Assembly: GCA_013349495.1 (NCBI GenBank)
Contig: DUZK01000001.1
Coordinates: forward strand, 1-56,521
Direction of reading: 5' to 3'
Length of the DNA: 56,521 nucleotides
From: Deltaproteobacteria bacterium
Lineage (GTDB): Bacteria > Desulfobacterota > Desulfobacteria > Desulfobacterales > SURF-15
Shown here one piece after another: positions 1 through 56,521 of the stretch. Within the stretch, counting starts at the first letter, position 1, and each line of letters opens with the position of its first letter. The notes beneath the pieces are model-generated. The model was not told the DNA's origin, searched no databases, and saw only the letters and a list, made by a program, of their open reading frames with translations. The position numbers were made by a program, and so were the translations under genes.

Positions 1-2
1 GC

Positions 3-74
3 ATCCGGGCCCTCGGTGTCTATCTTTGCGAGACCCACGGACCGGAACTCAAACGGTATTACCATCAGCTCCGG
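3..74 (+). other. C-terminal helix of an ACP domain whose start lies off-window
   Basis: IRALGVYLCETHGPEL aligns by eye with the ends of ACP1 (LESLAAFLCEAYADSL) and ACP3 (INRLAAYLAETYGGL). A linker and KS1 follow it. Confidence 0.5.
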
Positions 75-3000
75 CCGGAATCGGAAGATAAGGCATCAGA
101 CGCCGGTCCGGTGATCCAGACGGCGGGTTTACACCCGGTGGCCGAACAGCCGGAAGCCGTTTCCCTGCCGGCCGTATCCGAGGAACCGGTGGCCGTCGTC
201 GGCGCCTACGGGATCTTTCCACAATCAGAAGATCTAAGGGCTTTTTGGGACCATCTGGGGGCAAACCGGGACTTGATCACCGAAGTGCCAAAGGATCGGT
301 GGGACTGGAGCGCCTATCACAAGGGGTCGGCAGATGAAAAAACCTATCTGAAATGGGGTGGATTCATTGCCGGTGTCGACCGGTTCGATCCGCTCTTTTT
401 CAATATTTCACCCCGCGACGCCGAGATGATGGACCCCCAGCATCGTCTGTTCATTCAGACCGTCTGGAAAACCGTGGAAGACGCCGGGTACAGCGCCGCA
501 ACCCTGTCCGGACAATCGGTGGGGCTTTTCGTGGGTGTTCAGCACAACGATTATGTGCACCTGCTGGCAAGCCGGGCCGCGGCGCAGACGGCAACCGGAA
601 CCGGACATGCCATGCTGGCCAACCGCGTCTCCTATTTCATGAACTGGCACGGCCCCAGCGAAGCAGTGGACACCGCCTGTTCCAGCAGCCTCGTGGCGCT
701 GCATCGGGCCGTGAGATCGATTCGAAGCGGAGAGAGTCGACTCGCTGTTGCCGGCGGCGTGAGTCTGATGCTTTATCCCGGAACCATGATCGGTGCGGGT
801 GAACTCGGCGTGCTGTCTCCGGACGGACGATGCAAGACCTTCGACCGGAGCGCCAACGGATACGTCAAAGGAGAGGGGGTGGGGGCGGTGCTCTTAAAGC
901 CCCTGAACAAGGCCGTTGCGGACAACGATCACATATATGCGGTCATCAAGGCGACGGCCGTCAATCACGGCGGCAAGGCGAATTCGCTGACGGCTCCCAA
1001 TTCCGACGCCCAGGCCGCCCTTCTGACGGCTGCATACGAGGCGGCAGGGATAGACCCGGACACCGTGACGTATTTGGAACTGCACGGCACCGGCACCGAG
1101 CTGGGTGATCCTGTGGAAGTGGAGGGGATCAAGAAGGCCTTTTCAGATCTGGCCAAACGGACAGGCCGGCCGATCGAGCGAACCCGTTTCTGCGGACTCG
1201 GCGCAGTCAAGACCAACATCGGGCACCTGGAGCCGGCGTCCGGAATCGCCGGGGTGATAAAGGTGCTGCTTTCCATGGCGCACGGCAAACTGCCCGGAAC
1301 CCCGCATTTAAAAGAGTTGAACCCCTATATCGAACTGGAAGATACCCCGTTTTACGTGGTTGAAAAAACGAAACCCTGGAACCGGTTGGAAGACGGCAAC
1401 CGACGGCCGATACCGCGTCGGGCAGGGGTGAGTTCCTTCGGATTCGGCGGCGCCAACGCGCATGTGGTTCTTGAGGAATATCAAGAACCAGTGTTCAGGG
1501 TTCAGAGTTCAGAGTTCAAGGTTAAACCTCAACTTATAGTATTATCGGCCAAGAACGAAGAACGGCTTCTGGATTATGCCAAAGCGTTATTGCGGTTTAT
1601 GGATGAGTCGGCAAGGATGCCGGAGCCGTCCGAAGAGAAGGCATCTCGGGAACAGACCCGGGAAGCGCTCTCAACGCTGGTGGGTGACATTTTTGAGGTG
1701 GCAGCCAAGGATCTGGATCCGGATGAAACCTTTGAGTCCCTAGGGCTGGATCAAGTCGGATCAATCACTTTGGCGGACAAGGTCAATGAGCGATATGCTT
1801 TGACCGTAAACGCGTCCCATTTCATGGAATATTCGTCTATCAACAGACTGACGCAATACATCATCACAAATCACGCATCGCACATCGAGTATCGAGAATC
1901 GAGTATCAAGAATCGAGTATCAAATATCGAGCATCGAGCATCCAGTATCGAGAACATCGCCTTCACCCTCCAGGTCGGACGCGATGCCATGGCCCATCGG
2001 ATGGCCATGGTGGTTTCAGGTTTCAAAGACCTTCAGGGGAAGTTGACGCAATATATCCGGACTCAAAAAGAAGCAGAAGATCTCTTTCTGGGGAACATTA
2101 AAACGGACGAGGCAAAATCCGAAGGCCTGATCGAGGGGAAAGAAGGGAAAGCCTTTGTCGACAGCATCATAAAGGAGCGGAAGCTGAGTAAACTCGCGCG
2201 GCTGTGGGTATCCGGAACAGCCATCGATTGGATGACACTCTATCCCGACGATAAACCGCGACGGGTTTCGTTGCCCACCTACCCCTTTGCCGAAGACCGA
2301 TTTTGGATACCTGAAAAAGCAGGGGGCATGGCGCATGGGGCAGAGGGGAAAAGCAGCGCCGATCGTCTCCATCCGCTACTGGGAAGCAATACCTCGACGC
2401 TGAAAGAACAACAGTATACGACCCTGTTTACGGGGGAAGAGTTTTATCTTACGGATCATGTGGTGGCCGGGCGGAAGACCCTGCCGGGGGTAGCCTATCT
2501 CGAAATGGCCCGGGCTGCCGCCGAGATGGCGGGTGAACCGGGTATGAACCGGTTGTCGAATGTGGTCTGGATCCGCCCCATCGGGGTGACCGATGCGCCG
2601 CAAACGGTCCATATCCGCTTGATGCCCCAGGGGGAGGCCATCGGCTTTTACGTCGTTACCAAAGACGATGCCGGAAAAGACCGGGTCCACGCACAGGGTA
2701 AGATCTCTTCGGTCGGTTCCGATTCAGGCCCAAGGGATCGCCTCGACATTAAAGCCGTCAAGGCAGATTCCAAGGCAACCCTAAATCGGGACGACTGCTA
2801 CCGGATGTTCCGATCGGCAGGCCTTGATTACGGCCCCGGATTCCGAGTGGTCGAAAAAATATTTCTCACCGGGAAAAAAGCGCTGTCCCGGTGGGTGCTT
2901 CCCGAGGCATATCGGGAAAGCCGCGGGATGTTTGTTCTGCACCCGGCCATAATGGACGGGGCGCTCCAGACGGTGTTGGGATTGATGGGGCAAGTCGCAT

Positions 3001-6000
3001 CCGAAACCCCTTATCTCCCCTATACCATCGGAGAAGTGAAATGGTTTAGACCCCTTGGCTATCAGGGGTATGCCCTCGCCGGTTACGCAGGTAATCCGGG
3101 TTCCGGAGAATTGACCTTTGATATCGATCTTTTGGACGAAACCGGGGCGGTGGCGGTCGGTATGAAAGATTTTACCACAAGAGCCGTTAAACAAAAGACG
3201 GCGGCTCCGGTTCGGATCTATTATAAAGCGGAATGGGAAGCGTCGCCCGTCCGGTCCCATCGCGTCGAACCGGCATCACCGATACTGCTGTTCGATACCG
3301 ACACCGAGCGCCGGGATACCCTCAGTGGGCGGTTGAATACCGGCGTCATACTGGTTCTACCGGGTGAGCGGTATGAGCAGCTGGATGAAAAGACCTACAC
3401 GATTTGTCCCGAAGACCGTAAAGGATACCATCAGGTACTGTCTTGCCTGGCTGAAGCGGGACGCCTTCCGGAATGCATCGTTCACCTCTGGTCCCAGGAC
3501 GAATTTTCACCTGATAAACAAGCACTCGATAGACAGCTCGAACGGGGTTTTTATTCGATCTTCCATATCACACAGGCGTTTCTGGATCGGGTGCCGGCCG
3601 AATCCATCCGGCTCCTGTATCTGTTTCGGGAACCGGCCCACGGGGCCCAGCCCCAATACGCGGCCATGGCCGGATTTGTGAAGACGCTCCGTCTGGAACA
3701 CCCGAAACTGGCGTGCCGGACGATCGGCGTCGCCGAATCCATGTCGATGACCGAGGCGGTGATAACAGAGATACGGGGCGACGGCGGTATGGATATCCGG
3801 TATCGGGACAACCTTCGCTGGGAGCGCCGCCTTGAGACATTCGACCTTTTAGCCGATTCTGACGGCGGCGTCGGGCTGAAAGAAAACGGGGTCTACCTGC
3901 TGACCGGCGGTGCCGGCGGGCTCGGGTTGATCTTTGCCGATTTTCTGGCCCGAAAAACAAAGGCCAGACTCGTTTTGACCGGACGATCGGAATTGGATCG
4001 AACGCAAACCCAACGGATCCAAGCGCTGAATGATGCCGGGGCCCGGGTCATCTACATTCCGACGGATATCGCCCATACCGAGGCGGTGGTTCGGTTAAAG
4101 GACCGGATAAAGGCCCGGTTCGGTGAAATCAACGGCATCCTGCACGCGGCGGGCCTGACCCGAGATGCGACCATCGTAAAAAAGAATCCGGATGAAATGG
4201 CACCCATACTGGCCCCCAAGGTTTTCGGTACGGTATGCCTGGATGAGGTCTTTCAATCGGAACCGATCGATTTCTTCATGATGTTTTCATCGGTCGCGGC
4301 CATGATCGGAAACCCGGGCCAGTGCGATTACGCCTTTGCCAACAGCTTTATGGATCATTTTGTTACCCGGCGGGAGGCGCTGCGTAAAGCCGGAAAGCGG
4401 TATGGAAAGACCCTTTCCATCAACTGGCCCCTGTGGCGGGACGGCGGCATGGGGGTGGACCGCCAGACGGAGACCTTCCTAAAAGAGACCCTGGGAATGG
4501 TTTTGCTCGATTCGTCGGAAGGCTGGGAGGCCTTTGAACAGGGGCTCGCCTCCGGTTCGACCCGGTTTATGCTGATCAAGGGACAGCGCCCGAAGCTTGA
4601 AAGATGGATGGCGTACAAACCGGATGCGTCGTCATCGGTTCAAGGGGAAAGCGATGCCCCGGGGTTACGTGAAGCGGCCGGCAGAGCGTTGCGATCGATT
4701 GTCTCTGAGATTTTGAAGATGGATTTCAATGCCATCGATGCGGATGAAGAGATCAGTACTTACGGATTCGACTCCATCAGTTTTACGGAGCTTGCCAACC
4801 GGATCAACGGCAGCTTGGGCCTTGAGGTCACACCGGCGCTCTTTTTCGAATATACGACCCTGGAGAGTCTGGCGGCGTTTCTGTGCGAAGCCTACGCCGA
4901 CTCCCTGGCAGCCCATTTTCAAGGGAGACGTTCGAAATCCCCATCGATTGAAATAAAGAAATCCCCGTCCCAAAGCCGTTTCCGAATACCGGAGCCGGTT
5001 CCGGATGCCCCCCGGACAGCGGGTGAAATGCCGATTGCCGTGATCGGAATGAGTGCCGTGATGCCCGGATCCGAAAATCCGGAGAAATTCTGGCAACACC
5101 TGACAGCCGGTGACGACCTCATCAACGAGGTCCCGGCCGATCGGTGGGACTGGAAATCGTTGTATGGTGACCCTGCTACAGAGCCGAATAAAACCCGTGC
5201 CAAATGGGGCGGGTTCATTGCGGATGTGGATCGTTTCGATCCCCTCTTTTTCGGGATATCGCCGAAAGAAGCGGAACTCATGGATCCCCAGCAGCGGCTC
5301 TTTCTTGAAACCGTATGGAAAACCATTGAAGATGCGGGATACCGGGCAGCCGATGTCGCAGGGACCGATACCGGTCTGTTTGTGGGTGTGGCGGCCAATG
5401 ACTACGCGGAATTGCTGGGTCGTTGCGCTTCCGAGATCGAAGCGCACACCTCCACCGGTATGTCCCATTCCATGCTGCCGAACCGGATCTCCTATCTGCT
5501 GGACCTTCACGGACCCAGCGAACCCATCGATACGGCCTGTTCCAGTTCCCTTGTGGCCATTCATCGGGCTGTCGAGGCGATCCGAAGCGGCACCTGCGAA
5601 ATGGCCATTGCTGGCGGGGTGAACGTGATACTGACCCCCACGGCCACCATATCCTTTGACAAGGCCGGCATGTTGAGCCCGGACGGCCGATGCAAGACCT
5701 TTGATAAACGGGCCGACGGGTACGTGCGGGGGGAAGGCGTGGGAGCCGTAATGCTGAAGCCGATGGACCGCGCAGTGGCGGACGGAGACTGGATATATGC
5801 GGTGATCCGGGGAACCGCTGTAAATCACGGTGGAAAGGCTAACTCACTTACAGCCCCGAACCCCAAGGCTCAGACGAGCCTGATCGTCAAGGCCTATGAA
5901 CGGGCGAAGATCCCGGCCCATACCGTCGGTTACATCGAAGCCCACGGCACTGGCACATCTCTGGGCGATCCCATTGAAATCAATGCCCTGAAAAATGCCT

Positions 6001-9000
6001 TTTCCGCACTCTATGAGAGGGAAAAAAAGCCGATTCCCGAAGCCCCCTGCTGCGGACTGGGATCGGTGAAGACCAATATCGGGCATCTGGAAACCGCAGC
6101 CGGCATTGCCGGTGTCATCAAGGTGCTCCTGGCCTTGAAACACCGGAAACTGCCGCCGAACATCCACTTTGAGGAACTCAATCCCTATATCGAACTGGTC
6201 GGAAGCCCCTTTTTCATTGTCACTGAAAATCGGGACTGGGAGCCGCCCGTGGATGAAAACGGGAACCGGCTGCCCCGTCGGGCGGGGATCAGCTCCTTTG
6301 GTTTCGGCGGCGCCAATGCGCATGTGGTTCTTGAAGAATATCAAGAACCAGAGGTCAGGGGTGAGGGGTCAGAGGGCAGAGGGCATAGTGCAGAGAGCAT
6401 AGGGCAAGGGGGAAACAAAAGGGAGACCTTAGAAGAATCACAGAGGGAGTCGAGTATCGCGTCCCAGCTCATCGTGCTGTCGGCAAAGAATGAGGAACGG
6501 CTAAGAGAATATGCCAAACGAATGGCGGATTTTCTCGAAATTCAACATTCAAAACTAAAAATTAAAAATTTGAGCATAGCGGATATCGCCTATACCCTGC
6601 AGACGGGCCGGGAACCCTTTGAACGGCGGTTGGCTATTGTGGCAACCGATCTTAAAGATGCCGAAAGCAAACTGAAACAATTTGCCCAGGGCTCAGACGC
6701 CGTTGAGGGGCTGTTCCTGGGGCACACCAAAAGCAGTGGGATCCATACCGACTTGTTGACCAAAGGAGCAGCCGGGGAAGCCTTCCTGCAATTATCCATC
6801 GAGAAAAAGGAATTCCATAATCTCGGACAGCTCTGGGTGTCGGGTATCGATATCGACTGGAACCGGCTCCATGAAAACCTCGCTCCCCGGCGTATACCGC
6901 TTCCCACCTACCCTTTTGCCCGGGAACGATACTGGCTGCCGGTAGCAAAAGGCGCGCCTGCTGCGCCGCCTCCGGTGGTTTCTGCACCCCGCAAAAATGA
7001 TCCCAACAGCGCGCCTGTGGGGATCTTCTTTCGGCGCTTCGGTCAGGGGGCAGCCGATATCCCCCTTGAAAAACGGGTGGAAGCGGGCATTCAAGAGATT
7101 GCCGCAGAGATCGTCAAACTCGATGCGGGACGGCTCGATCCAGAAGAAAGCCTGGGGCTCTTCGGGTTCGATTCCATCACCCTTAAACAACTGAGCAATA
7201 AAATCGGCAGGCTGGTTGAGGTGGAGTTGCCGCCGTCCATTTTTTTCGCCCACGGAACCATCCGGGGATTGAGCCGATACCTGGTCGATACCTTTGGGAA
7301 CAAGATTCGGTCGATATATGGTGACGGTGGCGATTTGACTCCTGTCATACCGGGCACCGAAGACGGCGTCGAGCCCGTTGACACCAAGGCGGCATCCATC
7401 AATGACGCGACTCCGCCGGTAATGCCGGATATCCGGATTCCGGAGGCCGGCCGGTATCATGAACAAGATTTTCCGGTGGCCATCATCGGCGCCCACGGCC
7501 TGTTTCCCGAATCGCAAAACCTGACGGAATTCTGGAATCATCTGGAGGCGGCCGACCACCTCATTGGTGAAGTTCCCAAAGACCGGTGGAACTGGCAGGA
7601 TTTCTCCATCGATCCCGAGACCGGCAAAGAGCGGCCCTATGTCAAGTGGGGCGGATTCATCAAGGATGTGGATAAATTCGATCCCGCGTTTTTCAAGATT
7701 TCTCCCCGGGAAGCTGAGATGATGGATCCCCAGCACCGGCTTTTTACCGAAGTCGTGTGGAAGACCATCGAAGATGCGGGATACGATGCAACCGCCCTTT
7801 CCGACCGATTTATCGGAATCTTTGCCGGGTTGCAGTTCAACGATTACCAGCAGATGCTGGTGCGGCAAAGCAGGGGGGACGCCCAGATATCCACTGGAAC
7901 GGCCAACTCCATGTTGACCAATCGTATTTCATTTTTGATGAACTGGCACGGTCCCAGCGAATCGATCGACACGGCCTGTTCCGGCAGCCTGGTCGCCGTT
8001 CATCGGGCCGTCAAATCGATTCAAACCGGTGAGTGCGAGATGGCCGTTGCCGGGGGGGTGAGCCTGATGCTGTCTCCGGCATCCATGATTGGTGCCGGCA
8101 GCCTCGGCGTGCTCTCCCCCAAAGGCCGCTGCAAGGCCTTGGATAAAGATGCGGACGGATATGTCAAAGGTGAAGGGGTGGGGGCGGTTTTTTTGAAACC
8201 GCTTGATCGGGCCATTGCCGATCATGATCATATCTATGCCATAATCAGAGGGTCTGCGGTCAACCATGGCGGCAAGGCCACCTCGTTGACGGCTCCCAGC
8301 AGCGAAGCGCAGGCCGCCCTCCTGTATGCCGCCTATCGGAATGCGGGGATAGAGGCCGATACCGTTACCTTTCTGGAGTTGCACGGAACCGGAACCGAGC
8401 TGGGAGATCCGGTGGAGATCGACGGTATCAAAAAGGCGTTTGCCCATCTCCTGAACGGAAAAACGCCTGTTTCGGAAACCGATCCGTTCTGCGGGATCGG
8501 TTCGGTCAAGACCAATATCGGGCACCTGGAACCGGCGGCCGGTATTGCCGGGTTGTTTAAACTGATGCTCGCCATGGCGCACGGAAAACTTCCGGCGACG
8601 CTTCATTTAAAAGAACTCAACCCATTGATAAAATTGGAACAAACACCTTTTTACGTTGTGGATCAAACAAGGGCCTGGAAACGGCTCACCGACACCCACG
8701 GCAACCCCATCCCCAGGAGGGCCGGGGTCAGCGCCTTCGGGTTCGGCGGGACCAATGCACACATCATTTTGGAAGAATATGAACAAAATGAGGTCAGAGG
8801 TCAGGGGGCAGAGGTCAGGGATGAGCCTCAGCTCATCGTGCTGTCGGCAAAGAATGAGGAGCGCCTCAGGAAGTATGCAGAGGATATGGTCGAATTCATC
8901 GACCGTCAAAAATCGAAAACCCGCCACACGGACGGCGGACAAGTCGAGAATCGAAAACCCGCCACACATACGGCGGGCAAGTCGAGCATCGAGGACATCG

Positions 9001-12000
9001 CTTATACGCTGCAGGCGGGCCGGCAGCCGATGGCGGAACGACTGGCTCTGGTCGCTTCGACCCTTGAAGAATTGGCGTTAAAACTGAAACGCTTTGCCCA
9101 GGGGCATGACACCGTGGATGAACTTCATCGGGGCACCGTCCGGGTCGGTCAGAGCAGAGCAAGCCTTATGGTGGACGACAAAGAAGGGGAGTCGTATATC
9201 CTAAGCCTCATGAAGGGGTGGAAACTGGGCAAGTTGGCGAAGATGTGGGTCAACGGGGTCGATTTCGATTGGGATCTGCTCCATCCGGACAGGCACCCGT
9301 TCCGTGTTTCGCTTCCCACCTATCCCTTTGCCCGGGAGCGGTATTGGCTGCCCCAGGTTTCTGATGACAAGCGATATCAGACCGTTGAAACGCCCATGCC
9401 AGAGACAGAATCGATACCGGGGGCCGCCCCCGGATCACTCTGTTTCGAGCCCGACTGGAAGCTCTCCGCCATCGATATCGAGTCTGAATCGAAATCGCCC
9501 GGCGGCCCGCTGCTGATCCTGGGCGCCGGCGAGGCCGACAGAGACCTGTTAACGGGGCGCCTGAGCGGGGACATGGTTCTGGTTGTTTCCGGCAGTCGAT
9601 TCAGAAAAATCGATCCCCAAACCTATGAAATCGATCCGGCGGATACGGCCGATTATGAACGGCTGTTTCAGGCCCTGCAACAGAAACACGGCGTTCCGAA
9701 AACCGTGGTGCATCTCTGGGCACTCGATTCGAAGGTCGGGAAAATAGATGCGGATATGGAAACCCAACTCCAAAGGGGGGTATATTCGGTTTTCCTTCTG
9801 CTTAAGGCGATCGCCAACAGTCAATCCGACCCGGATACCCGGATCTTTTTCTTTGGCCCCGATGAACCGGTAAACCCGTTTTTCGAGGCGGTATCCGGAT
9901 ATGGCCGGTCCATCCGGTTCGCCATGCCGAAGGTGAATTTCACGACGGTTCAGGTGAGTGAGGCCGGCAAAGACCTGGCCGACATTATCTGTGCGGAAAT
10001 GACCCGCGAATCCGGGGAGGAATTTCCGGAGGTCCGCTACCGAAAGGGGCAAAGATACATACGGTCTTTCCGCCCCATCGCGTTGGGGACCGAAGGAACC
10101 GGTGTTGGGATCAGGCACAAAGGGGTCTATCTGATTACCGGCGGGGCCGGCGGGTTGGGAATGATACTGGCTCGATATTTAAAGGAAACCTACCGGGCCG
10201 TACCGATCCTTACGGGACGCTCTCCCCTGGCAGGGGAGAAGCACGCACGGCTCGAGGAGATTTTCGGGCCGGAAACGGAAGGGATCTATTTTCAAGCCGA
10301 TATCTCAAACCGTGAACAGATGATAGGCGTCATTGAAACGGTTCGGAAACGGTTCGGTCCCCTAAACGGTGTGATTCATGCGGCCGGCGTATCATCCATC
10401 GCTCCGATCCACATGAAGGATGCGGCGGAGTTTGCAGCCACAGTTAAACCGAAAATCCACGGCACTCTGGTGCTCGACAGTGTCACCCGGGAAGAGCCCC
10501 TCGATTTTTTTATGCTTTTCTCCTCCACGTCGGCCCTTTTGGGAGACTTCGGACAGGGCGATTATGCGGTGGCCAATCGATTCCTGGACGGATTTGCCCG
10601 TTACCGGGAAACGCTCAAGGCTCAGGGAGCCCGCCGGGGTCGAACCCTTTCCATCAATTGGCCCCTCTGGCGGGACGGCGGTCTCCATATGAATCCTGAA
10701 ATGGAGACCTTCTACTTTCAGACGTCCGGGATGACCTTTCTGGAGACGGAAACCGGCCTGACCTTTTTCGAGAGGGTGCTCAAAAGCGAGGCGTGCCAGG
10801 CAGGGGTGATTTCAGGCGATCTCGACCGGATAAGTCGATTTTTAGGGATGGACCGAATGGAAAGGGCGCCGGATGAGGCAATGGATGTTGAAAACGTCGG
10901 AACCGGAAACCTCGTTTCGGACCTCCGGCAAATCGCCGCCCGGGTCTTGAAGACCGATGCCGAAAAACTGGATGCGGACGAAAGCCTGGCCGACTTTGGA
11001 TTCGATTCCATCATGCTGAAACTGTTGGCGGATGACCTGAATGCGGTCTATGGCATCGAGGTCTCTCCCTCCCTGTTTTTTGCCCACCCCACCATCAACC
11101 GATTGGCTGCATACCTGGCGGAAACATATGGCGGGCTGGTTAAGCACCCGGAGCCTAAGCCGATGAAAGCGGCCCGACCCGTTTGGAAGGTTGAGGACGA
11201 AGCCGACTTTTCCGCCACGGCCGGAGATACAACCGATTTATCCCATGAACCGATCGCCGTTGTGGGCATGCACGGCGTCTTTCCGGGCTCCCGGAATCTT
11301 AGCGAGTTTTGGAAGCATCTTGAGAACGGAATAAATCTTGTCAGCGAAATTCCAAAAGACCGGTGGGACTGGCGGGACTATTTCGGTGATCCCACCCTTG
11401 ATCCGGGCAAGACCGATTCCAAGTGGGGCGGGTTCATCACCGATATGGACAAATTCGATCCCCGGTTTTTCAAGATCTCCCCTCGGGAAGCCGAAATGAT
11501 GGATCCCCAGCACCGGCTCTTTATCGAAACCGTCTGGAAGGCGGTGGAAGACGCCGGCATTCGGGCGTCTTCATTATCCGGGGCCATTGTGGGGGTCTTT
11601 GCCGGGCTGCAATTCAAGGATTACGAGCAGTTGATGGCCAAAGGGAACCAAAGCAACGCCTATTCGGGAACCGGGATCGCCATGGCCATGCTGGCCAACC
11701 GGGTGTCCTATCTGATGAACTGGCATGGCCCCAGCGAGACCATCGACACGGCCTGTTCCAGCAGCTTGGTTGCAGTCAACCGGGCGGTCAAATCGCTGCG
11801 CAACCGGGAGTGCGATATGGCCGTTGCCGGAGGCGTGAGTCTGCTCCTGTCCCCATTGACTCTTATCGGGGCGAGTCAACTCGGTGTGTTGTCTCCGGAC
11901 GGGCGATGCAGAACCCTCGATAAGCGGGCCAACGGGTACGTTAAGGGAGAAGGGGTGGGGGCGGTGCTGTTGAAACCGCTGAGCCGGGCCATGGCCGACG

Positions 12001-14075
12001 AAGATCCCATCCATGCGGTGATCAGGGGGGCTGCGGTGAACCATGGCGGGTCTGCGGCCTCGTTGACCGCACCGAATCCGGCAGCCCAATCGGCGCTGCT
12101 TATAAAAGCATACGCGGAAGCGGCAGTCGATCCGGACACCGTTTCCTATCTGGAGCTCCACGGAACCGGCACCGAGCTGGGGGACCCGGTGGAAATAGAC
12201 GGCATCAAACAGGCCTTTGATCAGATGTCAAGCAAGCTGAACAGACCGATCCGGCCGTCTCACCGTTGCGGACTCGGATCGGTTAAGACCAACATCGGGC
12301 ACCTCGAACCGGCGGCCGGTATCGCCGCCCTGGTTAAAGTGATACTTTCTTTAAAACATGGCAAGTTGCCGGGAATATTAAACTTTAAGTCGCTTAATCC
12401 TTTTATCGATTTGAAGGGAACGCCATTCTACGTGGTTGAAAAAACAAAGGCATGGGAGCGGCTAAAGGATGAAGCCGGCCGTGACGTTCCCCGCCGGGCC
12501 GGGGTGAGCTCTTTCGGGTTCGGCGGGACCAATGCGCATGTGGTTCTTGAAGAGTATCAAAAAGAAGAGTTCAGGGTTCAGGGTTCAGGGTTCAGGGTTG
12601 ATCAGCAACTTATCGTTTTGTCAGCAAAGAATAAGGAACGCCTCAGGGAGTATGCGGCTTCCTTTGCAAAGTTCTTAGAACTCGAAACTCGAAACTCGAA
12701 ACTCGAAAATATTGCTTATACCCTTCAGGTGGGCAGAGAAGAGATGCCTGAACGGCTGGCCATTCCAACCGACGACCTGAATGAACTGGTGGCCAAGCTG
12801 AATTTATTTGTCGACGGCCGAACGTCCATGCCCGGGGTCTATCGGGGGCGCGTCCCATCCGGTTCGGCGGTCTCGCCGGATTCCACGTTGCAGGAAATCG
12901 ACCAGGGGAAACTCACTGAACTGATTCAACAACGACGATTGGATCGATTGGCCGAAGCCTGGATTCGGGGAGCCGACATCGATTGGGAGCTTCTTAACAA
13001 AGACGCAAACCCCCGCCGCACTTCCTTGCCGACCTATCCGTTTGCAAGGGAACGGTACTGGATTCCCAACAAAAAAGCGGGAACGGCGCATGGGGCAATG
13101 CGGTACGGGGGCGAAGCCGTGACCGTGCTTCATCCTTTGATCGATACCAACGAGTCGACCTTTGAGGAACAGCGGTTTAAAAAGGTTCTGCGGAAAACAG
13201 ATTTCTTTTTGAAAGATCATGTGATCGGCGGTCGGCCGATACTGCCGGGGGTTGTTTATCTGGAGATGGCCAGGGCCGCCGGGGACCTGGCCTTTCAACG
13301 ATCGGCGGTCACCCGGATATCCAACGCGGTATGGACGACTCCCATCATGGTTTCGGATGAACCGACAGCGGTGTACATACGCCTCAAACCGGGTGGAACG
13401 CGGGTCGCCTTCGAGGTCTATTCCGATGGTGAAAGCGGGGGAAATCCGATCCATGCCCAGGGCTGGCTCTTTTATGGGCGGCCGAAGCTTCCGGATGTGG
13501 CCCCGGTCGACATCGAAACGATGATCGAGCGGCTGCCGGAAGTTCGGCATCGCGGCGAATGCTACCGGTTGTTTCAAGCCGCAGGGCTTGATTACGGGCC
13601 CGCTTTTCAAGCCATCCACACCCTCTATTCGGACGGGAAAGAGGCCTTGTCCCGCCTCGTGCTGCCCGAATCCGTGAAAGACACGCTTCAGACATTCGTC
13701 CTCCACCCCTCCCTGATGGACGGTGCATTGCAGACCGTCAGCGGGTTAATGGGCGGAGAAACGGTCGATTCCCCATATCTCCCCTTTGTAGTAAAGGAGG
13801 TGCTGTGGCTGAGACCGCTGACCCCGGATTGCTATGCCCATGCCCTTCCGGTTGAAGGCGGAGGGGAATCGGAGATCAGACAATTCGATGTCAAGATATT
13901 CGATGGGTCCGGAAAACCGCTGGTGATCATCAACGGGTTTTCCTTAAAGGCGTTTGAAAAAGGTTCGAGTAAAATATTAAAAAAAGATCAAAACATATTG
14001 CAATTATTGGAAAAATTATCTAAAAATAAAATCAGCGCGCAAGATGTGAAACAACAAATCGGATTGATGAAATAG
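3..14075 (+). CDS. AT-less (trans-AT type) modular polyketide synthase, 5' end off-window. Visible domains: [ACP tail]-KS-(pseudo-ACP)-DH-KR-ACP-KS-ACP-KS-KR-ACP-KS-DH
   Basis: Frame 3 is open from nt 3. The first codons (IRALGVYLCETHGPELKRYYHQL) look like the last helix of an upstream ACP, matching later ACP ends ..LAAFLCEAY and ..LAAYLAETY. The GTG at 111 in the ORF track is therefore not the true start. The gene has four KS (DTACSSS/DTACSGS, HGTGT, KTNIGHLE), 2 DH, 2 KR and 3 ACP. No GHSxG acyltransferase motif occurs anywhere. Every KS is followed by QLIVLSAKNEERL...YTLQVGR...LPTYPFARERYW, the linker typical of trans-AT PKS. Confidence 0.95.
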   Translation: MRALGVYLCETHGPELKRYYHQLRPESEDKASDAGPVIQTAGLHPVAEQPEAVSLPAVSEEPVAVVGAYGIFPQSEDLRAFWDHLGANRDLITEVPKDRWDWSAYHKGSADEKTYLKWGGFIAGVDRFDPLFFNISPRDAEMMDPQHRLFIQTVWKTVEDAGYSAATLSGQSVGLFVGVQHNDYVHLLASRAAAQTATGTGHAMLANRVSYFMNWHGPSEAVDTACSSSLVALHRAVRSIRSGESRLAVAGGVSLMLYPGTMIGAGELGVLSPDGRCKTFDRSANGYVKGEGVGAVLLKPLNKAVADNDHIYAVIKATAVNHGGKANSLTAPNSDAQAALLTAAYEAAGIDPDTVTYLELHGTGTELGDPVEVEGIKKAFSDLAKRTGRPIERTRFCGLGAVKTNIGHLEPASGIAGVIKVLLSMAHGKLPGTPHLKELNPYIELEDTPFYVVEKTKPWNRLEDGNRRPIPRRAGVSSFGFGGANAHVVLEEYQEPVFRVQSSEFKVKPQLIVLSAKNEERLLDYAKALLRFMDESARMPEPSEEKASREQTREALSTLVGDIFEVAAKDLDPDETFESLGLDQVGSITLADKVNERYALTVNASHFMEYSSINRLTQYIITNHASHIEYRESSIKNRVSNIEHRASSIENIAFTLQVGRDAMAHRMAMVVSGFKDLQGKLTQYIRTQKEAEDLFLGNIKTDEAKSEGLIEGKEGKAFVDSIIKERKLSKLARLWVSGTAIDWMTLYPDDKPRRVSLPTYPFAEDRFWIPEKAGGMAHGAEGKSSADRLHPLLGSNTSTLKEQQYTTLFTGEEFYLTDHVVAGRKTLPGVAYLEMARAAAEMAGEPGMNRLSNVVWIRPIGVTDAPQTVHIRLMPQGEAIGFYVVTKDDAGKDRVHAQGKISSVGSDSGPRDRLDIKAVKADSKATLNRDDCYRMFRSAGLDYGPGFRVVEKIFLTGKKALSRWVLPEAYRESRGMFVLHPAIMDGALQTVLGLMGQVASETPYLPYTIGEVKWFRPLGYQGYALAGYAGNPGSGELTFDIDLLDETGAVAVGMKDFTTRAVKQKTAAPVRIYYKAEWEASPVRSHRVEPASPILLFDTDTERRDTLSGRLNTGVILVLPGERYEQLDEKTYTICPEDRKGYHQVLSCLAEAGRLPECIVHLWSQDEFSPDKQALDRQLERGFYSIFHITQAFLDRVPAESIRLLYLFREPAHGAQPQYAAMAGFVKTLRLEHPKLACRTIGVAESMSMTEAVITEIRGDGGMDIRYRDNLRWERRLETFDLLADSDGGVGLKENGVYLLTGGAGGLGLIFADFLARKTKARLVLTGRSELDRTQTQRIQALNDAGARVIYIPTDIAHTEAVVRLKDRIKARFGEINGILHAAGLTRDATIVKKNPDEMAPILAPKVFGTVCLDEVFQSEPIDFFMMFSSVAAMIGNPGQCDYAFANSFMDHFVTRREALRKAGKRYGKTLSINWPLWRDGGMGVDRQTETFLKETLGMVLLDSSEGWEAFEQGLASGSTRFMLIKGQRPKLERWMAYKPDASSSVQGESDAPGLREAAGRALRSIVSEILKMDFNAIDADEEISTYGFDSISFTELANRINGSLGLEVTPALFFEYTTLESLAAFLCEAYADSLAAHFQGRRSKSPSIEIKKSPSQSRFRIPEPVPDAPRTAGEMPIAVIGMSAVMPGSENPEKFWQHLTAGDDLINEVPADRWDWKSLYGDPATEPNKTRAKWGGFIADVDRFDPLFFGISPKEAELMDPQQRLFLETVWKTIEDAGYRAADVAGTDTGLFVGVAANDYAELLGRCASEIEAHTSTGMSHSMLPNRISYLLDLHGPSEPIDTACSSSLVAIHRAVEAIRSGTCEMAIAGGVNVILTPTATISFDKAGMLSPDGRCKTFDKRADGYVRGEGVGAVMLKPMDRAVADGDWIYAVIRGTAVNHGGKANSLTAPNPKAQTSLIVKAYERAKIPAHTVGYIEAHGTGTSLGDPIEINALKNAFSALYEREKKPIPEAPCCGLGSVKTNIGHLETAAGIAGVIKVLLALKHRKLPPNIHFEELNPYIELVGSPFFIVTENRDWEPPVDENGNRLPRRAGISSFGFGGANAHVVLEEYQEPEVRGEGSEGRGHSAESIGQGGNKRETLEESQRESSIASQLIVLSAKNEERLREYAKRMADFLEIQHSKLKIKNLSIADIAYTLQTGREPFERRLAIVATDLKDAESKLKQFAQGSDAVEGLFLGHTKSSGIHTDLLTKGAAGEAFLQLSIEKKEFHNLGQLWVSGIDIDWNRLHENLAPRRIPLPTYPFARERYWLPVAKGAPAAPPPVVSAPRKNDPNSAPVGIFFRRFGQGAADIPLEKRVEAGIQEIAAEIVKLDAGRLDPEESLGLFGFDSITLKQLSNKIGRLVEVELPPSIFFAHGTIRGLSRYLVDTFGNKIRSIYGDGGDLTPVIPGTEDGVEPVDTKAASINDATPPVMPDIRIPEAGRYHEQDFPVAIIGAHGLFPESQNLTEFWNHLEAADHLIGEVPKDRWNWQDFSIDPETGKERPYVKWGGFIKDVDKFDPAFFKISPREAEMMDPQHRLFTEVVWKTIEDAGYDATALSDRFIGIFAGLQFNDYQQMLVRQSRGDAQISTGTANSMLTNRISFLMNWHGPSESIDTACSGSLVAVHRAVKSIQTGECEMAVAGGVSLMLSPASMIGAGSLGVLSPKGRCKALDKDADGYVKGEGVGAVFLKPLDRAIADHDHIYAIIRGSAVNHGGKATSLTAPSSEAQAALLYAAYRNAGIEADTVTFLELHGTGTELGDPVEIDGIKKAFAHLLNGKTPVSETDPFCGIGSVKTNIGHLEPAAGIAGLFKLMLAMAHGKLPATLHLKELNPLIKLEQTPFYVVDQTRAWKRLTDTHGNPIPRRAGVSAFGFGGTNAHIILEEYEQNEVRGQGAEVRDEPQLIVLSAKNEERLRKYAEDMVEFIDRQKSKTRHTDGGQVENRKPATHTAGKSSIEDIAYTLQAGRQPMAERLALVASTLEELALKLKRFAQGHDTVDELHRGTVRVGQSRASLMVDDKEGESYILSLMKGWKLGKLAKMWVNGVDFDWDLLHPDRHPFRVSLPTYPFARERYWLPQVSDDKRYQTVETPMPETESIPGAAPGSLCFEPDWKLSAIDIESESKSPGGPLLILGAGEADRDLLTGRLSGDMVLVVSGSRFRKIDPQTYEIDPADTADYERLFQALQQKHGVPKTVVHLWALDSKVGKIDADMETQLQRGVYSVFLLLKAIANSQSDPDTRIFFFGPDEPVNPFFEAVSGYGRSIRFAMPKVNFTTVQVSEAGKDLADIICAEMTRESGEEFPEVRYRKGQRYIRSFRPIALGTEGTGVGIRHKGVYLITGGAGGLGMILARYLKETYRAVPILTGRSPLAGEKHARLEEIFGPETEGIYFQADISNREQMIGVIETVRKRFGPLNGVIHAAGVSSIAPIHMKDAAEFAATVKPKIHGTLVLDSVTREEPLDFFMLFSSTSALLGDFGQGDYAVANRFLDGFARYRETLKAQGARRGRTLSINWPLWRDGGLHMNPEMETFYFQTSGMTFLETETGLTFFERVLKSEACQAGVISGDLDRISRFLGMDRMERAPDEAMDVENVGTGNLVSDLRQIAARVLKTDAEKLDADESLADFGFDSIMLKLLADDLNAVYGIEVSPSLFFAHPTINRLAAYLAETYGGLVKHPEPKPMKAARPVWKVEDEADFSATAGDTTDLSHEPIAVVGMHGVFPGSRNLSEFWKHLENGINLVSEIPKDRWDWRDYFGDPTLDPGKTDSKWGGFITDMDKFDPRFFKISPREAEMMDPQHRLFIETVWKAVEDAGIRASSLSGAIVGVFAGLQFKDYEQLMAKGNQSNAYSGTGIAMAMLANRVSYLMNWHGPSETIDTACSSSLVAVNRAVKSLRNRECDMAVAGGVSLLLSPLTLIGASQLGVLSPDGRCRTLDKRANGYVKGEGVGAVLLKPLSRAMADEDPIHAVIRGAAVNHGGSAASLTAPNPAAQSALLIKAYAEAAVDPDTVSYLELHGTGTELGDPVEIDGIKQAFDQMSSKLNRPIRPSHRCGLGSVKTNIGHLEPAAGIAALVKVILSLKHGKLPGILNFKSLNPFIDLKGTPFYVVEKTKAWERLKDEAGRDVPRRAGVSSFGFGGTNAHVVLEEYQKEEFRVQGSGFRVDQQLIVLSAKNKERLREYAASFAKFLELETRNSKLENIAYTLQVGREEMPERLAIPTDDLNELVAKLNLFVDGRTSMPGVYRGRVPSGSAVSPDSTLQEIDQGKLTELIQQRRLDRLAEAWIRGADIDWELLNKDANPRRTSLPTYPFARERYWIPNKKAGTAHGAMRYGGEAVTVLHPLIDTNESTFEEQRFKKVLRKTDFFLKDHVIGGRPILPGVVYLEMARAAGDLAFQRSAVTRISNAVWTTPIMVSDEPTAVYIRLKPGGTRVAFEVYSDGESGGNPIHAQGWLFYGRPKLPDVAPVDIETMIERLPEVRHRGECYRLFQAAGLDYGPAFQAIHTLYSDGKEALSRLVLPESVKDTLQTFVLHPSLMDGALQTVSGLMGGETVDSPYLPFVVKEVLWLRPLTPDCYAHALPVEGGGESEIRQFDVKIFDGSGKPLVIINGFSLKAFEKGSSKILKKDQNILQLLEKLSKNKISAQDVKQQIGLMK
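189..1481 (+). other. KS1 ketosynthase domain
   Basis: VAVVGAYGIFP...DTACSSS (Cys codon 678-680)...ELHGTGTELGDP...KTNIGHLEPASG...NAHVVLEEY. Confidence 0.9.
1493..1527. repeat. Post-KS1 heptanucleotide tandem repeat
   Basis: GTTCAGG GTTCAGA GTTCAGA GTTCAAG GTTAAAC, between EEYQEP and QLIVLSAKNEERL. Confidence 0.9.
1659..1868 (+). other. Carrier-protein-like insert (pseudo-ACP) inside the KS1 flanking linker, lacking the phosphopantetheine Ser
   Basis: REALSTLVGDIFEVAAKDLDPDETFESLGLDQVGSITLADKVNERYALTVNASHFMEYSSINRLTQYI has the ACP helix pattern. It sits between SAKNEERL and FTLQVGR. The GxDS Ser position is Gln (caa 1752-1754). Confidence 0.7.
1876..1952. repeat. Second-linker heptanucleotide repeat, KS1 linker (11 units NATCGAG)
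   Basis: CATCGCA CATCGAG TATCGAG AATCGAG TATCAAG AATCGAG TATCAAA TATCGAG CATCGAG CATCCAG TATCGAG, just before IAFTLQVGR. Confidence 0.9.
2370..3190 (+). other. DH1 dehydratase domain
   Basis: HPLLGSNTS, LTDHVVAGRKTLPG (HxxxGxxxxP), GLDYGPGF, HPAIMDGALQ. Confidence 0.85.
3210..4455 (+). other. KR1 ketoreductase domain (B-type signature)
   Basis: Structural half, then GVYLLTGGAGGLG (nt 3888-3926), HAAGLTRDA (Asp at the LDD position), YAFANSF, INWPLWRDGG. Confidence 0.85.
4680..4895 (+). other. ACP1
   Basis: STYGFDSISFTELANRI; Ser codon 4773-4775. Confidence 0.9.
5031..6341 (+). other. KS2 ketosynthase domain
   Basis: IAVIGMSAVMPGSE...DTACSSS (Cys 5538-5540)...EAHGTGTSLGDP...KTNIGHLETAAG. 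Confidence 0.9.
6353..6415. repeat. Post-KS2 heptanucleotide tandem repeat (9 degenerate units)
   Basis: GGTCAGG GGTGAGG GGTCAGA GGGCAGA GGGCATA GTGCAGA GAGCATA GGGCAAG GGGGAAA. Confidence 0.85.
6551..6571. repeat. Second-linker heptanucleotide repeat, KS2 linker (pure A/T)
   Basis: AAAACTA AAAATTA AAAATTT inside a gene of about 60% GC, just before SIADIAYTLQ. Confidence 0.7.
7070..7295 (+). other. ACP2 (directly after the KS2 linker; minimal KS-ACP module)
   Basis: LGLFGFDSITLKQLSNKI; Ser codon 7173-7175. No DH/KR lies between LPTYPFARERYW (6901-6942) and this ACP. Confidence 0.9.
7475..8780 (+). other. KS3 ketosynthase domain
   Basis: VAIIGAHGLFP...DTACSGS (Cys 7977-7979)...ELHGTGTELGDP...KTNIGHLEPAAG. 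Confidence 0.9.
8792..8819. repeat. Post-KS3 heptanucleotide tandem repeat
   Basis: GGTCAGA GGTCAGG GGGCAGA GGTCAGG. Confidence 0.9.
8911..8986. repeat. Tandem 38-nt direct repeat, KS3 linker
   Basis: 8911-8948 and 8949-8986 are 35/38 identical (AATCGAAAACCCGCCACAC..ACGGCGG.CAAGTCGAG). Each copy contains a CCGCC/GGCGG inverted repeat. The two copies are read in different frames. Confidence 0.95.
9440..10690 (+). other. KR2 ketoreductase domain (A-type-like, no LDD Asp)
   Basis: GVYLITGGAGGLG (about 10126-10165), HAAGVSSIAP, YAVANRF, INWPLWRDGG. Confidence 0.85.
10910..11130 (+). other. ACP3
   Basis: LADFGFDSIMLKLLADDL; Ser codon 11007-11009. Confidence 0.9.
11250..12558 (+). other. KS4 ketosynthase domain
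   Basis: IAVVGMHGVFP...DTACSSS (Cys 11754-11756)...ELHGTGTELGDP...KTNIGHLEPAAG. Confidence 0.9.
12569..12596. repeat. Post-KS4 heptanucleotide tandem repeat (4 perfect units)
   Basis: GTTCAGG x4, followed by a degenerate GTTGATC. Confidence 0.95.
12679..12706. repeat. Second-linker heptanucleotide repeat, KS4 linker (4 perfect units)
   Basis: AACTCGA x4, encoding ELETRNSKLEN, just before IAYTLQVGR. Confidence 0.95.
13131..13960 (+). other. DH2 dehydratase domain (last catalytic domain of the first PKS protein)
   Basis: HPLIDTNES, LKDHVIGGRPILPG, GLDYGPAF, HPSLMDGALQ. Confidence 0.85.
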
Positions 14076-14079
14076 GGCC

Positions 14080-17000
14080 ATGAAAACGGAAGCATTAACT
14101 CAAAATCAGATTATCGACATGGTGGAGCGCCGTCAAATCGCTCCCAAAGAGGGCCTTAAACTGCTCAAGCGATTGCAGGTAAATGGGGGGCGGGCGCTGT
14201 CGGATTCATCAGACCTATTTTTTTGCCGGCCGGTATGGAAGGAGATGGCTGATGGCTTTTCATCGGCGATGCGGCGGGTTTCCGGAGACATCCTGGTCAT
14301 TTATGAAAACGAGGCCGTTGACAAAATCCTAGAGGATCGGTTGGGGTCGGATGATTTTGGGCAAGCGCGATTTATTTTTACAAAGACCGGAACCCGCTTC
14401 GAGGCAAAGGGCCCCGGCCGCTTCACGATTCGTCCCGATCACCCGGATGACTACAATCGATTGCTTCAAGCACTCAACAAGGATTCCGGACCGCCCCGGA
14501 CCATTCTCCACCTCCTGTCCAACGATCCGTATACCGGGGAAGAAAACAGCTTGAAGGCTCAGATCGGTGCGGGTCTCTATTCCCTGTTTTTTCTGACTCG
14601 CGCGCTGCTCGCGTTAAAACCGACCGATAGGGTCCAGATTATATATTTTTATCAGGAACCTTCGGGCCGATCCCAACCCCAATATGCGGGGTGCAGCGGT
14701 TTTGCAAGAACCCTTGGGCTGGAAAGCAGGACGGTTGCCATAAAAACCGTTTCGATTCCGGATATTCAAAAAATTGCTGCCCTCTCGATTCCCAGAATTC
14801 TCGCGGTGGAAGATGTGGAGATTCGATTTCGCGGGGACCGATATCTGGTTCGAGCGCTTGAGGAATCGATACCGGACGACGCATCGGATCCCATCGGTCC
14901 GTTAAAGGAAAACGGCGTATATCTGCTGACCGGCGGGGCCGGCGGATTGGGGTTTGTTTTTGCGGAGCACCTGGCCAAACAGGTGAAGGCGAAATTGATA
15001 CTCACCGGGCGATCCCCTCTCGGTGATGAAAAAGCTTTGAAAATAGAAGCCTTGAGGGGTTTGGGTTCGGAAGTGATCTACATTCAGGCGGATGTATCCA
15101 GACAAGAGGCGGCCCACGCCCTCATCGCCCAGGCACGCTCCCGGTTCAACCGCATAAACGGCGTCATTCATTGCGCGGGGATCGTGAGGGACAATCTCAT
15201 TATCAACAAGCCGGTTGACGACCTGTCCGCCGTGATAGCCGCAAAGGTGTTCGGAACCCTTCACATGGATGCGGCCACCAAAGACGAACCGCTCGATTTT
15301 TTCGTTCTCTTCTCCTCTGTTTCGGCCGTTACCGGAAACATGGGACAGGCCGACTACGCCTATGCCAACAGCTTCATGGATCATTTTGTTTCCGTTCGGG
15401 AGCAGTCGAGACGCGAATCGAGACGGACGGGAAAAACCATATCCATCAACTGGCCCTTGTGGCGGGAAGGCGGCATGCGGGTGGATGCCCAAACCGAGAT
15501 ATTCCTCGCCCAGACTGCCGGCATGAAGCCGCTCAATCGGATGTCGGGCCTAAACGCCTTTTCTTTGTGCCTCGCTTCAAGCCACAATCGGTGGATGGTG
15601 GCGGCGGGAAACCGCGGACAGATCAGGCGGGCACTGATAGGTAAACCGGATCATGCCGGGCTCAACCGCCCGGATGCCGGTGTCCGTAAAAGAGACTTTC
15701 TTTCTGCCCTCGGCAACGATGTCCTCTCCATCGCTTCCGATATTTTAAAAATCGACACCCAGGATATCGACTGGAATGAGGATATTGGCGAATACGGGTT
15801 CGATTCCATCAGTTTTACGGAATTTGCCAATCGAATCAATCGGCAATTCCGTCTGGATATCACCCCTGCCGTATTTTTCGAGCTGCCCTCAATCGGCGCG
15901 TTCACCGAATTCCTTGCCGGAAATTACACCGATCAGTTATCCGATTACTATCGAGCCGATTCGACGGTATTGACGGCGCCCGAGCCGAAACGACCGGCGG
16001 TGGAAGGGGGTGAAAATCTCGAACCGTTTATTGCCGACCGGTTTCAGCTTCCGGCCGTCGAACCGGTCCACGCGGGAGCAGAAGACCGGTCCATTGCCGT
16101 CATCGGCATGAGCGGTGCCATGCCCGGATCCGAAGATCCGGAAGCCTTCTGGAAACACCTGGTCGCCGGAGACGACCTGATCACCGAAGTTCCGAAAGAC
16201 CGATGGGACTGGCGGCGCTTTGAACTCGATTCGACCGTCGACACCGATCAAATCAAGTGGGGCGGGTTCATGCCGGATGTGGACAAGTTCGATTGCCTCT
16301 TTTTCGGCATTTCTCCAAGGGAGGCGGAGTTGATGGATCCCCAGCAACGGCTCTTTATGGAAACCGTGTGGAAAACCATCGAAGACGCCGGGTACGCTCC
16401 CTCGAGCCTGTCGGGCACCCGAACCGGCCTGTTTGTCGGGGTGGCCACCAGCGACTACGTGGAACTCGTCCGGGATCGTGCCGCCGAAATCGAAGCCCAT
16501 GCCGCCACCGGCATGTCCCACTGCATTCTGGCCAACCGGATTTCATACCTGCTCGACATTCACGGACCCAGCGAACCCATCGATACCGCTTGCTCCAGTT
16601 CACTGGTAGCGATCCACCGGGCCGTGGAGGCCATCCGCAGCGGCAGCTGCGACGCGGCCATCGCCGGGGGGGTGAATGTGATCCTCGCACCGTCCCTTAC
16701 CATCGCCTTCGGCAAGGCCGGCATGTTGAGCCCCGACGGACGCTGCAAAACCTTTGACGCCCGTGCCGACGGATACGTCCGGGGAGAGGGGGCCGGTGCG
16801 GTGTTGTTGAAACCGCTGAGCCGGGCCGTTGCTGACGGTGATCACATCTATGCCGTTATCCGGGGCACGGCCGAAAACCACGGAGGGCGGGCAAAATCCC
16901 TGACAGCCCCCAACCCCAACGCCCAGGCGGATCTCCTGGTGGATGCCTACGAGAACGCCGGCGTGGCGCCGGACAGCGTCACCTACATCGAAGCCCACGG

Positions 17001-20000
17001 CACCGGTACCCGGCTGGGGGATCCTATTGAAATCAACGGGCTGAAGAAGGCCTTTGAAGCGCTTTGCAAAAAACAGGGGAGGACCCTGTCGTCGGAATCC
17101 GTCTGCGGCATCGGATCGGTGAAGACCAATATCGGTCATCTGGAAACGGCCGCCGGTATCGCCAGTGTCATAAAAGTGCTGCTGGCCCTGAAACACCGGA
17201 AACTCCCTGCCAGCATCCATTTCAGAGAGCGGAACCCCTACATCGACCTGACAGGAAGCCCCTTTTATATCGTCTCCGAGACCCGTGATTGGGAGCCGCT
17301 CAAGGATGCGGCCGGCGGGTGGCTCCCCCGGCGGGCCGGTGTGAGCTCCTTCGGATACGGCGGTTCCAACGCGCACATCGTTTTAGAAGAATATCAGGAA
17401 GAAGCGTTCAGTGTTCAGCGTTCAGGGTTCAGCGTTGAGCCACAGCTCATCGTCTTATCGGCCAAGAATGAAGACCGTCTCAAAGAATATGCTGAAAGAA
17501 TGGTTAAATTTCTGGATTCAACTTTGAACTCAGAACATTTAACTCTGAACCTAACCGATTTTGCATATACCCTCCAGGTTGGCCGAGAAGCCATGGAAGA
17601 GAGACTGGCGCTTGTGGTATCCGATGTTGAAGAACTTCAAGCGGAACTCGAAAAATATGCCAGAGGGGATTCTGATACAAGCAAACTCATGCGTGGAAAC
17701 GCAAGGACATTGAGGGGAACATCCGAGCAATTGGTTGAAGGCAGAGCCGGTGCAGCATTTGTTCGTATATTAATGGAAGACAGGGAATTGGGCAAACTCG
17801 GTCAACTCTGGAATTCAGGATTCGATATCGACTGGACATTATTATATCCGCAAAAACCGCCCCAGCGCATATCTCTCCCTACATATCCTTTCGCAAAGGA
17901 GCGGCATTGGCTGCCGAAGATGGTAGAGAGCCCCAGTGAAATGGGGTCTGGATTTCACGGGGTAAACATAGAGCAGAGGGCAAAGGGGTTTGGATATGAG
18001 GGAAAATTTCATCCTTTGCTTGATGCAAACATATCAACGCTGAAAGAACAACGGTTTACCACACAATTCACCGGCAAAGAGTTTTTTCTTGCCGATCATG
18101 TTCTTGCTGGGCAGAAGACTCTACCCGGTGTCGCCTATCTTGAGATGGCACTGGCTTCCGGAATGGCGGCTGCTGAGGAAGAAACCCGCAAACTTATTAA
18201 TATTGTTTGGGCGAGTCCCATTACCGTGCCGGATAAGCCCCAGAACGTTTTTATCAGTCTATATCCGGAGACTGCGGATGATAAAGTAGGGTTTGAGGTT
18301 ACCACCTTAAAAGAAGAAGGGCAGCGGCAGGTACATGCTCAAGGAAAACTGATCTTTGAAAGCCGATCATCCATTGTTGATGAAGTGATAGATATTGATT
18401 CTATTCAAACGCGTTGTACGGAGAGAGTCAGTGGTCCGGTGTGCTATCAGGCATTCCAATCTTCCGGCCTCCATTACGGTCCCGCTTTCCAGACGATCCA
18501 GGAGTTATTCCGAAGCGATAACGAAGCCTTATCGCTTCTTGTATTACCGGAAGAACTCGGGGGGAGTTTTCGTAACTTCTGTCTTCATCCCTCATTAATG
18601 GATGGCGCCCTACAAACGGTGGGGGCATTGATGAGCAGTAGCACCATAGGAACCCCGCATGTTCCATTTGCTTTAGGTGAAGTGATATGGATAAGACCTT
18701 TAACCGAAAAGTGCTATGCCCACGTCACCTCGGCAGAATATTCCGTGGATCCGAACCTGAAAAAATTTGACATTGATATAACGAATGAAGATGGACAAGT
18801 GCTGGTCCGCATGAAAGATCTTTCCATTCGAGCACTTGGACCATCCGAGGATAAGTACGAAACAATGTATTTCTCCGGCCAATGGGAATCATCACCATCG
18901 AATACCCCGCCTGCAACACAGTTTCTCTACGGTAACCTATTGTTGTTGGATACCGATGAAACTCGACAGAATGCGCTTTGCGAACAGTTGAAAACGGATG
19001 TCCTCCTGGTGAAGCCGGGAAAAAGTTTTCGAATGATCAACCCGAACACTTTTTCAATTCATCCGGGCAATCCTGATGATTATCGAAGGTTAATGAAAGC
19101 CCTGAAAAAAAATGATCGACTGCCTGAACACATCGTTCACCTGTGGTCGCAAGAGAATTTTACAGATGATGCAGGGGTACTGAATACCCAGATTGAAAGG
19201 AGTTTCTACTCTATCCTCCACCTCAGTCAAGCCCTGTTAGAATTTAAGTCCCGTGACAAGATTCAACTTCTATACATATACCCGGAACCACCGGAAGACC
19301 CCCAACCTCATTATGCAGCAATAGCCGGATTTGCCAAAACAATTCGATTGGAGATTCCGCGGTTTCAATACAAAACCATAGCCTTACCTGATTTCTCCCA
19401 TGTGGCAGATGTCGTTTCAGCTGAATTTCAAACCGATGAAGGTGTGGAGATTCGCTATCAGGATGGTCGAAGACAAATGAGACATCTGATTGAATATAAA
19501 CCGATTCCGGATGATGTTTCTCCTGAATCACTGTTGAGAGAAAACGGGGTATATATACTGACAGGCGGTACCGGTGGATTGGGACTGATCTTTGCGGAAT
19601 ACATTGCCAGACAAGTTAAAACTAAGTTGGTGCTAACAGGCCGTAGCCCTTTAAACGAGGAAAAATCCGCTAAAATTCAGATCCTAAACGATCTCGGCGC
19701 AGAAGCCGTATATATACAAGCGGACATCTCCAATCTTGAAGATGTCAAGGGGCTCATCGCCCATGTGAAATCACGATTTAACGATATCAGGGGGATTATT
19801 CACTGTGCCGGGGTTATTCGTGATGCCAGTATCGCCAAGAAAACTCCAGAAGAGGCGGCATCCGTGTTGGCACCAAAAGTATACGGCACGCTGCATCTGG
19901 ACAAGGAAACAGGATCAGAACCTCTGGATTTTTTCGTGTTGTTTTCATCCACTACTGCTGTTCTGGGAAATGCAGGGCAATCTGATTATGCTTATGCAAA

Positions 20001-23000
20001 CAGCTTTATGGATAACTTTTCTGTGTGGCGGGAGAAATTGCGGTTAGAGAAAAGACGATTTGGGAAGACGCTTTCCATAAACTGGCCGTTGTGGCAAGAC
20101 GGCGGAATGAGTATTGACCATAGGGCGGAAAAACTTCTGATACATGCGGCTGGAATTCGGCTTCTTAAAACACCTGACGGATTGGAAGCATTTTTCAGGG
20201 CTTTGGCCATGAAATTCAGCCAACTGACGGTGATAGACGGTATTCGCCGAAAAGTACGAGGTTTAGTTGTCGGCGACGGCCTTCGACGTCACGAATCCGA
20301 AGATATCGCCTCCCACTCGGTCGCACGCAAGGTTGAAGGAAAGCTGCTTCAAAATCTTCGTGAAGGATTGTTAAAAATGGCATCGGAGATCCTGAAAATC
20401 GAGGAGTCGGCCATCGATTTGGATGAAGATCTTAGTGCTTACGGTTTTGAGTCCATCACCTTCACTGAATTGGCGAATTGTATCAACGAGAAGTACAAAC
20501 TTGAAATTACGCCCACACTATTTTTCGAATACCCTTCGCTCCGATCGATCTCGCAATTCCTGTGTGAAACATATCAAAACAATATCTCAGAGGACTTTAG
20601 GAATGACGCTTCATTCATTTCACGTTCTGAATCCGATGAAGATACAGTTTTCGTCGAACCGATACAGAGAAACCGATTTCAAGTCCCCCATGACTCTGTG
20701 TACAAGCATCCATTGCCGGTTAATGTCCCGATAGCGATCATAGGAATGAGCGGCGTGATGCCCCAATCCGAAAATCTTGAGATCTTCTGGCAGCATCTTT
20801 ATAGAGGAAACGATCTGATCACGGAAGTGCCCAGGCATCGCTGGGATTGGGAAGCTTGGCATGACCATACGGCGGAAGAAGATATCAAGGCCATGGCCAA
20901 ATGGGGTGGTTTTATACCGGATGTGGATAAGTTCGATCCTCTGTTTTTTGGAATTTTACCCAGAGAAGCAGAACTGATGGATCCTCAACAACGACTCTTT
21001 TTGCAAACGGTATGGAATACCATAGAGGATGCCGGATATAAAATATCGACGCTTTCAGGCACCAATACCGGCGTATTCGTCGGAGTGGCTTCAAGTGATT
21101 ATGCCGAGATAATCCGTCAAAACGTTTCTAAGGTAGACCCCTATACATCAACCGGAATGGCGCATTCTGTTTTGGCAAATCGTATTTCCTATCTGCTCAA
21201 TCTGCATGGACCGAGTGAACCGATCGATACGGCTTGTTCCAGCTCTCTGGTCGCAATTCACCGAGCAGTGGAAGCCATCCACAGTGGAAGTTGTGAAATG
21301 GCCATAGCCGGGGGGGTCAATGCCATTTTAACCCCAACGTTGAATATATCCTTTGGAAGTGCCGGCATGCTGAGTAAAGACGGCCGTTGTAAGACATTCG
21401 ATAAACATGCGGATGGTTATGTCCGAGGTGAAGGGGTGGGGGCAGTGCTGCTGAAACCCTTGAACCGCGCTCAGACTGACGGTGACCATATTTATGGAGT
21501 GATTATCGGGACAGCCGTAAATCACGGAGGCCACGCCGCTTCGCTGACCGCTCCCAATCCGAAGGCGTTAGCTCAATTACTTATTCATGCATATAAAAGA
21601 GCGAATATCAAGATGGATACCGTAAGTTACATCGAAGCCCATGGAACAGGCACTGCTCTTGGGGACCCCATAGAAATCGACGGACTCAAACGTGCTTATG
21701 CTGAGTTGTGTAATGGCGAAGGAAAATCCCCAACCGTTCCCGCGCATTGCGGTCTGGGGTCGGTAAAGACAAATATCGGTCATTTGGAAACAGCAGCAGG
21801 TATCGCGGGTGTAATTAAAGTCCTGCTGTCGATGAAGCACAGGAAGCTTCCTCCCAGCATCAATTTCAAAGAACTCAATCCGTATATCCAACTTGAAGAC
21901 AGCCCATTTTACATTGTTACGGCTGCCCGCAATTGGGAACAATTGAGAGAAGATATCGGTCGTCCGATTCCGCGCCGCGCAGGGGTGAGTTCCTTCGGGT
22001 TCGGAGGAGCCAATGCGCATATTGTTTTGGAAGAATATGAAGAACCAGAGGTCAGCGGTCAGGGGTCAAGGGTCAGGGGTGAGCCGCAACTCATTGTAAT
22101 GTCGGCTAAAAACGAAGATAGACTTTATGCCTATGTAGAAAAGATGTTGGAATACCTGGACCAGGGGATGGACGTATCAGCTCCATCGGGTAAGGATGCA
22201 CCCCGTGAAGCAGTTTTTAAAAAAGTGTTGATTCTCATCGCTGATATCTTAAGGGTGGGGGAAGAGGATATCAATCCGGAGGAGCCTTTCGAAGAATACG
22301 GATTTGATCAAATCGGATTGACGGGTTTGGCAGAAAAGATAAGCGAAAGGTATTCATTAAACATCACTTCTTCCTTATTCACGGAATATTCGTCAATCAG
22401 CAAGTTGGCACAATACCTTACCCAGCATCGAGCATCAAGTCTAGAGCATCAAGCATCCAACGCTACCGATCTTTCTCTTTCCGATCTCGCATATACCCTG
22501 CAGGTAGGTCGGGATGCCATGGAAGAGCGGCTGGCTGTTGTGGTTTCAGACCTGGAGGAGCTTAAAGAAAAGCTAAAACGATTTTCAAACGGTGAACACG
22601 ATTATGAGGATTTCATTCGCGGCAATGCGAAGGCAATCAAAAGTAAATCCGATACTCTCGATCAAGGCAGTGCCGGAAGAGAATCTGTTCCCATCTTAAT
22701 TAAAGACCGTGAGCTCGGCAAACTCGGTCAGTTATGGGTTAACGGTTTCGATATCGACTGGACATTACTGTATCCGAAACAACAGCCTCAGCGCATATCC
22801 ATTCCCACATATCCCTTTGCAAAAAAGCGGTATTGGGTTCCAGAAAGGCAAGCGACTAAGGTAAAGCCACAAGTGGTGGATGAAACGGGTGGAATGAAGC
22901 AGATTCAAAAGCCCGCTGTTCTGGTTTTTCAACCGATATGGGAAAAAACGAGAATAGAATCGGCTCAACCGATTGCCCGAAACATACTTCTATTTGACAC

Positions 23001-25683
23001 AGATGCCCGTCGTCGAAAAGCCTTTCAACTGCGGTTCAATGGGGATATCATCCTGGTTCGACCCGGACAGCAATTCACAAAGAAGGACAGTCTTACCTAT
23101 GAGGTGAATCCTACAAACCCGAAGGATTTTATCAGCTTACTTTCGACATTGGCAAACAGGAAAAGGCCCATAGTTTCTGCAATACACCTATGGGCTCTCA
23201 GTAAAACCAGAAAGGGGGGCCTCGATTCATTTTTCCAGGGGGCAACGGGGAACCATACCGCTGGGTTGACCGAGGCAGAGAGCGACCTCCGTGCCGGTGT
23301 GTATCCGATTTATTCTTTTATCAGAGCTGTTTCCGAAACCCATTTTGACTCAATCACACAACTTTTATTCCTATACTATGGTGAAGAAGAGAAGTCGAAT
23401 CCGCTTTTTGATGCGATTTCCGGATTCTCCAAATCGCTTGGCTTTGTTCTGCCGAAACTATCGATTCGGACGGTTCGAATAGCTTCAGATATCGGGAAAA
23501 GAACGGTAGCGGATATTGCTGTGCAAGAATCGAGCATTGGGGATCGGGATTTCAAGGCTGAGATCCGATATGAGCATGACGATAGATATGTAAAGGCCTT
23601 CCATCCGCTGGGTCTTATTGACAAGAAAAAGATATCGACGCTGCGGAAGGAAGGTGTGTATTTGATCACCGGCGGTGCCGGCGGATTGGGATTGATTTTC
23701 TCCCGGTATCTGGCTGAACAATACCGGGCCAGGCTGGCCCTAACCGGCCGATCGCCGTTAAAAGGGAAAAGAAAAGAGAGCATCGATGCGCTTCGGCGAT
23801 CAGGCGCCGAGGTGTTGTACCTTCAGGCCGATGTATCCAGTGAGAATGAGATGCAGCAGGTTGTCCGAGAGGTCAAGAATCATTACGGGTCGTTAAACGG
23901 TGTGATTCATGCGGCTGGAATCTCTTCTGCAAACCTCATTACACAAAAAGAAATGGCCGAATTTGAATCTACCCTGAGCCCCAAGATAAAGGGGACCCTT
24001 GTCTTGGACAAAGTTACCCGGGCTGAATCGTTGGATTTCTTTGTTTTATTTTCTTCCACTTCGGCGATTCTGGGTGATTTCGGACAGTGCGATTACGCCG
24101 TGGCCAATCGATTCATAGATGGCTATGCCCATATGAGAGAGGCGCTTAGGAGAATCCGAGACCGACAGGGACGGACCGTTGCCATCAACTGGCCATTGTG
24201 GCGGGATGGCGGACTTCATATGGATTCGGAAGCGGAAGCTTTTTATTTTCAGACATCTGGGATGTCTTATCTTGAAACAACAGAGGGACTTCAAGTTTTT
24301 GAAGACATTCTCAAATCTGATCCTACCCAGGCAATATTGATATCCGGAGACAAGACCCGCATCGAGCAATTCTTGGGGATCAAGGAAAGAGGAAAAATGC
24401 CTGATTCCAGAAACGGTGATCGGTTCATTCCGACCGTTGCGTTGAATGATGCAGATCATTCCCATTACCTGGAGACAAACACCCGCAATATTGCATCGTC
24501 CATCATAAAGGATGAAACAGGCGAAATAGAACAAAAGCTTCAAATGGAGTTATTGAGCATCGTTTCGGAAATTTCAAAAATCGACGAAAATGAAATAGAC
24601 CCGGGAACAAGTCTGACACAATACGGCTTCGCATCCATCAGCTTTACCGAGTTTGCCTTTCGGATCAATGATCAGTTCCAAGTGGAAGTTGGGTCGACCC
24701 TGTTTTTAGACTATCCTTCCATCCGCGCCCTTTCCAGTGTTCTGTTGGAGAAGCATGAAGATAAGATCAACTCATTTTTTCGGAGCCGATTAACCGATAA
24801 TTCTTATCCATCCAAATCGCTGGTACCCATCCAATCAGGCGGAACGCGTATGCCTCTCTTCTGTGTACCCGGCGCTGGCGGAAATGGTCATTATTACTAT
24901 CAGTTATCCCGGTGCTTGGGGGAAAACCAACCGTTCTTCACATTTCTATCTTTGGGATTAGACGGAAAAACCGAGCCCCATAAGAACATCCCAGAGATGG
25001 CTTCCTATTACATTGATAGTATCTTTACGATTCAGGAGAAGGGACCGTACCTTTTAGGGGGTCACTCCCTGGGAGCCAGAATCGCTTATGAAATGGCGCT
25101 TCAATTACTGAAACAAGGGCACAGAGTGGAATTGCTTGTGGTTTTTGACGAAGTCGCTCCGGTGGCCCGAGCTAAAGATGAAGAGTATATCGATGATGAT
25201 GCCTATCTGATATGCGAGGCTGCCGCAGCCCCGGAAGCATTCAACGGTATCGATCTCAAAATATCTTACGATGATATTGAAAATCTGACCTGGGAAAAAC
25301 AGATAAACTACATGAAGGAAAGGTATCAAAGTGCCGGCTTATTTCCTCTAAACGGTACATTGGGGCAATTCAGAGGAATGATGGATGTCTATAAAGCCCA
25401 AAGACGCTTGAATTATATCCAACCCCCCAAGGCCAATCCTTTTAGGATCGTTTTTTTCCGATCAGACGAATCCAATCGGGACATCTATGAGAAGCCGGAA
25501 ATTCAAGAGGATGCGTCATGGGGTTGGAGCCGGTTTTCAGCCCATCCCGTTGAAATTTTCGAGACGCCCGGAACCCATAACACCATGTTGGCCGATCCGA
25601 ATGTTCGATCCGTGGCAAAACGCTTGAAAGACGTGCTTGCAGAAGCGATAAACGAAAGCCAATCTGATGAGTACATACCGTAA
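14080..25683 (+). CDS. AT-less modular PKS, terminal subunit: N-terminal docking helix-KR-ACP-KS-DH-KR-ACP-KS-(pseudo-ACP)-KR-ACP-TE
   Basis: The ATG lies 4 nt after the stop of the upstream PKS gene. It has two KS with the full Cys-His-His set, 1 DH, 3 KR, 3 ACP and a C-terminal alpha/beta-hydrolase TE (GGHSLG). There is no AT motif. Confidence 0.95.
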   Translation: MKTEALTQNQIIDMVERRQIAPKEGLKLLKRLQVNGGRALSDSSDLFFCRPVWKEMADGFSSAMRRVSGDILVIYENEAVDKILEDRLGSDDFGQARFIFTKTGTRFEAKGPGRFTIRPDHPDDYNRLLQALNKDSGPPRTILHLLSNDPYTGEENSLKAQIGAGLYSLFFLTRALLALKPTDRVQIIYFYQEPSGRSQPQYAGCSGFARTLGLESRTVAIKTVSIPDIQKIAALSIPRILAVEDVEIRFRGDRYLVRALEESIPDDASDPIGPLKENGVYLLTGGAGGLGFVFAEHLAKQVKAKLILTGRSPLGDEKALKIEALRGLGSEVIYIQADVSRQEAAHALIAQARSRFNRINGVIHCAGIVRDNLIINKPVDDLSAVIAAKVFGTLHMDAATKDEPLDFFVLFSSVSAVTGNMGQADYAYANSFMDHFVSVREQSRRESRRTGKTISINWPLWREGGMRVDAQTEIFLAQTAGMKPLNRMSGLNAFSLCLASSHNRWMVAAGNRGQIRRALIGKPDHAGLNRPDAGVRKRDFLSALGNDVLSIASDILKIDTQDIDWNEDIGEYGFDSISFTEFANRINRQFRLDITPAVFFELPSIGAFTEFLAGNYTDQLSDYYRADSTVLTAPEPKRPAVEGGENLEPFIADRFQLPAVEPVHAGAEDRSIAVIGMSGAMPGSEDPEAFWKHLVAGDDLITEVPKDRWDWRRFELDSTVDTDQIKWGGFMPDVDKFDCLFFGISPREAELMDPQQRLFMETVWKTIEDAGYAPSSLSGTRTGLFVGVATSDYVELVRDRAAEIEAHAATGMSHCILANRISYLLDIHGPSEPIDTACSSSLVAIHRAVEAIRSGSCDAAIAGGVNVILAPSLTIAFGKAGMLSPDGRCKTFDARADGYVRGEGAGAVLLKPLSRAVADGDHIYAVIRGTAENHGGRAKSLTAPNPNAQADLLVDAYENAGVAPDSVTYIEAHGTGTRLGDPIEINGLKKAFEALCKKQGRTLSSESVCGIGSVKTNIGHLETAAGIASVIKVLLALKHRKLPASIHFRERNPYIDLTGSPFYIVSETRDWEPLKDAAGGWLPRRAGVSSFGYGGSNAHIVLEEYQEEAFSVQRSGFSVEPQLIVLSAKNEDRLKEYAERMVKFLDSTLNSEHLTLNLTDFAYTLQVGREAMEERLALVVSDVEELQAELEKYARGDSDTSKLMRGNARTLRGTSEQLVEGRAGAAFVRILMEDRELGKLGQLWNSGFDIDWTLLYPQKPPQRISLPTYPFAKERHWLPKMVESPSEMGSGFHGVNIEQRAKGFGYEGKFHPLLDANISTLKEQRFTTQFTGKEFFLADHVLAGQKTLPGVAYLEMALASGMAAAEEETRKLINIVWASPITVPDKPQNVFISLYPETADDKVGFEVTTLKEEGQRQVHAQGKLIFESRSSIVDEVIDIDSIQTRCTERVSGPVCYQAFQSSGLHYGPAFQTIQELFRSDNEALSLLVLPEELGGSFRNFCLHPSLMDGALQTVGALMSSSTIGTPHVPFALGEVIWIRPLTEKCYAHVTSAEYSVDPNLKKFDIDITNEDGQVLVRMKDLSIRALGPSEDKYETMYFSGQWESSPSNTPPATQFLYGNLLLLDTDETRQNALCEQLKTDVLLVKPGKSFRMINPNTFSIHPGNPDDYRRLMKALKKNDRLPEHIVHLWSQENFTDDAGVLNTQIERSFYSILHLSQALLEFKSRDKIQLLYIYPEPPEDPQPHYAAIAGFAKTIRLEIPRFQYKTIALPDFSHVADVVSAEFQTDEGVEIRYQDGRRQMRHLIEYKPIPDDVSPESLLRENGVYILTGGTGGLGLIFAEYIARQVKTKLVLTGRSPLNEEKSAKIQILNDLGAEAVYIQADISNLEDVKGLIAHVKSRFNDIRGIIHCAGVIRDASIAKKTPEEAASVLAPKVYGTLHLDKETGSEPLDFFVLFSSTTAVLGNAGQSDYAYANSFMDNFSVWREKLRLEKRRFGKTLSINWPLWQDGGMSIDHRAEKLLIHAAGIRLLKTPDGLEAFFRALAMKFSQLTVIDGIRRKVRGLVVGDGLRRHESEDIASHSVARKVEGKLLQNLREGLLKMASEILKIEESAIDLDEDLSAYGFESITFTELANCINEKYKLEITPTLFFEYPSLRSISQFLCETYQNNISEDFRNDASFISRSESDEDTVFVEPIQRNRFQVPHDSVYKHPLPVNVPIAIIGMSGVMPQSENLEIFWQHLYRGNDLITEVPRHRWDWEAWHDHTAEEDIKAMAKWGGFIPDVDKFDPLFFGILPREAELMDPQQRLFLQTVWNTIEDAGYKISTLSGTNTGVFVGVASSDYAEIIRQNVSKVDPYTSTGMAHSVLANRISYLLNLHGPSEPIDTACSSSLVAIHRAVEAIHSGSCEMAIAGGVNAILTPTLNISFGSAGMLSKDGRCKTFDKHADGYVRGEGVGAVLLKPLNRAQTDGDHIYGVIIGTAVNHGGHAASLTAPNPKALAQLLIHAYKRANIKMDTVSYIEAHGTGTALGDPIEIDGLKRAYAELCNGEGKSPTVPAHCGLGSVKTNIGHLETAAGIAGVIKVLLSMKHRKLPPSINFKELNPYIQLEDSPFYIVTAARNWEQLREDIGRPIPRRAGVSSFGFGGANAHIVLEEYEEPEVSGQGSRVRGEPQLIVMSAKNEDRLYAYVEKMLEYLDQGMDVSAPSGKDAPREAVFKKVLILIADILRVGEEDINPEEPFEEYGFDQIGLTGLAEKISERYSLNITSSLFTEYSSISKLAQYLTQHRASSLEHQASNATDLSLSDLAYTLQVGRDAMEERLAVVVSDLEELKEKLKRFSNGEHDYEDFIRGNAKAIKSKSDTLDQGSAGRESVPILIKDRELGKLGQLWVNGFDIDWTLLYPKQQPQRISIPTYPFAKKRYWVPERQATKVKPQVVDETGGMKQIQKPAVLVFQPIWEKTRIESAQPIARNILLFDTDARRRKAFQLRFNGDIILVRPGQQFTKKDSLTYEVNPTNPKDFISLLSTLANRKRPIVSAIHLWALSKTRKGGLDSFFQGATGNHTAGLTEAESDLRAGVYPIYSFIRAVSETHFDSITQLLFLYYGEEEKSNPLFDAISGFSKSLGFVLPKLSIRTVRIASDIGKRTVADIAVQESSIGDRDFKAEIRYEHDDRYVKAFHPLGLIDKKKISTLRKEGVYLITGGAGGLGLIFSRYLAEQYRARLALTGRSPLKGKRKESIDALRRSGAEVLYLQADVSSENEMQQVVREVKNHYGSLNGVIHAAGISSANLITQKEMAEFESTLSPKIKGTLVLDKVTRAESLDFFVLFSSTSAILGDFGQCDYAVANRFIDGYAHMREALRRIRDRQGRTVAINWPLWRDGGLHMDSEAEAFYFQTSGMSYLETTEGLQVFEDILKSDPTQAILISGDKTRIEQFLGIKERGKMPDSRNGDRFIPTVALNDADHSHYLETNTRNIASSIIKDETGEIEQKLQMELLSIVSEISKIDENEIDPGTSLTQYGFASISFTEFAFRINDQFQVEVGSTLFLDYPSIRALSSVLLEKHEDKINSFFRSRLTDNSYPSKSLVPIQSGGTRMPLFCVPGAGGNGHYYYQLSRCLGENQPFFTFLSLGLDGKTEPHKNIPEMASYYIDSIFTIQEKGPYLLGGHSLGARIAYEMALQLLKQGHRVELLVVFDEVAPVARAKDEEYIDDDAYLICEAAAAPEAFNGIDLKISYDDIENLTWEKQINYMKERYQSAGLFPLNGTLGQFRGMMDVYKAQRRLNYIQPPKANPFRIVFFRSDESNRDIYEKPEIQEDASWGWSRFSAHPVEIFETPGTHNTMLADPNVRSVAKRLKDVLAEAINESQSDEYIP
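14220..15490 (+). other. KR3 ketoreductase (B-type signature); completes the split module KS4-DH // KR-ACP
   Basis: GVYLLTGGAGGLG (about 14920-14955), HCAGIVRDN, YAYANSF, INWPLWREGG. Confidence 0.85.
15700..15930 (+). other. ACP4
   Basis: IGEYGFDSISFTEFANRI; Ser codon 15805-15807. Confidence 0.9.
16093..17397 (+). other. KS5 ketosynthase domain
   Basis: IAVIGMSGAMPGSE...DTACSSS (Cys 16591-16593)...EAHGTGTRLGDP...KTNIGHLETAAG. Confidence 0.9.
17406..17440. repeat. Post-KS5 heptanucleotide tandem repeat
   Basis: GTTCAGT GTTCAGC GTTCAGG GTTCAGC GTTGAGC; it coincides with the GC-content break. Confidence 0.9.
17521..17555. repeat. Second-linker degenerate heptanucleotide repeat, KS5 linker
   Basis: ACTTTGA ACTCAGA ACATTTA ACTCTGA ACCTAAC, just before DFAYTLQVGR. 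Confidence 0.55.
18010..18840 (+). other. DH3 dehydratase domain
   Basis: FHPLLDANIS, LADHVLAGQKTLPG, GLHYGPAF, HPSLMDGALQ. Confidence 0.85.
18860..20115 (+). other. KR4 ketoreductase domain (B-type signature)
   Basis: GVYILTGGTGGLG (about 19549-19587), HCAGVIRDA, YAYANSF, INWPLWQDGG. Confidence 0.85.
20355..20580 (+). other. ACP5
   Basis: LSAYGFESITFTELANCI; Ser codon 20452-20454 (GFES variant of GFDS). Confidence 0.85.
20730..22038 (+). other. KS6 ketosynthase domain
   Basis: IAIIGMSGVMPQSE...DTACSSS (Cys 21235-21237)...EAHGTGTALGDP...KTNIGHLETAAG. Confidence 0.9.
22050..22084. repeat. Post-KS6 heptanucleotide tandem repeat
   Basis: GGTCAGC GGTCAGG GGTCAAG GGTCAGG GGTGAGC. Confidence 0.9.
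22210..22424 (+). other. Second carrier-protein-like insert (pseudo-ACP) in the KS6 flanking linker, Ser replaced by Gln
   Basis: AVFKKVLILIADILRVGEEDINPEEPFEEYGFDQIGLTGLAEKISERYSLNITSSLFTEYSSISKLAQYL sits at the same insertion point as in the KS1 linker. The Ser position is Gln (caa 22309-22311). Confidence 0.7.
22425..22459. repeat. Second-linker heptanucleotide repeat, KS6 linker
   Basis: GCATCGA GCATCAA GTCTAGA GCATCAA GCATCCA, after the pseudo-ACP and before LSDLAYTLQVGR. Confidence 0.8.
22920..24225 (+). other. KR5 ketoreductase domain (A-type-like)
   Basis: GVYLITGGAGGLG (about 23651-23689), HAAGISSANL (no Asp), YAVANRF, INWPLWRDGG. Confidence 0.85.
24540..24765 (+). other. ACP6
   Basis: LTQYGFASISFTEFAFRI; Ser codon 24634-24636. 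Confidence 0.85.
24820..25680 (+). other. TE chain-release thioesterase domain
   Basis: MPLFCVPGAGGNGHYY, GGHSLGARIAYE (Ser codon 25066-25068), ETPGTHNTML (catalytic His). Confidence 0.9.
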
Positions 25684-25689
25684 CCCTTT

Positions 25690-27498
25690 ATGAGGAAGTT
25701 GATTATGAATGGCACAACAACGTCTCGTTCGGAAGATAAGACCCTTCGCCGGATTTATATTGGACACGCCAACACATTTCACGATCCGTCGATCGCCATT
25801 ATAGAAGGTGACCAGATTTTTGCAGAGGGGATCGAGCGGCACATCCAGTGCAAGCGTGCCTGGGAAAACCTCCGGCTATGGTATTCCTGGCGTGCCGTTC
25901 GTAAAGCCTTGAATGACCTGGGACTTTGGCCGGTAAAGGATGCGGATGTGGTCAGCGTCACCAGTTGGGATTACGACCTGCTAAAGGAAGTGGTAGAAAA
26001 CCGATTGGTGGAGTTTGACGGCCCTGGCGGTGTCTGCATGTTGTCGCATCATATGGAGATGGAACCGATATTCAATAACCAACTGGCATGGATTCTTCGG
26101 TCCTATCCGGCCAATTTCAGCGACCAGCCCCATGAACTGGCTCCCGAGATGTTTCAGGATTCGCACAATATTTCCATTCAGATAAAGATGACCAACCACC
26201 ACCTGGCCCATGCGGCCACTGCCGTCTACACCTCTCCCTTTGACGAGTGTATGGTGATGATTATCGACGGCTATGGGGAATGGACCACCAACAGCTTTTA
26301 TCATTTTCATGACAACCGGTTCGATCTGATCCATCAGCAGGGTATACACAGCCTGGGGTTAATGTATTCCTCTATCACCGAAATTTGTGGATTCAGCAGT
26401 CTGGAGGGGGAAGAATGGAAAATCATGGGGCTTGCCGCCTATGGGGCATTTAATAATGATATTTACCAATTCTTCAATGAGCGCATCGTCTTCGACGGCC
26501 TGAGCTTTGAGATCATATACGACCCGGAAATCTACTTTAAAACGCTCATGTCGCTGATCGGCGGAATGCGGCATCCGGATGATCCGGATGTCATGAAGAT
26601 CGCCGATCTGGCCCATTGCTTCCAGCGCTTTTTCGAAGAAACGGTGGTCAAGCTGGCTAAGGCAGCCGGAGATTTGTGCCTTTCAAAGAATCTGGCCTAT
26701 GCCGGCGGATGCGCACTCAACTCTTCCGCCAACGGGAAGATACTGGAGAACACGAATTTCGAACGGCTCCATATTCCCAGTGCTCCGGCCGATGACGGCT
26801 GCTCGCTCGGGGCCGCCTTTTACGAGAAATACGCCGCCCAAAAGGATGGGAATAGGTCTGTTGCGGTGATGTCGCCCTACCTGGGCAGCATGATCGATAT
26901 TGAGCGGCTGGAAAAGATTCTGTCATTTAAAGGCATCAAATACCGCCACCTGTCGGATGAGAATGAATTGTGTGAGGAGGTGGCGATTCTGCTTGACGCG
27001 GGCAATATTGTGGGCTGGATACAGGGAAGGGCGGAATTCGGCCCCCGGGCGTTGGGCAACCGATCCATTATCGCAGATCCCAGACCGGCGGATATGAAGG
27101 ATCGGATCAACAGCCGGGTGAAATTCCGGGAAGACTACCGGCCGCTGGCCCCCTCTATTCTCCATGAGTTCGGAGATGAATATTTCGAAGGCTATCAGGA
27201 AAGCCCCTATATGGAGCGCACCCTGAATTTCCGTGATGCGGTCAAAGACAAGGTGCCGGCCGTGGTCCATAAGAACGGGACCGGACGACTTCAGACCGTC
27301 AGAGAGGAGTGGAATCCCCGCTATTATCGATTGATTCACGCTTTTTACGAAAAAACCGGCATACCTCTGGTATTGAACACCTCCTATAATGTCATGGGCA
27401 AGCCGATTGCTCACAGTGTTGAGGATGCCATCACCGTGTTCTTCACCACCGGGTTGGATTATCTTGTGATCGGCAACTACATCTTGATGAAAGGATAG
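25690..27498 (+). CDS. Carbamoyltransferase (NodU/CmcH family)
   Basis: Signature blocks: HHLAHAATAVYTSPF, GRAEFGPRALGNRSIIADPR, KFREDYRPLAPS, VHKNGTGRLQTV, LVLNTSYNVMGKPI. The ATG at 25705 has GAGGAAG 6 nt upstream and may be the real start. The gene begins 6 nt after the PKS stop. Confidence 0.9.
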   Translation: MRKLIMNGTTTSRSEDKTLRRIYIGHANTFHDPSIAIIEGDQIFAEGIERHIQCKRAWENLRLWYSWRAVRKALNDLGLWPVKDADVVSVTSWDYDLLKEVVENRLVEFDGPGGVCMLSHHMEMEPIFNNQLAWILRSYPANFSDQPHELAPEMFQDSHNISIQIKMTNHHLAHAATAVYTSPFDECMVMIIDGYGEWTTNSFYHFHDNRFDLIHQQGIHSLGLMYSSITEICGFSSLEGEEWKIMGLAAYGAFNNDIYQFFNERIVFDGLSFEIIYDPEIYFKTLMSLIGGMRHPDDPDVMKIADLAHCFQRFFEETVVKLAKAAGDLCLSKNLAYAGGCALNSSANGKILENTNFERLHIPSAPADDGCSLGAAFYEKYAAQKDGNRSVAVMSPYLGSMIDIERLEKILSFKGIKYRHLSDENELCEEVAILLDAGNIVGWIQGRAEFGPRALGNRSIIADPRPADMKDRINSRVKFREDYRPLAPSILHEFGDEYFEGYQESPYMERTLNFRDAVKDKVPAVVHKNGTGRLQTVREEWNPRYYRLIHAFYEKTGIPLVLNTSYNVMGKPIAHSVEDAITVFFTTGLDYLVIGNYILMKG

Positions 27499-27503
27499 GT
27501 AGC

Positions 27504-28784
27504 GTGAAAATAGCACTCATCACAATGGGGACCTGGGGAGATGTGATGCCGTTTCTGGCATTGGCCCGGGGGTTGGAAAAGGCCGGTTATGACATCACTT
27601 TTGCCACGGTGATGGATTTTGAAGACCGGGTTCGGGAACTTGGCTTTGCCTATGTGCCCATTCATTTCAGTTTTCACGAATATGTGCATTCCGATGAGTG
27701 CAAGGCCTCCCTTGCCGGCAGTATCACGGCGACCCGACGGCATCAGAAGAATTTTTTCAGAAAACGGCGGCAGATGCTCGAAGACGCCTGGAAAGCAGCC
27801 CGGGGGGCCGAAGCGATCATTTTCAACCCGGTGGCGTTTCCGGCCTACCACATGGCCGAGAAACTGAAGATTCCCTGTATCATGACCTCGAGTACCCCCT
27901 GTTTGTCACCGACCCGAGCGTTTCCTTATATGTTTGTGACCTCGAATCATCTGGGCGGTTTCTTAAACCGGTTGACATACGAGTTTCATCGGCTGGGCAC
28001 CAACAGCGAGCGTAAAATCGTATCTCAGTGGTGTCGGGAAACGCTGGACACGAACCCCCCTCGACCGTTTATGAATTATCTCCGGATGAATGGACGTCGC
28101 GTTCCGATCTTATATTTATACAGTCCCAAAATGGTACCGAGTCCTTCAGACTGGCCGAAAACGACCCTGGCAAGCCATTATTGGTACCTGGATCAAGAGA
28201 GCCGATGGCAGCCGCCGGCCGGGTTGGAAGCGTTTCTTTTCCGGGGACCGGCACCCGTCTACGTGGGGTTCGGGAGTATGGTGGGAACAGATCCTGAAGC
28301 GATGACCCGGATTGTGGTCTCAGCCCTTGAAACATCCGGAGAACGGGGAGTCATCTGTACCGGATCGGGAGCCATGGCCAAACCGAATAAGCCGCCGGAA
28401 ACACTCTACTTCATAGATTCCATTCCCCATGACTGGATATTCCCGCGGGTCAAGGCGGTGGTTCATCATGCCGGCGCCGGTACGGTCTGGTCCGGTCTTC
28501 GATACGGCAAACCGACGCTGGCCTGCCCCATCGCCGTGGACCAATGGTTCTGGGCCAGACGCATCCATCAACTTGGGGTGGGGCCCCCTCATCTGTCCCA
28601 AAGACCCTTGAAGAAGTTTACCGCAGACAAACTGGCACAAGGCATTCAGACCATGGTGGACGACAAAGCGATGCAGCAACGGGCAGAGGCCTTGGGAAAG
28701 GAATTGGAAAAGGAAGACGGGGAAGGGAAGGCGGTTGAATTTATCAATCGTCAAATCGAAACCTGGCAGAATTATTTAACTTGA
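27504..28784 (+). CDS. Family-1 glycosyltransferase (MGT/UDP-glycosyltransferase type)
   Basis: N-terminal block MKIALITMGTWGDVMPFLALARGLEKAGYDITFAT. C-terminal nucleotide-sugar block HHAGAGTVWSGLRYGKPTLACPIAVDQWFWA. GTG start. Confidence 0.85.
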   Translation: MKIALITMGTWGDVMPFLALARGLEKAGYDITFATVMDFEDRVRELGFAYVPIHFSFHEYVHSDECKASLAGSITATRRHQKNFFRKRRQMLEDAWKAARGAEAIIFNPVAFPAYHMAEKLKIPCIMTSSTPCLSPTRAFPYMFVTSNHLGGFLNRLTYEFHRLGTNSERKIVSQWCRETLDTNPPRPFMNYLRMNGRRVPILYLYSPKMVPSPSDWPKTTLASHYWYLDQESRWQPPAGLEAFLFRGPAPVYVGFGSMVGTDPEAMTRIVVSALETSGERGVICTGSGAMAKPNKPPETLYFIDSIPHDWIFPRVKAVVHHAGAGTVWSGLRYGKPTLACPIAVDQWFWARRIHQLGVGPPHLSQRPLKKFTADKLAQGIQTMVDDKAMQQRAEALGKELEKEDGEGKAVEFINRQIETWQNYLT

Positions 28785-29608
28785 AACTCTTTGCGCTCAG
28801 CGATCTTCATCTCGATTACAAAATCAATCACGATGCCCTGGCGGCGATTCCGGAATATCCCGATGACTGGCTGGTTTTAGGGGGTGATATCTGCACCGGT
28901 TATGAAGATCTTCGGTATGCACTGACGATCCTCTCCAAACGGTTTTCCCGCCTGCTCTGGGTTCCCGGCAACCATGATCTCTGGTCCCGAATCGGCGGCA
29001 TCCGGGGAAAGGGGGAGGAGAAGTATTGGAAACTGATCGGAATCTGCCGGGAATTCGGCGTCTTAACACCAGAAGACCCGTATCCCTTATGGAACGGGGA
29101 AGGGGGTGCGCATTACCTGGTTCCCCTTTTTCTGCTCTATGACTACAGTTTCAGACCCGGTCACATCCCCACGGAACAGGCCGTGGAATGGGCCAATGAG
29201 AGCGGGATCATGTGCACGGACGAGTATCTGCTGGATCCTTCGCCCCATGAATCCCGTATCGCCTGGTGCCATGAGCGCTGTGAGTATTCTGAGGAACGGA
29301 TCAGGAAAATCTCGGGGGAGACACCCCTTGTCCTGATCAATCATTTTCCTTTGAGAGAGGATCTTGTCAGGCTGGTTCGTATACCGCGGTTTTCGATCTG
29401 GTGCGGAACCCGCAGGACCGAATCCTGGCACATGCAGTTCAATGCATCGGTGGTCATATCCGGGCATTTGCACATACGGAGCACGAATTACAGAGCCGAC
29501 GTCCGGTTTGAAGAAGTCTCTCTGGGATATCCGAAAAACTGGAACCAGCGACGCGGGATAGCTCATTATCTGCGTCAAATATTACCGTCACCCGATCCCA
29601 GGTATTGA
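28781..29608 (+). CDS. Calcineurin-like metallophosphoesterase
   Basis: Metal-ligand blocks SDLHLD, GGDI, VPGNHDLW, INHFP, SGHLH. The TTG start overlaps the GT stop (TTGA, 28781-28784). Confidence 0.8.
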   Translation: MKLFALSDLHLDYKINHDALAAIPEYPDDWLVLGGDICTGYEDLRYALTILSKRFSRLLWVPGNHDLWSRIGGIRGKGEEKYWKLIGICREFGVLTPEDPYPLWNGEGGAHYLVPLFLLYDYSFRPGHIPTEQAVEWANESGIMCTDEYLLDPSPHESRIAWCHERCEYSEERIRKISGETPLVLINHFPLREDLVRLVRIPRFSIWCGTRRTESWHMQFNASVVISGHLHIRSTNYRADVRFEEVSLGYPKNWNQRRGIAHYLRQILPSPDPRY

Positions 29609-29609
29609 T

Positions 29610-30362
29610 ATGGTCAATAAGACTCAGGAGTTTAGAATTGGATTTGATACCGGAAACAGATCACAAGAGCCCCTCGCGCTTGTGTTCCCGAGCGGATTGA
29701 AGACGGTTGCCGATCTCATGCCCGCCTTTCACCAACTCTTCGATCGGATCATTGCTTTGGAAGTAAATGGTAAGCCGATTACCTGCGGTCCGGAGTGCGG
29801 AACCTGCTGTCGGCAATTGGTTCCAATTTCCCTGCCTGAAGCGTTTTATCTCAAATCCATACTGAACGAGCTGAAACCGAAGAGATGTAAACGGGTCAAA
29901 CACCGGATTGCGGCAATCCTGGAAAAGGTAAAAGATGCAGGGCTTCTTTCAGCTGTCTTGAATCCCAGGGAGAACATGGAGGTGGATACCGCGTATTTTA
30001 AACTCGGGTTGCCCTGCCCCTTTTTGGAGGAGAATTCATGCAGCATTCACCCGTTTCGGCCCCTGGCTTGCAGGGAATACCTGGTCACATCGGATAAGCA
30101 GTACTGTCGTAACCCCCATGGCGATGAAGTGAACCGGATCCGGATCAAGCGAAACATGGCCGCAATGCTGGCGGTCTTTGCCTCCGGGCTATATCAGGTA
30201 CCCAAGGCGCCGATTCCGCTGTTTTATTTTATGGTGTATTCCGAAAAGATTGAAAGACCGGGCCAGCTGAAATGGCCGGCCCGATCGATTCTCGATAGAT
30301 TTCTAAGTGGTCTGGTGAAGTTAAATGACGAGAACCTGCAGATTTCCATTCAGGATACTTGA
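29610..30362 (+). CDS. YkgJ/UPF0153-family cysteine-cluster protein (putative Zn/Fe-chelating domain; family includes flagellin N-methylase FliB)
   Basis: TCGPECGTCCRQLVPI and CPFLEENSCSIHPFRPLACREY match the CxxCxxCC ... CxFL..C.I...RP..CR pattern of this family. Confidence 0.75.
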   Translation: MVNKTQEFRIGFDTGNRSQEPLALVFPSGLKTVADLMPAFHQLFDRIIALEVNGKPITCGPECGTCCRQLVPISLPEAFYLKSILNELKPKRCKRVKHRIAAILEKVKDAGLLSAVLNPRENMEVDTAYFKLGLPCPFLEENSCSIHPFRPLACREYLVTSDKQYCRNPHGDEVNRIRIKRNMAAMLAVFASGLYQVPKAPIPLFYFMVYSEKIERPGQLKWPARSILDRFLSGLVKLNDENLQISIQDT

Positions 30363-30374
30363 GATACTCAGACC

Positions 30375-32447
30375 ATGAGACAAACATATTCGAATTCAAG
30401 CTTTGATCCCCTAACCGAAGACCTCCTCAGGTATCTGGAACGTGTCCATGATGTGTACCTGCCCCGACGACTCCTCGATTTTGCCATAGATAAAGAAATG
30501 CAGCTGGCTTTTCAGAAGACCTGCGAGCGTGCCGTTAAGGGCCGAAACCGGGTGCACAGCCTTCATATGGGTATCGGTGCCCCTTTCACCGCCATGCTGG
30601 CCGTAAGGGCCGGGGCATCTCGGGCGACCATCTGTGAGAAATGGCCTCATCTGGCCGCCGTTTATCAGACGCTCATAGACACAAACGGAATGGTTGATAC
30701 GATTCGCGTCATTAACAAGACCTTGAGCGAAATGAGACTAAAGGAGGATTTTGCGTTTCCACCCAATTTGCTGATTCTGGATTCTATGGGCGCCGGATTT
30801 TCCGGAAACAGCTTCGGTGCCGCCATCCGGTTTGCCAGAAAGGAACTGCTTTCACCGGATGCCGAAATCATTCCCAAAGGCGCATCCCTGTTTGCAGTCC
30901 CCATGGAATTGCGGACCGGTTTAGTCTGTGGTTTCGATTTGAACGCTTTTAACAGGTACCGGTGGACTCCGATCTATGAGGAGATCCGGTTGGATCAGCA
31001 AGAATACAAACCCCTGGCTGACCCGTTTGTTTGCGTTGAGTTTGATTTTTTGGACCCTTTAATCCCTGAAGACAAGACCTTTGCGGTTACCCCTGAACAT
31101 TCCGGTATATGGAATGCCACGGCCTGGTGGTATGATCTGGTGCTCGATGAGGAGACAGTCCTCGCCACCGATCCTCAAAGCGGGACTTCTTCTCGCCGGG
31201 TCCAGGCATTACAGTATCTGGAAAAGGAGGTTCATGTCACCAATGGGGAAGTTTTTGAAATCCGTGTCAGGCATGACGGCAGACATATCCGCTTTGAACC
31301 GGAGAGTACCCATTCGGATGATTCGGTAATATCCACGGTCCGACTGGGACCCGCTGTTCCGCACTGGCACTTTCCCATGATTGCTGATGAAACCCGTAAT
31401 GACAAATATGAAGAAGCCATTGTTCGTGCCGTCCGTGGCGTGGAAAACCCCAGGGCCCTTGATATCGGCACCGGCACCGGTCTGCTTGCCATGATGGCCT
31501 CCCGGGCCGGGGCGGCCGGGGTGACCGCCTGTGAGATGATTCCGCACATGGCAAAAACCGCCGGAGAGATATTGGAGACGAACCGGTTTGGGAATAAGGT
31601 TCATCTTGTAGCCAAATCTTCTTTCGATATAGAGATACCCCTGGATATGAAGGAGAAGGCGAACATCCTGATCTCTGAAACAGTGGACCACAGCCTTCTG
31701 GGAGAAGGGTTTTTGGCAGCGCTTCAGCATGCCAGGGAGTTTCTCCTGGTAGACGACCCTGCCATCATCCCGGCAGGAGCCCTGGTTTATGCCTCAGGTG
31801 TCGAGATCAGAACGGAAGACGTCCGGGGATTCGACTTTACCCCGATAAACCTGCTCCGGTTGAATCACTACACCTGTATGGATTTGAACCGGGTGGAACA
31901 CCGCAGGTTGACAAATGAAAGCGAGGTTTTCCGGTTCGATTTCTATCAGCGAGATTTTAAACCCACCCAGAAGGTGTTTGAACTTCCGGTAATCAATGAC
32001 GGTAAATGCAATGCCATTGCTTTTTGGTATCGCCTGATGCTGGACAAAGAGACGTTTATCGATACCGGGCCGGATTCGGGAACCATTGCATGGCAACAGG
32101 CAGTAGTTTTCCTGGACCGTGAGGTTAACATCCAAAACGGAGATGTATTGCCCATTATTGGTTATTATGATCAACACATGCTTGGTTTCAGCATCGATAC
32201 CATGGGATGCATGCTTAACGGAATTTCCATGGATTCAGGAGATCGCCCCTTCTGGTTTAAACGCCTGATGGAGGAGGAAACAGATTTTCAGTCCTATACA
32301 AAGGAGATAAGCGAGCGTGTTCGTAACGCTGGAGAAGGGGCTGCAAATCAAGCCTTGAAAAATATAGCGGACAATATGGATAAATTGGGTTTTGATCCGT
32401 TGATAGTCTCGGATTTTATTATTCAGATTGGATATCACTTGCAATGA
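30375..32447 (+). CDS. Tandem two-module PRMT-fold (protein-arginine-methyltransferase-like) SAM-dependent methyltransferase; N-terminal module degenerate
   Basis: The C-terminal module has HFPMIADETRNDKYEEAI, LDIGTGTGLLAMMASRAGA (GAT at 31461) and ILISETVDHSLLGEGF (Glu codons 31677 and 31704, double-E spacing). It also has TIAWQQAVVFL at the THW-loop position. The N-terminal module is a clear paralogue with degraded motifs (HMGIGAPFT, LILDSMGAGFSGNSF). Confidence 0.75.
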   Translation: MRQTYSNSSFDPLTEDLLRYLERVHDVYLPRRLLDFAIDKEMQLAFQKTCERAVKGRNRVHSLHMGIGAPFTAMLAVRAGASRATICEKWPHLAAVYQTLIDTNGMVDTIRVINKTLSEMRLKEDFAFPPNLLILDSMGAGFSGNSFGAAIRFARKELLSPDAEIIPKGASLFAVPMELRTGLVCGFDLNAFNRYRWTPIYEEIRLDQQEYKPLADPFVCVEFDFLDPLIPEDKTFAVTPEHSGIWNATAWWYDLVLDEETVLATDPQSGTSSRRVQALQYLEKEVHVTNGEVFEIRVRHDGRHIRFEPESTHSDDSVISTVRLGPAVPHWHFPMIADETRNDKYEEAIVRAVRGVENPRALDIGTGTGLLAMMASRAGAAGVTACEMIPHMAKTAGEILETNRFGNKVHLVAKSSFDIEIPLDMKEKANILISETVDHSLLGEGFLAALQHAREFLLVDDPAIIPAGALVYASGVEIRTEDVRGFDFTPINLLRLNHYTCMDLNRVEHRRLTNESEVFRFDFYQRDFKPTQKVFELPVINDGKCNAIAFWYRLMLDKETFIDTGPDSGTIAWQQAVVFLDREVNIQNGDVLPIIGYYDQHMLGFSIDTMGCMLNGISMDSGDRPFWFKRLMEEETDFQSYTKEISERVRNAGEGAANQALKNIADNMDKLGFDPLIVSDFIIQIGYHLQ

Positions 32448-32516
32448 TATGGGTTCGGACAGGATAACAGAAGATTTAGAATTAATGAATATTCATTACA
32501 TATTTCGGTAAAAGCC

Positions 32517-33311
32517 ATGCAACATATGGGGAGCAAACTAAATTTAAAAACGAATGAAATCCATCTGTGGTTTGCGTTTCCGGATGAAATTCGGGACCCG
32601 AATCTGCTTTCTGAATATAAGAAACTGCTTACTCCGGAAGAGGGGAAAAAACAGCAGCGATTCTACTTTGAAAAACATCGCCATCAATATCTGGTGACCC
32701 GTGCCCTGGTTCGAACAACGCTTTCCCGGTACACGGGCATTCCGGTTTCCGATCTCAGATTTGATCGAAACAAATACGGCAGACCGGAGCTCGTGGTCGT
32801 TCCCAAAGACTTTCCCATTCGGTTCAATCTGTCTCATACAGACGGACTCATTGCCTGTGCAGTTGTGCTGAATCAGGACATAGGGGTGGATGTTGAAGAC
32901 ATGACGCGCAGGGAGATATCCCTTGAAACTGCGGATCGTTTTTTTTCCAAAACCGAGGTTCGTGATCTCCATCAAGTGCTTGAGAGCAAAAAACGAGATC
33001 GATTCTTTGAATATTGGACGCTTAAGGAGTCGTATATTAAAGCGCGGGGCATGGGATTGTCCTTACCGTTGGAACAATTCAGCTTTCACCTATCGGAAAA
33101 TGAATCGCTGAGAATTTCTTTTGATCCAAGGTTGTCCGATGATCCGGATCGCTGGCGGTTTTGGCTGCTGAAACCCACCGGGCGTCACAAAGCAGCAGTT
33201 GCAATTTGTGGAGAAAACCGGGGCGCCTATGAATTAACGATTCGGAAAGCGGTTCCGTTGTCGGCAGCGGAAGATTTCCCATGCGCCATTGTAAAACACT
33301 CGGATATATGA
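32517..33311 (+). CDS. Sfp-type 4'-phosphopantetheinyl transferase
   Basis: RFNLSHTDGLIACAV, IGVDVEDM, FFEYWTLKESYIKARG. Confidence 0.9.
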   Translation: MQHMGSKLNLKTNEIHLWFAFPDEIRDPNLLSEYKKLLTPEEGKKQQRFYFEKHRHQYLVTRALVRTTLSRYTGIPVSDLRFDRNKYGRPELVVVPKDFPIRFNLSHTDGLIACAVVLNQDIGVDVEDMTRREISLETADRFFSKTEVRDLHQVLESKKRDRFFEYWTLKESYIKARGMGLSLPLEQFSFHLSENESLRISFDPRLSDDPDRWRFWLLKPTGRHKAAVAICGENRGAYELTIRKAVPLSAAEDFPCAIVKHSDI

Positions 33312-33370
33312 ACGGTGTAGCCTACCGGGCGGGTATGGTTTAAACCTTGTAATTCAGAGTTAGTTTCTCC

Positions 33371-33399
33371 TTGACACATATTATCAATTTGCCTACATT
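33371..33399 (+). promoter_or_regulatory. Candidate sigma70-type promoter for the 33497 gene
   Basis: TTGACA (33371-33376), a 17-nt spacer, then TACATT (33394-33399), in an AT-rich gap about 100 nt upstream of the ATG. This is a pattern match only. Confidence 0.25.
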
Positions 33400-33496
33400 G
33401 ACTTCACAGATTCGCTTAATATTTTGAATATCAACGGTTGACCGTAACATCTCCAGAGAATTAACCAAACAGTAAGCAGCGTAATAGGGCAAAGCC

Positions 33497-34663
33497 ATGA
33501 AAGTAATTTCCAGGTTTTTGATTTCCGTTATATTCATTTTCTTTGCGGCCGGCCACAGTCCGTTGGCGGCTGAGAATCAACTTTTTAAGTCCGCTCCGGA
33601 AGATTATAAGGGAAAAAAATGGCGCATCGGGTATTACCAGGGGGGTGATTATAGCGATTATCAACTGGTTCTGATTTCAACCATAAAGGGATTGATGGAA
33701 CTGGGCTGGATTGAAAAGGATGAAATCCCATCTCCGCCGGATGATAAAAATCGATCGATTTGGGATTGGCTTTCAACAAGGGCAAAAAGTAAATACTTAG
33801 AGTTTGTAGATGATGCATTTTATACCACAAACTGGACCGATGATCTCAGAAAAGAGATAACCGATAAGATCATCCAGAGACTCAATGAGAAAAAAGATAT
33901 CGACCTCATGTTTGCGTACGGTACCTGGGCCGGACAGGATCTTGCTAACAACAGGCATCAAACCCCTACACTTGTTTTCTCAGTCAGCGAACCGATTTCA
34001 GCCGGTATTATAAAGAGTGTTGAAGATTCAGGATTTGACCATGTTCATTCAAGAATCGATCCTGAGCGATATGAAAGACAGATTCGGATTTTTCACGATA
34101 TTATTAGGTTTAAGCGATTGGGCCTTGCATATGATAACACCGAGGCGGGACGAACCTATGGTGCCATCGACAAAGTCGAAAGAGTTGCCGAGGAGCTTAA
34201 TTTTAAACTGGTCCGGTGTTTTGCTGAAGCCGCAGTGCCCCAAAAGCGGATTGCTGAAAATAATATGATCAATTGCTGGAAAGAACTGAAGGGCAGAGTC
34301 GATGCGATTTACGTGACCAAGCATTTGGGTGTGCAGCTCAGAAGTATCCCCAAACTTGTCAATATCGCCAATTCCGCAAGGATTCCCACGTTTTCCCAAA
34401 CCGGTTCTGAAGAGGTTAAATACGGTTTTCTCTTAAGTATTGCCACCTCCAGCTTGGATCCCCTGGGCCGATTTCACGCGGAAGTTCTCGGAAAAGTATT
34501 CAATGGCGCAAAACCCCGTCAGCTCGCCCAATATTTCGAAAGCCCGCAGCGAATCGCAATTAATTTGGCAACGGCTGAAAGCATCGGGTATGAGCCGCCG
34601 GTGGATGTTTTAAGTGCGGCTGATGAGGTTTATCTTGAGACACAGACGCCGGAATCCAAGTAG
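33497..34663 (+). CDS. Periplasmic solute-binding protein (ABC-type substrate-binding family), orphan
   Basis: Signal peptide MKVISRFLISVIFIFFAAGHSPLAAE. The body resembles BMP/Trp-type ABC substrate binders (RIPTFSQTGSEEVKYGFLLSIA, IAINLATAESIGYEPP). No permease or ATPase gene is adjacent. Confidence 0.6.
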   Translation: MKVISRFLISVIFIFFAAGHSPLAAENQLFKSAPEDYKGKKWRIGYYQGGDYSDYQLVLISTIKGLMELGWIEKDEIPSPPDDKNRSIWDWLSTRAKSKYLEFVDDAFYTTNWTDDLRKEITDKIIQRLNEKKDIDLMFAYGTWAGQDLANNRHQTPTLVFSVSEPISAGIIKSVEDSGFDHVHSRIDPERYERQIRIFHDIIRFKRLGLAYDNTEAGRTYGAIDKVERVAEELNFKLVRCFAEAAVPQKRIAENNMINCWKELKGRVDAIYVTKHLGVQLRSIPKLVNIANSARIPTFSQTGSEEVKYGFLLSIATSSLDPLGRFHAEVLGKVFNGAKPRQLAQYFESPQRIAINLATAESIGYEPPVDVLSAADEVYLETQTPESK

Positions 34664-34691
34664 GGTCATTTCAATTCAAAACTCCTTATGG

Positions 34692-36251
34692 TTATTTAAT
34701 CACCACCTTCTGATTTAAATATCGATAGGCATCCTCCGCCAATGTTTTTTTCCAACCCGGTTGGTATGTGCCGAATCGGGCGGGGTCTGCCGCCGACAAG
34801 TTTTCAAATATTGCACCGCAGTGCGCATCGCCCACCGTGAGTTTGGCCAATCGATCAACATCGCTTGAAGTGATTCCCCCGCCAGAAAGGATTTCGAAGA
34901 TACCGGCCGGCAGCAGGTAGGGTTTTAATTCCGGCTGGGTCATGATTCCTGCCATACCGGGAAGGTAGACATCTGTCTTTACATGTAAAACCGCCTGTGC
35001 GACGTCTTTCAAACCCCCATCGATCAAGGCATGGCAGACCGCACGCTGTATGACGGGCAGATAATCGGACTGGAAACATCCGCCGATACAGACAACACCC
35101 CGGGCCAAAGCAAACGATAGAAAACATGAAAAAACCGACGGCAGGAGATTGTTCTGTCGTAATTGCTCTATGATGATATCCGGAGAATGGGCGATTTCGA
35201 CCGTCTTCCCGCGACCACCGATTCCTTTAAGCGTGCATTGCCCTCGGCCGCCGGGTGTTAATGTCAACGGTACTTTTTTCCCCCACTCATCGATCCACCA
35301 GAAGAAAATCGTGCCTGTGGGATCGATTGTGTTAGGGCGTTTCTTTGTGTGGTTTTCCTTTACATGTGTTTTCAGGTTCTTAAGGTGCCAGCACCCTGAG
35401 ATTCCATCCAACTGAGTAATGACTTGATCCCGGACGGTCGGATTAAACAGAACATGGCTCACCAAGCTGTCCTGATTGGATAAATCCATTACCATTAAGT
35501 TTCGTACGATGCTCTCGATTTCAATATAAATCAGCTCCGGTATCGCTTGAAGATCTGCATACAGGCGTTTCCAGATGCGATTGTTTAATACGACCACCTG
35601 CTGTGAATATGACGAGAGATTCAGTATATCCTCTGATAGAAATTCTTCCCTTAAGACTTTTTTCACCGATCGATGAAACTTTTTCGATATGAGCCCGGTC
35701 TTTTCTATCTGTCCCAGAGAGGAAATGGATTGATCGATCATGGAAGAACTAAACGGAGGCGCACAACTTGAAGCCGTCCGTTTCAATCTATCGGGAAAAA
35801 TAGGCAGCCTCACCGGCATCAGGTCCAGATTTTCGGGCTTAACCTTGTAGAGCAGCAATCCTCGGGGATAGGTACGATTATTCAGGGGCACGTTTCCAAA
35901 AGAAAACGCGACCACTGCTCGATTGTGTTTTCTTCCCAACAGTGCATGGAGTGCAAAGAGAATATTCCCCTGGATGAAAATGGAGTAGGACTCGATTCCG
36001 GTATGGCTGCTTGTGAGCACAATCGGCAATCGGGTCAATTCTTCCCTGGCCTGATTCGCTATGAACTCACCGAGCAGGGGCTTCAGGAAACGATATACCG
36101 TTGACAACAAATCTTCTCTTGGCTGATACGATGAATCCGGATGCTTCAGTATTGAATTCAGGTATTCCGGAAGGGGCCTGTTTTCATGTTGCAGTAAAAC
36201 CCGGTGAACCGCGGGCAAATGTCGACAGATTAAATGAAGGTATTGCTGCAT
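34692..36251 (-). CDS. Hypothetical 519-aa soluble protein, no family recognised
   Basis: Long ORF with SD GGAGAC 5 nt upstream of the ATG. It overlaps the upstream GNAT gene by 22 nt (operon). No motif I can name. Confidence 0.6.
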   Translation of the reverse strand: MQQYLHLICRHLPAVHRVLLQHENRPLPEYLNSILKHPDSSYQPREDLLSTVYRFLKPLLGEFIANQAREELTRLPIVLTSSHTGIESYSIFIQGNILFALHALLGRKHNRAVVAFSFGNVPLNNRTYPRGLLLYKVKPENLDLMPVRLPIFPDRLKRTASSCAPPFSSSMIDQSISSLGQIEKTGLISKKFHRSVKKVLREEFLSEDILNLSSYSQQVVVLNNRIWKRLYADLQAIPELIYIEIESIVRNLMVMDLSNQDSLVSHVLFNPTVRDQVITQLDGISGCWHLKNLKTHVKENHTKKRPNTIDPTGTIFFWWIDEWGKKVPLTLTPGGRGQCTLKGIGGRGKTVEIAHSPDIIIEQLRQNNLLPSVFSCFLSFALARGVVCIGGCFQSDYLPVIQRAVCHALIDGGLKDVAQAVLHVKTDVYLPGMAGIMTQPELKPYLLPAGIFEILSGGGITSSDVDRLAKLTVGDAHCGAIFENLSAADPARFGTYQPGWKKTLAEDAYRYLNQKVVIK

Positions 36252-37051
36252 GAAACGTCTCCAGACCGTTTTGTTAAAATGACCAGTATACCGTCACCGT
36301 TTTTAAGGCCCAATGCCTGTGCCAGAAAATCTCTCCTTCCATCCTTTGCCCATGGGTCGAATGCGAATCGCGAAACAAACATATTTTTCCTAACCAATGT
36401 ATCCGTTAAATTCGCCAAAGCGCTTTCAACCTCTGCCATGTCGCCGCCCGTGAGGTTTAAATAGATTTGCCGGAATGCTTCTTTTGCAAAGGGGACTTTT
36501 TGCCGGGATGCGGTTACCAGGGCACAGTCACTACCGATCACGTTTAAATAGGGAAACACGTCATAACCGGTTACCAGTCTTTTTCGTACGATGGAAATGC
36601 AGCAATGAAGCATATCGGATTGGGTGCATGATGAAAGGAATATATTCGGGGAGGATTCGTCAAGGATTGTTTTAACGATGGCCTTTCCGATACCATGACC
36701 TTGGTATGGGGGCAAGATGGTTATGGAGATCAAGTAGACGTTGACCCATCGATTGCTCTCAATACACACCGTACCGATATCATAAAGGGCAGCTCCGATC
36801 AGTGCACTCGTCGAATTTCTAATTGTTAACACGCGTCTTTCAGCATCTCCATCGTGCTGTTTGAAGAATCCGCAACTCCATATCTTTAGTTCATCATCGG
36901 GCATTTTTGGGTAAACAACCTCCAGCAGGACCTTGATCTCTCTTTTCAAATTGTTTTGCTCACGGTTTGACCAGTTATGGATTTGATCCGTGTTATACTC
37001 CGAAACGATGAGGGGTTCGTTTAATTTGATTAAGTCTGCGTCAAGTTTCAT
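36230..37051 (-). CDS. GNAT-family N-acyltransferase with an uncharacterised C-terminal extension of about 120 aa
   Basis: GNAT motif A is ISITILPPYQGHGIGKAIVKTIL. The likely start is the ATG at 37051 (MKLDADL), 1 nt after the MFS gene's TAA (37053-37055). The longer ORF to 37114 would overlap the MFS gene. Confidence 0.7.
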   Translation of the reverse strand: MKLDADLIKLNEPLIVSEYNTDQIHNWSNREQNNLKREIKVLLEVVYPKMPDDELKIWSCGFFKQHDGDAERRVLTIRNSTSALIGAALYDIGTVCIESNRWVNVYLISITILPPYQGHGIGKAIVKTILDESSPNIFLSSCTQSDMLHCCISIVRKRLVTGYDVFPYLNVIGSDCALVTASRQKVPFAKEAFRQIYLNLTGGDMAEVESALANLTDTLVRKNMFVSRFAFDPWAKDGRRDFLAQALGLKNGDGILVILTKRSGDVSCSNTFI

Positions 37052-37052
37052 A

Positions 37053-39620
37053 TTACTTCGAAGCTTTATTTTTACGTTCACGCTCAGTCGAAAGAAAAAA
37101 CAGGAATATGGCAATTAAATAGATAACCCCCACTAAAGACATTTTTTTATAGGTCCCGAAGGCGACCAGAATCCAACTGAACAGAATCGGGCCGAGAACC
37201 TGGCCGAGTCGATACGTTGCGTTGACCACAGCGATGGATTTACCGCCGCCTAATTCCCGGGATGCTCTAAGCTTTAACACATACGATATTCGAGAGGAGA
37301 TAAAGCTACCCGAAATGCCCAGCATCAAAGTGGTTATGGCTATTGCCCATAAACCGCCGAAGAATAGAAAAGTAAGCAGCCCTGCTGCACCGATGACTTC
37401 ACCGATCACGATAAAGGCTTTTTTGTTTTCAACCGAATCAATCCGTTTGCTGATGAAGGGACCGATAAAAATCAGGCAAATACCATACAGCATAAAGACC
37501 CTACCGATATTGGATTGCGAGACCCCCATTCGGTGCAGGTAAATCGGGCTGAAATAGTTGATGAAACCAACCATGATGGTGGCTGCCGGAATAACGATAA
37601 GAAAAATCAGACTGATGATGTTCTTATTAAACAAAAAATTGATAAAATGTTTCATGCTCGGTGCCGGCGATACCGGTTTGTCACTGACTATGGCGGGCTT
37701 CTTAATGGCCTCGCGCATTGAGAGAAATGAATAGGGTATTACAAGAAAAACGATTACGGAACCGACTAAAAATACCGGATTATAACCGATTCGTTCAGCC
37801 AACATTGCACCGGCGGCACCACCGCAGATACTTCCTGTGTATACTCCGGCAAAGAAGTTGGCAATACCGCGGGCTTTTGTGTTTTCATCGGTTTGGGTGA
37901 GCACGAAACCTTGAGCGGCCATGAGGGCGAGTCCATATCCGGCTCCCACGATTCCCCTGGAAAGAATAAAATGCACTGCACTTTGTGCTAGCCATGAATC
38001 CAAAACGCCGATACCAGTGGTTAAAAGTCCCATCAAAAAAGGTTCATGCCAGCCCCGTTTATCTATCCATGCGCCGGATAAGAGGATCGATATGCCGGCG
38101 AAGAACATTTCTACGGAAATAGGTAAGCCCAAGACTAGATCTTTCGGTAAACCGAATAATGGTTCGAACAAGCTCTCCATGTGAAGGGGTACGAAAGAAA
38201 TGGATATGTAGGTACCGAATAGAAACAGAAAGGCCGCAGGGCGTATGATTCCGTAATTGTTATTTGCGGATTGCCTCGGAACAGAAGCCTTTTTTTCCAG
38301 ATATAGGTATATCATCAACAAAAGCTCCAGAGCAAAAAGGGCGGATATGACCAATACCGTTCCGGCGTCCAGTAAAAGCCCCTTTAGCTTCTGTTTGATC
38401 ACATCCCTGTATATATTTGAAGATATGGACCCGACCACATTCCCTTCTTTTCTGACCGGCGAGGTGAAATTGTATTTGCTTTCACTGCTTGAATAGGAGT
38501 CGACGATCTCTTTGGGAAGCGTCATCGGTGTTTTAATCAGATTATAAGCGTTTTGTTGATTTGCATGATACAGGGGTTTTCCTTCATTATTAAAAAGGGT
38601 AATATTTTCGACCTCGGGAAACTGAGACAGCATTTCCCCCATCACCTTCTCAATCCCAAAGAATTTATTCAGGGGCAATCGCTTTTCCAATAAGTACTCG
38701 ACGTTCTCCCGCATGAGGGTGTTCAGCGTTACGGTCATGTCTCCGTTGATCTTCAGGTAGAAGGTATTAAACGCCCTGATGCTCACAACGGAAAAACCGA
38801 TCTGGCAGGCAATGATAATCAGAAATAGTCCTACGGAGATCCCGCGTTTGGGTATTTCATTGGTCTTTTTCCATTCAACCCGATCAAACAGCCATGGAAG
38901 CGCTTTTCTAATCCTGGCACGTTCCCGAGGAAGAATAACATTTAGCATGATTATCGTTAAGAAAGATCCGCACAAAAGAACAACCCACGCAACCCTCAAA
39001 TTATGAAGCCAAGCAGCATTCACCAGTGCTTTTACATGCCTTTCATGAAATGCCAGAATAGCGGTTGCAACCCCGACCCCCTTATTATCCTGGACAACAA
39101 GAGGAACGAAATACGTGTTTTTAAATTTTATGAACCGTTCATTTTCAGGATCAGCGTCTTGGGAATCAATGGAAATAAAATCTTTGTATAATACTCCGGG
39201 CAGCATCGACCCGATTAATCCGTTGTCGGTACTGTACTTTATTTCACCATCCGGCATGGCAACGGCCACAAATATGTCCGAGTCTTCCTGTTTTTTCTCT
39301 CTGTTATCATTAGTTGAATGCTCTCCCTTGGTTTGTCGAACCATATGACCCAGCGGCTCTTCCATGAGTAAATCCATGCCGACGAATTTGTTGATTTTTT
39401 TCCCGTAGCGGACTGCTTTCTGCAGTTTTCGCCTAAACTCGGAACCGATCACCTGATAACTTGAGACCAGGGATCGAACATAAAGCTTTTCAAGCGACGA
39501 CGAAATCAACATGGTGCTGAAACCCAGCGCCAAGACAAGTACGATGGTTCCGGCGGATAAAAGCTTTATTTTCAGGAAATTTAGTTCTTTTCGTTTTTCT
39601 GCTGGAGGAGATGTCATCAT
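37053..39620 (-). CDS. Fusion protein: N-terminal membrane-anchored double extracytoplasmic (sensor-like) region plus a C-terminal MFS transporter
   Basis: aa 1-430 contain 4 hydrophobic helices bracketing two soluble segments of about 140-150 aa. aa 430-855 form a multi-helix MFS body (GIVGAGYGLALMAAQGFV, ARGIANFFAGVYTGSICGGAAG, RLGQVLGPILFSW). SD GGAG lies 8 nt upstream of the ATG. Confidence 0.75.
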   Translation of the reverse strand: MMTSPPAEKRKELNFLKIKLLSAGTIVLVLALGFSTMLISSSLEKLYVRSLVSSYQVIGSEFRRKLQKAVRYGKKINKFVGMDLLMEEPLGHMVRQTKGEHSTNDNREKKQEDSDIFVAVAMPDGEIKYSTDNGLIGSMLPGVLYKDFISIDSQDADPENERFIKFKNTYFVPLVVQDNKGVGVATAILAFHERHVKALVNAAWLHNLRVAWVVLLCGSFLTIIMLNVILPRERARIRKALPWLFDRVEWKKTNEIPKRGISVGLFLIIIACQIGFSVVSIRAFNTFYLKINGDMTVTLNTLMRENVEYLLEKRLPLNKFFGIEKVMGEMLSQFPEVENITLFNNEGKPLYHANQQNAYNLIKTPMTLPKEIVDSYSSSESKYNFTSPVRKEGNVVGSISSNIYRDVIKQKLKGLLLDAGTVLVISALFALELLLMIYLYLEKKASVPRQSANNNYGIIRPAAFLFLFGTYISISFVPLHMESLFEPLFGLPKDLVLGLPISVEMFFAGISILLSGAWIDKRGWHEPFLMGLLTTGIGVLDSWLAQSAVHFILSRGIVGAGYGLALMAAQGFVLTQTDENTKARGIANFFAGVYTGSICGGAAGAMLAERIGYNPVFLVGSVIVFLVIPYSFLSMREAIKKPAIVSDKPVSPAPSMKHFINFLFNKNIISLIFLIVIPAATIMVGFINYFSPIYLHRMGVSQSNIGRVFMLYGICLIFIGPFISKRIDSVENKKAFIVIGEVIGAAGLLTFLFFGGLWAIAITTLMLGISGSFISSRISYVLKLRASRELGGGKSIAVVNATYRLGQVLGPILFSWILVAFGTYKKMSLVGVIYLIAIFLFFLSTERERKNKASK

Positions 39621-39932
39621 ACCGGCGCTCCGTGCATTATCGATTCGATTTCCGGGTGCTCGATTCCTGTCCTTTCATATCCTGTCTTCATTTGCCCGGA
39701 CTCCCTTTCATTGCAAGGCTGATGTTTCGAAGCTTGTAGGGTGAAAATGATATGAAACCATACGGTTATGATGGATTTCTTATCTGAAAAACCTTCCATT
39801 GGCAAGTTAGATCAGAGTGCTTTTTGTCCCCATCATTCACTTTCAACTTGAATATTCAATAATCAAAGGATATTAAGGAATCTATCCTGCAAAAAACCGA
39901 GCATAATCCTTTAGATTGCAATAAGGGTATTT

Positions 39933-40910
39933 ATGAGAAGCTTGAAAATCGGTACCGTCTTGATTCTGGTTCTTATCTCACTGGGGCTCACGGATGCTCG
40001 GGGCAAATCACTCAAGAAAGCCTCTTTCATGACCCACTGGCTGCCCCATGCCCAGTTTGCCGGGTTTTATGTGGCTTATGAAAAAGGACTTTATAAAAAG
40101 CACGGTATCGATCTAACAATCATCCCCGGGAGCCCCAATCGGTCGTCATATGAATATCTAAGGGACGGCAAAGCCGATTTTGTTACGCTTTGGCTTTCCA
40201 GCGGCATCAAGATGCGGGCTGAAGGATTGAAGGTCGTCAACATTTCACAGATCGTGCAGCGATCCGGTTTCATGCTTATTGCGAAAAAGACATCCGGCAT
40301 CAACACGATACTCGATATCCGTAATAAGAAGGTGGGATTGTGGGCAGCGCCTTTCGATCTCCGGCCGATGGCACTGTTCTTGAAATACGACATCAAAGTC
40401 AAGGTGGTACCTCAATCGGCCAGTTTGAACCTTTTTCTAAGGGGAGGGGTTCATATGGCCTCGGCTATGTACTACAACGAATACCACACCCTGCTCAACA
40501 GCGGTTTGGACAGCCATGAATTGACCCCATTTTTTTTTCGGGATTACGGTCTGGATTTTCCCGAAGACGGGATTTATACATTGGAAGACAGGCTGACATC
40601 CGACCCCGACCTATGCCGTGCATTCGTCAATGCGTCTCAGGAGGGCTGGCTGTATGCCTTTGCCAATCCCGATGATGCCGTTGATATTGTTATGAAGCTG
40701 TTGAGAGATGCCCACATCCCTGCCAACCGGGTTCACCAGAAATGGATGCTGGAGCAAATGCGGGACTTGACATTAAGAGATACCGGATCGGGTCCCCTGT
40801 GGAAGCTCTCAAAGGAAGGCTTTATTCGAACATGCGGTGAAATGAAGCGAATCGGTTTTGTTGAGAGGGTTCCCGATTATAATGAACTATATAAAGATTT
40901 GAGCCGATGA
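39933..40910 (+). CDS. NMT1/THI5-like (NitT/TauT-type) periplasmic solute-binding protein
   Basis: Signal peptide, then FMTHWLPHAQFAGFYVAYEKGLYKKHGIDLTIIPGSP...GKADFVTLWLSSGI. The stop overlaps the start of the next gene (ATGA at 40907-40910). Confidence 0.75.
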   Translation: MRSLKIGTVLILVLISLGLTDARGKSLKKASFMTHWLPHAQFAGFYVAYEKGLYKKHGIDLTIIPGSPNRSSYEYLRDGKADFVTLWLSSGIKMRAEGLKVVNISQIVQRSGFMLIAKKTSGINTILDIRNKKVGLWAAPFDLRPMALFLKYDIKVKVVPQSASLNLFLRGGVHMASAMYYNEYHTLLNSGLDSHELTPFFFRDYGLDFPEDGIYTLEDRLTSDPDLCRAFVNASQEGWLYAFANPDDAVDIVMKLLRDAHIPANRVHQKWMLEQMRDLTLRDTGSGPLWKLSKEGFIRTCGEMKRIGFVERVPDYNELYKDLSR

Positions 40911-42847
40911 AAACCAGAGGCATTGCATTCAGGCTTTCTTTCTTCATTCTCTCCGTCGTAGCGTTGATATTCGTTTCGGTCTTTTCATACAATTATTACT
41001 TCTCCCGGCGCATTCTAATTAAAAACGCAGAGCAAATCGCCCGCCATTTCACTCTTGAAACGGTAAACCGGCTGGAGACCGTTCTGAGTTCCGTTGTCAA
41101 AGTTCCCCTGGGTCTTTCCAGCTTTTTGGAATACGCACAATACTACAGCGAAACTCTCAATTCCATATGCCGTTCCACCATGGCCAACAATCCGGAAATA
41201 TCCGGAATTACCATCGCATTCAAACCGTTCGGATATGCTCAGGAAAAGCTCTACCATACATTCTATTATTCTAAAAAAGATGGCGAAATTGAATTACTCG
41301 AAGAGGGATCCCGAGTCTCCCACTATTTCACTTTAGACTGGTATCAGATCTCGAAAGAACTGAATCGGGCGGTCTGGAGCGAACCCTATTATGATGCGGG
41401 CGGCGGCAATATGCTGATGGCCACCTATTCGGTTCCATTTTACGGAACCCAGTCGGGCGCAAGTGAATTCATGGGCGTCGTCGCTGCAGATGTTTCCCTT
41501 ACCTGGCTTCAGGATATCGTATCCGCCGTTAAAATCCTTGAGACCGGTTATGCGTTTTTGATCACGAACACCGGAACCATCGTTACCCATTTTGACCGGG
41601 ATGTGATCATGAACGAGACCATTTTCAGTGTGGCCGAGGCTTTCGGCGACACCCACCTCAGAGAAGTCGGAAAAATGATGATTCGGGGCGAGTCGGGCTT
41701 TGAATACTTCAAAGGGCCGTACGCGGGAAAGGATTGGTGGATTTCTTTTGCGCCGTTGAAATCAAGCGGCTGGTCGCTGTGCACGGTATTCCCGGACGAC
41801 GAACTCATGGCCGATGTCATCCGCCTGAACCGAACGGTATTGTTTATCGGTATATCCGGATTGTTCGGCCTTTTTGTCATCATCGTTCTGATCGCCCGAT
41901 CCATCACACGACCATTGAGTGCCCTCTCGAAGGTCACTGAAACGATTGCAACAGGCGAATTGGATGCGCAACTCCCGGCAATAAAGACCAGAGATGAAGT
42001 GGGAAGACTTTCCGAGTCCATTGAACACATGAAGACTTCACTTAAACAGTACATAGTAGATTTGACGCGTGAATGCGCAATGAGGGAACGAATCGAAAGC
42101 GAGCTTCAGATTGCTCGGCAAATTCAAATGGGAATATTGAAAAAGACCTTCCCTGCTTTTCCGGACCGTTCGGCATTTGATATTTTTGCAATGATTGAGC
42201 CGGCCAGGGAAGTCGGTGGCGATCTCTATGATTTCTTTTTCGTGGATGATCATAATCTCTGTATGGTTATCGGCGATGTAGCCGGCAAAGGAATACCGGC
42301 CGCCCTTATGATGGCGGTCACCCGGACCTTGATAAAAGCAAGAGCGTCTACGGTTTTGTCACCCGATGAAGTATTGAGTATCGTCAACAATGAACTCGCA
42401 GAAGATAACGATTCTGCAATGTTTGTGACCTTGTTCATGGGAGTCCTGGACACCCATACCGGGGAGATGACCTATTGCAATGCCGGCCACAATTATCCGT
42501 TTCTTGTCAGCCCCAATGGCGAGGTTACAGAAATCGAAACCAGAAACGGCATGCCGCTGGGATTGGTGGAAGATTTTCCCTATGAAACAGGTAAGATAAT
42601 GCTGCCCCCTGGAAATATTTTCTATCTATATACAGACGGTGTCAATGAAGCCATGAACGCCCATGATGAGCAATTTTCGGAAGATCGGATCCAGAGCGAT
42701 CTTGCAAGATTAAAAAACAACTCAATCCGGCAGATTACCGACGGTGTAATGGACAGCGTGAAAGCGTTTTCCCAAGGCATGCCTCAGTCCGATGATATCA
42801 CCATGTTGATCTTAAAATATTATGGAAATATGGAGAAGACTCATTGA
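40907..42847 (+). CDS. Membrane-bound Cache-HAMP-PP2C (SpoIIE/RsbU-type) serine phosphatase
   Basis: TM helix, an extracytoplasmic Cache-like region (..WYQISKELNRAVWSEPYYDAGGGNMLMATYSVPFY..GYAFLITNTGTIVTH) and a second TM. HAMP: RSITRPLSALSKVTETIATGELDAQLP..DEVGRLSESIEHM. PP2C blocks: EVGGDLYDFF, GDVAGKGIPAALMM, YTDGVNEA, SDDITMLIL. Confidence 0.85.
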   Translation: MKTRGIAFRLSFFILSVVALIFVSVFSYNYYFSRRILIKNAEQIARHFTLETVNRLETVLSSVVKVPLGLSSFLEYAQYYSETLNSICRSTMANNPEISGITIAFKPFGYAQEKLYHTFYYSKKDGEIELLEEGSRVSHYFTLDWYQISKELNRAVWSEPYYDAGGGNMLMATYSVPFYGTQSGASEFMGVVAADVSLTWLQDIVSAVKILETGYAFLITNTGTIVTHFDRDVIMNETIFSVAEAFGDTHLREVGKMMIRGESGFEYFKGPYAGKDWWISFAPLKSSGWSLCTVFPDDELMADVIRLNRTVLFIGISGLFGLFVIIVLIARSITRPLSALSKVTETIATGELDAQLPAIKTRDEVGRLSESIEHMKTSLKQYIVDLTRECAMRERIESELQIARQIQMGILKKTFPAFPDRSAFDIFAMIEPAREVGGDLYDFFFVDDHNLCMVIGDVAGKGIPAALMMAVTRTLIKARASTVLSPDEVLSIVNNELAEDNDSAMFVTLFMGVLDTHTGEMTYCNAGHNYPFLVSPNGEVTEIETRNGMPLGLVEDFPYETGKIMLPPGNIFYLYTDGVNEAMNAHDEQFSEDRIQSDLARLKNNSIRQITDGVMDSVKAFSQGMPQSDDITMLILKYYGNMEKTH

Positions 42848-45800
42848 GCACGTAGACGCTTTACGAGAACCCTGATAATCCCCCTGGCGACATCAACATA
42901 ATCGGACATCAATTCATAGAATACATCCTGATCCAATCTAAGCAGCTTGGATGGCTCCAGGGCGGTTACCGAGGCCATGCGGGGTTCAGCATCAAGCAGT
43001 GCCATCTCCCCCACGATTTCCTTTTCCCCGAGTTCAGCAATGAACCTGTCTCCATCATGGACCTTCACTCTGCCCGAGGCAACGATATACATGCAATTGC
43101 CGATTTGTCCCTTTTGAATGATCCTTTGTTCGGATACAAACTCAACCTCTTCCAGGTTGGCTGCGATATCGATCAAGATTTCCTCAGACAGCGGTGTAAA
43201 TATTTCAACGGTTTTCAAAAGCATGACCTTTTCTATGGTCAAAAGCATTTCCGTATCTCCTATGGTTTTAGCGAATGTATTTTTTATTGCCCCGTCAATC
43301 GCTGACTCCCTTTCTTTTAGCGGTCTTTGAATGATTTGAGCTATTCTTTGAGGATGCAATCTTGATAGCGCCCAGGCGGCGGTTTCCCGTACCACCAAGT
43401 GTTCGTTTTCCAGGTTCGACTCCAACTCTTGAAGCCATTCTGTTTCAGACCATTCAGTTACCGCATAAATAGCGCAGGCCTTGGTCCATGGGGAGATATC
43501 GGCTTCAGTCAGCTTCAAAAGCTCCTTCAACCGCTGTGTGCGATCCAGTTTTACTTGGGGAAATTTATCCAATAAATTGTTTGATAGGCGACCTGAATCC
43601 ATACTCTGAAACAGAGGAAAAAGAATGGATTTTGTTTCCGGAGCAATTGTTACATCTATGAGTTCATAAGCGTAACTTTGTTTATCTTTTGATCCTTTGT
43701 TTATGGCATCATAAGCTTTTAGCATCGTTTCCGGGGTGTGTATAAATGAGAGCAACAGGAAGATGTTATATCGATTCCGCTTAATTTCACTATCCAGCGC
43801 GTTTTTTAACGCAGCCACTGCCTCATGTTCTCCCAAATCTCCTCTGACGGCGACCTTCCAAACAGCATGAGCCGCTTCTCTATATATTTGATCCTGGACT
43901 GTACGGATATCTGTATTTGGGGCCTGATATCGACGATTTCTTAATTCGTCCAGGATATGAGCTCGGATCGTTTGATTCGGGCAATTCACTTCATCCCACA
44001 AGATATTTGATCCCTGTTTGCCGGCGATCTTTCCATAAATCCGAAGGATCTGTATACGGGTCTGAATTGGCGTATTTGGAAACTTAAAGGTTTGTTTTAG
44101 ATAAGGGAGTGCCGGCTTCCCGATAGCAGCAAGGGCGGATCGAGCATTGCAACGCAAAGGTCGGCTGGTTAGAATTTCCATTAAAGATGTGCAAAAATGA
44201 GAATCGCCGATTTTTCCGGCCGCATCTATAGCGACACGTCTCACCGATAGGTCCTCATCCCTCAAAAGTCGCAGCAGGAGTTCATCGAAGTCATTCATCT
44301 TGACTTCACCCAACACCAATGCGGCGATTTTACGGTCTTCAACCGATTCGGAATTTGTCATCTCGATAAGGGTTTTCTCAGCCATTGAAGCCCTACCGGT
44401 CTCCGGATTTTGAAGGAGACCGAGCAGGGCGTCTCTGCGAAGAAGAGGGCTCGGGTCCAGAAGATATTCAGAGACCATCTCAACCGCTTGGGTATCGTCT
44501 AAAGTGCAAAGTGTGCGGAGGGCTCTTCCCCGTACATCAATCGACACGTCTGATTTTGCGATGTTCGCCACAGGTTTGTAAATTTTAGAGCTGGGGAACC
44601 GTTCAATCCTTGCCAATACATCTTTCCGGACCAAAGGCGACGGATGTTGCAATAATTTATGATACGCCTTTTTCATCTGTTCAACACTATTTTTTTCCAA
44701 AAGATCGAGTGAAAAAATCACTTCTCCCGGATTTGACGAATCCAGCGATCGTCTCAAAACGGCTATACTGGATGCATCGTTCAGTGACAGGTCCGTACTT
44801 TCGCCGATCAAGACTCGTTTGGCGATGGCTTGACTCAATGCGACGGGATATTCGCGAGATACCCAAATGGATCCGATGATCCATGCGAGCATTAATATGG
44901 ATAGCAAATAAGAAAAATGAACCAGTGTGAACGTTGGGAATAGTCCTGTAAAAAGTAATATTCCACCGGCCACTCCGCTGACCAGCGGCTGATATATACC
45001 CTCCAATCGGGTTTGAAATGAGATCCGTTCGTCCTTCTGCAATGGTTGATAAAGAACTCTAAAAGTGGGGTCAAATATGGATAATCGTCCCGTACGATCC
45101 ATTAGCTTGGTGGCCACGATAAGATAAAAGAGCAGATTTCCGATACCGACTAATGTTCCGACTATGGCAGTTGACAGAATCCCGATGGTCAGGAATGCGG
45201 GAAGAATGACCAATCCGGCTTTTAATCCGTATCGGGTCAGAAGACGTCCCGAGACAATGGATTTTAATAGGAGTTCAACTAGCTTAACAGATCCATAGAA
45301 GAAACCGAAAAATGCCGCCAGTCGGTCTGCTTCCTGATAATGGGTGTATGCTTGGTCCAGAAAAAAATAGTGAAGAAAATAGAGACCCGAAGTCGACAGG
45401 ATCATGACATTGAATATCAGTCGTAGATACCTGCTTTTGAGCGGCCGGGTCACTTGAACGTCAATCGGCCTGTCTGCCACGGTTTTTTCCTGTGGCGAGG
45501 CAATTTGAGATAAAAATTGACGATTGATATGAATGAGCAGCAATAGACTGGATAGAAGTCCACCAGCCGAGATAAGCAGTAGATTAATGGTTCCGATATG
45601 GTTCACGATGAGGGGAATGGTAAAAAAGGCCAACAGGCTAGTGACCACTTCACCTGCCCCGATCAATCCGAAAAGACGTTTAGCCTGGCGCAGATGTAAA
45701 ATTCGTCCCGCCAACCCCCAAAATTCAATATTAATTAATGAAACAAACGGAGTGATTAGTATGTAAAGTCCAAGGGATAGCCAGCTTGCATGACTCCAAA

Positions 45801-46131
45801 ACAGACCGATCCAAAACGCAAGGACTGCTACCAAGAGAAAAGAAAGATTTGCGATCAATGTGCCCGAAAAGGAAAGTATTCGGTCCGTTTTGGAATAAAT
45901 CATTCCGATAACGGTACCGGCAACGGCTGCCATCATATATCCGTGGGGTATGAGATCGGTTCCGAATTCTGCAAGAAAAAGGGCGTTTGCCGGTGTGAAG
46001 AAAAACGCCATGCTGATACCCACAAAGCAGGAATGGATTAACAGCAGCCGTGTGGCATGTCTCTCTTCCGGGTGAATGTCAAGGAGTGATAACAAAAGAT
46101 TGAAAGGCTGGTGTAGTAAATCTCTCAGCAA
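42841..46131 (-). CDS. 1096-aa multidomain membrane protein: polytopic permease-like domain plus HEAT repeats plus a C-terminal cyclic-nucleotide-binding domain
   Basis: aa 1-430 hold about 11-12 hydrophobic helices. aa 450-930 hold HEAT/PBS-lyase-type repeats (LQHPSPLVRKDVLARIE, LLDPSPLLRRDALLGLL, LRDEDLSVRRVAIDAAGKIGD, NEHLVVRETAAWALSRL). The last 125 aa form a CAP-type cNMP domain (RIIQKGQIGNCMYIVASGRVKVH...GEKEIVGEMALLDAEPRMASVTA). TTG start with GAGGG upstream. Confidence 0.8.
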   Translation of the reverse strand: MLRDLLHQPFNLLLSLLDIHPEERHATRLLLIHSCFVGISMAFFFTPANALFLAEFGTDLIPHGYMMAAVAGTVIGMIYSKTDRILSFSGTLIANLSFLLVAVLAFWIGLFWSHASWLSLGLYILITPFVSLINIEFWGLAGRILHLRQAKRLFGLIGAGEVVTSLLAFFTIPLIVNHIGTINLLLISAGGLLSSLLLLIHINRQFLSQIASPQEKTVADRPIDVQVTRPLKSRYLRLIFNVMILSTSGLYFLHYFFLDQAYTHYQEADRLAAFFGFFYGSVKLVELLLKSIVSGRLLTRYGLKAGLVILPAFLTIGILSTAIVGTLVGIGNLLFYLIVATKLMDRTGRLSIFDPTFRVLYQPLQKDERISFQTRLEGIYQPLVSGVAGGILLFTGLFPTFTLVHFSYLLSILMLAWIIGSIWVSREYPVALSQAIAKRVLIGESTDLSLNDASSIAVLRRSLDSSNPGEVIFSLDLLEKNSVEQMKKAYHKLLQHPSPLVRKDVLARIERFPSSKIYKPVANIAKSDVSIDVRGRALRTLCTLDDTQAVEMVSEYLLDPSPLLRRDALLGLLQNPETGRASMAEKTLIEMTNSESVEDRKIAALVLGEVKMNDFDELLLRLLRDEDLSVRRVAIDAAGKIGDSHFCTSLMEILTSRPLRCNARSALAAIGKPALPYLKQTFKFPNTPIQTRIQILRIYGKIAGKQGSNILWDEVNCPNQTIRAHILDELRNRRYQAPNTDIRTVQDQIYREAAHAVWKVAVRGDLGEHEAVAALKNALDSEIKRNRYNIFLLLSFIHTPETMLKAYDAINKGSKDKQSYAYELIDVTIAPETKSILFPLFQSMDSGRLSNNLLDKFPQVKLDRTQRLKELLKLTEADISPWTKACAIYAVTEWSETEWLQELESNLENEHLVVRETAAWALSRLHPQRIAQIIQRPLKERESAIDGAIKNTFAKTIGDTEMLLTIEKVMLLKTVEIFTPLSEEILIDIAANLEEVEFVSEQRIIQKGQIGNCMYIVASGRVKVHDGDRFIAELGEKEIVGEMALLDAEPRMASVTALEPSKLLRLDQDVFYELMSDYVDVARGIIRVLVKRLRAQ

Positions 46132-46185
46132 ACTTGATACCCTCTAAAATGAAACACTCCCGGGTAACAGTGGCGCATTGATCGC

Positions 46186-46602
46186 TTATGGCCTTTTAAC
46201 CACAAGTTGCAGAATGTTTCTGCCGGATTCTCTTCGGTAATCGACGCTATCCATCAGTTCTTTGATCAGAAGAATTCCTAATCCCCCAATTTGGCGATCA
46301 CTGATATCCGCTTCCACATCCGGTGTTTCAATGGATTCGAAATCGAATGGTTCGCCTTCATCTATGATCTCGATGACGAATTGACGGTCATGTTCTATGC
46401 GGCATGCCACGATTGCTTCGCCGGTTTCTTCCGGGTATGCATAGTTGAAAATATTAACCAGCGCTTCTTCAACCGCAATTTTTATTTCATTAAGTCTTTC
46501 CTCACTGAAACCAACGGTTTCGGCCGCTTCGGCAATAAATTGGATGAATTCGGATAGATTCTTTTGTGAGGCTTGCCGTATGATATGTGCCGGGAGTTCC
46601 AT
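46186..46602 (-). CDS. RsbW/SpoIIAB-type anti-sigma-factor-like serine kinase (HATPase_c)
   Basis: N-box EEALVNIFNYAY, IEIIDEGEPFD, GGLGILLIKELMDSVDY. The gene starts 4 nt after the STAS gene stop. Confidence 0.85.
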   Translation of the reverse strand: MELPAHIIRQASQKNLSEFIQFIAEAAETVGFSEERLNEIKIAVEEALVNIFNYAYPEETGEAIVACRIEHDRQFVIEIIDEGEPFDFESIETPDVEADISDRQIGGLGILLIKELMDSVDYRRESGRNILQLVVKRP

Positions 46603-46606
46603 GAGT

Positions 46607-46939
46607 CTAAAGTTGCGCTAAAGCGGTCTCTTCCGTGTCGAATATTTTAAATGCAGAATAGAATCCGGAAATTTTGAAAACTTTCTCTACTGAACCCTTA
46701 AGCCCAACAAACAGCAGCTCTCCGTGCAAAGCCTTAAGATTTTTTGCTGCCGCCAGCACGACCCGAAGACCCGCGCTGCTGATGTAATCGAGCCCTTCAA
46801 GGTTAACGACAATTTTTTTTTCATTTTGAGCGATTTGATTCGTAAAGCATTCCTGAAGACTGGGAGCCGTGTCGGCATCCACTTTGCCTTTAATCCGAAT
46901 CACAACCGCATTTCCCTTTTTCTCAGTATCAATATCCAT
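46607..46939 (-). CDS. STAS-domain anti-anti-sigma factor (RsbV/SpoIIAA type)
   Basis: VVIRIKGKVDADTAPSLQE...VVNLEGLDYISSAGLRVVLAAAK...LFVGLKGSVEKVFKISGF. The conserved phosphorylatable Ser context is DYISSAGL. SD GGAGGG lies upstream. Confidence 0.85.
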   Translation of the reverse strand: MDIDTEKKGNAVVIRIKGKVDADTAPSLQECFTNQIAQNEKKIVVNLEGLDYISSAGLRVVLAAAKNLKALHGELLFVGLKGSVEKVFKISGFYSAFKIFDTEETALAQL

Positions 46940-47171
46940 AATCCCTCCAGCGGTTATATCTAAACGGCATCAATGTGATGCAAACTTGCCTTTCTTTCCG
47001 CTTTATTATAAAGAACTTCAAGGGTTAGTGAACTCGATCTATCTCCATTAATCTTAAGCACTTTGGACCGGTTCAGTATTGTTCTCCACCATTTTACTTT
47101 ATATTTTGATTAAATTGCAATAGAGCAAGAAGGTTTTGTATTTTTTGATCCACAACACGCGGGGAGTAAGA

Positions 47172-49475
47172 ATGCAATCATCCACCATCCATCCTGCCGA
47201 GGACAAGAAACCATCTGTTGATTTTTCAGCCATAAAAGATAAGCTCAACACGATTCAAAGGACTTTTAAAGCGTCTGCTTCATTCGAAGAAGCCATGATC
47301 GAATCGGAAAAGGCCGTGCTTTCGCTCTTTGATGCTGAATCTCTGAGAGTTTACCGGGCTCAAAAACAGAAGCTGGTCACATGGGTCAAACGGCGTAATG
47401 ATGCCAAAGAGATCCAATTTCCCCTTTCCAGCTCTTCCTTGGCCGGGTTTTCGGCATTGAGCCATAAAGTGCTTCGAGTGAATGACGTCAAAAATTATAG
47501 GGTGTTGGCCGCTTATCATCCCGAGTTAAAGTTTAACATAAAATACGATGTTTTTTCCGGTGTGCGAACCCGCTCTGTCATTTCCGCTCCCCTAGATCAT
47601 GAAGACACACTGGTGGGAGTACTTCAAATTATTAACTGCAGAGACAAGGACGGGTTTGGGGAACAGTGCGAACTCATTGCAAAATCAGTTGCTCAAATCG
47701 TCGCCAAAAAACTGTCGGAAGAATTGAAAACGACAACCGGTCCCTTTGAAGATCTGATTCTCCGAGGCCTCCTGACCAGAGATCAGCTGGCGGAATTACA
47801 GGATAGAGCAAAAGCCGAAAGAACTTTTGTGAGCTATCTCATGAGAACCGAACTGGGTATCCTTTCAATCGATATCGGGGCTTCACTCGAAAAGCATTAT
47901 CAGGTTCCTTTTCACAAGTATGATTCGGTCATCCGTATACCGGAGGATCTGGTTAAGGGGATTAGCAAGTACTACCTGAAGGAAAATCTCTGGGTGCCCA
48001 TTGATGGCAGTAAGGACCGAACGGTCGTTGTCATGGACAATCCGAAAGATCTCAGGAAGATTCAGGATATTCAGAATGTCATTCGAGCCCATAGCTATGA
48101 GTTCATGGTGGGGTTGCCTGAAGATATTCTTAACTATTTAGGTATGGGACCTCCGCTTCCCGATACGGACACGTTAGCAGATGCAATGGCTCAGCGGTTG
48201 AGCGAGTTGGAAATCCGAACCAAAGATGAGGATGCAGCACCTGCAGATCAGTTAAAGGAAACATACTCTATCGATGTGGATAGCGATTCCACAGCTGTTT
48301 TGTATATGAATAATCTCATTCTTCAGGCCCAGCGGATGAATGCCTCGGATATTCATATCGAACCCTATAAACCCGGACGTCCGGCCGTGGTTCGGGTGCG
48401 GGTAGACGGTATTTGCCGAAGGATTGCTGAAATTCCGTCCAAAAGTGTTCAAGCGGTCATTTCCAGAATAAAAATCATGTCGGATCTCGATATTGCAGAT
48501 CGGCGACTGCCCCAGGACGGCAAGGCAAGGGTAAACCTGAAAGGGAGACCGCTGGAATTGCGCATTGCAACTGTACCCACGGTTTATGGCGAAAGTGTGG
48601 TGATCAGATTATTGGCCATGGGCGGCGGTTTGCCTTTGGGCAAGCTTAACCTCTCTGCCAGAAACGAGAGCGAAATTAAACGCCTTTGTGCCCGACCTCA
48701 TGGAATCTTTCTGGTGGTCGGCCCTACCGGTTCCGGCAAAACCACCACATTGCACGGTATACTGGGCCATATCAACAAACCCGAGCGTAAAATATGGACC
48801 GCGGAAGATCCTGTGGAAATTACCCAAGCCGGATTACAGCAGGTACAGGTGAGCCGCAAGATCGGATTGGATTTTGCTAGAGTCATGAGAGCATTTCTTC
48901 GTGCGGACCCGGATGTGATACTCATTGGAGAGATGCGGGATTACGAAACGGCGAATATCGGAATCGAATCGTCTCTGACCGGACATCTTGTGTTTTCAAC
49001 ATTGCATACCAATTCGGCGCCTGAAACCATTACCCGACTCATCGAATTGGGGATCGATCCTTTGGATTTCTCTGATGCCCTTTTGGGTATTCTGGCCCAG
49101 CGATTGGTGCGGACCTTATGCCCGGATTGCAAGGAACCGTATCACGCATCAAAAAAGGAGTCTCAAAGAATCTTAGAAGCCTACGGTGCCGAACACGCGG
49201 ATGAGTTGACCGTGGATCCTAATCAGATCATGCTTCATACCGCCAAAGGGTGCGAAAAGTGTGGAAATACCGGTTACCGGGGACGGACCGGGATTCATGA
49301 ACTATTGGTGAACTCCGATGCCATCAAACAGATAATCGCCAGGAAAGGGCTTGTAGAAGAGATTCGAAAAGAGGCCGTTCGTGAGGGAATGCGAACGCTG
49401 ATGCAAGACGGGCTCAGCAAAATTGTTAAGGGTGATACGGATATGGTCCAGCTGCATCACGTGGCAGCGGAATGA
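47172..49475 (+). CDS. GspE/PilB-family secretion ATPase with an N-terminal GAF domain
   Basis: GAF-like: LAGFSALSHKVLRVNDV...RSVISAPLDHEDTLVGVLQIINCRD. T2SSE N-domain. ASDIHIEPY, Walker A GPTGSGKTT (about 48719-48745), Walker B DPDVILIGEMRD, His box TGHLVFSTLHTN, and the tetra-Cys CPDC...CEKC. The ATG at 47172 has GGGGAG upstream; the ORF track starts at the TTG at 47136. Confidence 0.9.
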   Translation: MQSSTIHPAEDKKPSVDFSAIKDKLNTIQRTFKASASFEEAMIESEKAVLSLFDAESLRVYRAQKQKLVTWVKRRNDAKEIQFPLSSSSLAGFSALSHKVLRVNDVKNYRVLAAYHPELKFNIKYDVFSGVRTRSVISAPLDHEDTLVGVLQIINCRDKDGFGEQCELIAKSVAQIVAKKLSEELKTTTGPFEDLILRGLLTRDQLAELQDRAKAERTFVSYLMRTELGILSIDIGASLEKHYQVPFHKYDSVIRIPEDLVKGISKYYLKENLWVPIDGSKDRTVVVMDNPKDLRKIQDIQNVIRAHSYEFMVGLPEDILNYLGMGPPLPDTDTLADAMAQRLSELEIRTKDEDAAPADQLKETYSIDVDSDSTAVLYMNNLILQAQRMNASDIHIEPYKPGRPAVVRVRVDGICRRIAEIPSKSVQAVISRIKIMSDLDIADRRLPQDGKARVNLKGRPLELRIATVPTVYGESVVIRLLAMGGGLPLGKLNLSARNESEIKRLCARPHGIFLVVGPTGSGKTTTLHGILGHINKPERKIWTAEDPVEITQAGLQQVQVSRKIGLDFARVMRAFLRADPDVILIGEMRDYETANIGIESSLTGHLVFSTLHTNSAPETITRLIELGIDPLDFSDALLGILAQRLVRTLCPDCKEPYHASKKESQRILEAYGAEHADELTVDPNQIMLHTAKGCEKCGNTGYRGRTGIHELLVNSDAIKQIIARKGLVEEIRKEAVREGMRTLMQDGLSKIVKGDTDMVQLHHVAAE

Positions 49476-49543
49476 TTTGAAAGTATAAGCGTTCCTGTTT
49501 AAAGCTGATTTCTATTGACCATTTTAAAGAATGAGGAAATAAA

Positions 49544-50599
49544 ATGTCTGACAAGCAACTTTATTTAGACACCCTGATTCATTTGCAAGCCTTTGAAACC
49601 TACTGGGCGTACTACTCAGTGAGCGATGGAAAACTTTATTTGGAAGCCAGTCGCAAATCCTCTAAAACGCTTTCAGACTCCCTCAAAGCGCTCGCAGAAA
49701 GGGATAGCGGTATTTTGGATTCGGAGGTCTTATCCGGAGAAGAAGATTTCGATGCTCAAGATCTCATCAACAGGCTTGAGTCGTGGGGGAACGGCGGCGC
49801 AACTTCTGCTCCTTTCGACAACATCACTCTCAGCATTCGAAACCTTTCGTCCTATTTTATGGCCCTGAAAAAGTACATTATTAAAGAGACGGGCTCAACC
49901 GCCAAACCGTTTTTACAGATCAACCGTGAAGAACTCCTTTTCAGAGAGGGTGTTATTCGATGGCAGGCCCATATGCCCACCATGCTGCTTGGGGGAGAGC
50001 AGAGTCCGGAAGAGTTGCTGGAAAAGGCCTCGGCAGGGCCTTCCATCGTGGTGGTCGGTAATATCAAAAGGCTTCACGATCTCATGACCTATGCAATCGA
50101 TGGCAATTCCTTTTCTTCTTTTATGGTCCGTTTTATTGAAAGAACCCGAATGTTCATTGACGAGTATTTGGGGGTTTTCGATAAATTCACCGAAGACGGG
50201 TTTATCGCTTATTTCTGCAAAGCCATTTGTGAAACTTCCAATCTGGATTTCGTGGACTGTTTTCTAAATTTTGTAAAAAACGAATTGGAGTTTGCAGAAA
50301 CATTGTTTCAGGAGTGGGGCAGCACCATTCGAAAGCTGCCGTCTCACCCCATCGGGTTGTCACTCGGGGCGGACATGGGATCGGTCCTGCTTCAGGATCT
50401 GGCCAGTCAATTGCTGGCGGTGGGAGAGCCCTTGGTATGGTCCAGGCGGCTTTCAGAAATCGGGGATGCCGGAGAGTTGCTGATAAACAATTTAATTAAC
50501 AGCCAAATCGGAGACCGATCCGGAATACGAATTGAAAAACGGGTGTGCAGCACTTTCGCAGGAGAAGAATTTATTGCCCGTAAAGTCATATTCAGTTGA
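49544..50599 (+). CDS. Hypothetical protein; the C-terminal half resembles a degenerate class III nucleotide-cyclase homology domain
   Basis: Good SD (GAGGA 8 nt upstream). By-eye threading: IVVVGNIKRL ~ vlFaDivgFT; DKFTEDGFIAYF ~ dKfiGDavmavF; IGLSLGADMGSVL ~ iGihtGpvvaGvi; GEPLVWSRRLSE ~ GdtVNlAsRlEs. The first metal Asp and the transition-state Asn are substituted. Confidence 0.45.
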   Translation: MSDKQLYLDTLIHLQAFETYWAYYSVSDGKLYLEASRKSSKTLSDSLKALAERDSGILDSEVLSGEEDFDAQDLINRLESWGNGGATSAPFDNITLSIRNLSSYFMALKKYIIKETGSTAKPFLQINREELLFREGVIRWQAHMPTMLLGGEQSPEELLEKASAGPSIVVVGNIKRLHDLMTYAIDGNSFSSFMVRFIERTRMFIDEYLGVFDKFTEDGFIAYFCKAICETSNLDFVDCFLNFVKNELEFAETLFQEWGSTIRKLPSHPIGLSLGADMGSVLLQDLASQLLAVGEPLVWSRRLSEIGDAGELLINNLINSQIGDRSGIRIEKRVCSTFAGEEFIARKVIFS

Positions 50600-50744
50600 G
50601 AAGACCCGACTATGGTCTTGCAATCATAAACAGTAAAAACTCAACGCCATATCGATAACCATGGATATCTATATTATTTGGATTCCGGGGGAAGGGGAGA
50701 AGTGGGCTTACGAAGGCTCTTTAGGCGAAAAATCGCATATGATT

Positions 50745-50789
50745 GGATACAAAAGAAAAGCGATTCCAGTAACTATCTGAAATCGCTTT
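50745..50789 (-). terminator. Rho-independent terminator downstream of the tRNA fragment (minus strand)
   Basis: Perfect 9-bp stem AAAGCGATT (50757-50765) / AATCGCTTT (50781-50789) with a 15-nt loop. Read on the minus strand it is followed by TTTCTTTTGT. Confidence 0.6.
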
Positions 50790-50801
50790 AAAAAAATGCG
50801 C

Positions 50802-50861
50802 TGGTGCCGAAGGCCGGACTTGAACCGGCACGGGTCTCCCCACTACCCCCTCAAGGCAACA
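50802..50861 (-). pseudogene. 3' fragment (anticodon arm to CCA) of a tRNA-Leu(GAG)-like gene; not an intact tRNA
   Basis: The minus strand reads TTGCC-TTGAGGG-GGTAG (anticodon arm, GAG), TGGGGAGACCCGT (long variable arm), GCCGG-TTCAAGT-CCGGC (T arm), then CTTCGGC-A-CCA. The required 5' acceptor strand GCCGAAG and a D arm are absent from the next 60 nt. Confidence 0.75.
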
Positions 50862-51315
50862 TCTTGTTAAATTCCAGTAACTTGCGGTAAATTCCATGAA
50901 GTATCAACTTGAAATATTTTCAAATACTTATAGTATATGCTGCAATAAAAGTAAAATGAATGAAATGGGATGAGAAAGGGAGGTATTTTTTGGCAAGTGT
51001 TACCTAAATGTTACCCAATCTTGACAAATGGAAAAATTCTGACCTATTATTGATAACTCAAGTTGTCATAAAAATATTGACACTGCCTCCTCTCGTTGTG
51101 TATGTATATTAGTTCCTAACAATTATTGTTTAAATTATATCAACATCATTAAGAGGTTACGCGATGTAAGATATTTGGTCTCATCCACTTTGCGAAAAGT
51201 GTTTTGAGCTCTTATTTTTTGGCATGGTACTTGAATCTGAGAATTGTATAGGGATAGATATATTGATTTTTCCAAAAGAATGCCGATATATTAGAGTAAC
51301 AAAGGAGCGTAAATA

Positions 51316-51528
51316 ATGTTTGATTACACAGACTTTTTATATGCCAGACCCACTTTTATTAGCGGTGTGTCCAGGGTTATGGATCTTGGAAACACATTAA
51401 ATGAATATAATTCAACGTTTCTTCCATCTGTGGCTGACTATTATGCGATTAAATCTGATTGGATTATGGTTGGCTCGGACATCCAGGCTGGTATAAGTGC
51501 CTATGACGAAAAGGAAAAACAAGCCTAA
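51316..51528 (+). CDS. Small hypothetical protein (70 aa)
   Basis: AGGAG lies 8 nt upstream of the ATG, in an AT-rich region. No family recognised. Confidence 0.45.
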   Translation: MFDYTDFLYARPTFISGVSRVMDLGNTLNEYNSTFLPSVADYYAIKSDWIMVGSDIQAGISAYDEKEKQA

Positions 51529-51763
51529 GATAAACCTTCCTTCTCAAAAACCGACTGCTTCTGTTGAGCCGACTCCGCAGGAACGCAAATTAATTGCCAA
51601 GCTAAATGCGCAACACTTTTCGGGACCACTGCCTCCTCCTCAGATTCTTATTCAGTACAATGAAGCTGTTCCAGATGCCGCAGACAGGATCATAACAATG
51701 GCTGAAAGCCAATCGAACCACAGACAAGATCTTGAAACCAAAGTAATTGATGCTGCTGTATAA
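51497..51763 (+). pseudogene. N-terminal fragment of a DUF2335-type protein (C-terminal membrane half missing)
   Basis: FSGPLPPPQILIQYNEAVPDAADRIITMAESQSNHRQDLETKVI matches my recollection of the conserved DUF2335 core. The ORF stops right after it, without the two hydrophobic helices these proteins normally carry. Confidence 0.5.
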
Positions 51764-51834
51764 AGGCGGAATATTTAGCTCAGGACTTGATATAGATTTT
51801 TAGATTCTGTTGACAAGCGGAAAAACTATAGCGC

Positions 51835-51876
51835 TGGGATAAATTGCGACACTTTTGCTATGATAAAGTGATACGT
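51835..51876. repeat. IS21-family terminal inverted repeat with two transposase-site repeats (istB-proximal end)
   Basis: TGGGATAAATTGCGACAC (51835-51852), a 9-nt spacer, then GATAAAGTGATACGT (51862-51876). Confidence 0.75.
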
Positions 51877-52016
51877 TTGTTCACACTACCTGCCGTAGCC
51901 CGCAACAAGCCTACCCCGCCCGAAAGGAAAATAATATAATCCCGCCTGCCGGCGAGCCCGCCGAGTTGCAAAAAAATGAATGGATTTTGGGAAGGAGCGT
52001 TAAAAGAGTGGATAAG

Positions 52017-52523
52017 CTATGATGAGGATTTGGCTACTTCTTCGATACGTTGCGCTAGGCGATCAAGCTTCTGTTCCAGCGAAAGAACCCGATTGCATAA
52101 ATTTTCGTCTGATCCGGATGAAGGGCCGACAGAAGCAGACTGAGTCACCAACGATTTGAGTACATTTCCGATATGCGCGGGGCTGTCGCCGCGAACCTTT
52201 AAATCGGGCTTGATCGGCAGGATTTCATTTGGATTATCTTTCTGATAATTTTTCAAAAAACCAATACTATTCACAAAATCAAATTGCTTGATCAGCATCA
52301 CCAGATCAATCGCATTGAAATTTCTCTCACAATAAAAGCATCGGGCCAGATTGGTTGCCCGATTAATCGCCGTGTTAAATTCATTGCAAATCGGACAAAG
52401 AAAACGAAAGCATCCTTCCGTGTCTCGCCAAGGGATATCGAGGGCATTTTTGATCACACTGTCAATAGGGATATCGTTGCGCAGCCCGTAAAGCTCTTCG
52501 CTGGAAAAACGTTTTGCGACCAT
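52017..52523 (-). CDS. Primase-type (CHC2-like) zinc-finger protein, cargo gene of the IS21-family element
   Basis: IPIDSVIKNALDIPWRDTEGCFRFLCPICNEFNTAINRATNLARCFYCERNFNAIDLVM follows the DnaG zf-CHC2 layout (CPxx...CFxC..G..IDLVM) with four Cys. It starts 1 nt after the istB stop. Confidence 0.55.
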   Translation of the reverse strand: MVAKRFSSEELYGLRNDIPIDSVIKNALDIPWRDTEGCFRFLCPICNEFNTAINRATNLARCFYCERNFNAIDLVMLIKQFDFVNSIGFLKNYQKDNPNEILPIKPDLKVRGDSPAHIGNVLKSLVTQSASVGPSSGSDENLCNRVLSLEQKLDRLAQRIEEVAKSSS

Positions 52524-52524
52524 G

Positions 52525-53265
52525 TCAAGCAGCCGGATCGAGTTTGGGTCTTAAACTGACGCAGTTTTTCATGTTCAGCACATGGCTGTTTTCCGTCAAA
52601 CGGTCAATCAGGGCGGCAGTCAGATGATCGTTTTTCAAAAACGACGTCCACTGAGAAAATCCGAGATTGGACGTAATCAGCGTCGGTTTTCGCTTGTGTC
52701 GTTTATGCATCAGGGTAAAAAACAGACCGACCTGCACCGGCTCCACCTCGACATATCCAAGTTCGTCGATCAACAAACAATCATATGCGATAAATTTCTT
52801 GATCACCTTTGCCTCCGTATGATCGGCAACGGATTGATAAAGACGTTCCACCAAGTCAGGGAAAGCGATAAAACGGCCGTTGTATCCGTTGTTGATGGCA
52901 TGAATCAAAAACGACGTGGCCAAGCCGGTTTTGCCCACGCCTGTCGGGCCGATGAAGATTATATTGCGACATTTCGTCATGTAATCGAAGGCGTCATACA
53001 TATCCATGGTTTTCTTTTTGTTCAATTTCGGCTGTTGGTTGAACGGGAATGTCTCAATGACCCATTTTTCGGGGATCTTGGCTCTGGTGAGTCTCATTTT
53101 TCGGGAGTTTTCCTTCTTGATTTGATACTCCTCGTCGATAATATATTGCAACATCCGCGCATGTGAGTAGTTTCCTTTTTGGGCGATTGAAAGATGCCGC
53201 TCCCAGTTGGCGAGCAATCCGCCAAGCCGAAGGTAGTTGAGCTTTTGGATCAGTTCGTCATTCAT
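52525..53265 (-). CDS. istB: IS21-family helper ATPase IstB
   Basis: Walker A is FIGPTGVGKTGLATSF; Walker B is CLLIDELGYV; also TSNLGFSQW. The likely start MNDELIQKLNYLRL is at 53265, overlapping the istA stop (ATGAATGA). Confidence 0.9.
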   Translation of the reverse strand: MNDELIQKLNYLRLGGLLANWERHLSIAQKGNYSHARMLQYIIDEEYQIKKENSRKMRLTRAKIPEKWVIETFPFNQQPKLNKKKTMDMYDAFDYMTKCRNIIFIGPTGVGKTGLATSFLIHAINNGYNGRFIAFPDLVERLYQSVADHTEAKVIKKFIAYDCLLIDELGYVEVEPVQVGLFFTLMHKRHKRKPTLITSNLGFSQWTSFLKNDHLTAALIDRLTENSHVLNMKNCVSLRPKLDPAA

Positions 53266-54754
53266 TTTCGTCCTCCATTTCATCATAGATGGAAAGATCC
53301 GCTTCATCGGCGAAACGCCCCTCGATATAGGTGTCCCTGTTTTGCAAATCCGGATCTAATTCCGGCAATGCCGTATGGAAGCCGCCGCTTCTGAGTTTTA
53401 AAATGATGATGTTTTCGATGGTTCCGATATCGGCAATGCGATATTTAAGAGCCCGCTCCACCGCTTGGATAAAGACCACCGGGGCAACCTTCCGGTGCAG
53501 GCCAAACAGCTCGCGGACAAATCGATGTTTGGACCTGCCGCTTTTGGGGACGGCAAAATTCAAATAATCATCGATGGGTTGGCCCAAAGATCGCAGGATT
53601 TTTTCTTCCCGAGCCGTAGGTTTCTTACGTTGCGTCGGTCTATGCGACGGCCGGGAGCTGCCTTCAGGAGAAATCACTTCGTTTTTAACGCCGTCGGCAG
53701 GCAAACAATAACGCCCCAGCAGTTTCCGATGATGATAAATCTTTAGATGATCGCCATATTCCAGTATTTTGACCTCATGGCGTTTGGTCCCGGGGATCCA
53801 ATAAAAGTTGCCGTTTAATGATGCGTATCCATACTGGTCGGTTCCTCTTTTATGAATGCAATAGGGAGGCTCGATATACGGCGGCAATTTTTTCAAATAC
53901 GGTTTTTCGTATTCAAAAGCGACAGAGGGAATCAGACGGGTTTTTCCCGTAGGCCGGTTGGCCGATCGGACCGTTGCCCATTCAATGGCCTGACGATTCA
54001 TGTCCTCCAGACTTTCAAAGGAGCGGCCGGGGAAAAAATTTGTCTCAACCGTGTAAAACCCTCTTTCATTGCCGGCTTTCCGGTTTGCATGCCCTTTTTC
54101 ATGGCAAATAAACGTAAAACCGTATTGTCGGGCAAATTGCTCCATCTCGGGGACGATGACCGCATTTTTGCCGGTTCCCCGCAGACAGGCCAGGTTGGTG
54201 TTGTCGATTATGCAAATTTCGGCCGCATACTCCCAATGAATCAGCGCTTCGTGCAAAAAACACTTCATTCGGAACCGATTGAAAGAACGATAAAACTTCA
54301 AATAGCGGATTTTTGAATACCGAAAATATAAAAGGCTTCCCTGCACCCGAACAGGTGCAACACCGAATCGAACCCGATAAGCAGATGTGTCATGCTGCAT
54401 CTCCGCGCCGGGCATATCCGGCTCCCGACCACAGCGGTTTGAAGGTGTTTTGCTCAAGCCTTGTTCGCGTATTATTTGGGTCAGGGTGGAATAGGCGACG
54501 CTGACGCCTTGTTCCTCGGTCAGTTTTTCATACACCCGCTGCGCGTGGCCTTGGCATTCATTGTAAAGCCGAACCAAAAGATCCGGGTCGATTCGGAGCT
54601 TATCTTTACGCACAGCTTCCGGCATTTCTCCCTTTTGGCCGATAATGCCTATCACCGTATTGGGGGCGATTTTCAAACCGCGGGCGATCTCACGCACCCC
54701 CATTCCTTGCTGATGAAGAAAGTAGACGGCCTTACGCTTGTCTGGTTCGATCAT
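53258..54754 (-). CDS. istA: IS21-family DDE transposase IstA
   Basis: N-terminal HTH (GMGVREIARGLKIAPNTV). DDE core blocks are AEMQHDTS, ICIIDNTNLA and HANRKAGNERGF. Both the size and the downstream istB fit IS21. Confidence 0.9.
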   Translation of the reverse strand: MIEPDKRKAVYFLHQQGMGVREIARGLKIAPNTVIGIIGQKGEMPEAVRKDKLRIDPDLLVRLYNECQGHAQRVYEKLTEEQGVSVAYSTLTQIIREQGLSKTPSNRCGREPDMPGAEMQHDTSAYRVRFGVAPVRVQGSLLYFRYSKIRYLKFYRSFNRFRMKCFLHEALIHWEYAAEICIIDNTNLACLRGTGKNAVIVPEMEQFARQYGFTFICHEKGHANRKAGNERGFYTVETNFFPGRSFESLEDMNRQAIEWATVRSANRPTGKTRLIPSVAFEYEKPYLKKLPPYIEPPYCIHKRGTDQYGYASLNGNFYWIPGTKRHEVKILEYGDHLKIYHHRKLLGRYCLPADGVKNEVISPEGSSRPSHRPTQRKKPTAREEKILRSLGQPIDDYLNFAVPKSGRSKHRFVRELFGLHRKVAPVVFIQAVERALKYRIADIGTIENIIILKLRSGGFHTALPELDPDLQNRDTYIEGRFADEADLSIYDEMEDENE

Positions 54755-55628
54755 GAAACGCCCTTATCGCTTTTATAAACGAATCGGTTTGTCTTAAAAT
54801 GCCACCGGTCAAAAGATTGGCCTGAGCAAGAAAAGCGCTGGTTTTATATTTTGCACCGATTTTCGCGGCGACACGTTGCATATATTTGGATACGATCTCA
54901 AGATCGCGAAGCATGGCGCCTTCCGTTTGGCTGCAACCTGCGGCAGGCGTCTGCGTTTCTTTCAAACGACCCAATGCCCATGTGATGTGACCCTTTCTGA
55001 TTTGCTCCCGCAAGGCATCGGGTCCCTTGAAATATCCATGGGCTAAAGCCTCTATGCTGCGAATGCTTAAACTTTTGCCGGCAATCGATCCGACAAAGTC
55101 GTCCACCTCATCGGGGCAAACAGCGTTTATACGCATAAACTGCCGCAGGGTGTACATATAGCAATAGACCGGAAAACGACCTTTAAATATCTCATCGCGC
55201 ACATAATCGCTCATTTGGCCGATAATCCCGGATCTGACACTGACCCAGGCCTTGCTGCGTTCAACAAGTCCTGCGATATCTGCGGTGGACATCTTGTGAA
55301 CGTTTTTAAGTTCGTCAACAAATCGGGCCTGTTCCAAAATGGAGAGACTCTTGGCGTTTGATATGCGGATCAGTTCGATAATGCCGAAGATTTCATCGGC
55401 GCCCATAGAAACATAAGGCGCCATGCCGATGCCCAGTTTTTGGGCACATCTTAATCGCTTGAATCCATCGAGCAGTATTCGGGCATCCTTTGTGTCAACG
55501 CCTTGCAACGGGTCCCGTATCCCTTTTTCCATAATCGACATCAAAAGCGCCTTCTCGGCGCCGGCAGACTTCATCCGAAAGCCTTCATATCTTAAATCCA
55601 AACTGGAAATTTCCACTTCTTCGGCCAT
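54732..55628 (-). CDS. ParB/Srx-fold DNA-binding protein (ParB N-domain plus HTH), cargo gene upstream of istA
   Basis: GIRDPLQGV..ILLDGFKRLRCAQKLG (ParB box) and SILEQARFVDELKNVHKMSTADIAGLVERSKAWVSVR (HTH). The gene overlaps the istA start by 23 nt. Confidence 0.7.
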   Translation of the reverse strand: MAEEVEISSLDLRYEGFRMKSAGAEKALLMSIMEKGIRDPLQGVDTKDARILLDGFKRLRCAQKLGIGMAPYVSMGADEIFGIIELIRISNAKSLSILEQARFVDELKNVHKMSTADIAGLVERSKAWVSVRSGIIGQMSDYVRDEIFKGRFPVYCYMYTLRQFMRINAVCPDEVDDFVGSIAGKSLSIRSIEALAHGYFKGPDALREQIRKGHITWALGRLKETQTPAAGCSQTEGAMLRDLEIVSKYMQRVAAKIGAKYKTSAFLAQANLLTGGILRQTDSFIKAIRAFHDRTRQA

Positions 55629-55637
55629 GACGGCTCC

Positions 55638-56027
55638 TTATGGCGGCTTGGTATGATCAACGGCACTACGGTATGGCATAATTTTTTGCTTGTCGATGCT
55701 GTGTTGTCTCAAAACGCGATCGATCATCCGGATAACCGCCTGTAAGTCTACCGGTCCTCCGTCGATCAGGCTTGTTGTCAACTGAATGTGCAGGATAAGG
55801 TTTGGGTCAACCTCGCATTGGCAGCTGGGGGGTTCATCCGGACTTGACACCAGCACGGCAGAGCCATTGCGGCGGCAATTGAGATACTTCTTTTTGATTT
55901 TTCCCTCGGGACTACGATAATATTCATTGCTCCGATGGATTGCATTTTGTCTTCGATGGGTTTGTCGGCAGCCGAAGGGACACCGAAGATCATGGCGCCC
56001 GGCATTCCGGGGGTGGGTGAAAAACAA
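55638..56027 (-). CDS. Hypothetical Cys/His/Arg-rich protein, first gene inside the IS21-family element (start uncertain)
   Basis: TTG start. 250 nt of it are also open in another frame (ORF 55778..56158). The C-terminal part, ILHIQLTTSLIDGGPVDLQAVIRMIDRVLRQHSID, looks protein-like. Confidence 0.4.
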   Translation of the reverse strand: MFFTHPRNAGRHDLRCPFGCRQTHRRQNAIHRSNEYYRSPEGKIKKKYLNCRRNGSAVLVSSPDEPPSCQCEVDPNLILHIQLTTSLIDGGPVDLQAVIRMIDRVLRQHSIDKQKIMPYRSAVDHTKPP

Positions 56028-56347
56028 TATCCGGCAGTGCCTGCACTGGGTGAGACACCTTCGTAAATGAGGCTTGTCTTTGAGTACCGCGCGGATAGTC
56101 CAATAATATCGAGCAACAATATCGCGAACATTGCCACGCCGATACCATGCCGGTTCAAATTGGAAAAAAGATTGAATTTGAATTATAAAAAAGCTAAATT
56201 CTCGCTTATGTCAAAGATGTATTTTGGCATGCCCTCGTTATTCCTTTTTATAAGATTTTGCCGATCTTTAGGTATAACGAGGGTTCCTCATTTGTAAAAC
56301 CGTAATCGTATTTTTATAGGCGGGCGTTCTTGAAGTCTTGAACTGGA

Positions 56348-56389
56348 GTGTATCAATTTATCTCAGCAGGGGTGTATCAATTTTGTCCA
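56348..56389. repeat. IS21-family terminal inverted repeat with two transposase-site repeats (istA-proximal end)
   Basis: GTGTATCAATTTATC (56348-56362), a 9-nt spacer, then GTGTATCAATTTTGTCCA (56372-56389); this is the reverse complement of the left-end pattern. Confidence 0.75.
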
Positions 56390-56393
56390 GCGC

Positions 56394-56521
56394 TATAGAA
56401 GTAGTAATAAATTTTCAAATGGTAAGAGAAAAGGTGAGAACAACAAGAAAAATGGTAATAAATACTTAGCCTGGGCATATGTGGAAGCAGCCAATTTTGC
56501 TAGAAGACATTGTTTGAAGGC
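56394..56521 (+). pseudogene. C-terminal fragment of an IS110-family transposase, running off the right edge
   Basis: The translation YRSSNKFSNGKRKGENNKKNGNKYLAWAYVEAANFARRHCLK matches the ..SGGK..G....K.GNKYLKWA..EAA.. block that I recall from IS110 transposase C-termini. An in-frame TAG lies immediately upstream and no N-terminal part is present. Confidence 0.45.

Follow-up and report, generated by a model that had tools for sequence, protein, structure and literature searches.

What would a protein built like a eukaryotic protein arginine methyltransferase (PRMT) do among the tailoring genes of a bacterial polyketide operon of the antibiotic type? To our knowledge, work on PRMTs has dealt almost exclusively with their roles in eukaryotic chromatin and RNA processing. 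The question is raised by a gene for a 690-aa protein of a Deltaproteobacteria bacterium of the Desulfobacterales (contig DUZK01000001.1, assembly GCA_013349495.1), which we analyzed within a stretch of 56,521 nt of that contig, hereafter the window. Judging from its sequence, this protein is a rare bacterial relative of the eukaryotic PRMT7 and PRMT9, in which a degenerate copy of the PRMT-fold module is followed by an intact, putatively catalytic copy. As the best explanation, to which we give a rough probability of 45%, we propose a single-chain PRMT pseudo-dimer whose C-terminal module methylates the guanidino group of an arginine-derived or guanidino unit of the polyketide synthase (PKS) pathway.

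Two PRMT-fold modules in one chain

The reading frame of the tandem PRMT-like protein (Table 1) has exactly the extent originally predicted, and all the peptide strings quoted in that prediction are found in its translation. The internal duplication claimed there stands as well: residues 1-318 and 319-690 share 33% identity over 267 aa (BLASTP, E 6e-44), a similarity far above chance at the level of sequence. The Pfam family PRMT_C (PF22528) matches the protein in two stretches with 53.7 bits (cut-off 27), and this match, together with the strand pattern in both modules of an AF2 model (pLDDT 87.7, pTM 0.87), shows the PRMT-specific beta-barrel or oligomerisation subdomain to be present. The Pfam search found no TPR repeats, and a search against NCBIfam returned only generic methyltransferase matches, all below threshold.

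Table 1. Features of the PRMT-like gene and of its operon, in window positions.
Feature	Residues (aa)	Positions	Strand	Remarks
Two trans-AT PKS genes	4654 and 3867 in length	111..25683	+	No AT domains; second ends in a thioesterase (TE)
Carbamoyltransferase		25690..27498	+	6 nt past the PKS stop
Glycosyltransferase, macrolide-GT (MGT) family		27504..28784	+
Calcineurin-like metallophosphoesterase		28781..29608	+
CxxCxxCC (PF03692) protein		29610..30362	+	12 nt upstream of the PRMT-like gene
PRMT-like gene	1-690	30375..32447	+	ATG start
N-terminal PRMT-fold module	14-312	30414..31310	+	Degenerate
Inter-module linker	313-325	31311..31349	+	pLDDT <50 for residues 312-323
C-terminal PRMT-fold module	326-610	31350..32204	+	Predicted catalytic from its motifs
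WHFPMIADETRNDKY block	331-345	31365..31409	+	Counterpart of the PRMT N-terminal helix preceding motif I
Motif I ALDIGTGTGLLA	361-372	31455..31490	+	Predicted SAM binding
Double-E loop SETVDHSLLGEG	434-445	31674..31709	+
THW-like loop TIAWQQA	570-576	32082..32102	+
C-terminal helical extension	611-690	32205..32444	+	Three predicted helices; family-specific
Sfp/HetI-type 4'-phosphopantetheinyl transferase (PPTase)		32517..33311	+	Last operon gene

The C-terminal module had been predicted to retain the PRMT hallmarks, and its catalytic motifs are indeed kept and invariant across the 15 full-length homologues on which residue invariance was judged, with the His of the THW loop replaced by Ala. The invariant residues comprise W331, H332, F333, M335, D338, R341 and N342 of the WHFPMIADETRNDKY block, the glycines G365, G367 and G369 of motif I (PRMT pattern VLD[IV]GxGxG), the post-I acidic residue E387 (ACE387), and both glutamates of the double-E loop (SE435TVDHSLLGE444G, spacing E-x8-E), as well as D438 between them. 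This loop aligns with TETVDAGLFGEG of PRMT9. W573 and Q575 of the THW-like loop are invariant too, and the Ala (T/I-A-W) stands where PRMT9 has Cys (C-W). The C module is the better conserved of the two, the homologues being 45-71% identical in it versus 32-56% in the N module. Since the catalytic residues are invariant among homologues that are 36-61% identical overall and come from hosts with 38-71% GC, purifying selection appears to act on the activity.

The N-terminal module is degraded, as had also been predicted: motif I has become HMGIGAP, D139 and N stand at the double-E positions, and the THW-like loop lacks the Trp. Among the homologues, D, N or H takes the place of the first Glu, the second Glu position varies, and motif I has likewise degenerated. 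A second active site in this module was considered and rejected, because neither motif I nor the double-E positions are conserved in the family, and these substitutions suggest that the N module is probably a pseudo-enzyme scaffold. The C-terminal extension has no Pfam match, and the last 86 aa have no significant sequence match in the PDB; P625, W627, G672 and D680 are invariant in the homologue alignment.

Relationship to eukaryotic and bacterial PRMTs

With the AF2 model as query, Foldseek ranks full-length PRMT7 and PRMT9 from mouse and C. elegans highest (E 1e-41 to 1e-30, TM 0.58-0.69 over ~650-680 columns), which for PRMT7 agrees with the original prediction, and this whole-chain superposition supports a pseudo-dimeric assembly of the modelled protein. 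The best whole-chain structural match is PRMT7 (eukaryotic type III; PDB 4c4a, 3wst, 3x0d; E 7.5e-41, TM 0.63-0.69, 660-680 columns), likewise a single chain mimicking the PRMT homodimer with one active site. PRMT9 (eukaryotic type II; PDB 6pdm, 7rbq, 8rbk) is the best match in sequence (E 7e-40). The two proteins have in common the WHF.M..D..RN..Y block and motif I, a double-E loop of the form ETVD..L.GEG, a loop Trp preceded by a residue other than His, and the tandem two-module pseudo-dimer (Foldseek E ~4e-39, TM ~0.6). Taken alone, the C half matches PRMT9 at 7e-40, PRMT7 at 1e-28 and PRMT1 at ~1e-19, and the N half matches PRMT7 of T. brucei (3e-13) and of mouse (9e-11).

The original prediction spoke of a PRMT7 layout with the dead module first. 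The resemblance holds in sequence and in predicted structure, but the module order is inverted with respect to PRMT7 and the two are not orthologous. PRMT9 also has its active module first and the degenerate one second, behind N-terminal TPR repeats, whereas the bacterial protein is devoid of TPR repeats, has the degenerate module first, is encoded in an operon and carries an extra helical tail of 80 aa. Because of the reversed module order and the missing TPR domain, we do not regard it as an orthologue of either PRMT7 or PRMT9. Orthology is rejected on the tree as well: in a neighbour-joining tree of 68 modules, with weak bootstrap, the family's modules do not cluster with the corresponding PRMT7 modules, its C modules falling among bacterial single-module proteins and the PRMT7 C modules forming a separate long branch. 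The N modules group in this tree with those of eukaryotic degenerate-first tandem proteins, at a bootstrap of only 15/50. On the question of a shared duplication, cross-scoring with HMMs specific to each module is not informative, as the degenerate modules of PRMT7 too prefer the N-module profile. The degenerate (C) module of PRMT7 is far more diverged than the degenerate N module of the bacterial family, scoring 20-58 bits on the active-module profile versus 100-251 for the latter.

Among bacterial proteins, the catalytic module is closest (33-40% identity) to single-module TPR-PRMT or "L11 methyltransferase"-annotated proteins of Rhodospirillales, Ferrovibrio and Rhodobacteraceae. They have the same motifs, HW loop included, but consist of one module, often with N-terminal TPR repeats, and no PKS context was seen for them; their neighbourhoods (76 loci) display only within-genus synteny and are uninformative.

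Genomic contexts and candidate substrates

The PRMT-like gene lies inside a PKS tailoring operon 12 nt from the preceding gene, both as originally predicted, and this operon is tightly packed and of the trans-AT type. The intergenic gaps, starting behind the PKS thioesterase gene and ending at the PPTase, measure 6, 5, -4, 1, 12 and 69 nt; a promoter and terminator scan found nothing above shuffled expectation within the operon, and the best promoter-like site is located only after the PPTase. The "FliB-family" label given to the gene directly upstream did not hold, as this protein matches only the generic CxxCxxCC family (PF03692, E 2.6e-6) and no NCBIfam family at E<=0.001; it is missing from the otherwise syntenic locus L001. 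In a Desulfobacteraceae MAG, the carbamoyltransferase, glycosyltransferase, metallophosphoesterase, PRMT-like gene and PPTase follow each other in the same order, at 59-88% aa identity. GC content is uneven across the cluster. The PKS domains in the window are KS, KR, DH, ACP and TE only, and neither domain nor gene introducing nitrogen as a guanidino group or amine was found in the window, the assembly line's loading end lying outside it; the carbamoyl group is the only nitrogen function that the operon visibly installs.

The tandem family is rare: at 50% identity it forms ~8 clusters within 1.84 billion representatives. The original prediction had named orthologues mainly outside biosynthetic clusters as an argument against itself, and this argument applies in part: ~14 distinct contexts of full-length homologues include only three clear PKS operons, of two unrelated cluster types, two contexts in which remnants of a PKS or its accessory genes adjoin the homologue (a KS fragment in one case, an ECH gene in the other), and ~9 without biosynthetic genes. 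At locus L081, the homologue is found 19 nt past the gene ending in a TE of another trans-AT PKS, which has only generic KS similarity (37-42%) to that of the window. Two other homologues directly follow pairs of an AriA/HEC-01-like (PARIS/HEC-01-like) defence ATPase and a small protein, with gaps of ~40 nt, and several sit among transposases. Apart from the synteny at L001 and one 249/276-aa ORF common to L081 and L082, no recurring partner genes of the family were found. The original prediction had named as candidate substrates a guanidino or amino group of the metabolite, for example on a guanidino starter unit, or a pathway protein. Given the contexts that lack biosynthetic genes and the two defence-like pairs, a metabolite guanidine is a substrate that we infer. 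The catalytic motifs are identical between PKS-linked and unlinked members, which argues for one shared substrate type, not necessarily a polyketide.

Could the gene be a passenger, or encode an inert scaffold, brought in by rearrangement and contributing nothing to the polyketide? The transposases, the heterogeneous GC and the great diversity of the family's contexts would fit such an origin; the invariance of the catalytic residues, the gene order kept in the Desulfobacteraceae MAG and the tight intergenic gaps speak against it, and we consider it very unlikely. Methylation of a nucleophile other than guanidine, namely the carbamate nitrogen that the carbamoyltransferase next door supplies, an amine or a hydroxyl group, seems unlikely to us as well. 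It would make use of the one nitrogen function that the operon installs, and PRMT-like methyltransferase domains of the lyngbyapeptin NRPS have been assigned to tyrosine O-methylation (PMC10127204). Yet the invariant Glu pair of the double-E loop, D438 and Trp loop form the pattern expected for binding of a cationic guanidinium, and no carbamoyltransferase lies within 10 kb at the PKS-linked locus L081.

It is quite conceivable, if short of probable, that the enzyme is a true protein arginine methyltransferase acting on a pathway protein, on the polyketide's cellular target (self-resistance) or on a component of a conflict system, its PKS linkage reflecting co-regulation. The catalytic core aligns over its full length with the protein-methylating module of PRMT9 (E 1.5e-23), and by Foldseek the entire pseudo-dimer architecture used on protein substrates is kept; the conserved helical extension could serve protein docking. 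Most family members reside outside biosynthetic gene clusters (BGCs), including the two behind PARIS/HEC-01-like pairs, and the operon's glycosyltransferase belongs to the family of macrolide self-immunity or inactivation enzymes, so that resistance functions may be mixed into the operon. On the other hand, no candidate substrate protein is conserved beside the gene across contexts, methyltransferases amid BGC tailoring genes normally act on the metabolite, and the gene is placed right after the TE gene in two unrelated trans-AT PKS clusters. We regard a protein substrate and a metabolite guanidine as about equally likely.

Proposed mechanism and implications

PRMT active sites need a partner subunit. 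In the single-chain pseudo-dimer that we propose, the two PRMT-fold modules would pair within one chain, in the order opposite to that of PRMT7 and PRMT9, and the N module, its catalytic residues gone, would most likely be the obligatory "partner subunit" for the active site. The C module would be the enzyme, binding SAM via motif I and the post-I Glu387, holding the guanidinium between E435/E444 and the Trp573 loop, and methylating one of the terminal guanidino nitrogens. As the catalytic loop resembles that of PRMT7/9 (LLGEG), the product would likely be a mono- or symmetric di-methylguanidine. The three-helix tail may recognise the substrate. The gene is presumably co-transcribed with the trans-AT PKS tailoring genes, and its most likely job here would thus be to N-methylate a unit of that pathway that derives from arginine or carries a guanidino group, be it as the free compound, on a carrier or within the completed product.

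Bacterial relatives of PRMTs, described as peptide methylases, had already been noted in operons for secondary metabolites (Aravind et al. 2011, summarised in PMC3417536). As far as that summary describes them, those are likewise encoded in antibiotic-like biosynthetic operons, but their partners are NRPSs, dioxygenases and amine oxidases, or they are themselves domains of an NRPS, whereas the tandem family is free-standing, degenerate-first and found in trans-AT PKS operons. A precedent for small-molecule guanidino N-methylation by a BGC enzyme is SznE/StzE of streptozotocin biosynthesis, which acts on the guanidino group of free L-arginine and, by its description, differs in architecture and cluster type (PMC11705231). 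Our literature searches on bacterial PRMTs, on PRMT-like enzymes in trans-AT/PKS clusters and on prokaryotic PRMT7/9 found only the Aravind review and an NRPS-embedded example.

A further possibility, doubtful in our view, is that we are dealing with a genuine bacterial enzyme of protein-arginine methylation, from a rare degenerate-first tandem PRMT lineage recruited repeatedly into conflict systems, its architecture possibly shared, through common ancestry or transfer, with the tandem PRMTs found in marine picoeukaryotes. If so, in trans-AT PKS clusters the enzyme would methylate an arginine either in the cellular target of the toxin or in a protein of the pathway, for self-protection or control, and it would have a role in phage defence beside the PARIS/HEC-01-like ATPases.

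For PRMT biology, the tandem family would offer a simple, operon-encoded model for the workings and the origin of tandem PRMTs. For natural products, it draws attention to two unrelated trans-AT PKS clusters whose products probably bear methyl-guanidine groups or which, alternatively, would use arginine methylation in a way without precedent, for control or self-resistance.

A duplicated PRMT fold with a degenerate first module

The PRMT-like gene opens with ATG and encodes 690 aa, and every peptide string quoted in the original prediction was found in its translation. Its two halves are homologous, as had been proposed: in BLASTP, aa 1-318 and aa 319-690 align over 267 residues with 33% identity (E 6e-44). 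Pfam recognizes the PRMT-specific beta-barrel/oligomerisation domain (PF22528) in two stretches (53.7 bits versus a cut-off of 27) and gives only sub-threshold generic methyltransferase matches around aa 340-430; NCBIfam holds no family for this protein. Against PDB sequences, the region aa ~328-600 matched PRMT9 best (6pdm/7rbq, E 7e-40), followed by mouse PRMT7 (1e-28) and trypanosome PRMT7 and PRMT1 (about 1e-19 to 1e-20), while the N-terminal half alone matched Trypanosoma brucei PRMT7 (3e-13), mouse PRMT7 (9e-11) and the barrel of the second PRMT9 module (4e-7). Both modules (N, aa 14-312; C, aa 326-610) thus have a PRMT fold by sequence, not merely by eye.

A database search recovered 14 further full-length homologues (645-701 aa, 36-61% identity, 98-99% coverage). 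In the alignment of all 15 sequences, the C module keeps its SAM-binding and double-E residues: invariant are W331, H332, F333, M335, D338, R341 and N342 before motif I, G365, G367 and G369 in motif I, post-I E387, S434, E435, D438, H439, L441, L442, G443 and E444 in the double-E loop (spacing E-x8-E), and W573 and Q575 in the THW-like loop, whose His is Ala here and Cys in PRMT9. The N module is degenerate, motif I reading HMGIGAP in the window protein and Q-T-E-R-G-S in a Verrucomicrobia/Kiritimatiellae clade, and the Glu positions of the double-E loop being occupied across homologues by D, N or H (first) and N, Y, H, S, D, K or C (second). It is also less conserved (32-56% identity to the window protein, versus 45-71% for the C module). 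Both the assignment to the PRMTs and the tandem arrangement with the degenerate module in front are confirmed, well above chance. All members share an 80-residue C-terminal tail (aa 611-690; P625, W627, G672 and D680 invariant), predicted as three helices, for which PDB sequences offered no significant match.

The AlphaFold2 model made from this alignment was confident (mean pLDDT 87.7, pTM 0.87), except at the N terminus and in the inter-module linker (residues 312-323), which are poorly defined. Foldseek aligned the whole chain with mouse PRMT7 (4c4a, E 7.5e-41, TM 0.63/0.67, 678 columns), Caenorhabditis elegans PRMT7 (TM up to 0.69) and PRMT9 (E about 4e-39) in the PDB, whereas the single-module PRMT1 and PRMT3 span half the chain only. 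These matches predict that the protein forms a pseudo-dimer within one chain, as PRMT7 and PRMT9 do.

Relation to PRMT7, PRMT9 and other tandem proteins

The likeness to PRMT7 originally proposed holds for the two-module architecture, but not for module order or orthology: in our motif table, the PRMT7 homologues compared have intact motifs in the first module and degenerate ones in the second, the reverse of the window protein, in which the TPR region is also absent (Pfam). Neighbour-joining of 68 modules placed the C modules of the bacterial tandem family with bacterial single-module PRMT-like proteins, and the degenerate C modules of PRMT7 on a long branch of their own. The N modules of the family are far less diverged from active modules than the degenerate ones of PRMT7, scoring 100-251 versus 20-58 bits on an active-module profile. 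Despite the similar architecture, orthology to PRMT7 or PRMT9 was rejected based on module order, lack of TPR and tree placement.

Marine picoeukaryotes encode tandem PRMTs of ~650-680 aa that, unlike canonical PRMT7/9, also carry the degenerate module first and the active one second (P0033, P0035, P0038, P0053, P0056, P0057, P0060, P0062, P0066, P0077; loci L165-L168). Neighbouring genes for tubulin, TFIID-18kDa, BCCIP and CFAP91 indicate that these proteins are eukaryotic; for common descent with the bacterial family, tree bootstrap is weak and HMM cross-scores are non-discriminating. In four proteins of 840-960 aa (P0102, P0112, P0114, P0127), N-terminal TPR repeats precede a tandem PRMT whose SAM motif lies in the second module, an arrangement resembling PRMT9 with inverted module order. 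On an uncultured-bacterium contig (L011; also L103, L104), the first module of a tandem protein is 39% identical to the active module of the window protein and the second just 20-23%, which suggests that the active-first, PRMT7-like order is also present in bacteria.

Operon and family contexts

Features of the window and of related loci (L-numbers)
Feature	Position	Strand	Remark
PKS gene 1	111-14075	+	upstream of PRMT-like gene
PKS gene 2	14080-25683	+	thioesterase at end
Carbamoyltransferase	25690-27498	+	
Glycosyltransferase	27504-28784	+	macrolide family
Metallophosphoesterase	28781-29608	+	calcineurin-like
CxxCxxCC-domain protein	29610-30362	+	
PRMT-like gene	30375-32447	+	690 aa
PPTase	32517-33311	+	phosphopantetheinyl transferase, HetI/Sfp-type
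519-aa ORF	34692-36251		
GNAT and MFS ORFs	36230-39620	-	
1096-aa ORF	42841-46131	-	
IS21-type region	52017-54754	-	IstB at 52525-53307
Duplicated glycosyltransferase	L001:265-2852		
Tandem PRMT	L011:10001-12642		
276-aa ORF	L081:12119-12949		
249-aa ORF	L082:12068-12817		
Distant-homologue locus	L083:7933-9959		
Distant-homologue locus	L085:8291-9963		

Both giant PKS genes encode KS, KR, DH and ACP domains only, with RhiE-type linkers and a thioesterase ending the second; as AT domains are absent, the system is a trans-AT PKS. The visible modules, the start of the assembly line being off-window, contain no aminotransferase, methyltransferase or NRPS domain. The PRMT-like gene belongs to an operon; from PKS gene 2 to the PPTase, successive intergenic gaps are 6, 5, -4, 1, 12 and 69 nt. 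In our scan, no signal for a promoter or terminator stands out within this run, and the best promoter-like site follows the PPTase.

The glycosyltransferase has Rgt, Mgt and OleI (inactivating/self-immunity) as best NCBIfam neighbours, is duplicated in the syntenic Desulfobacteraceae locus, and may hint at pro-drug or self-resistance glycosylation. GC content drops abruptly from ~57% to ~46% near 18 kb, within PKS gene 2 (region 16000-20000), is ~52-53% in the tailoring genes and ~44% past 32 kb; these steps may mark a recombined or imported module stretch. Further along, a GNAT-domain ORF shares ~60 nt with the start of the ORF for an 855-aa MFS transporter, which has an N-terminal extension of roughly 460 aa; both, together with the downstream 519-aa ORF (no Pfam match), may serve the cluster in export or resistance. 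In the 1096-aa ORF, a TLC ATP/ADP-transporter-like region is joined to HEAT repeats and, at the C terminus, a cyclic-nucleotide-binding domain. An IS21-type IstB ATPase beside a CHC2 zinc-finger ORF and a 498-aa ORF (no Pfam match, possibly a transposase) indicates mobile-element remnants close to the window end.

The family is rare: among 1.84 billion representatives clustered at 50% identity, a profile search gave only about 8 full-length clusters above 560 bits. Hosts include Desulfobacteraceae, "Deltaproteobacteria", Verrucomicrobia and Kiritimatiellae MAGs and a Gammaproteobacteria MAG fragment, the loci ranging from 38 to 71% GC. The Desulfobacteraceae locus L001 is syntenic with the window (carbamoyltransferase end, two glycosyltransferases, metallophosphoesterase, PRMT-like gene and PPTase; 59-88% aa identity) but lacks the CxxCxxCC gene. 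In the 8.8-Mb genome of L081, just 19 nt separate the homologue from a preceding trans-AT PKS gene that ends in a TE; this PKS and that of the window share generic KS similarity only, so this cluster is distinct. The L082 homologue follows an enoyl-CoA hydratase gene, and L081 and L082 have a common ORF directly downstream of the PRMT-like gene (83% identity; no Pfam or PADLOC match), succeeded in L081 by a 1103-aa FGE-sulfatase-domain protein. In Kiritimatiellae (L059/L092), the homologue has a truncated trans-AT KS fragment and several transposases in its vicinity.

In this survey, PKS adjacency is strongly enriched over chance and occurs in at least two unrelated clusters. The original prediction counted a distribution mainly outside biosynthetic clusters against itself, and this objection applies in part: PKS-adjacent contexts are a minority within the family; no biosynthetic genes were in view at L002, L003, L086-88, L089, L090, L169 and L170. 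Catalytic motifs do not differ between PKS-linked and unlinked members.

Possible substrate

PRMT active sites need an arm of the partner subunit, and PRMT7/9 produce mono- or symmetric di-methylarginine. By analogy with this enzymology, the two Glu of the C module would clamp a guanidinium, the SAM methyl would pass to a terminal nitrogen, and the N module would supply the partner arm. Resemblance to PRMT7/9 extends to the LLGEG loop and to the residue that stands in place of the loop His.

A protein substrate is nearly as likely as a metabolite guanidine, given the non-BGC majority of contexts, the retained protein-type PRMT architecture, the conserved helical tail and the defence-like neighbours of some homologues. 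At L083/L084 and L085, an AriA/HEC-01A-like ABC ATPase and a small ORF (178-196 aa) precede the homologue by about 40 nt (distant full-length P0006 and P0015; hosts about 71% GC); the two look like a PARIS/HEC-01-type phage-defence pair, which may make up a single module with the homologue. Methylation of a non-guanidine nucleophile, for which PRMT-like O-methyltransferase domains embedded in NRPS offer a parallel (PMC10127204), seems unlikely, and an inert passenger gene more so.

The general notion of PRMT relatives in bacterial secondary-metabolite operons, where they are described as peptide methylases, is already published (PMC3417536). The literature searched does not describe a free-standing tandem PRMT that has its modules in inverted order and is linked to trans-AT PKS operons. 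The function originally proposed, N-methylation of a guanidino or amino group of the metabolite or of a pathway protein, is a plausible candidate. Because two unrelated trans-AT clusters carry the gene amid their tailoring genes, and in light of these peptide methylases and of the free-arginine guanidino methyltransferase of streptozotocin biosynthesis (PMC11705231), we slightly favour (probability about 0.45) the reading that the enzyme would methylate a unit of the polyketide pathway that derives from arginine or carries a guanidino group.

Follow-up and report, generated by a model that had tools for sequence, protein, structure and literature searches.

A putative partner-switching module with no linked sigma factor gene, and its conserved neighbours, in a Desulfobacterales contig

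What does a partner switch control when no sigma factor gene lies beside it? The question is raised by a five-gene locus (STAS, kinase, a 1096-aa fusion protein, PP2C and NMT1; Table 1) in a 56,521-nucleotide stretch of contig DUZK01000001.1 from a Deltaproteobacteria bacterium; this whole stretch is called the window here. An earlier note had described all three partner-switching components at this locus, and had proposed that they control, or are controlled by, the 1096-aa protein, a permease-HEAT-cNMP-binding fusion whose gene we refer to as the big gene. The five ORFs lie exactly at the coordinates that the note had given them, and by Pfam all bear the domains that it had named. Coordinates, domains and catalytic motifs agree, and the window is predicted to hold a complete, genuine RsbU/V/W-type partner switch whose proteins look catalytically intact; phosphorylation-dependent exchange of partners is predicted from the protein families. 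The locus was compared with approximately 170 related loci, among them 80 from the big-gene family and 80 from the kinase family, and sigma factor neighbourhoods were compared across approximately 90 related kinase loci.

Table 1. Features of the partner-switching locus and its surroundings in the window.
Feature	Coordinates	Strand	Basis or remark
GNAT-like protein (GNAT294), 294 aa, 3' of MFS gene	36230..37114	-	Pfam Acetyltransf_1 1e-5
MFS transporter (MFS855), 855 aa, ~460-aa N-terminal extension	37053..39620	-	Pfam MFS_1 4e-31
Indel unit of 3.0 kb with NMT1 and PP2C	39809..42840	+	blastn, window vs L174
STAS-kinase-big gene-PP2C-NMT1 locus, five genes	39933-46939		
NMT1/THI5-like periplasmic solute-binding protein, 325 aa	39933..40910	+	Pfam NMT1 1.2e-36
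Membrane sensor phosphatase (TM1, dCache, TM2, HAMP, PP2C of the SpoIIE family), 646 aa	40907..42847	+	Pfam
NTT(TLC)-HEAT-cNBD fusion protein (big gene), 1096 aa, TTG start	42841..46131	-	Pfam
Kinase-to-big-gene spacer, 54 nt	46132..46185	-	No promoter-like or terminator-like match
RsbW-type serine kinase, HATPase_c_2, 138 aa	46186..46602	-	Pfam 5.5e-31
Single-domain STAS antagonist, RsbV/SpoIIAA-like, 110 aa	46607..46939	-	Pfam STAS 4.3e-24
Sigma-70-like -35/-10 match, TTCACT-16-TATAAT, 5' of STAS	47005..47032	-	Consensus match only
GAF-MshEN-T2SSE ATPase, GspE/PilB superfamily, 779 aa, divergent from STAS	47136..49475	+	Pfam T2SSE 3.9e-117, MshEN, GAF
351-aa protein, rare family	49544..50599	+	C-terminal half like a degenerate cyclase domain of class III

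The STAS protein scores 91.5 bits against the NCBIfam model for anti-sigma factor antagonists (TIGR00377, cut-off 53) and matches SpoIIAA (1auz, 6e-14), with Ser55 aligned to the phospho-acceptor Ser58; Ser55 is accordingly the predicted phospho-acceptor of the window protein. The kinase ORF starts 4 nt past the STAS stop. Its product matches RsbW (6m36, 2e-11), and the N, G1 and G2 boxes (E45/E46/N50, D81xG83 and G106-G109) are invariant across 26 relatives. The STAS and T2SSE genes diverge across a 196-nt intergenic region, where the count of promoter-like matches equals that expected from shuffled sequence.

In the phosphatase, TM helices at residues 8-26 and 311-329 flank the Cache domain (Pfam MCP-like_PDC/dCache_1), which is joined through HAMP to a SpoIIE domain (2.1e-52) covering profile positions 1-191 of 192. 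The metal/Asp motifs GGDLYD, GDVAGKG, YTDG and SDD are all present, and PDB matches are to Cache sensors (3li8, 4.5e-19) and to the PP2C domains of RssB and Rv1364c. The NMT1 protein, which has a signal-like N-terminus with a hydrophobic segment at residues 4-22, matches PDB 4nmy (1e-16) and ThiY (3ix1, 1e-8). As had been noted earlier, the NMT1 stop and the PP2C start overlap as ATGA; at its other end, the PP2C gene runs 7 nt into the 3' end of the big gene, which is convergent with it. An NMT1 gene adjoins a Cache-PP2C gene in 17 of the 80 kinase-family loci, in three different gene orders. The contiguous order STAS-kinase-NMT1-PP2C occurs in 12 of these 17 and also in L086, whose PP2C is 53% identical to that of the window, while a convergent split like that of the window is seen in two loci, with unrelated genes between (for an efflux pump in L094, for a xanthine/uracil permease in L098). 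Because the same STAS-kinase-NMT1-Cache/PP2C set recurs at other loci, the co-location of the triad in the window is not due to chance. By these conserved arrangements, NMT1 and the Cache-HAMP-PP2C protein are judged to be a conserved, functionally coupled sensor unit. The earlier suggestion that NMT1 feeds a ligand signal to the phosphatase is thus upheld for the pairing of the genes; the sensing itself we infer.

The absence of a sigma factor gene, also claimed earlier, was borne out. No sigma-70-family gene was found in the 56.5-kb window when all of its ORFs were searched with RpoD regions 2-4 (phmmer), and no sigma factor was found by Pfam on the called window ORFs. Nor does a sigma gene, group-3 genes included, adjoin any of the approximately 90 related kinase loci. 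On this comparison the kinase is placed in a large modular STAS-kinase clade of Desulfobacterota-like anaerobes that is never beside a sigma factor, and the input phosphatases of this clade are exchangeable.

The main alternative is that the window encodes a classical anti-sigma switch whose sigma factor lies elsewhere in the genome, of which the 56.5 kb seen here are only a part. The kinase most resembles RsbW, and the STAS protein SpoIIAA/RsbV. With the RsbU-RsbV-RsbW (sigma-B) and SpoIIE-SpoIIAA-SpoIIAB (sigma-F) systems of Bacillus subtilis the window has in common all three protein families, a conserved phospho-acceptor Ser, the kinase ATP-binding boxes, the PP2C metal motifs and the gene order antagonist, kinase, third gene. 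It differs from them in that no sigma factor follows the kinase or is found anywhere in the window, in that the phosphatase sits in the membrane, has a dCache domain on the periplasmic side and is coupled to a binding protein, and in that the kinase scores far under the equivalog cut-offs of NCBIfam RsbW and SpoIIAB. A closer parallel is the RsbU/RsbV1/RsbV2/RsbW system of Chlamydia trachomatis, in which a membrane RsbU with a periplasmic sensor that binds TCA-cycle intermediates controls RsbW, which is reported to hold sigma-66, and the sigma target is unlinked (PMC13463777). Both systems are Gram-negative, both have an RsbU-type PP2C that is anchored in the membrane and combines HAMP with a ligand-binding domain in the periplasm, and in neither are the switch genes linked to a sigma gene. 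However, the window adds an NMT1-type binding protein coupled to the phosphatase, and has a T2SSE ATPase and a 351-aa protein as conserved neighbours. These conserved non-sigma neighbours favour a different output; the lack of any group-3 sigma gene near the related kinases and the low equivalog scores also count against a classical anti-sigma switch, and we consider an unlinked sigma factor unlikely, although not negligible.

The earlier note had placed the big gene in the position of the target. The product has the exact three-part architecture of the NTT-HEAT-cNBD fusion family, with approximately 11-12 TM segments at residues 29-424, HEAT repeats at approximately 450-930 and a C-terminal cNMP-binding domain that carries the phosphate-binding cassette motif GEMAL...RMAS. 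Pfam matches are to TLC (7e-9; 35.4 bits, cut-off 21), HEAT_2 (8e-27) and cNMP_binding (9e-21), and the family profile matches plastid NTT1 (9j3j, 9e-22) and the CNB domains of PKG/PKA. The domains named in the note are therefore confirmed, but the family, whose members span many phyla, had already been described and is functionally uncharacterised (Major, Embley and Williams 2017, PMC5381601). The big protein is structurally the same as other members, and only its place after a STAS-kinase pair is specific to the window lineage.

Under the proposal of the earlier note, the kinase or the STAS protein would bind the cytoplasmic HEAT/cNBD part of the big protein, and the switch would gate a cNMP-regulated, transporter-like scaffold, or the reverse. 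Several observations are consistent with this. STAS, kinase and big gene are co-oriented in the window and in two contigs of approximately 90% identity (L174 and L081), and the order is kept even where NMT1 and PP2C are missing. The spacer that follows the kinase is short and has no terminator-like site, its lengths (54 nt in the window, 87 nt in L174 and 163 nt in L081) differing through indels, and the TTG start and AGAGGG Shine-Dalgarno sequence are kept in both relatives. The big gene is thus indeed the gene after STAS and kinase, in one lineage only; it probably follows the kinase gene on the same transcript, with a product that is probably tuned by cAMP or cGMP. In sister clusters another cNMP-binding protein follows the kinase: a cNMP-MshEN-T2SSE protein on the P0247 contig, cNMP-PP2C proteins in L084 and L114, and a cNMP-binding ORF in L126. 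In L005 (Anaerolineales) and L077 (Chitinophagaceae), a homologue of the big gene also lies immediately 5' of a PP2C gene, with a kinase gene next in L077; in two Bacteroidota loci, such homologues are in one block with STAS.

Against this stands the wider distribution of the two families. The big gene occurs in none of the 80 kinase-family loci. Of the 80 big-gene loci, just 2 have both STAS and kinase at a distance of 10 kb or less, and we estimate that chance would yield about this number in phyla where such pairs abound. For the 131 immediate neighbours of the big-gene family, the 25 most frequent Pfam families listed include neither STAS nor HATPase_c_2, and HAMP, HisKA, GAF and Guanylate_cyc are the commonest. 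The nearest homologues beyond the window lineage (40-42% identity) have no switch, their neighbours being BON, PriA or a GAF-histidine-kinase. The order STAS-kinase-big gene, which the earlier note had wished to see compared across genomes, was found only in the window and the two contigs of approximately 90% identity; the three represent one lineage, and hence one event. The note had itself listed an independent phylogenetic distribution of the big gene among the grounds against its proposal, and such a distribution is what we find; a role of the big gene as the wiring target of the switch is not supported. Its neighbourhoods indicate a lineage-specific neighbour, acquired only in this narrow lineage, and not the general output of the switch. 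Moreover, in most of the cNMP links it is the phosphatase that carries the cNMP-binding domain, and this points to cyclic nucleotides as an input rather than an output. We regard binding of the big protein by the kinase or STAS protein as distinctly unlikely. A fuller version, in which the kinase or unphosphorylated STAS would dock on the HEAT solenoid, a periplasmic ligand, acting by way of NMT1, dCache and PP2C, and intracellular cAMP/cGMP would jointly control the NTT-like protein, and the various cNMP-binding proteins (NTT-HEAT, T2SSE ATPase, PP2C) would serve the STAS-kinase clade as exchangeable clients, is similarly doubtful. Switch and big gene may still be linked through cNMP in this one lineage.

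The impression that the module is "wrapped around" the big gene, as the earlier note had it, is due to a recent 3-kb indel carrying NMT1 and PP2C. The window and L081 carry this unit, whereas the close relative L174 lacks it. Window positions 42841-50624 align to L174 at 92.8% and positions 36600-39808 at 83% (blastn), and in L174 approximately 28 nt replace the stretch between these blocks.

Least probable is an output through a GNAT-type acetyltransferase, an MFS transporter or both, with MFS855 and GNAT294 as the window counterpart of an MFS gene and a GNAT-like protein of approximately 340 aa, termed X. Of all neighbours in the wider kinase family, X is the one seen in the largest number of sampled loci: in L086, L089, L092, L094 and L116 the MFS and X genes immediately precede STAS-kinase, X is near STAS-kinase in L173, and in L111, L138 and L157 X is fused to an N-terminal HATPase_c_2 (RsbW-like) domain, a Rosetta-stone hint. 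In the window, MFS855 and then GNAT294 lie beside the cassette, an arrangement kept in L174 (81% and 72% identity, respectively). However, no X orthologue was found in the window: GNAT294 aligns to X with an hhalign probability of 6.6%, over acetyl-CoA motif A only, and is only possibly an analogue of the X proteins, while MFS855 is only 25% identical to the canonical MFS (E=0.007), so that we consider this output very unlikely.

Two genes on the other side of the switch recur with it. STAS-kinase is found beside a T2SSE gene and a 351-aa gene in five lineages (the window with L174, L084, L173, the P0247 contig and L175), making six loci of one rare family. The T2SSE orthologues that adjoin STAS-kinase in L174, L084, L173 and L175 are 52-92% identical to the window ATPase; the same arrangement on the P0247 contig was seen by Pfam gene table only. 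The 351-aa gene is always directly 3' of the T2SSE gene, and the link persists despite differing gene orders and identities of 51-95% for the 351-aa protein across the five lineages. The sole exception is L172, whose contig ends 5 kb away. MFS855 is likewise a conserved neighbour of these clusters (36% identity in L175), and the P0247 contig also has a large MFS. The ATPase scores under the NCBIfam equivalog cut-offs for GspE (469, cut-off 630) and PilB (459, cut-off 676), and neither the scanned window ORFs nor the L172-L175 gene tables showed a family of GspF/PilC type. The 351-aa protein has no Pfam or NCBIfam match and belongs to a family of 13 clusters among 5.8 billion sequences, named adenylate cyclases by two sources. 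Over 140 residues the family profile aligns with CyaB (3r5g; E=0.0085), and the residue at the metal-Asp positions is N, D, S or G, depending on which of the 13 members is considered; an AF2 model (pLDDT 55) was unusable. Neither the T2SSE nor the 351-aa gene occurs in any of the 80 loci of the wider kinase family, and the link could reflect synteny retained within one clade rather than function. We take the ATPase and the 351-aa protein as the likeliest candidates for a local output, or a co-regulated machine, of the switch.

Partner switches without a sigma output are known, including SiaABCD and HsbR-HsbA-HsbD of Pseudomonas aeruginosa, BtrU/V/W of Bordetella and SypE-SypA of Vibrio fischeri. 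The window resembles these in having no local sigma output and in a neighbourhood likewise rich in nucleotide-second-messenger parts (GAF, MshEN, cNBD and the cyclase-like protein). SiaA is the best NCBIfam match of the window PP2C (5.5e-23), but at 81 bits against a cut-off of 700 the protein is not a SiaA equivalog. The STAS protein is canonical rather than SiaC-type, and, unlike SiaABCD, the window has no GGDEF cyclase, no GGDEF domain being found by Pfam in any window ORF scanned. We know of no report of a T2SSE ATPase with a 351-aa protein, or of an NTT-HEAT-cNBD protein, as a partner-switch output. For Vibrio fischeri, SypA/SypE has been described as a sigma-independent partner switch (PMC10120452).

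With moderate confidence, we therefore favour a modular, sigma-unlinked switch with an extracytoplasmic input and with the T2SSE ATPase, the 351-aa protein and a large MFS as recurring companions, the big gene not being a general target. In such a switch, the periplasmic NMT1-family protein would sense a ligand together with the dCache domain of the membrane phosphatase, as the conserved gene pairing suggests. The signal would pass through HAMP to set the activity of PP2C on phospho-Ser55 of the STAS protein, which the RsbW-like kinase would re-phosphorylate with ATP. Unphosphorylated STAS, by analogy with its family, would capture the kinase and free the kinase's other partner. Besides the confinement of the T2SSE/351-aa link to six loci of one rare family, two observations count against this reading: the big gene directly follows the kinase, the classical target position, in three close relatives, and the neighbour most often found in the wider kinase family, X, has no orthologue in the window. 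Should the big gene prove to be the target after all, this lineage would have redirected a partner switch to an NTT-HEAT protein gated by cyclic nucleotides.

The five ORFs described in the earlier note were recovered at exactly its coordinates, and every domain that it had assigned was borne out by Pfam. The ATGA overlap that it had read between the stop of the NMT1-type binding protein gene (NMT1) and the start of the PP2C phosphatase gene is present, and the absence of a sigma factor gene also holds for the window, where none was found by searching all ORFs for RpoD regions 2-4 or by Pfam scans of the called ORFs. PP2C and the gene for the 1096-aa fusion protein (here the NTT-HEAT-cNBD gene) are convergent, with a 7-nt overlap of their 3' ends; 4 nt separate the STAS stop from the kinase start, and 54 nt separate the kinase stop from the start of the NTT-HEAT-cNBD gene.

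Coordinates of features in the window
Feature	Position	Strand	Length	Remarks
Two giant ORFs	111-25683 (second ORF 14080-25683)		4654 and 3867 aa	KS, DH, KR and ACP domains; RhiE-like KS linkers
Binding protein	33497-34663			ABC_sub_bind type
519-aa protein	34692-36251		519 aa	no family match
GNAT294	36230-37114	-		GNAT-like protein
MFS855	37053-39620	-		large MFS protein
NMT1 protein	39933-40910	+	325 aa	Pfam NMT1 1.2e-36
PP2C	40907-42847	+	646 aa	Pfam dCache, HAMP, SpoIIE (2.1e-52)
NTT-HEAT-cNBD gene	42841-46131	-	1096 aa	Pfam TLC, HEAT, cNMP_binding
Kinase	46186-46602	-	138 aa	Pfam HATPase_c_2 5.5e-31
STAS	46607-46939	-	110 aa	Pfam STAS 4.3e-24
T2SSE ATPase	47136-49475			GAF-MshEN-T2SSE; divergent from STAS
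351-aa protein	49544-50599		351 aa	directly after T2SSE gene; very rare family
IstB-like ATPase	52525-53307			mobile-element type

Judged by its sequence, the switch triad is intact. The closest match of STAS is SpoIIAA (1auz, 6e-14), with Ser55 aligned to the phosphorylated Ser58 of SpoIIAA, and that of the kinase is RsbW (6m36, 2e-11); the N-box (E45, E46, N50), G1 (D81, G83) and G2 (G106-G109) of the kinase are invariant in an alignment with 25 relatives. PP2C matches the SpoIIE profile over its whole length and has the motifs GGDLYD, GDVAGKG, YTDG and SDD. Its Cache domain is predicted to be periplasmic because it is bracketed by two hydrophobic helices (8-26 and 311-329), and the NMT1 protein has a signal-like N-terminus. 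The triad is of the RsbU/V/W kind, without the classical sigma partner, and is not an equivalog of RsbW, SpoIIAB or SiaA.

In the mechanism that we propose, a periplasmic ligand would act through the NMT1 protein and dCache domain, and then through HAMP, on PP2C. The phosphatase would dephosphorylate STAS at Ser55, the kinase would re-phosphorylate it, and unphosphorylated STAS would sequester the kinase, releasing the kinase's other partner. What is observed is the intact triad, the conserved pairing of NMT1 with Cache-PP2C, the lack of a local sigma gene, the recurrent linkage to the T2SSE and 351-aa genes, and the confinement of the NTT-HEAT-cNBD gene, as a neighbor of the switch, to one lineage.

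The sensor half of the switch was compared across the best 80 of more than 584 loci of the kinase clade (L089-L168), which are metagenomic and encode kinases 34-50% identical to that of the window. NMT1 adjoins a Cache-HAMP-PP2C gene in 17 of the 80. The commonest order, seen in 12 of these 17 and in L086, is a contiguous STAS-kinase-NMT1-PP2C operon (for example L086, L089, L092, L105 and L116), and all four L086 proteins are 51-53% identical to those of the window. Two loci, L094 and L098, show a convergent split like that of the window, and the genes inside the split are unrelated: L094 has a TolC/HlyD/MacB efflux pump there, and L098 a xanthine/uracil permease. Since they are paired across kinase loci in differing arrangements, the binding protein and the Cache-phosphatase form a conserved sensor unit, whereas the genes between this unit and STAS-kinase vary.

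L174, a close relative of the window, matches it by blastn at 92.8% over 42841-50624 and at 83% over 36600-39808. In place of the intervening 3,032 nt, which carry NMT1 and PP2C with the region upstream of them, L174 has about 28 nt; in L081, the other close relative, the NTT-HEAT-cNBD gene shares 94% identity with that of L174, yet PP2C is present. What is mobile in this lineage is the sensor unit. The switch had been described as wrapped around the NTT-HEAT-cNBD gene; the comparison of L174 and L081 points to a recent NMT1-PP2C indel and not to an old design. A reading in which the NTT-HEAT-cNBD gene was inserted into the canonical four-gene operon was revised for the same reason, as the recent indel in the L174 comparison is not that gene.

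On the other side of STAS lie the T2SSE and 351-aa genes. Only 13 clusters of the 351-aa family were found, named class III cyclases by two sources. Over 140 residues the family profile weakly matches CyaB, a cyclase (3r5g, E=0.0085), and the positions matching the two metal aspartates are variable within the family, so that no cyclase activity is predicted; the protein is probably a degenerate cyclase-homology protein. An AlphaFold2 model based on the 13-sequence alignment was too poor to use (pLDDT 55.5). The T2SSE gene is directly upstream in every readable locus of the family, and a STAS-kinase pair is found within a few kb in all readable loci but one, in differing arrangements. None of these loci outside the window lineage has an NTT-HEAT-cNBD gene. 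Large MFS genes related to MFS855 occur in L174 (81%) and L175 (36%), and a large MFS gene is likewise present on the P0247 contig.

Loci encoding homologues of the 351-aa protein
Locus	Identity	Arrangement
L174	95%	window order without NMT1-PP2C
L084	65%	STAS-kinase, cNMP-PP2C, then 351-aa gene and T2SSE
L172	55%	switch not found; contig end lies 5 kb downstream
P0247 contig	54%	T2SSE and 351-aa on one strand; on the opposite strand PAS-cyclase, cNMP-T2SSE, kinase, STAS (order along that strand: STAS, kinase, cNMP-T2SSE, cyclase); dCache-PP2C follows
L175	52%	kinase, STAS, dCache-HAMP-PP2C divergent from T2SSE and 351-aa
L173	51%	T2SSE, 351-aa, cNMP-MshEN-T2SSE, PAS-cyclase, STAS, kinase

With this recurrent linkage, kept through shifting gene arrangements, in its favor, the T2SSE ATPase/351-aa pair is our leading, if tentative, candidate for the kinase's other partner. 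A conserved set of four genes, encoding GAF-MshEN-T2SSE, 351-aa, cNMP-MshEN-T2SSE and PAS class III cyclase proteins, was also observed in L172 (7601-16168, with an extra GAF-HD protein), L173 (7640-15121) and the P0247 contig. No GspF/PilC-type platform gene was found in the flanks of the set in these three, and the set has the look of two orphan secretion-type ATPases under second-messenger control.

A sigma factor encoded elsewhere could instead be the kinase's other partner, a reading that we consider rather unlikely. Its precedent is chlamydial RsbW and sigma-66 (PMC13463777); against it stands the lack of a sigma gene next to the related kinases surveyed. Functionally, the window switch is closest to the chlamydial Rsb system, in which RsbU is a membrane protein sensing the periplasm and the target is unlinked, and to sigma-independent switches in Pseudomonas, Vibrio and Bordetella. 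Only a few model systems, most of them in Proteobacteria, are known to have partner switches whose output does not involve sigma.

The partner favored in the earlier note was the product of the NTT-HEAT-cNBD gene, as a cyclic-nucleotide-gated transporter-like scaffold. The gene is a typical member of a fusion family already described by Major, Embley and Williams (2017, PMC5381601), who found the family to be monophyletic, widespread among bacteria and without functional characterisation. We found homologues in many phyla (148 clusters at E<=1e-10; at least 552 confirmed genome loci). About a dozen hydrophobic segments lie in residues 29-424; the N-terminal part of a 33-homologue profile matches the plastid ATP/ADP carrier NTT1 (9j3j, 9e-22) and its C-terminal part the cNMP-binding domains of PKG, PKA and CRP. 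In the cNMP-binding domain, the phosphate-binding cassette still has its Glu and Arg (GEMAL...RMAS), and the protein probably responds to cAMP or cGMP. The family also has a member in Chlamydia trachomatis.

A public call of the gene (P0001, 1056 aa) begins 40 codons 3' of the TTG used here (window 46011-46131). The longer form is favored because the TTG and its ribosome-binding site (AGAGGG/GGAGGG) are kept in L081 and L174 and because P0002 (1098 aa) aligned to it full length. The L174 gene (3262-6556) is called as two overlapping ORFs (TLC, 425 aa; HEAT-cNBD, 685 aa), owing either to a sequencing error or to a frameshift, in which case the gene could be a pseudogene or naturally split. Consensus scans of 39500-47300 detected no promoter-like or terminator-like site in the spacer between the kinase and the NTT-HEAT-cNBD gene; promoter counts over the whole scanned stretch and in the L081 spacer did not differ from those of shuffles, and the scans are uninformative. 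Given a spacer of this kind and the conserved TTG start and Shine-Dalgarno, co-transcription with STAS-kinase is probable.

We searched the best 80 of at least 552 genome loci of the family (L001-L080; flanks of up to 10 kb per side) for STAS, kinase and PP2C by phmmer and iterated HMMs. STAS and kinase were found in L070 and L077 alone; two or three of 80 would be expected by chance in STAS-kinase-rich phyla, an estimate and not a computed control. The iterated HMMs additionally placed PP2C in L005 and L031; other first-round PP2C matches proved to be HAMP/Cache similarity to histidine kinases and one cyclase. None of the 80 kinase-family loci has an NTT-HEAT-cNBD gene. Outside the window, the STAS-kinase-NTT-HEAT-cNBD order occurs only in L081 (fusion protein 89% identical) and L174 (STAS 93%, kinase 93%, fusion protein 89%), which form one lineage with the window. 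The phylogenetic distribution of the gene is independent of the switch, which the earlier note had listed among the observations that would count against its reading, and wiring of the switch to such a scaffold is not supported beyond this narrow lineage.

Pfam scans of the immediate neighbors of these homologues (65 upstream, 66 downstream) likewise placed neither STAS nor HATPase_c_2 among the 25 commonest families of the 131; the commonest are the signalling domains HAMP, HisKA, GAF and Guanylate_cyc. Sensor histidine kinases account for about nine of the 131 and class III cyclases for six, Guanylate_cyc occurring in three upstream and three downstream neighbors. The cyclases fit a family of cNMP receptors often adjoining their cyclase, and together with the sensor kinases they hint that these proteins serve cNMP signalling and are not simply transporters. 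Beyond the window lineage, the nearest homologues (40-42% identity) have a BON-domain gene, PriA or a GAF-histidine kinase alongside. Two Bacteroidota MAGs, one of Chitinophagaceae (L077 2740-17193) and one of Bacteroidales (L070 1330-16196), have in common a block of STAS, an nSTAND1-WD40 NTPase, a TonB-dependent receptor, an unknown protein of 279 aa, NTT-HEAT-cNBD and a Reg_prop/Y_Y_Y sensor; in L077 the sensor ends in GAF-SpoIIE, with an RsbW-like kinase, and in L070 it ends in HisKA-HATPase_c.

Several cNMP-binding proteins are encoded at or after the kinase, namely cNMP-PP2C (L084, L114), cNMP-T2SSE (P0247 contig), ORFs in L126 and L160, and the fusion protein in the window; of the four cNMP-binding ORFs across the 781 kb that the kinase loci span, three directly adjoin the kinase. 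As the cNMP domain is mostly on the phosphatase, cNMP is an input to such switches. NTT-HEAT-cNBD homologues lie directly 5' of PP2C genes in L005 and L077. The cNMP proteins beside the kinase, and PP2C or STAS beside the homologues, keep a lineage-specific link alive without establishing it, and with the distributions set against these contacts the fusion protein is an unlikely partner of the kinase.

An MFS gene and a gene for a GNAT-like protein of about 340 aa, X, lie directly upstream of STAS in five canonical operons (L086, L089, L092, L094, L116), and X is also close to STAS-kinase in L173. Most short X members have no Pfam match. Three longer homologues (L111 15186-16706, minus strand; L138 3792-5267; L157 7077-8558) have an N-terminal RsbW-like HATPase_c_2 domain fused to X and sit inside STAS-X-PP2C-kinase clusters. 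This hints that RsbW-like domains work with X, and that switches of this class may have an output of the acetyltransferase type. GNAT294 and the 519-aa protein were both rejected as X orthologues (hhalign probability 6.6% and 0.2%), and a GNAT or MFS protein is an improbable partner of the window's kinase, what remains of our expectation falling to something not visible in the window. The ABC_sub_bind-type and 519-aa genes adjoin the GNAT and MFS genes in the window, and an ABC_sub_bind gene lies beside the large MFS gene on the P0247 contig too.

Elsewhere in the window, the two giant ORFs look like a trans-AT polyketide synthase, since no AT domain was found in the parts scanned. Genes for a carbamoyltransferase, glycosyltransferase, metallophosphoesterase, methyltransferase and phosphopantetheinyl transferase follow (25690-33311), and the whole looks like a biosynthetic gene cluster. 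G+C falls from about 0.57 to about 0.46 at about 18000-26000, in the middle of the second giant ORF (14080-25683), and remains lower (0.42-0.53) from there to the end of the window; the drop may mark an assembly join, or else the edge of a recombined tract or swapped module. Synteny with L174 stops at 50624, just past the 351-aa gene. Where L174 has cupin and M20 peptidase genes, 50625-56521 holds mobile-element-type genes: a DUF2335 ORF, a CHC2 zinc-finger ORF, the IstB-like ATPase, a 498-aa HTH protein (a possible IS21 IstA) and a KorB-like ORF.

Literature searches found nothing relevant linking partner switching to NTT, HEAT or cNMP proteins, or RsbW to GNAT proteins. Three features are new against the literature found: a Cache-PP2C sensor unit coupled to a binding protein, repeated linkage of the switch to an orphan T2SSE ATPase and cyclase-like protein, and the RsbW-GNAT fusions. 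The comparative data define a large STAS-kinase clade of uncultured anaerobes, never linked to a sigma gene in the loci surveyed, with an exchangeable sensor unit (periplasmic binding protein and Cache-HAMP-PP2C) and repeated contact with cyclic-nucleotide-binding proteins. Two non-sigma partners recur in this clade: the orphan GAF-MshEN-T2SSE ATPase with its rare cyclase-like protein, and the GNAT-like protein, sometimes fused to an RsbW-like domain. The NTT-HEAT-cNBD family, uncharacterised though widespread, also gains here one of its first genomic contexts; in the loci surveyed, its members often lie beside class III cyclases and sensor kinases. The result is a set of concrete, testable candidates for the targets of such switches.
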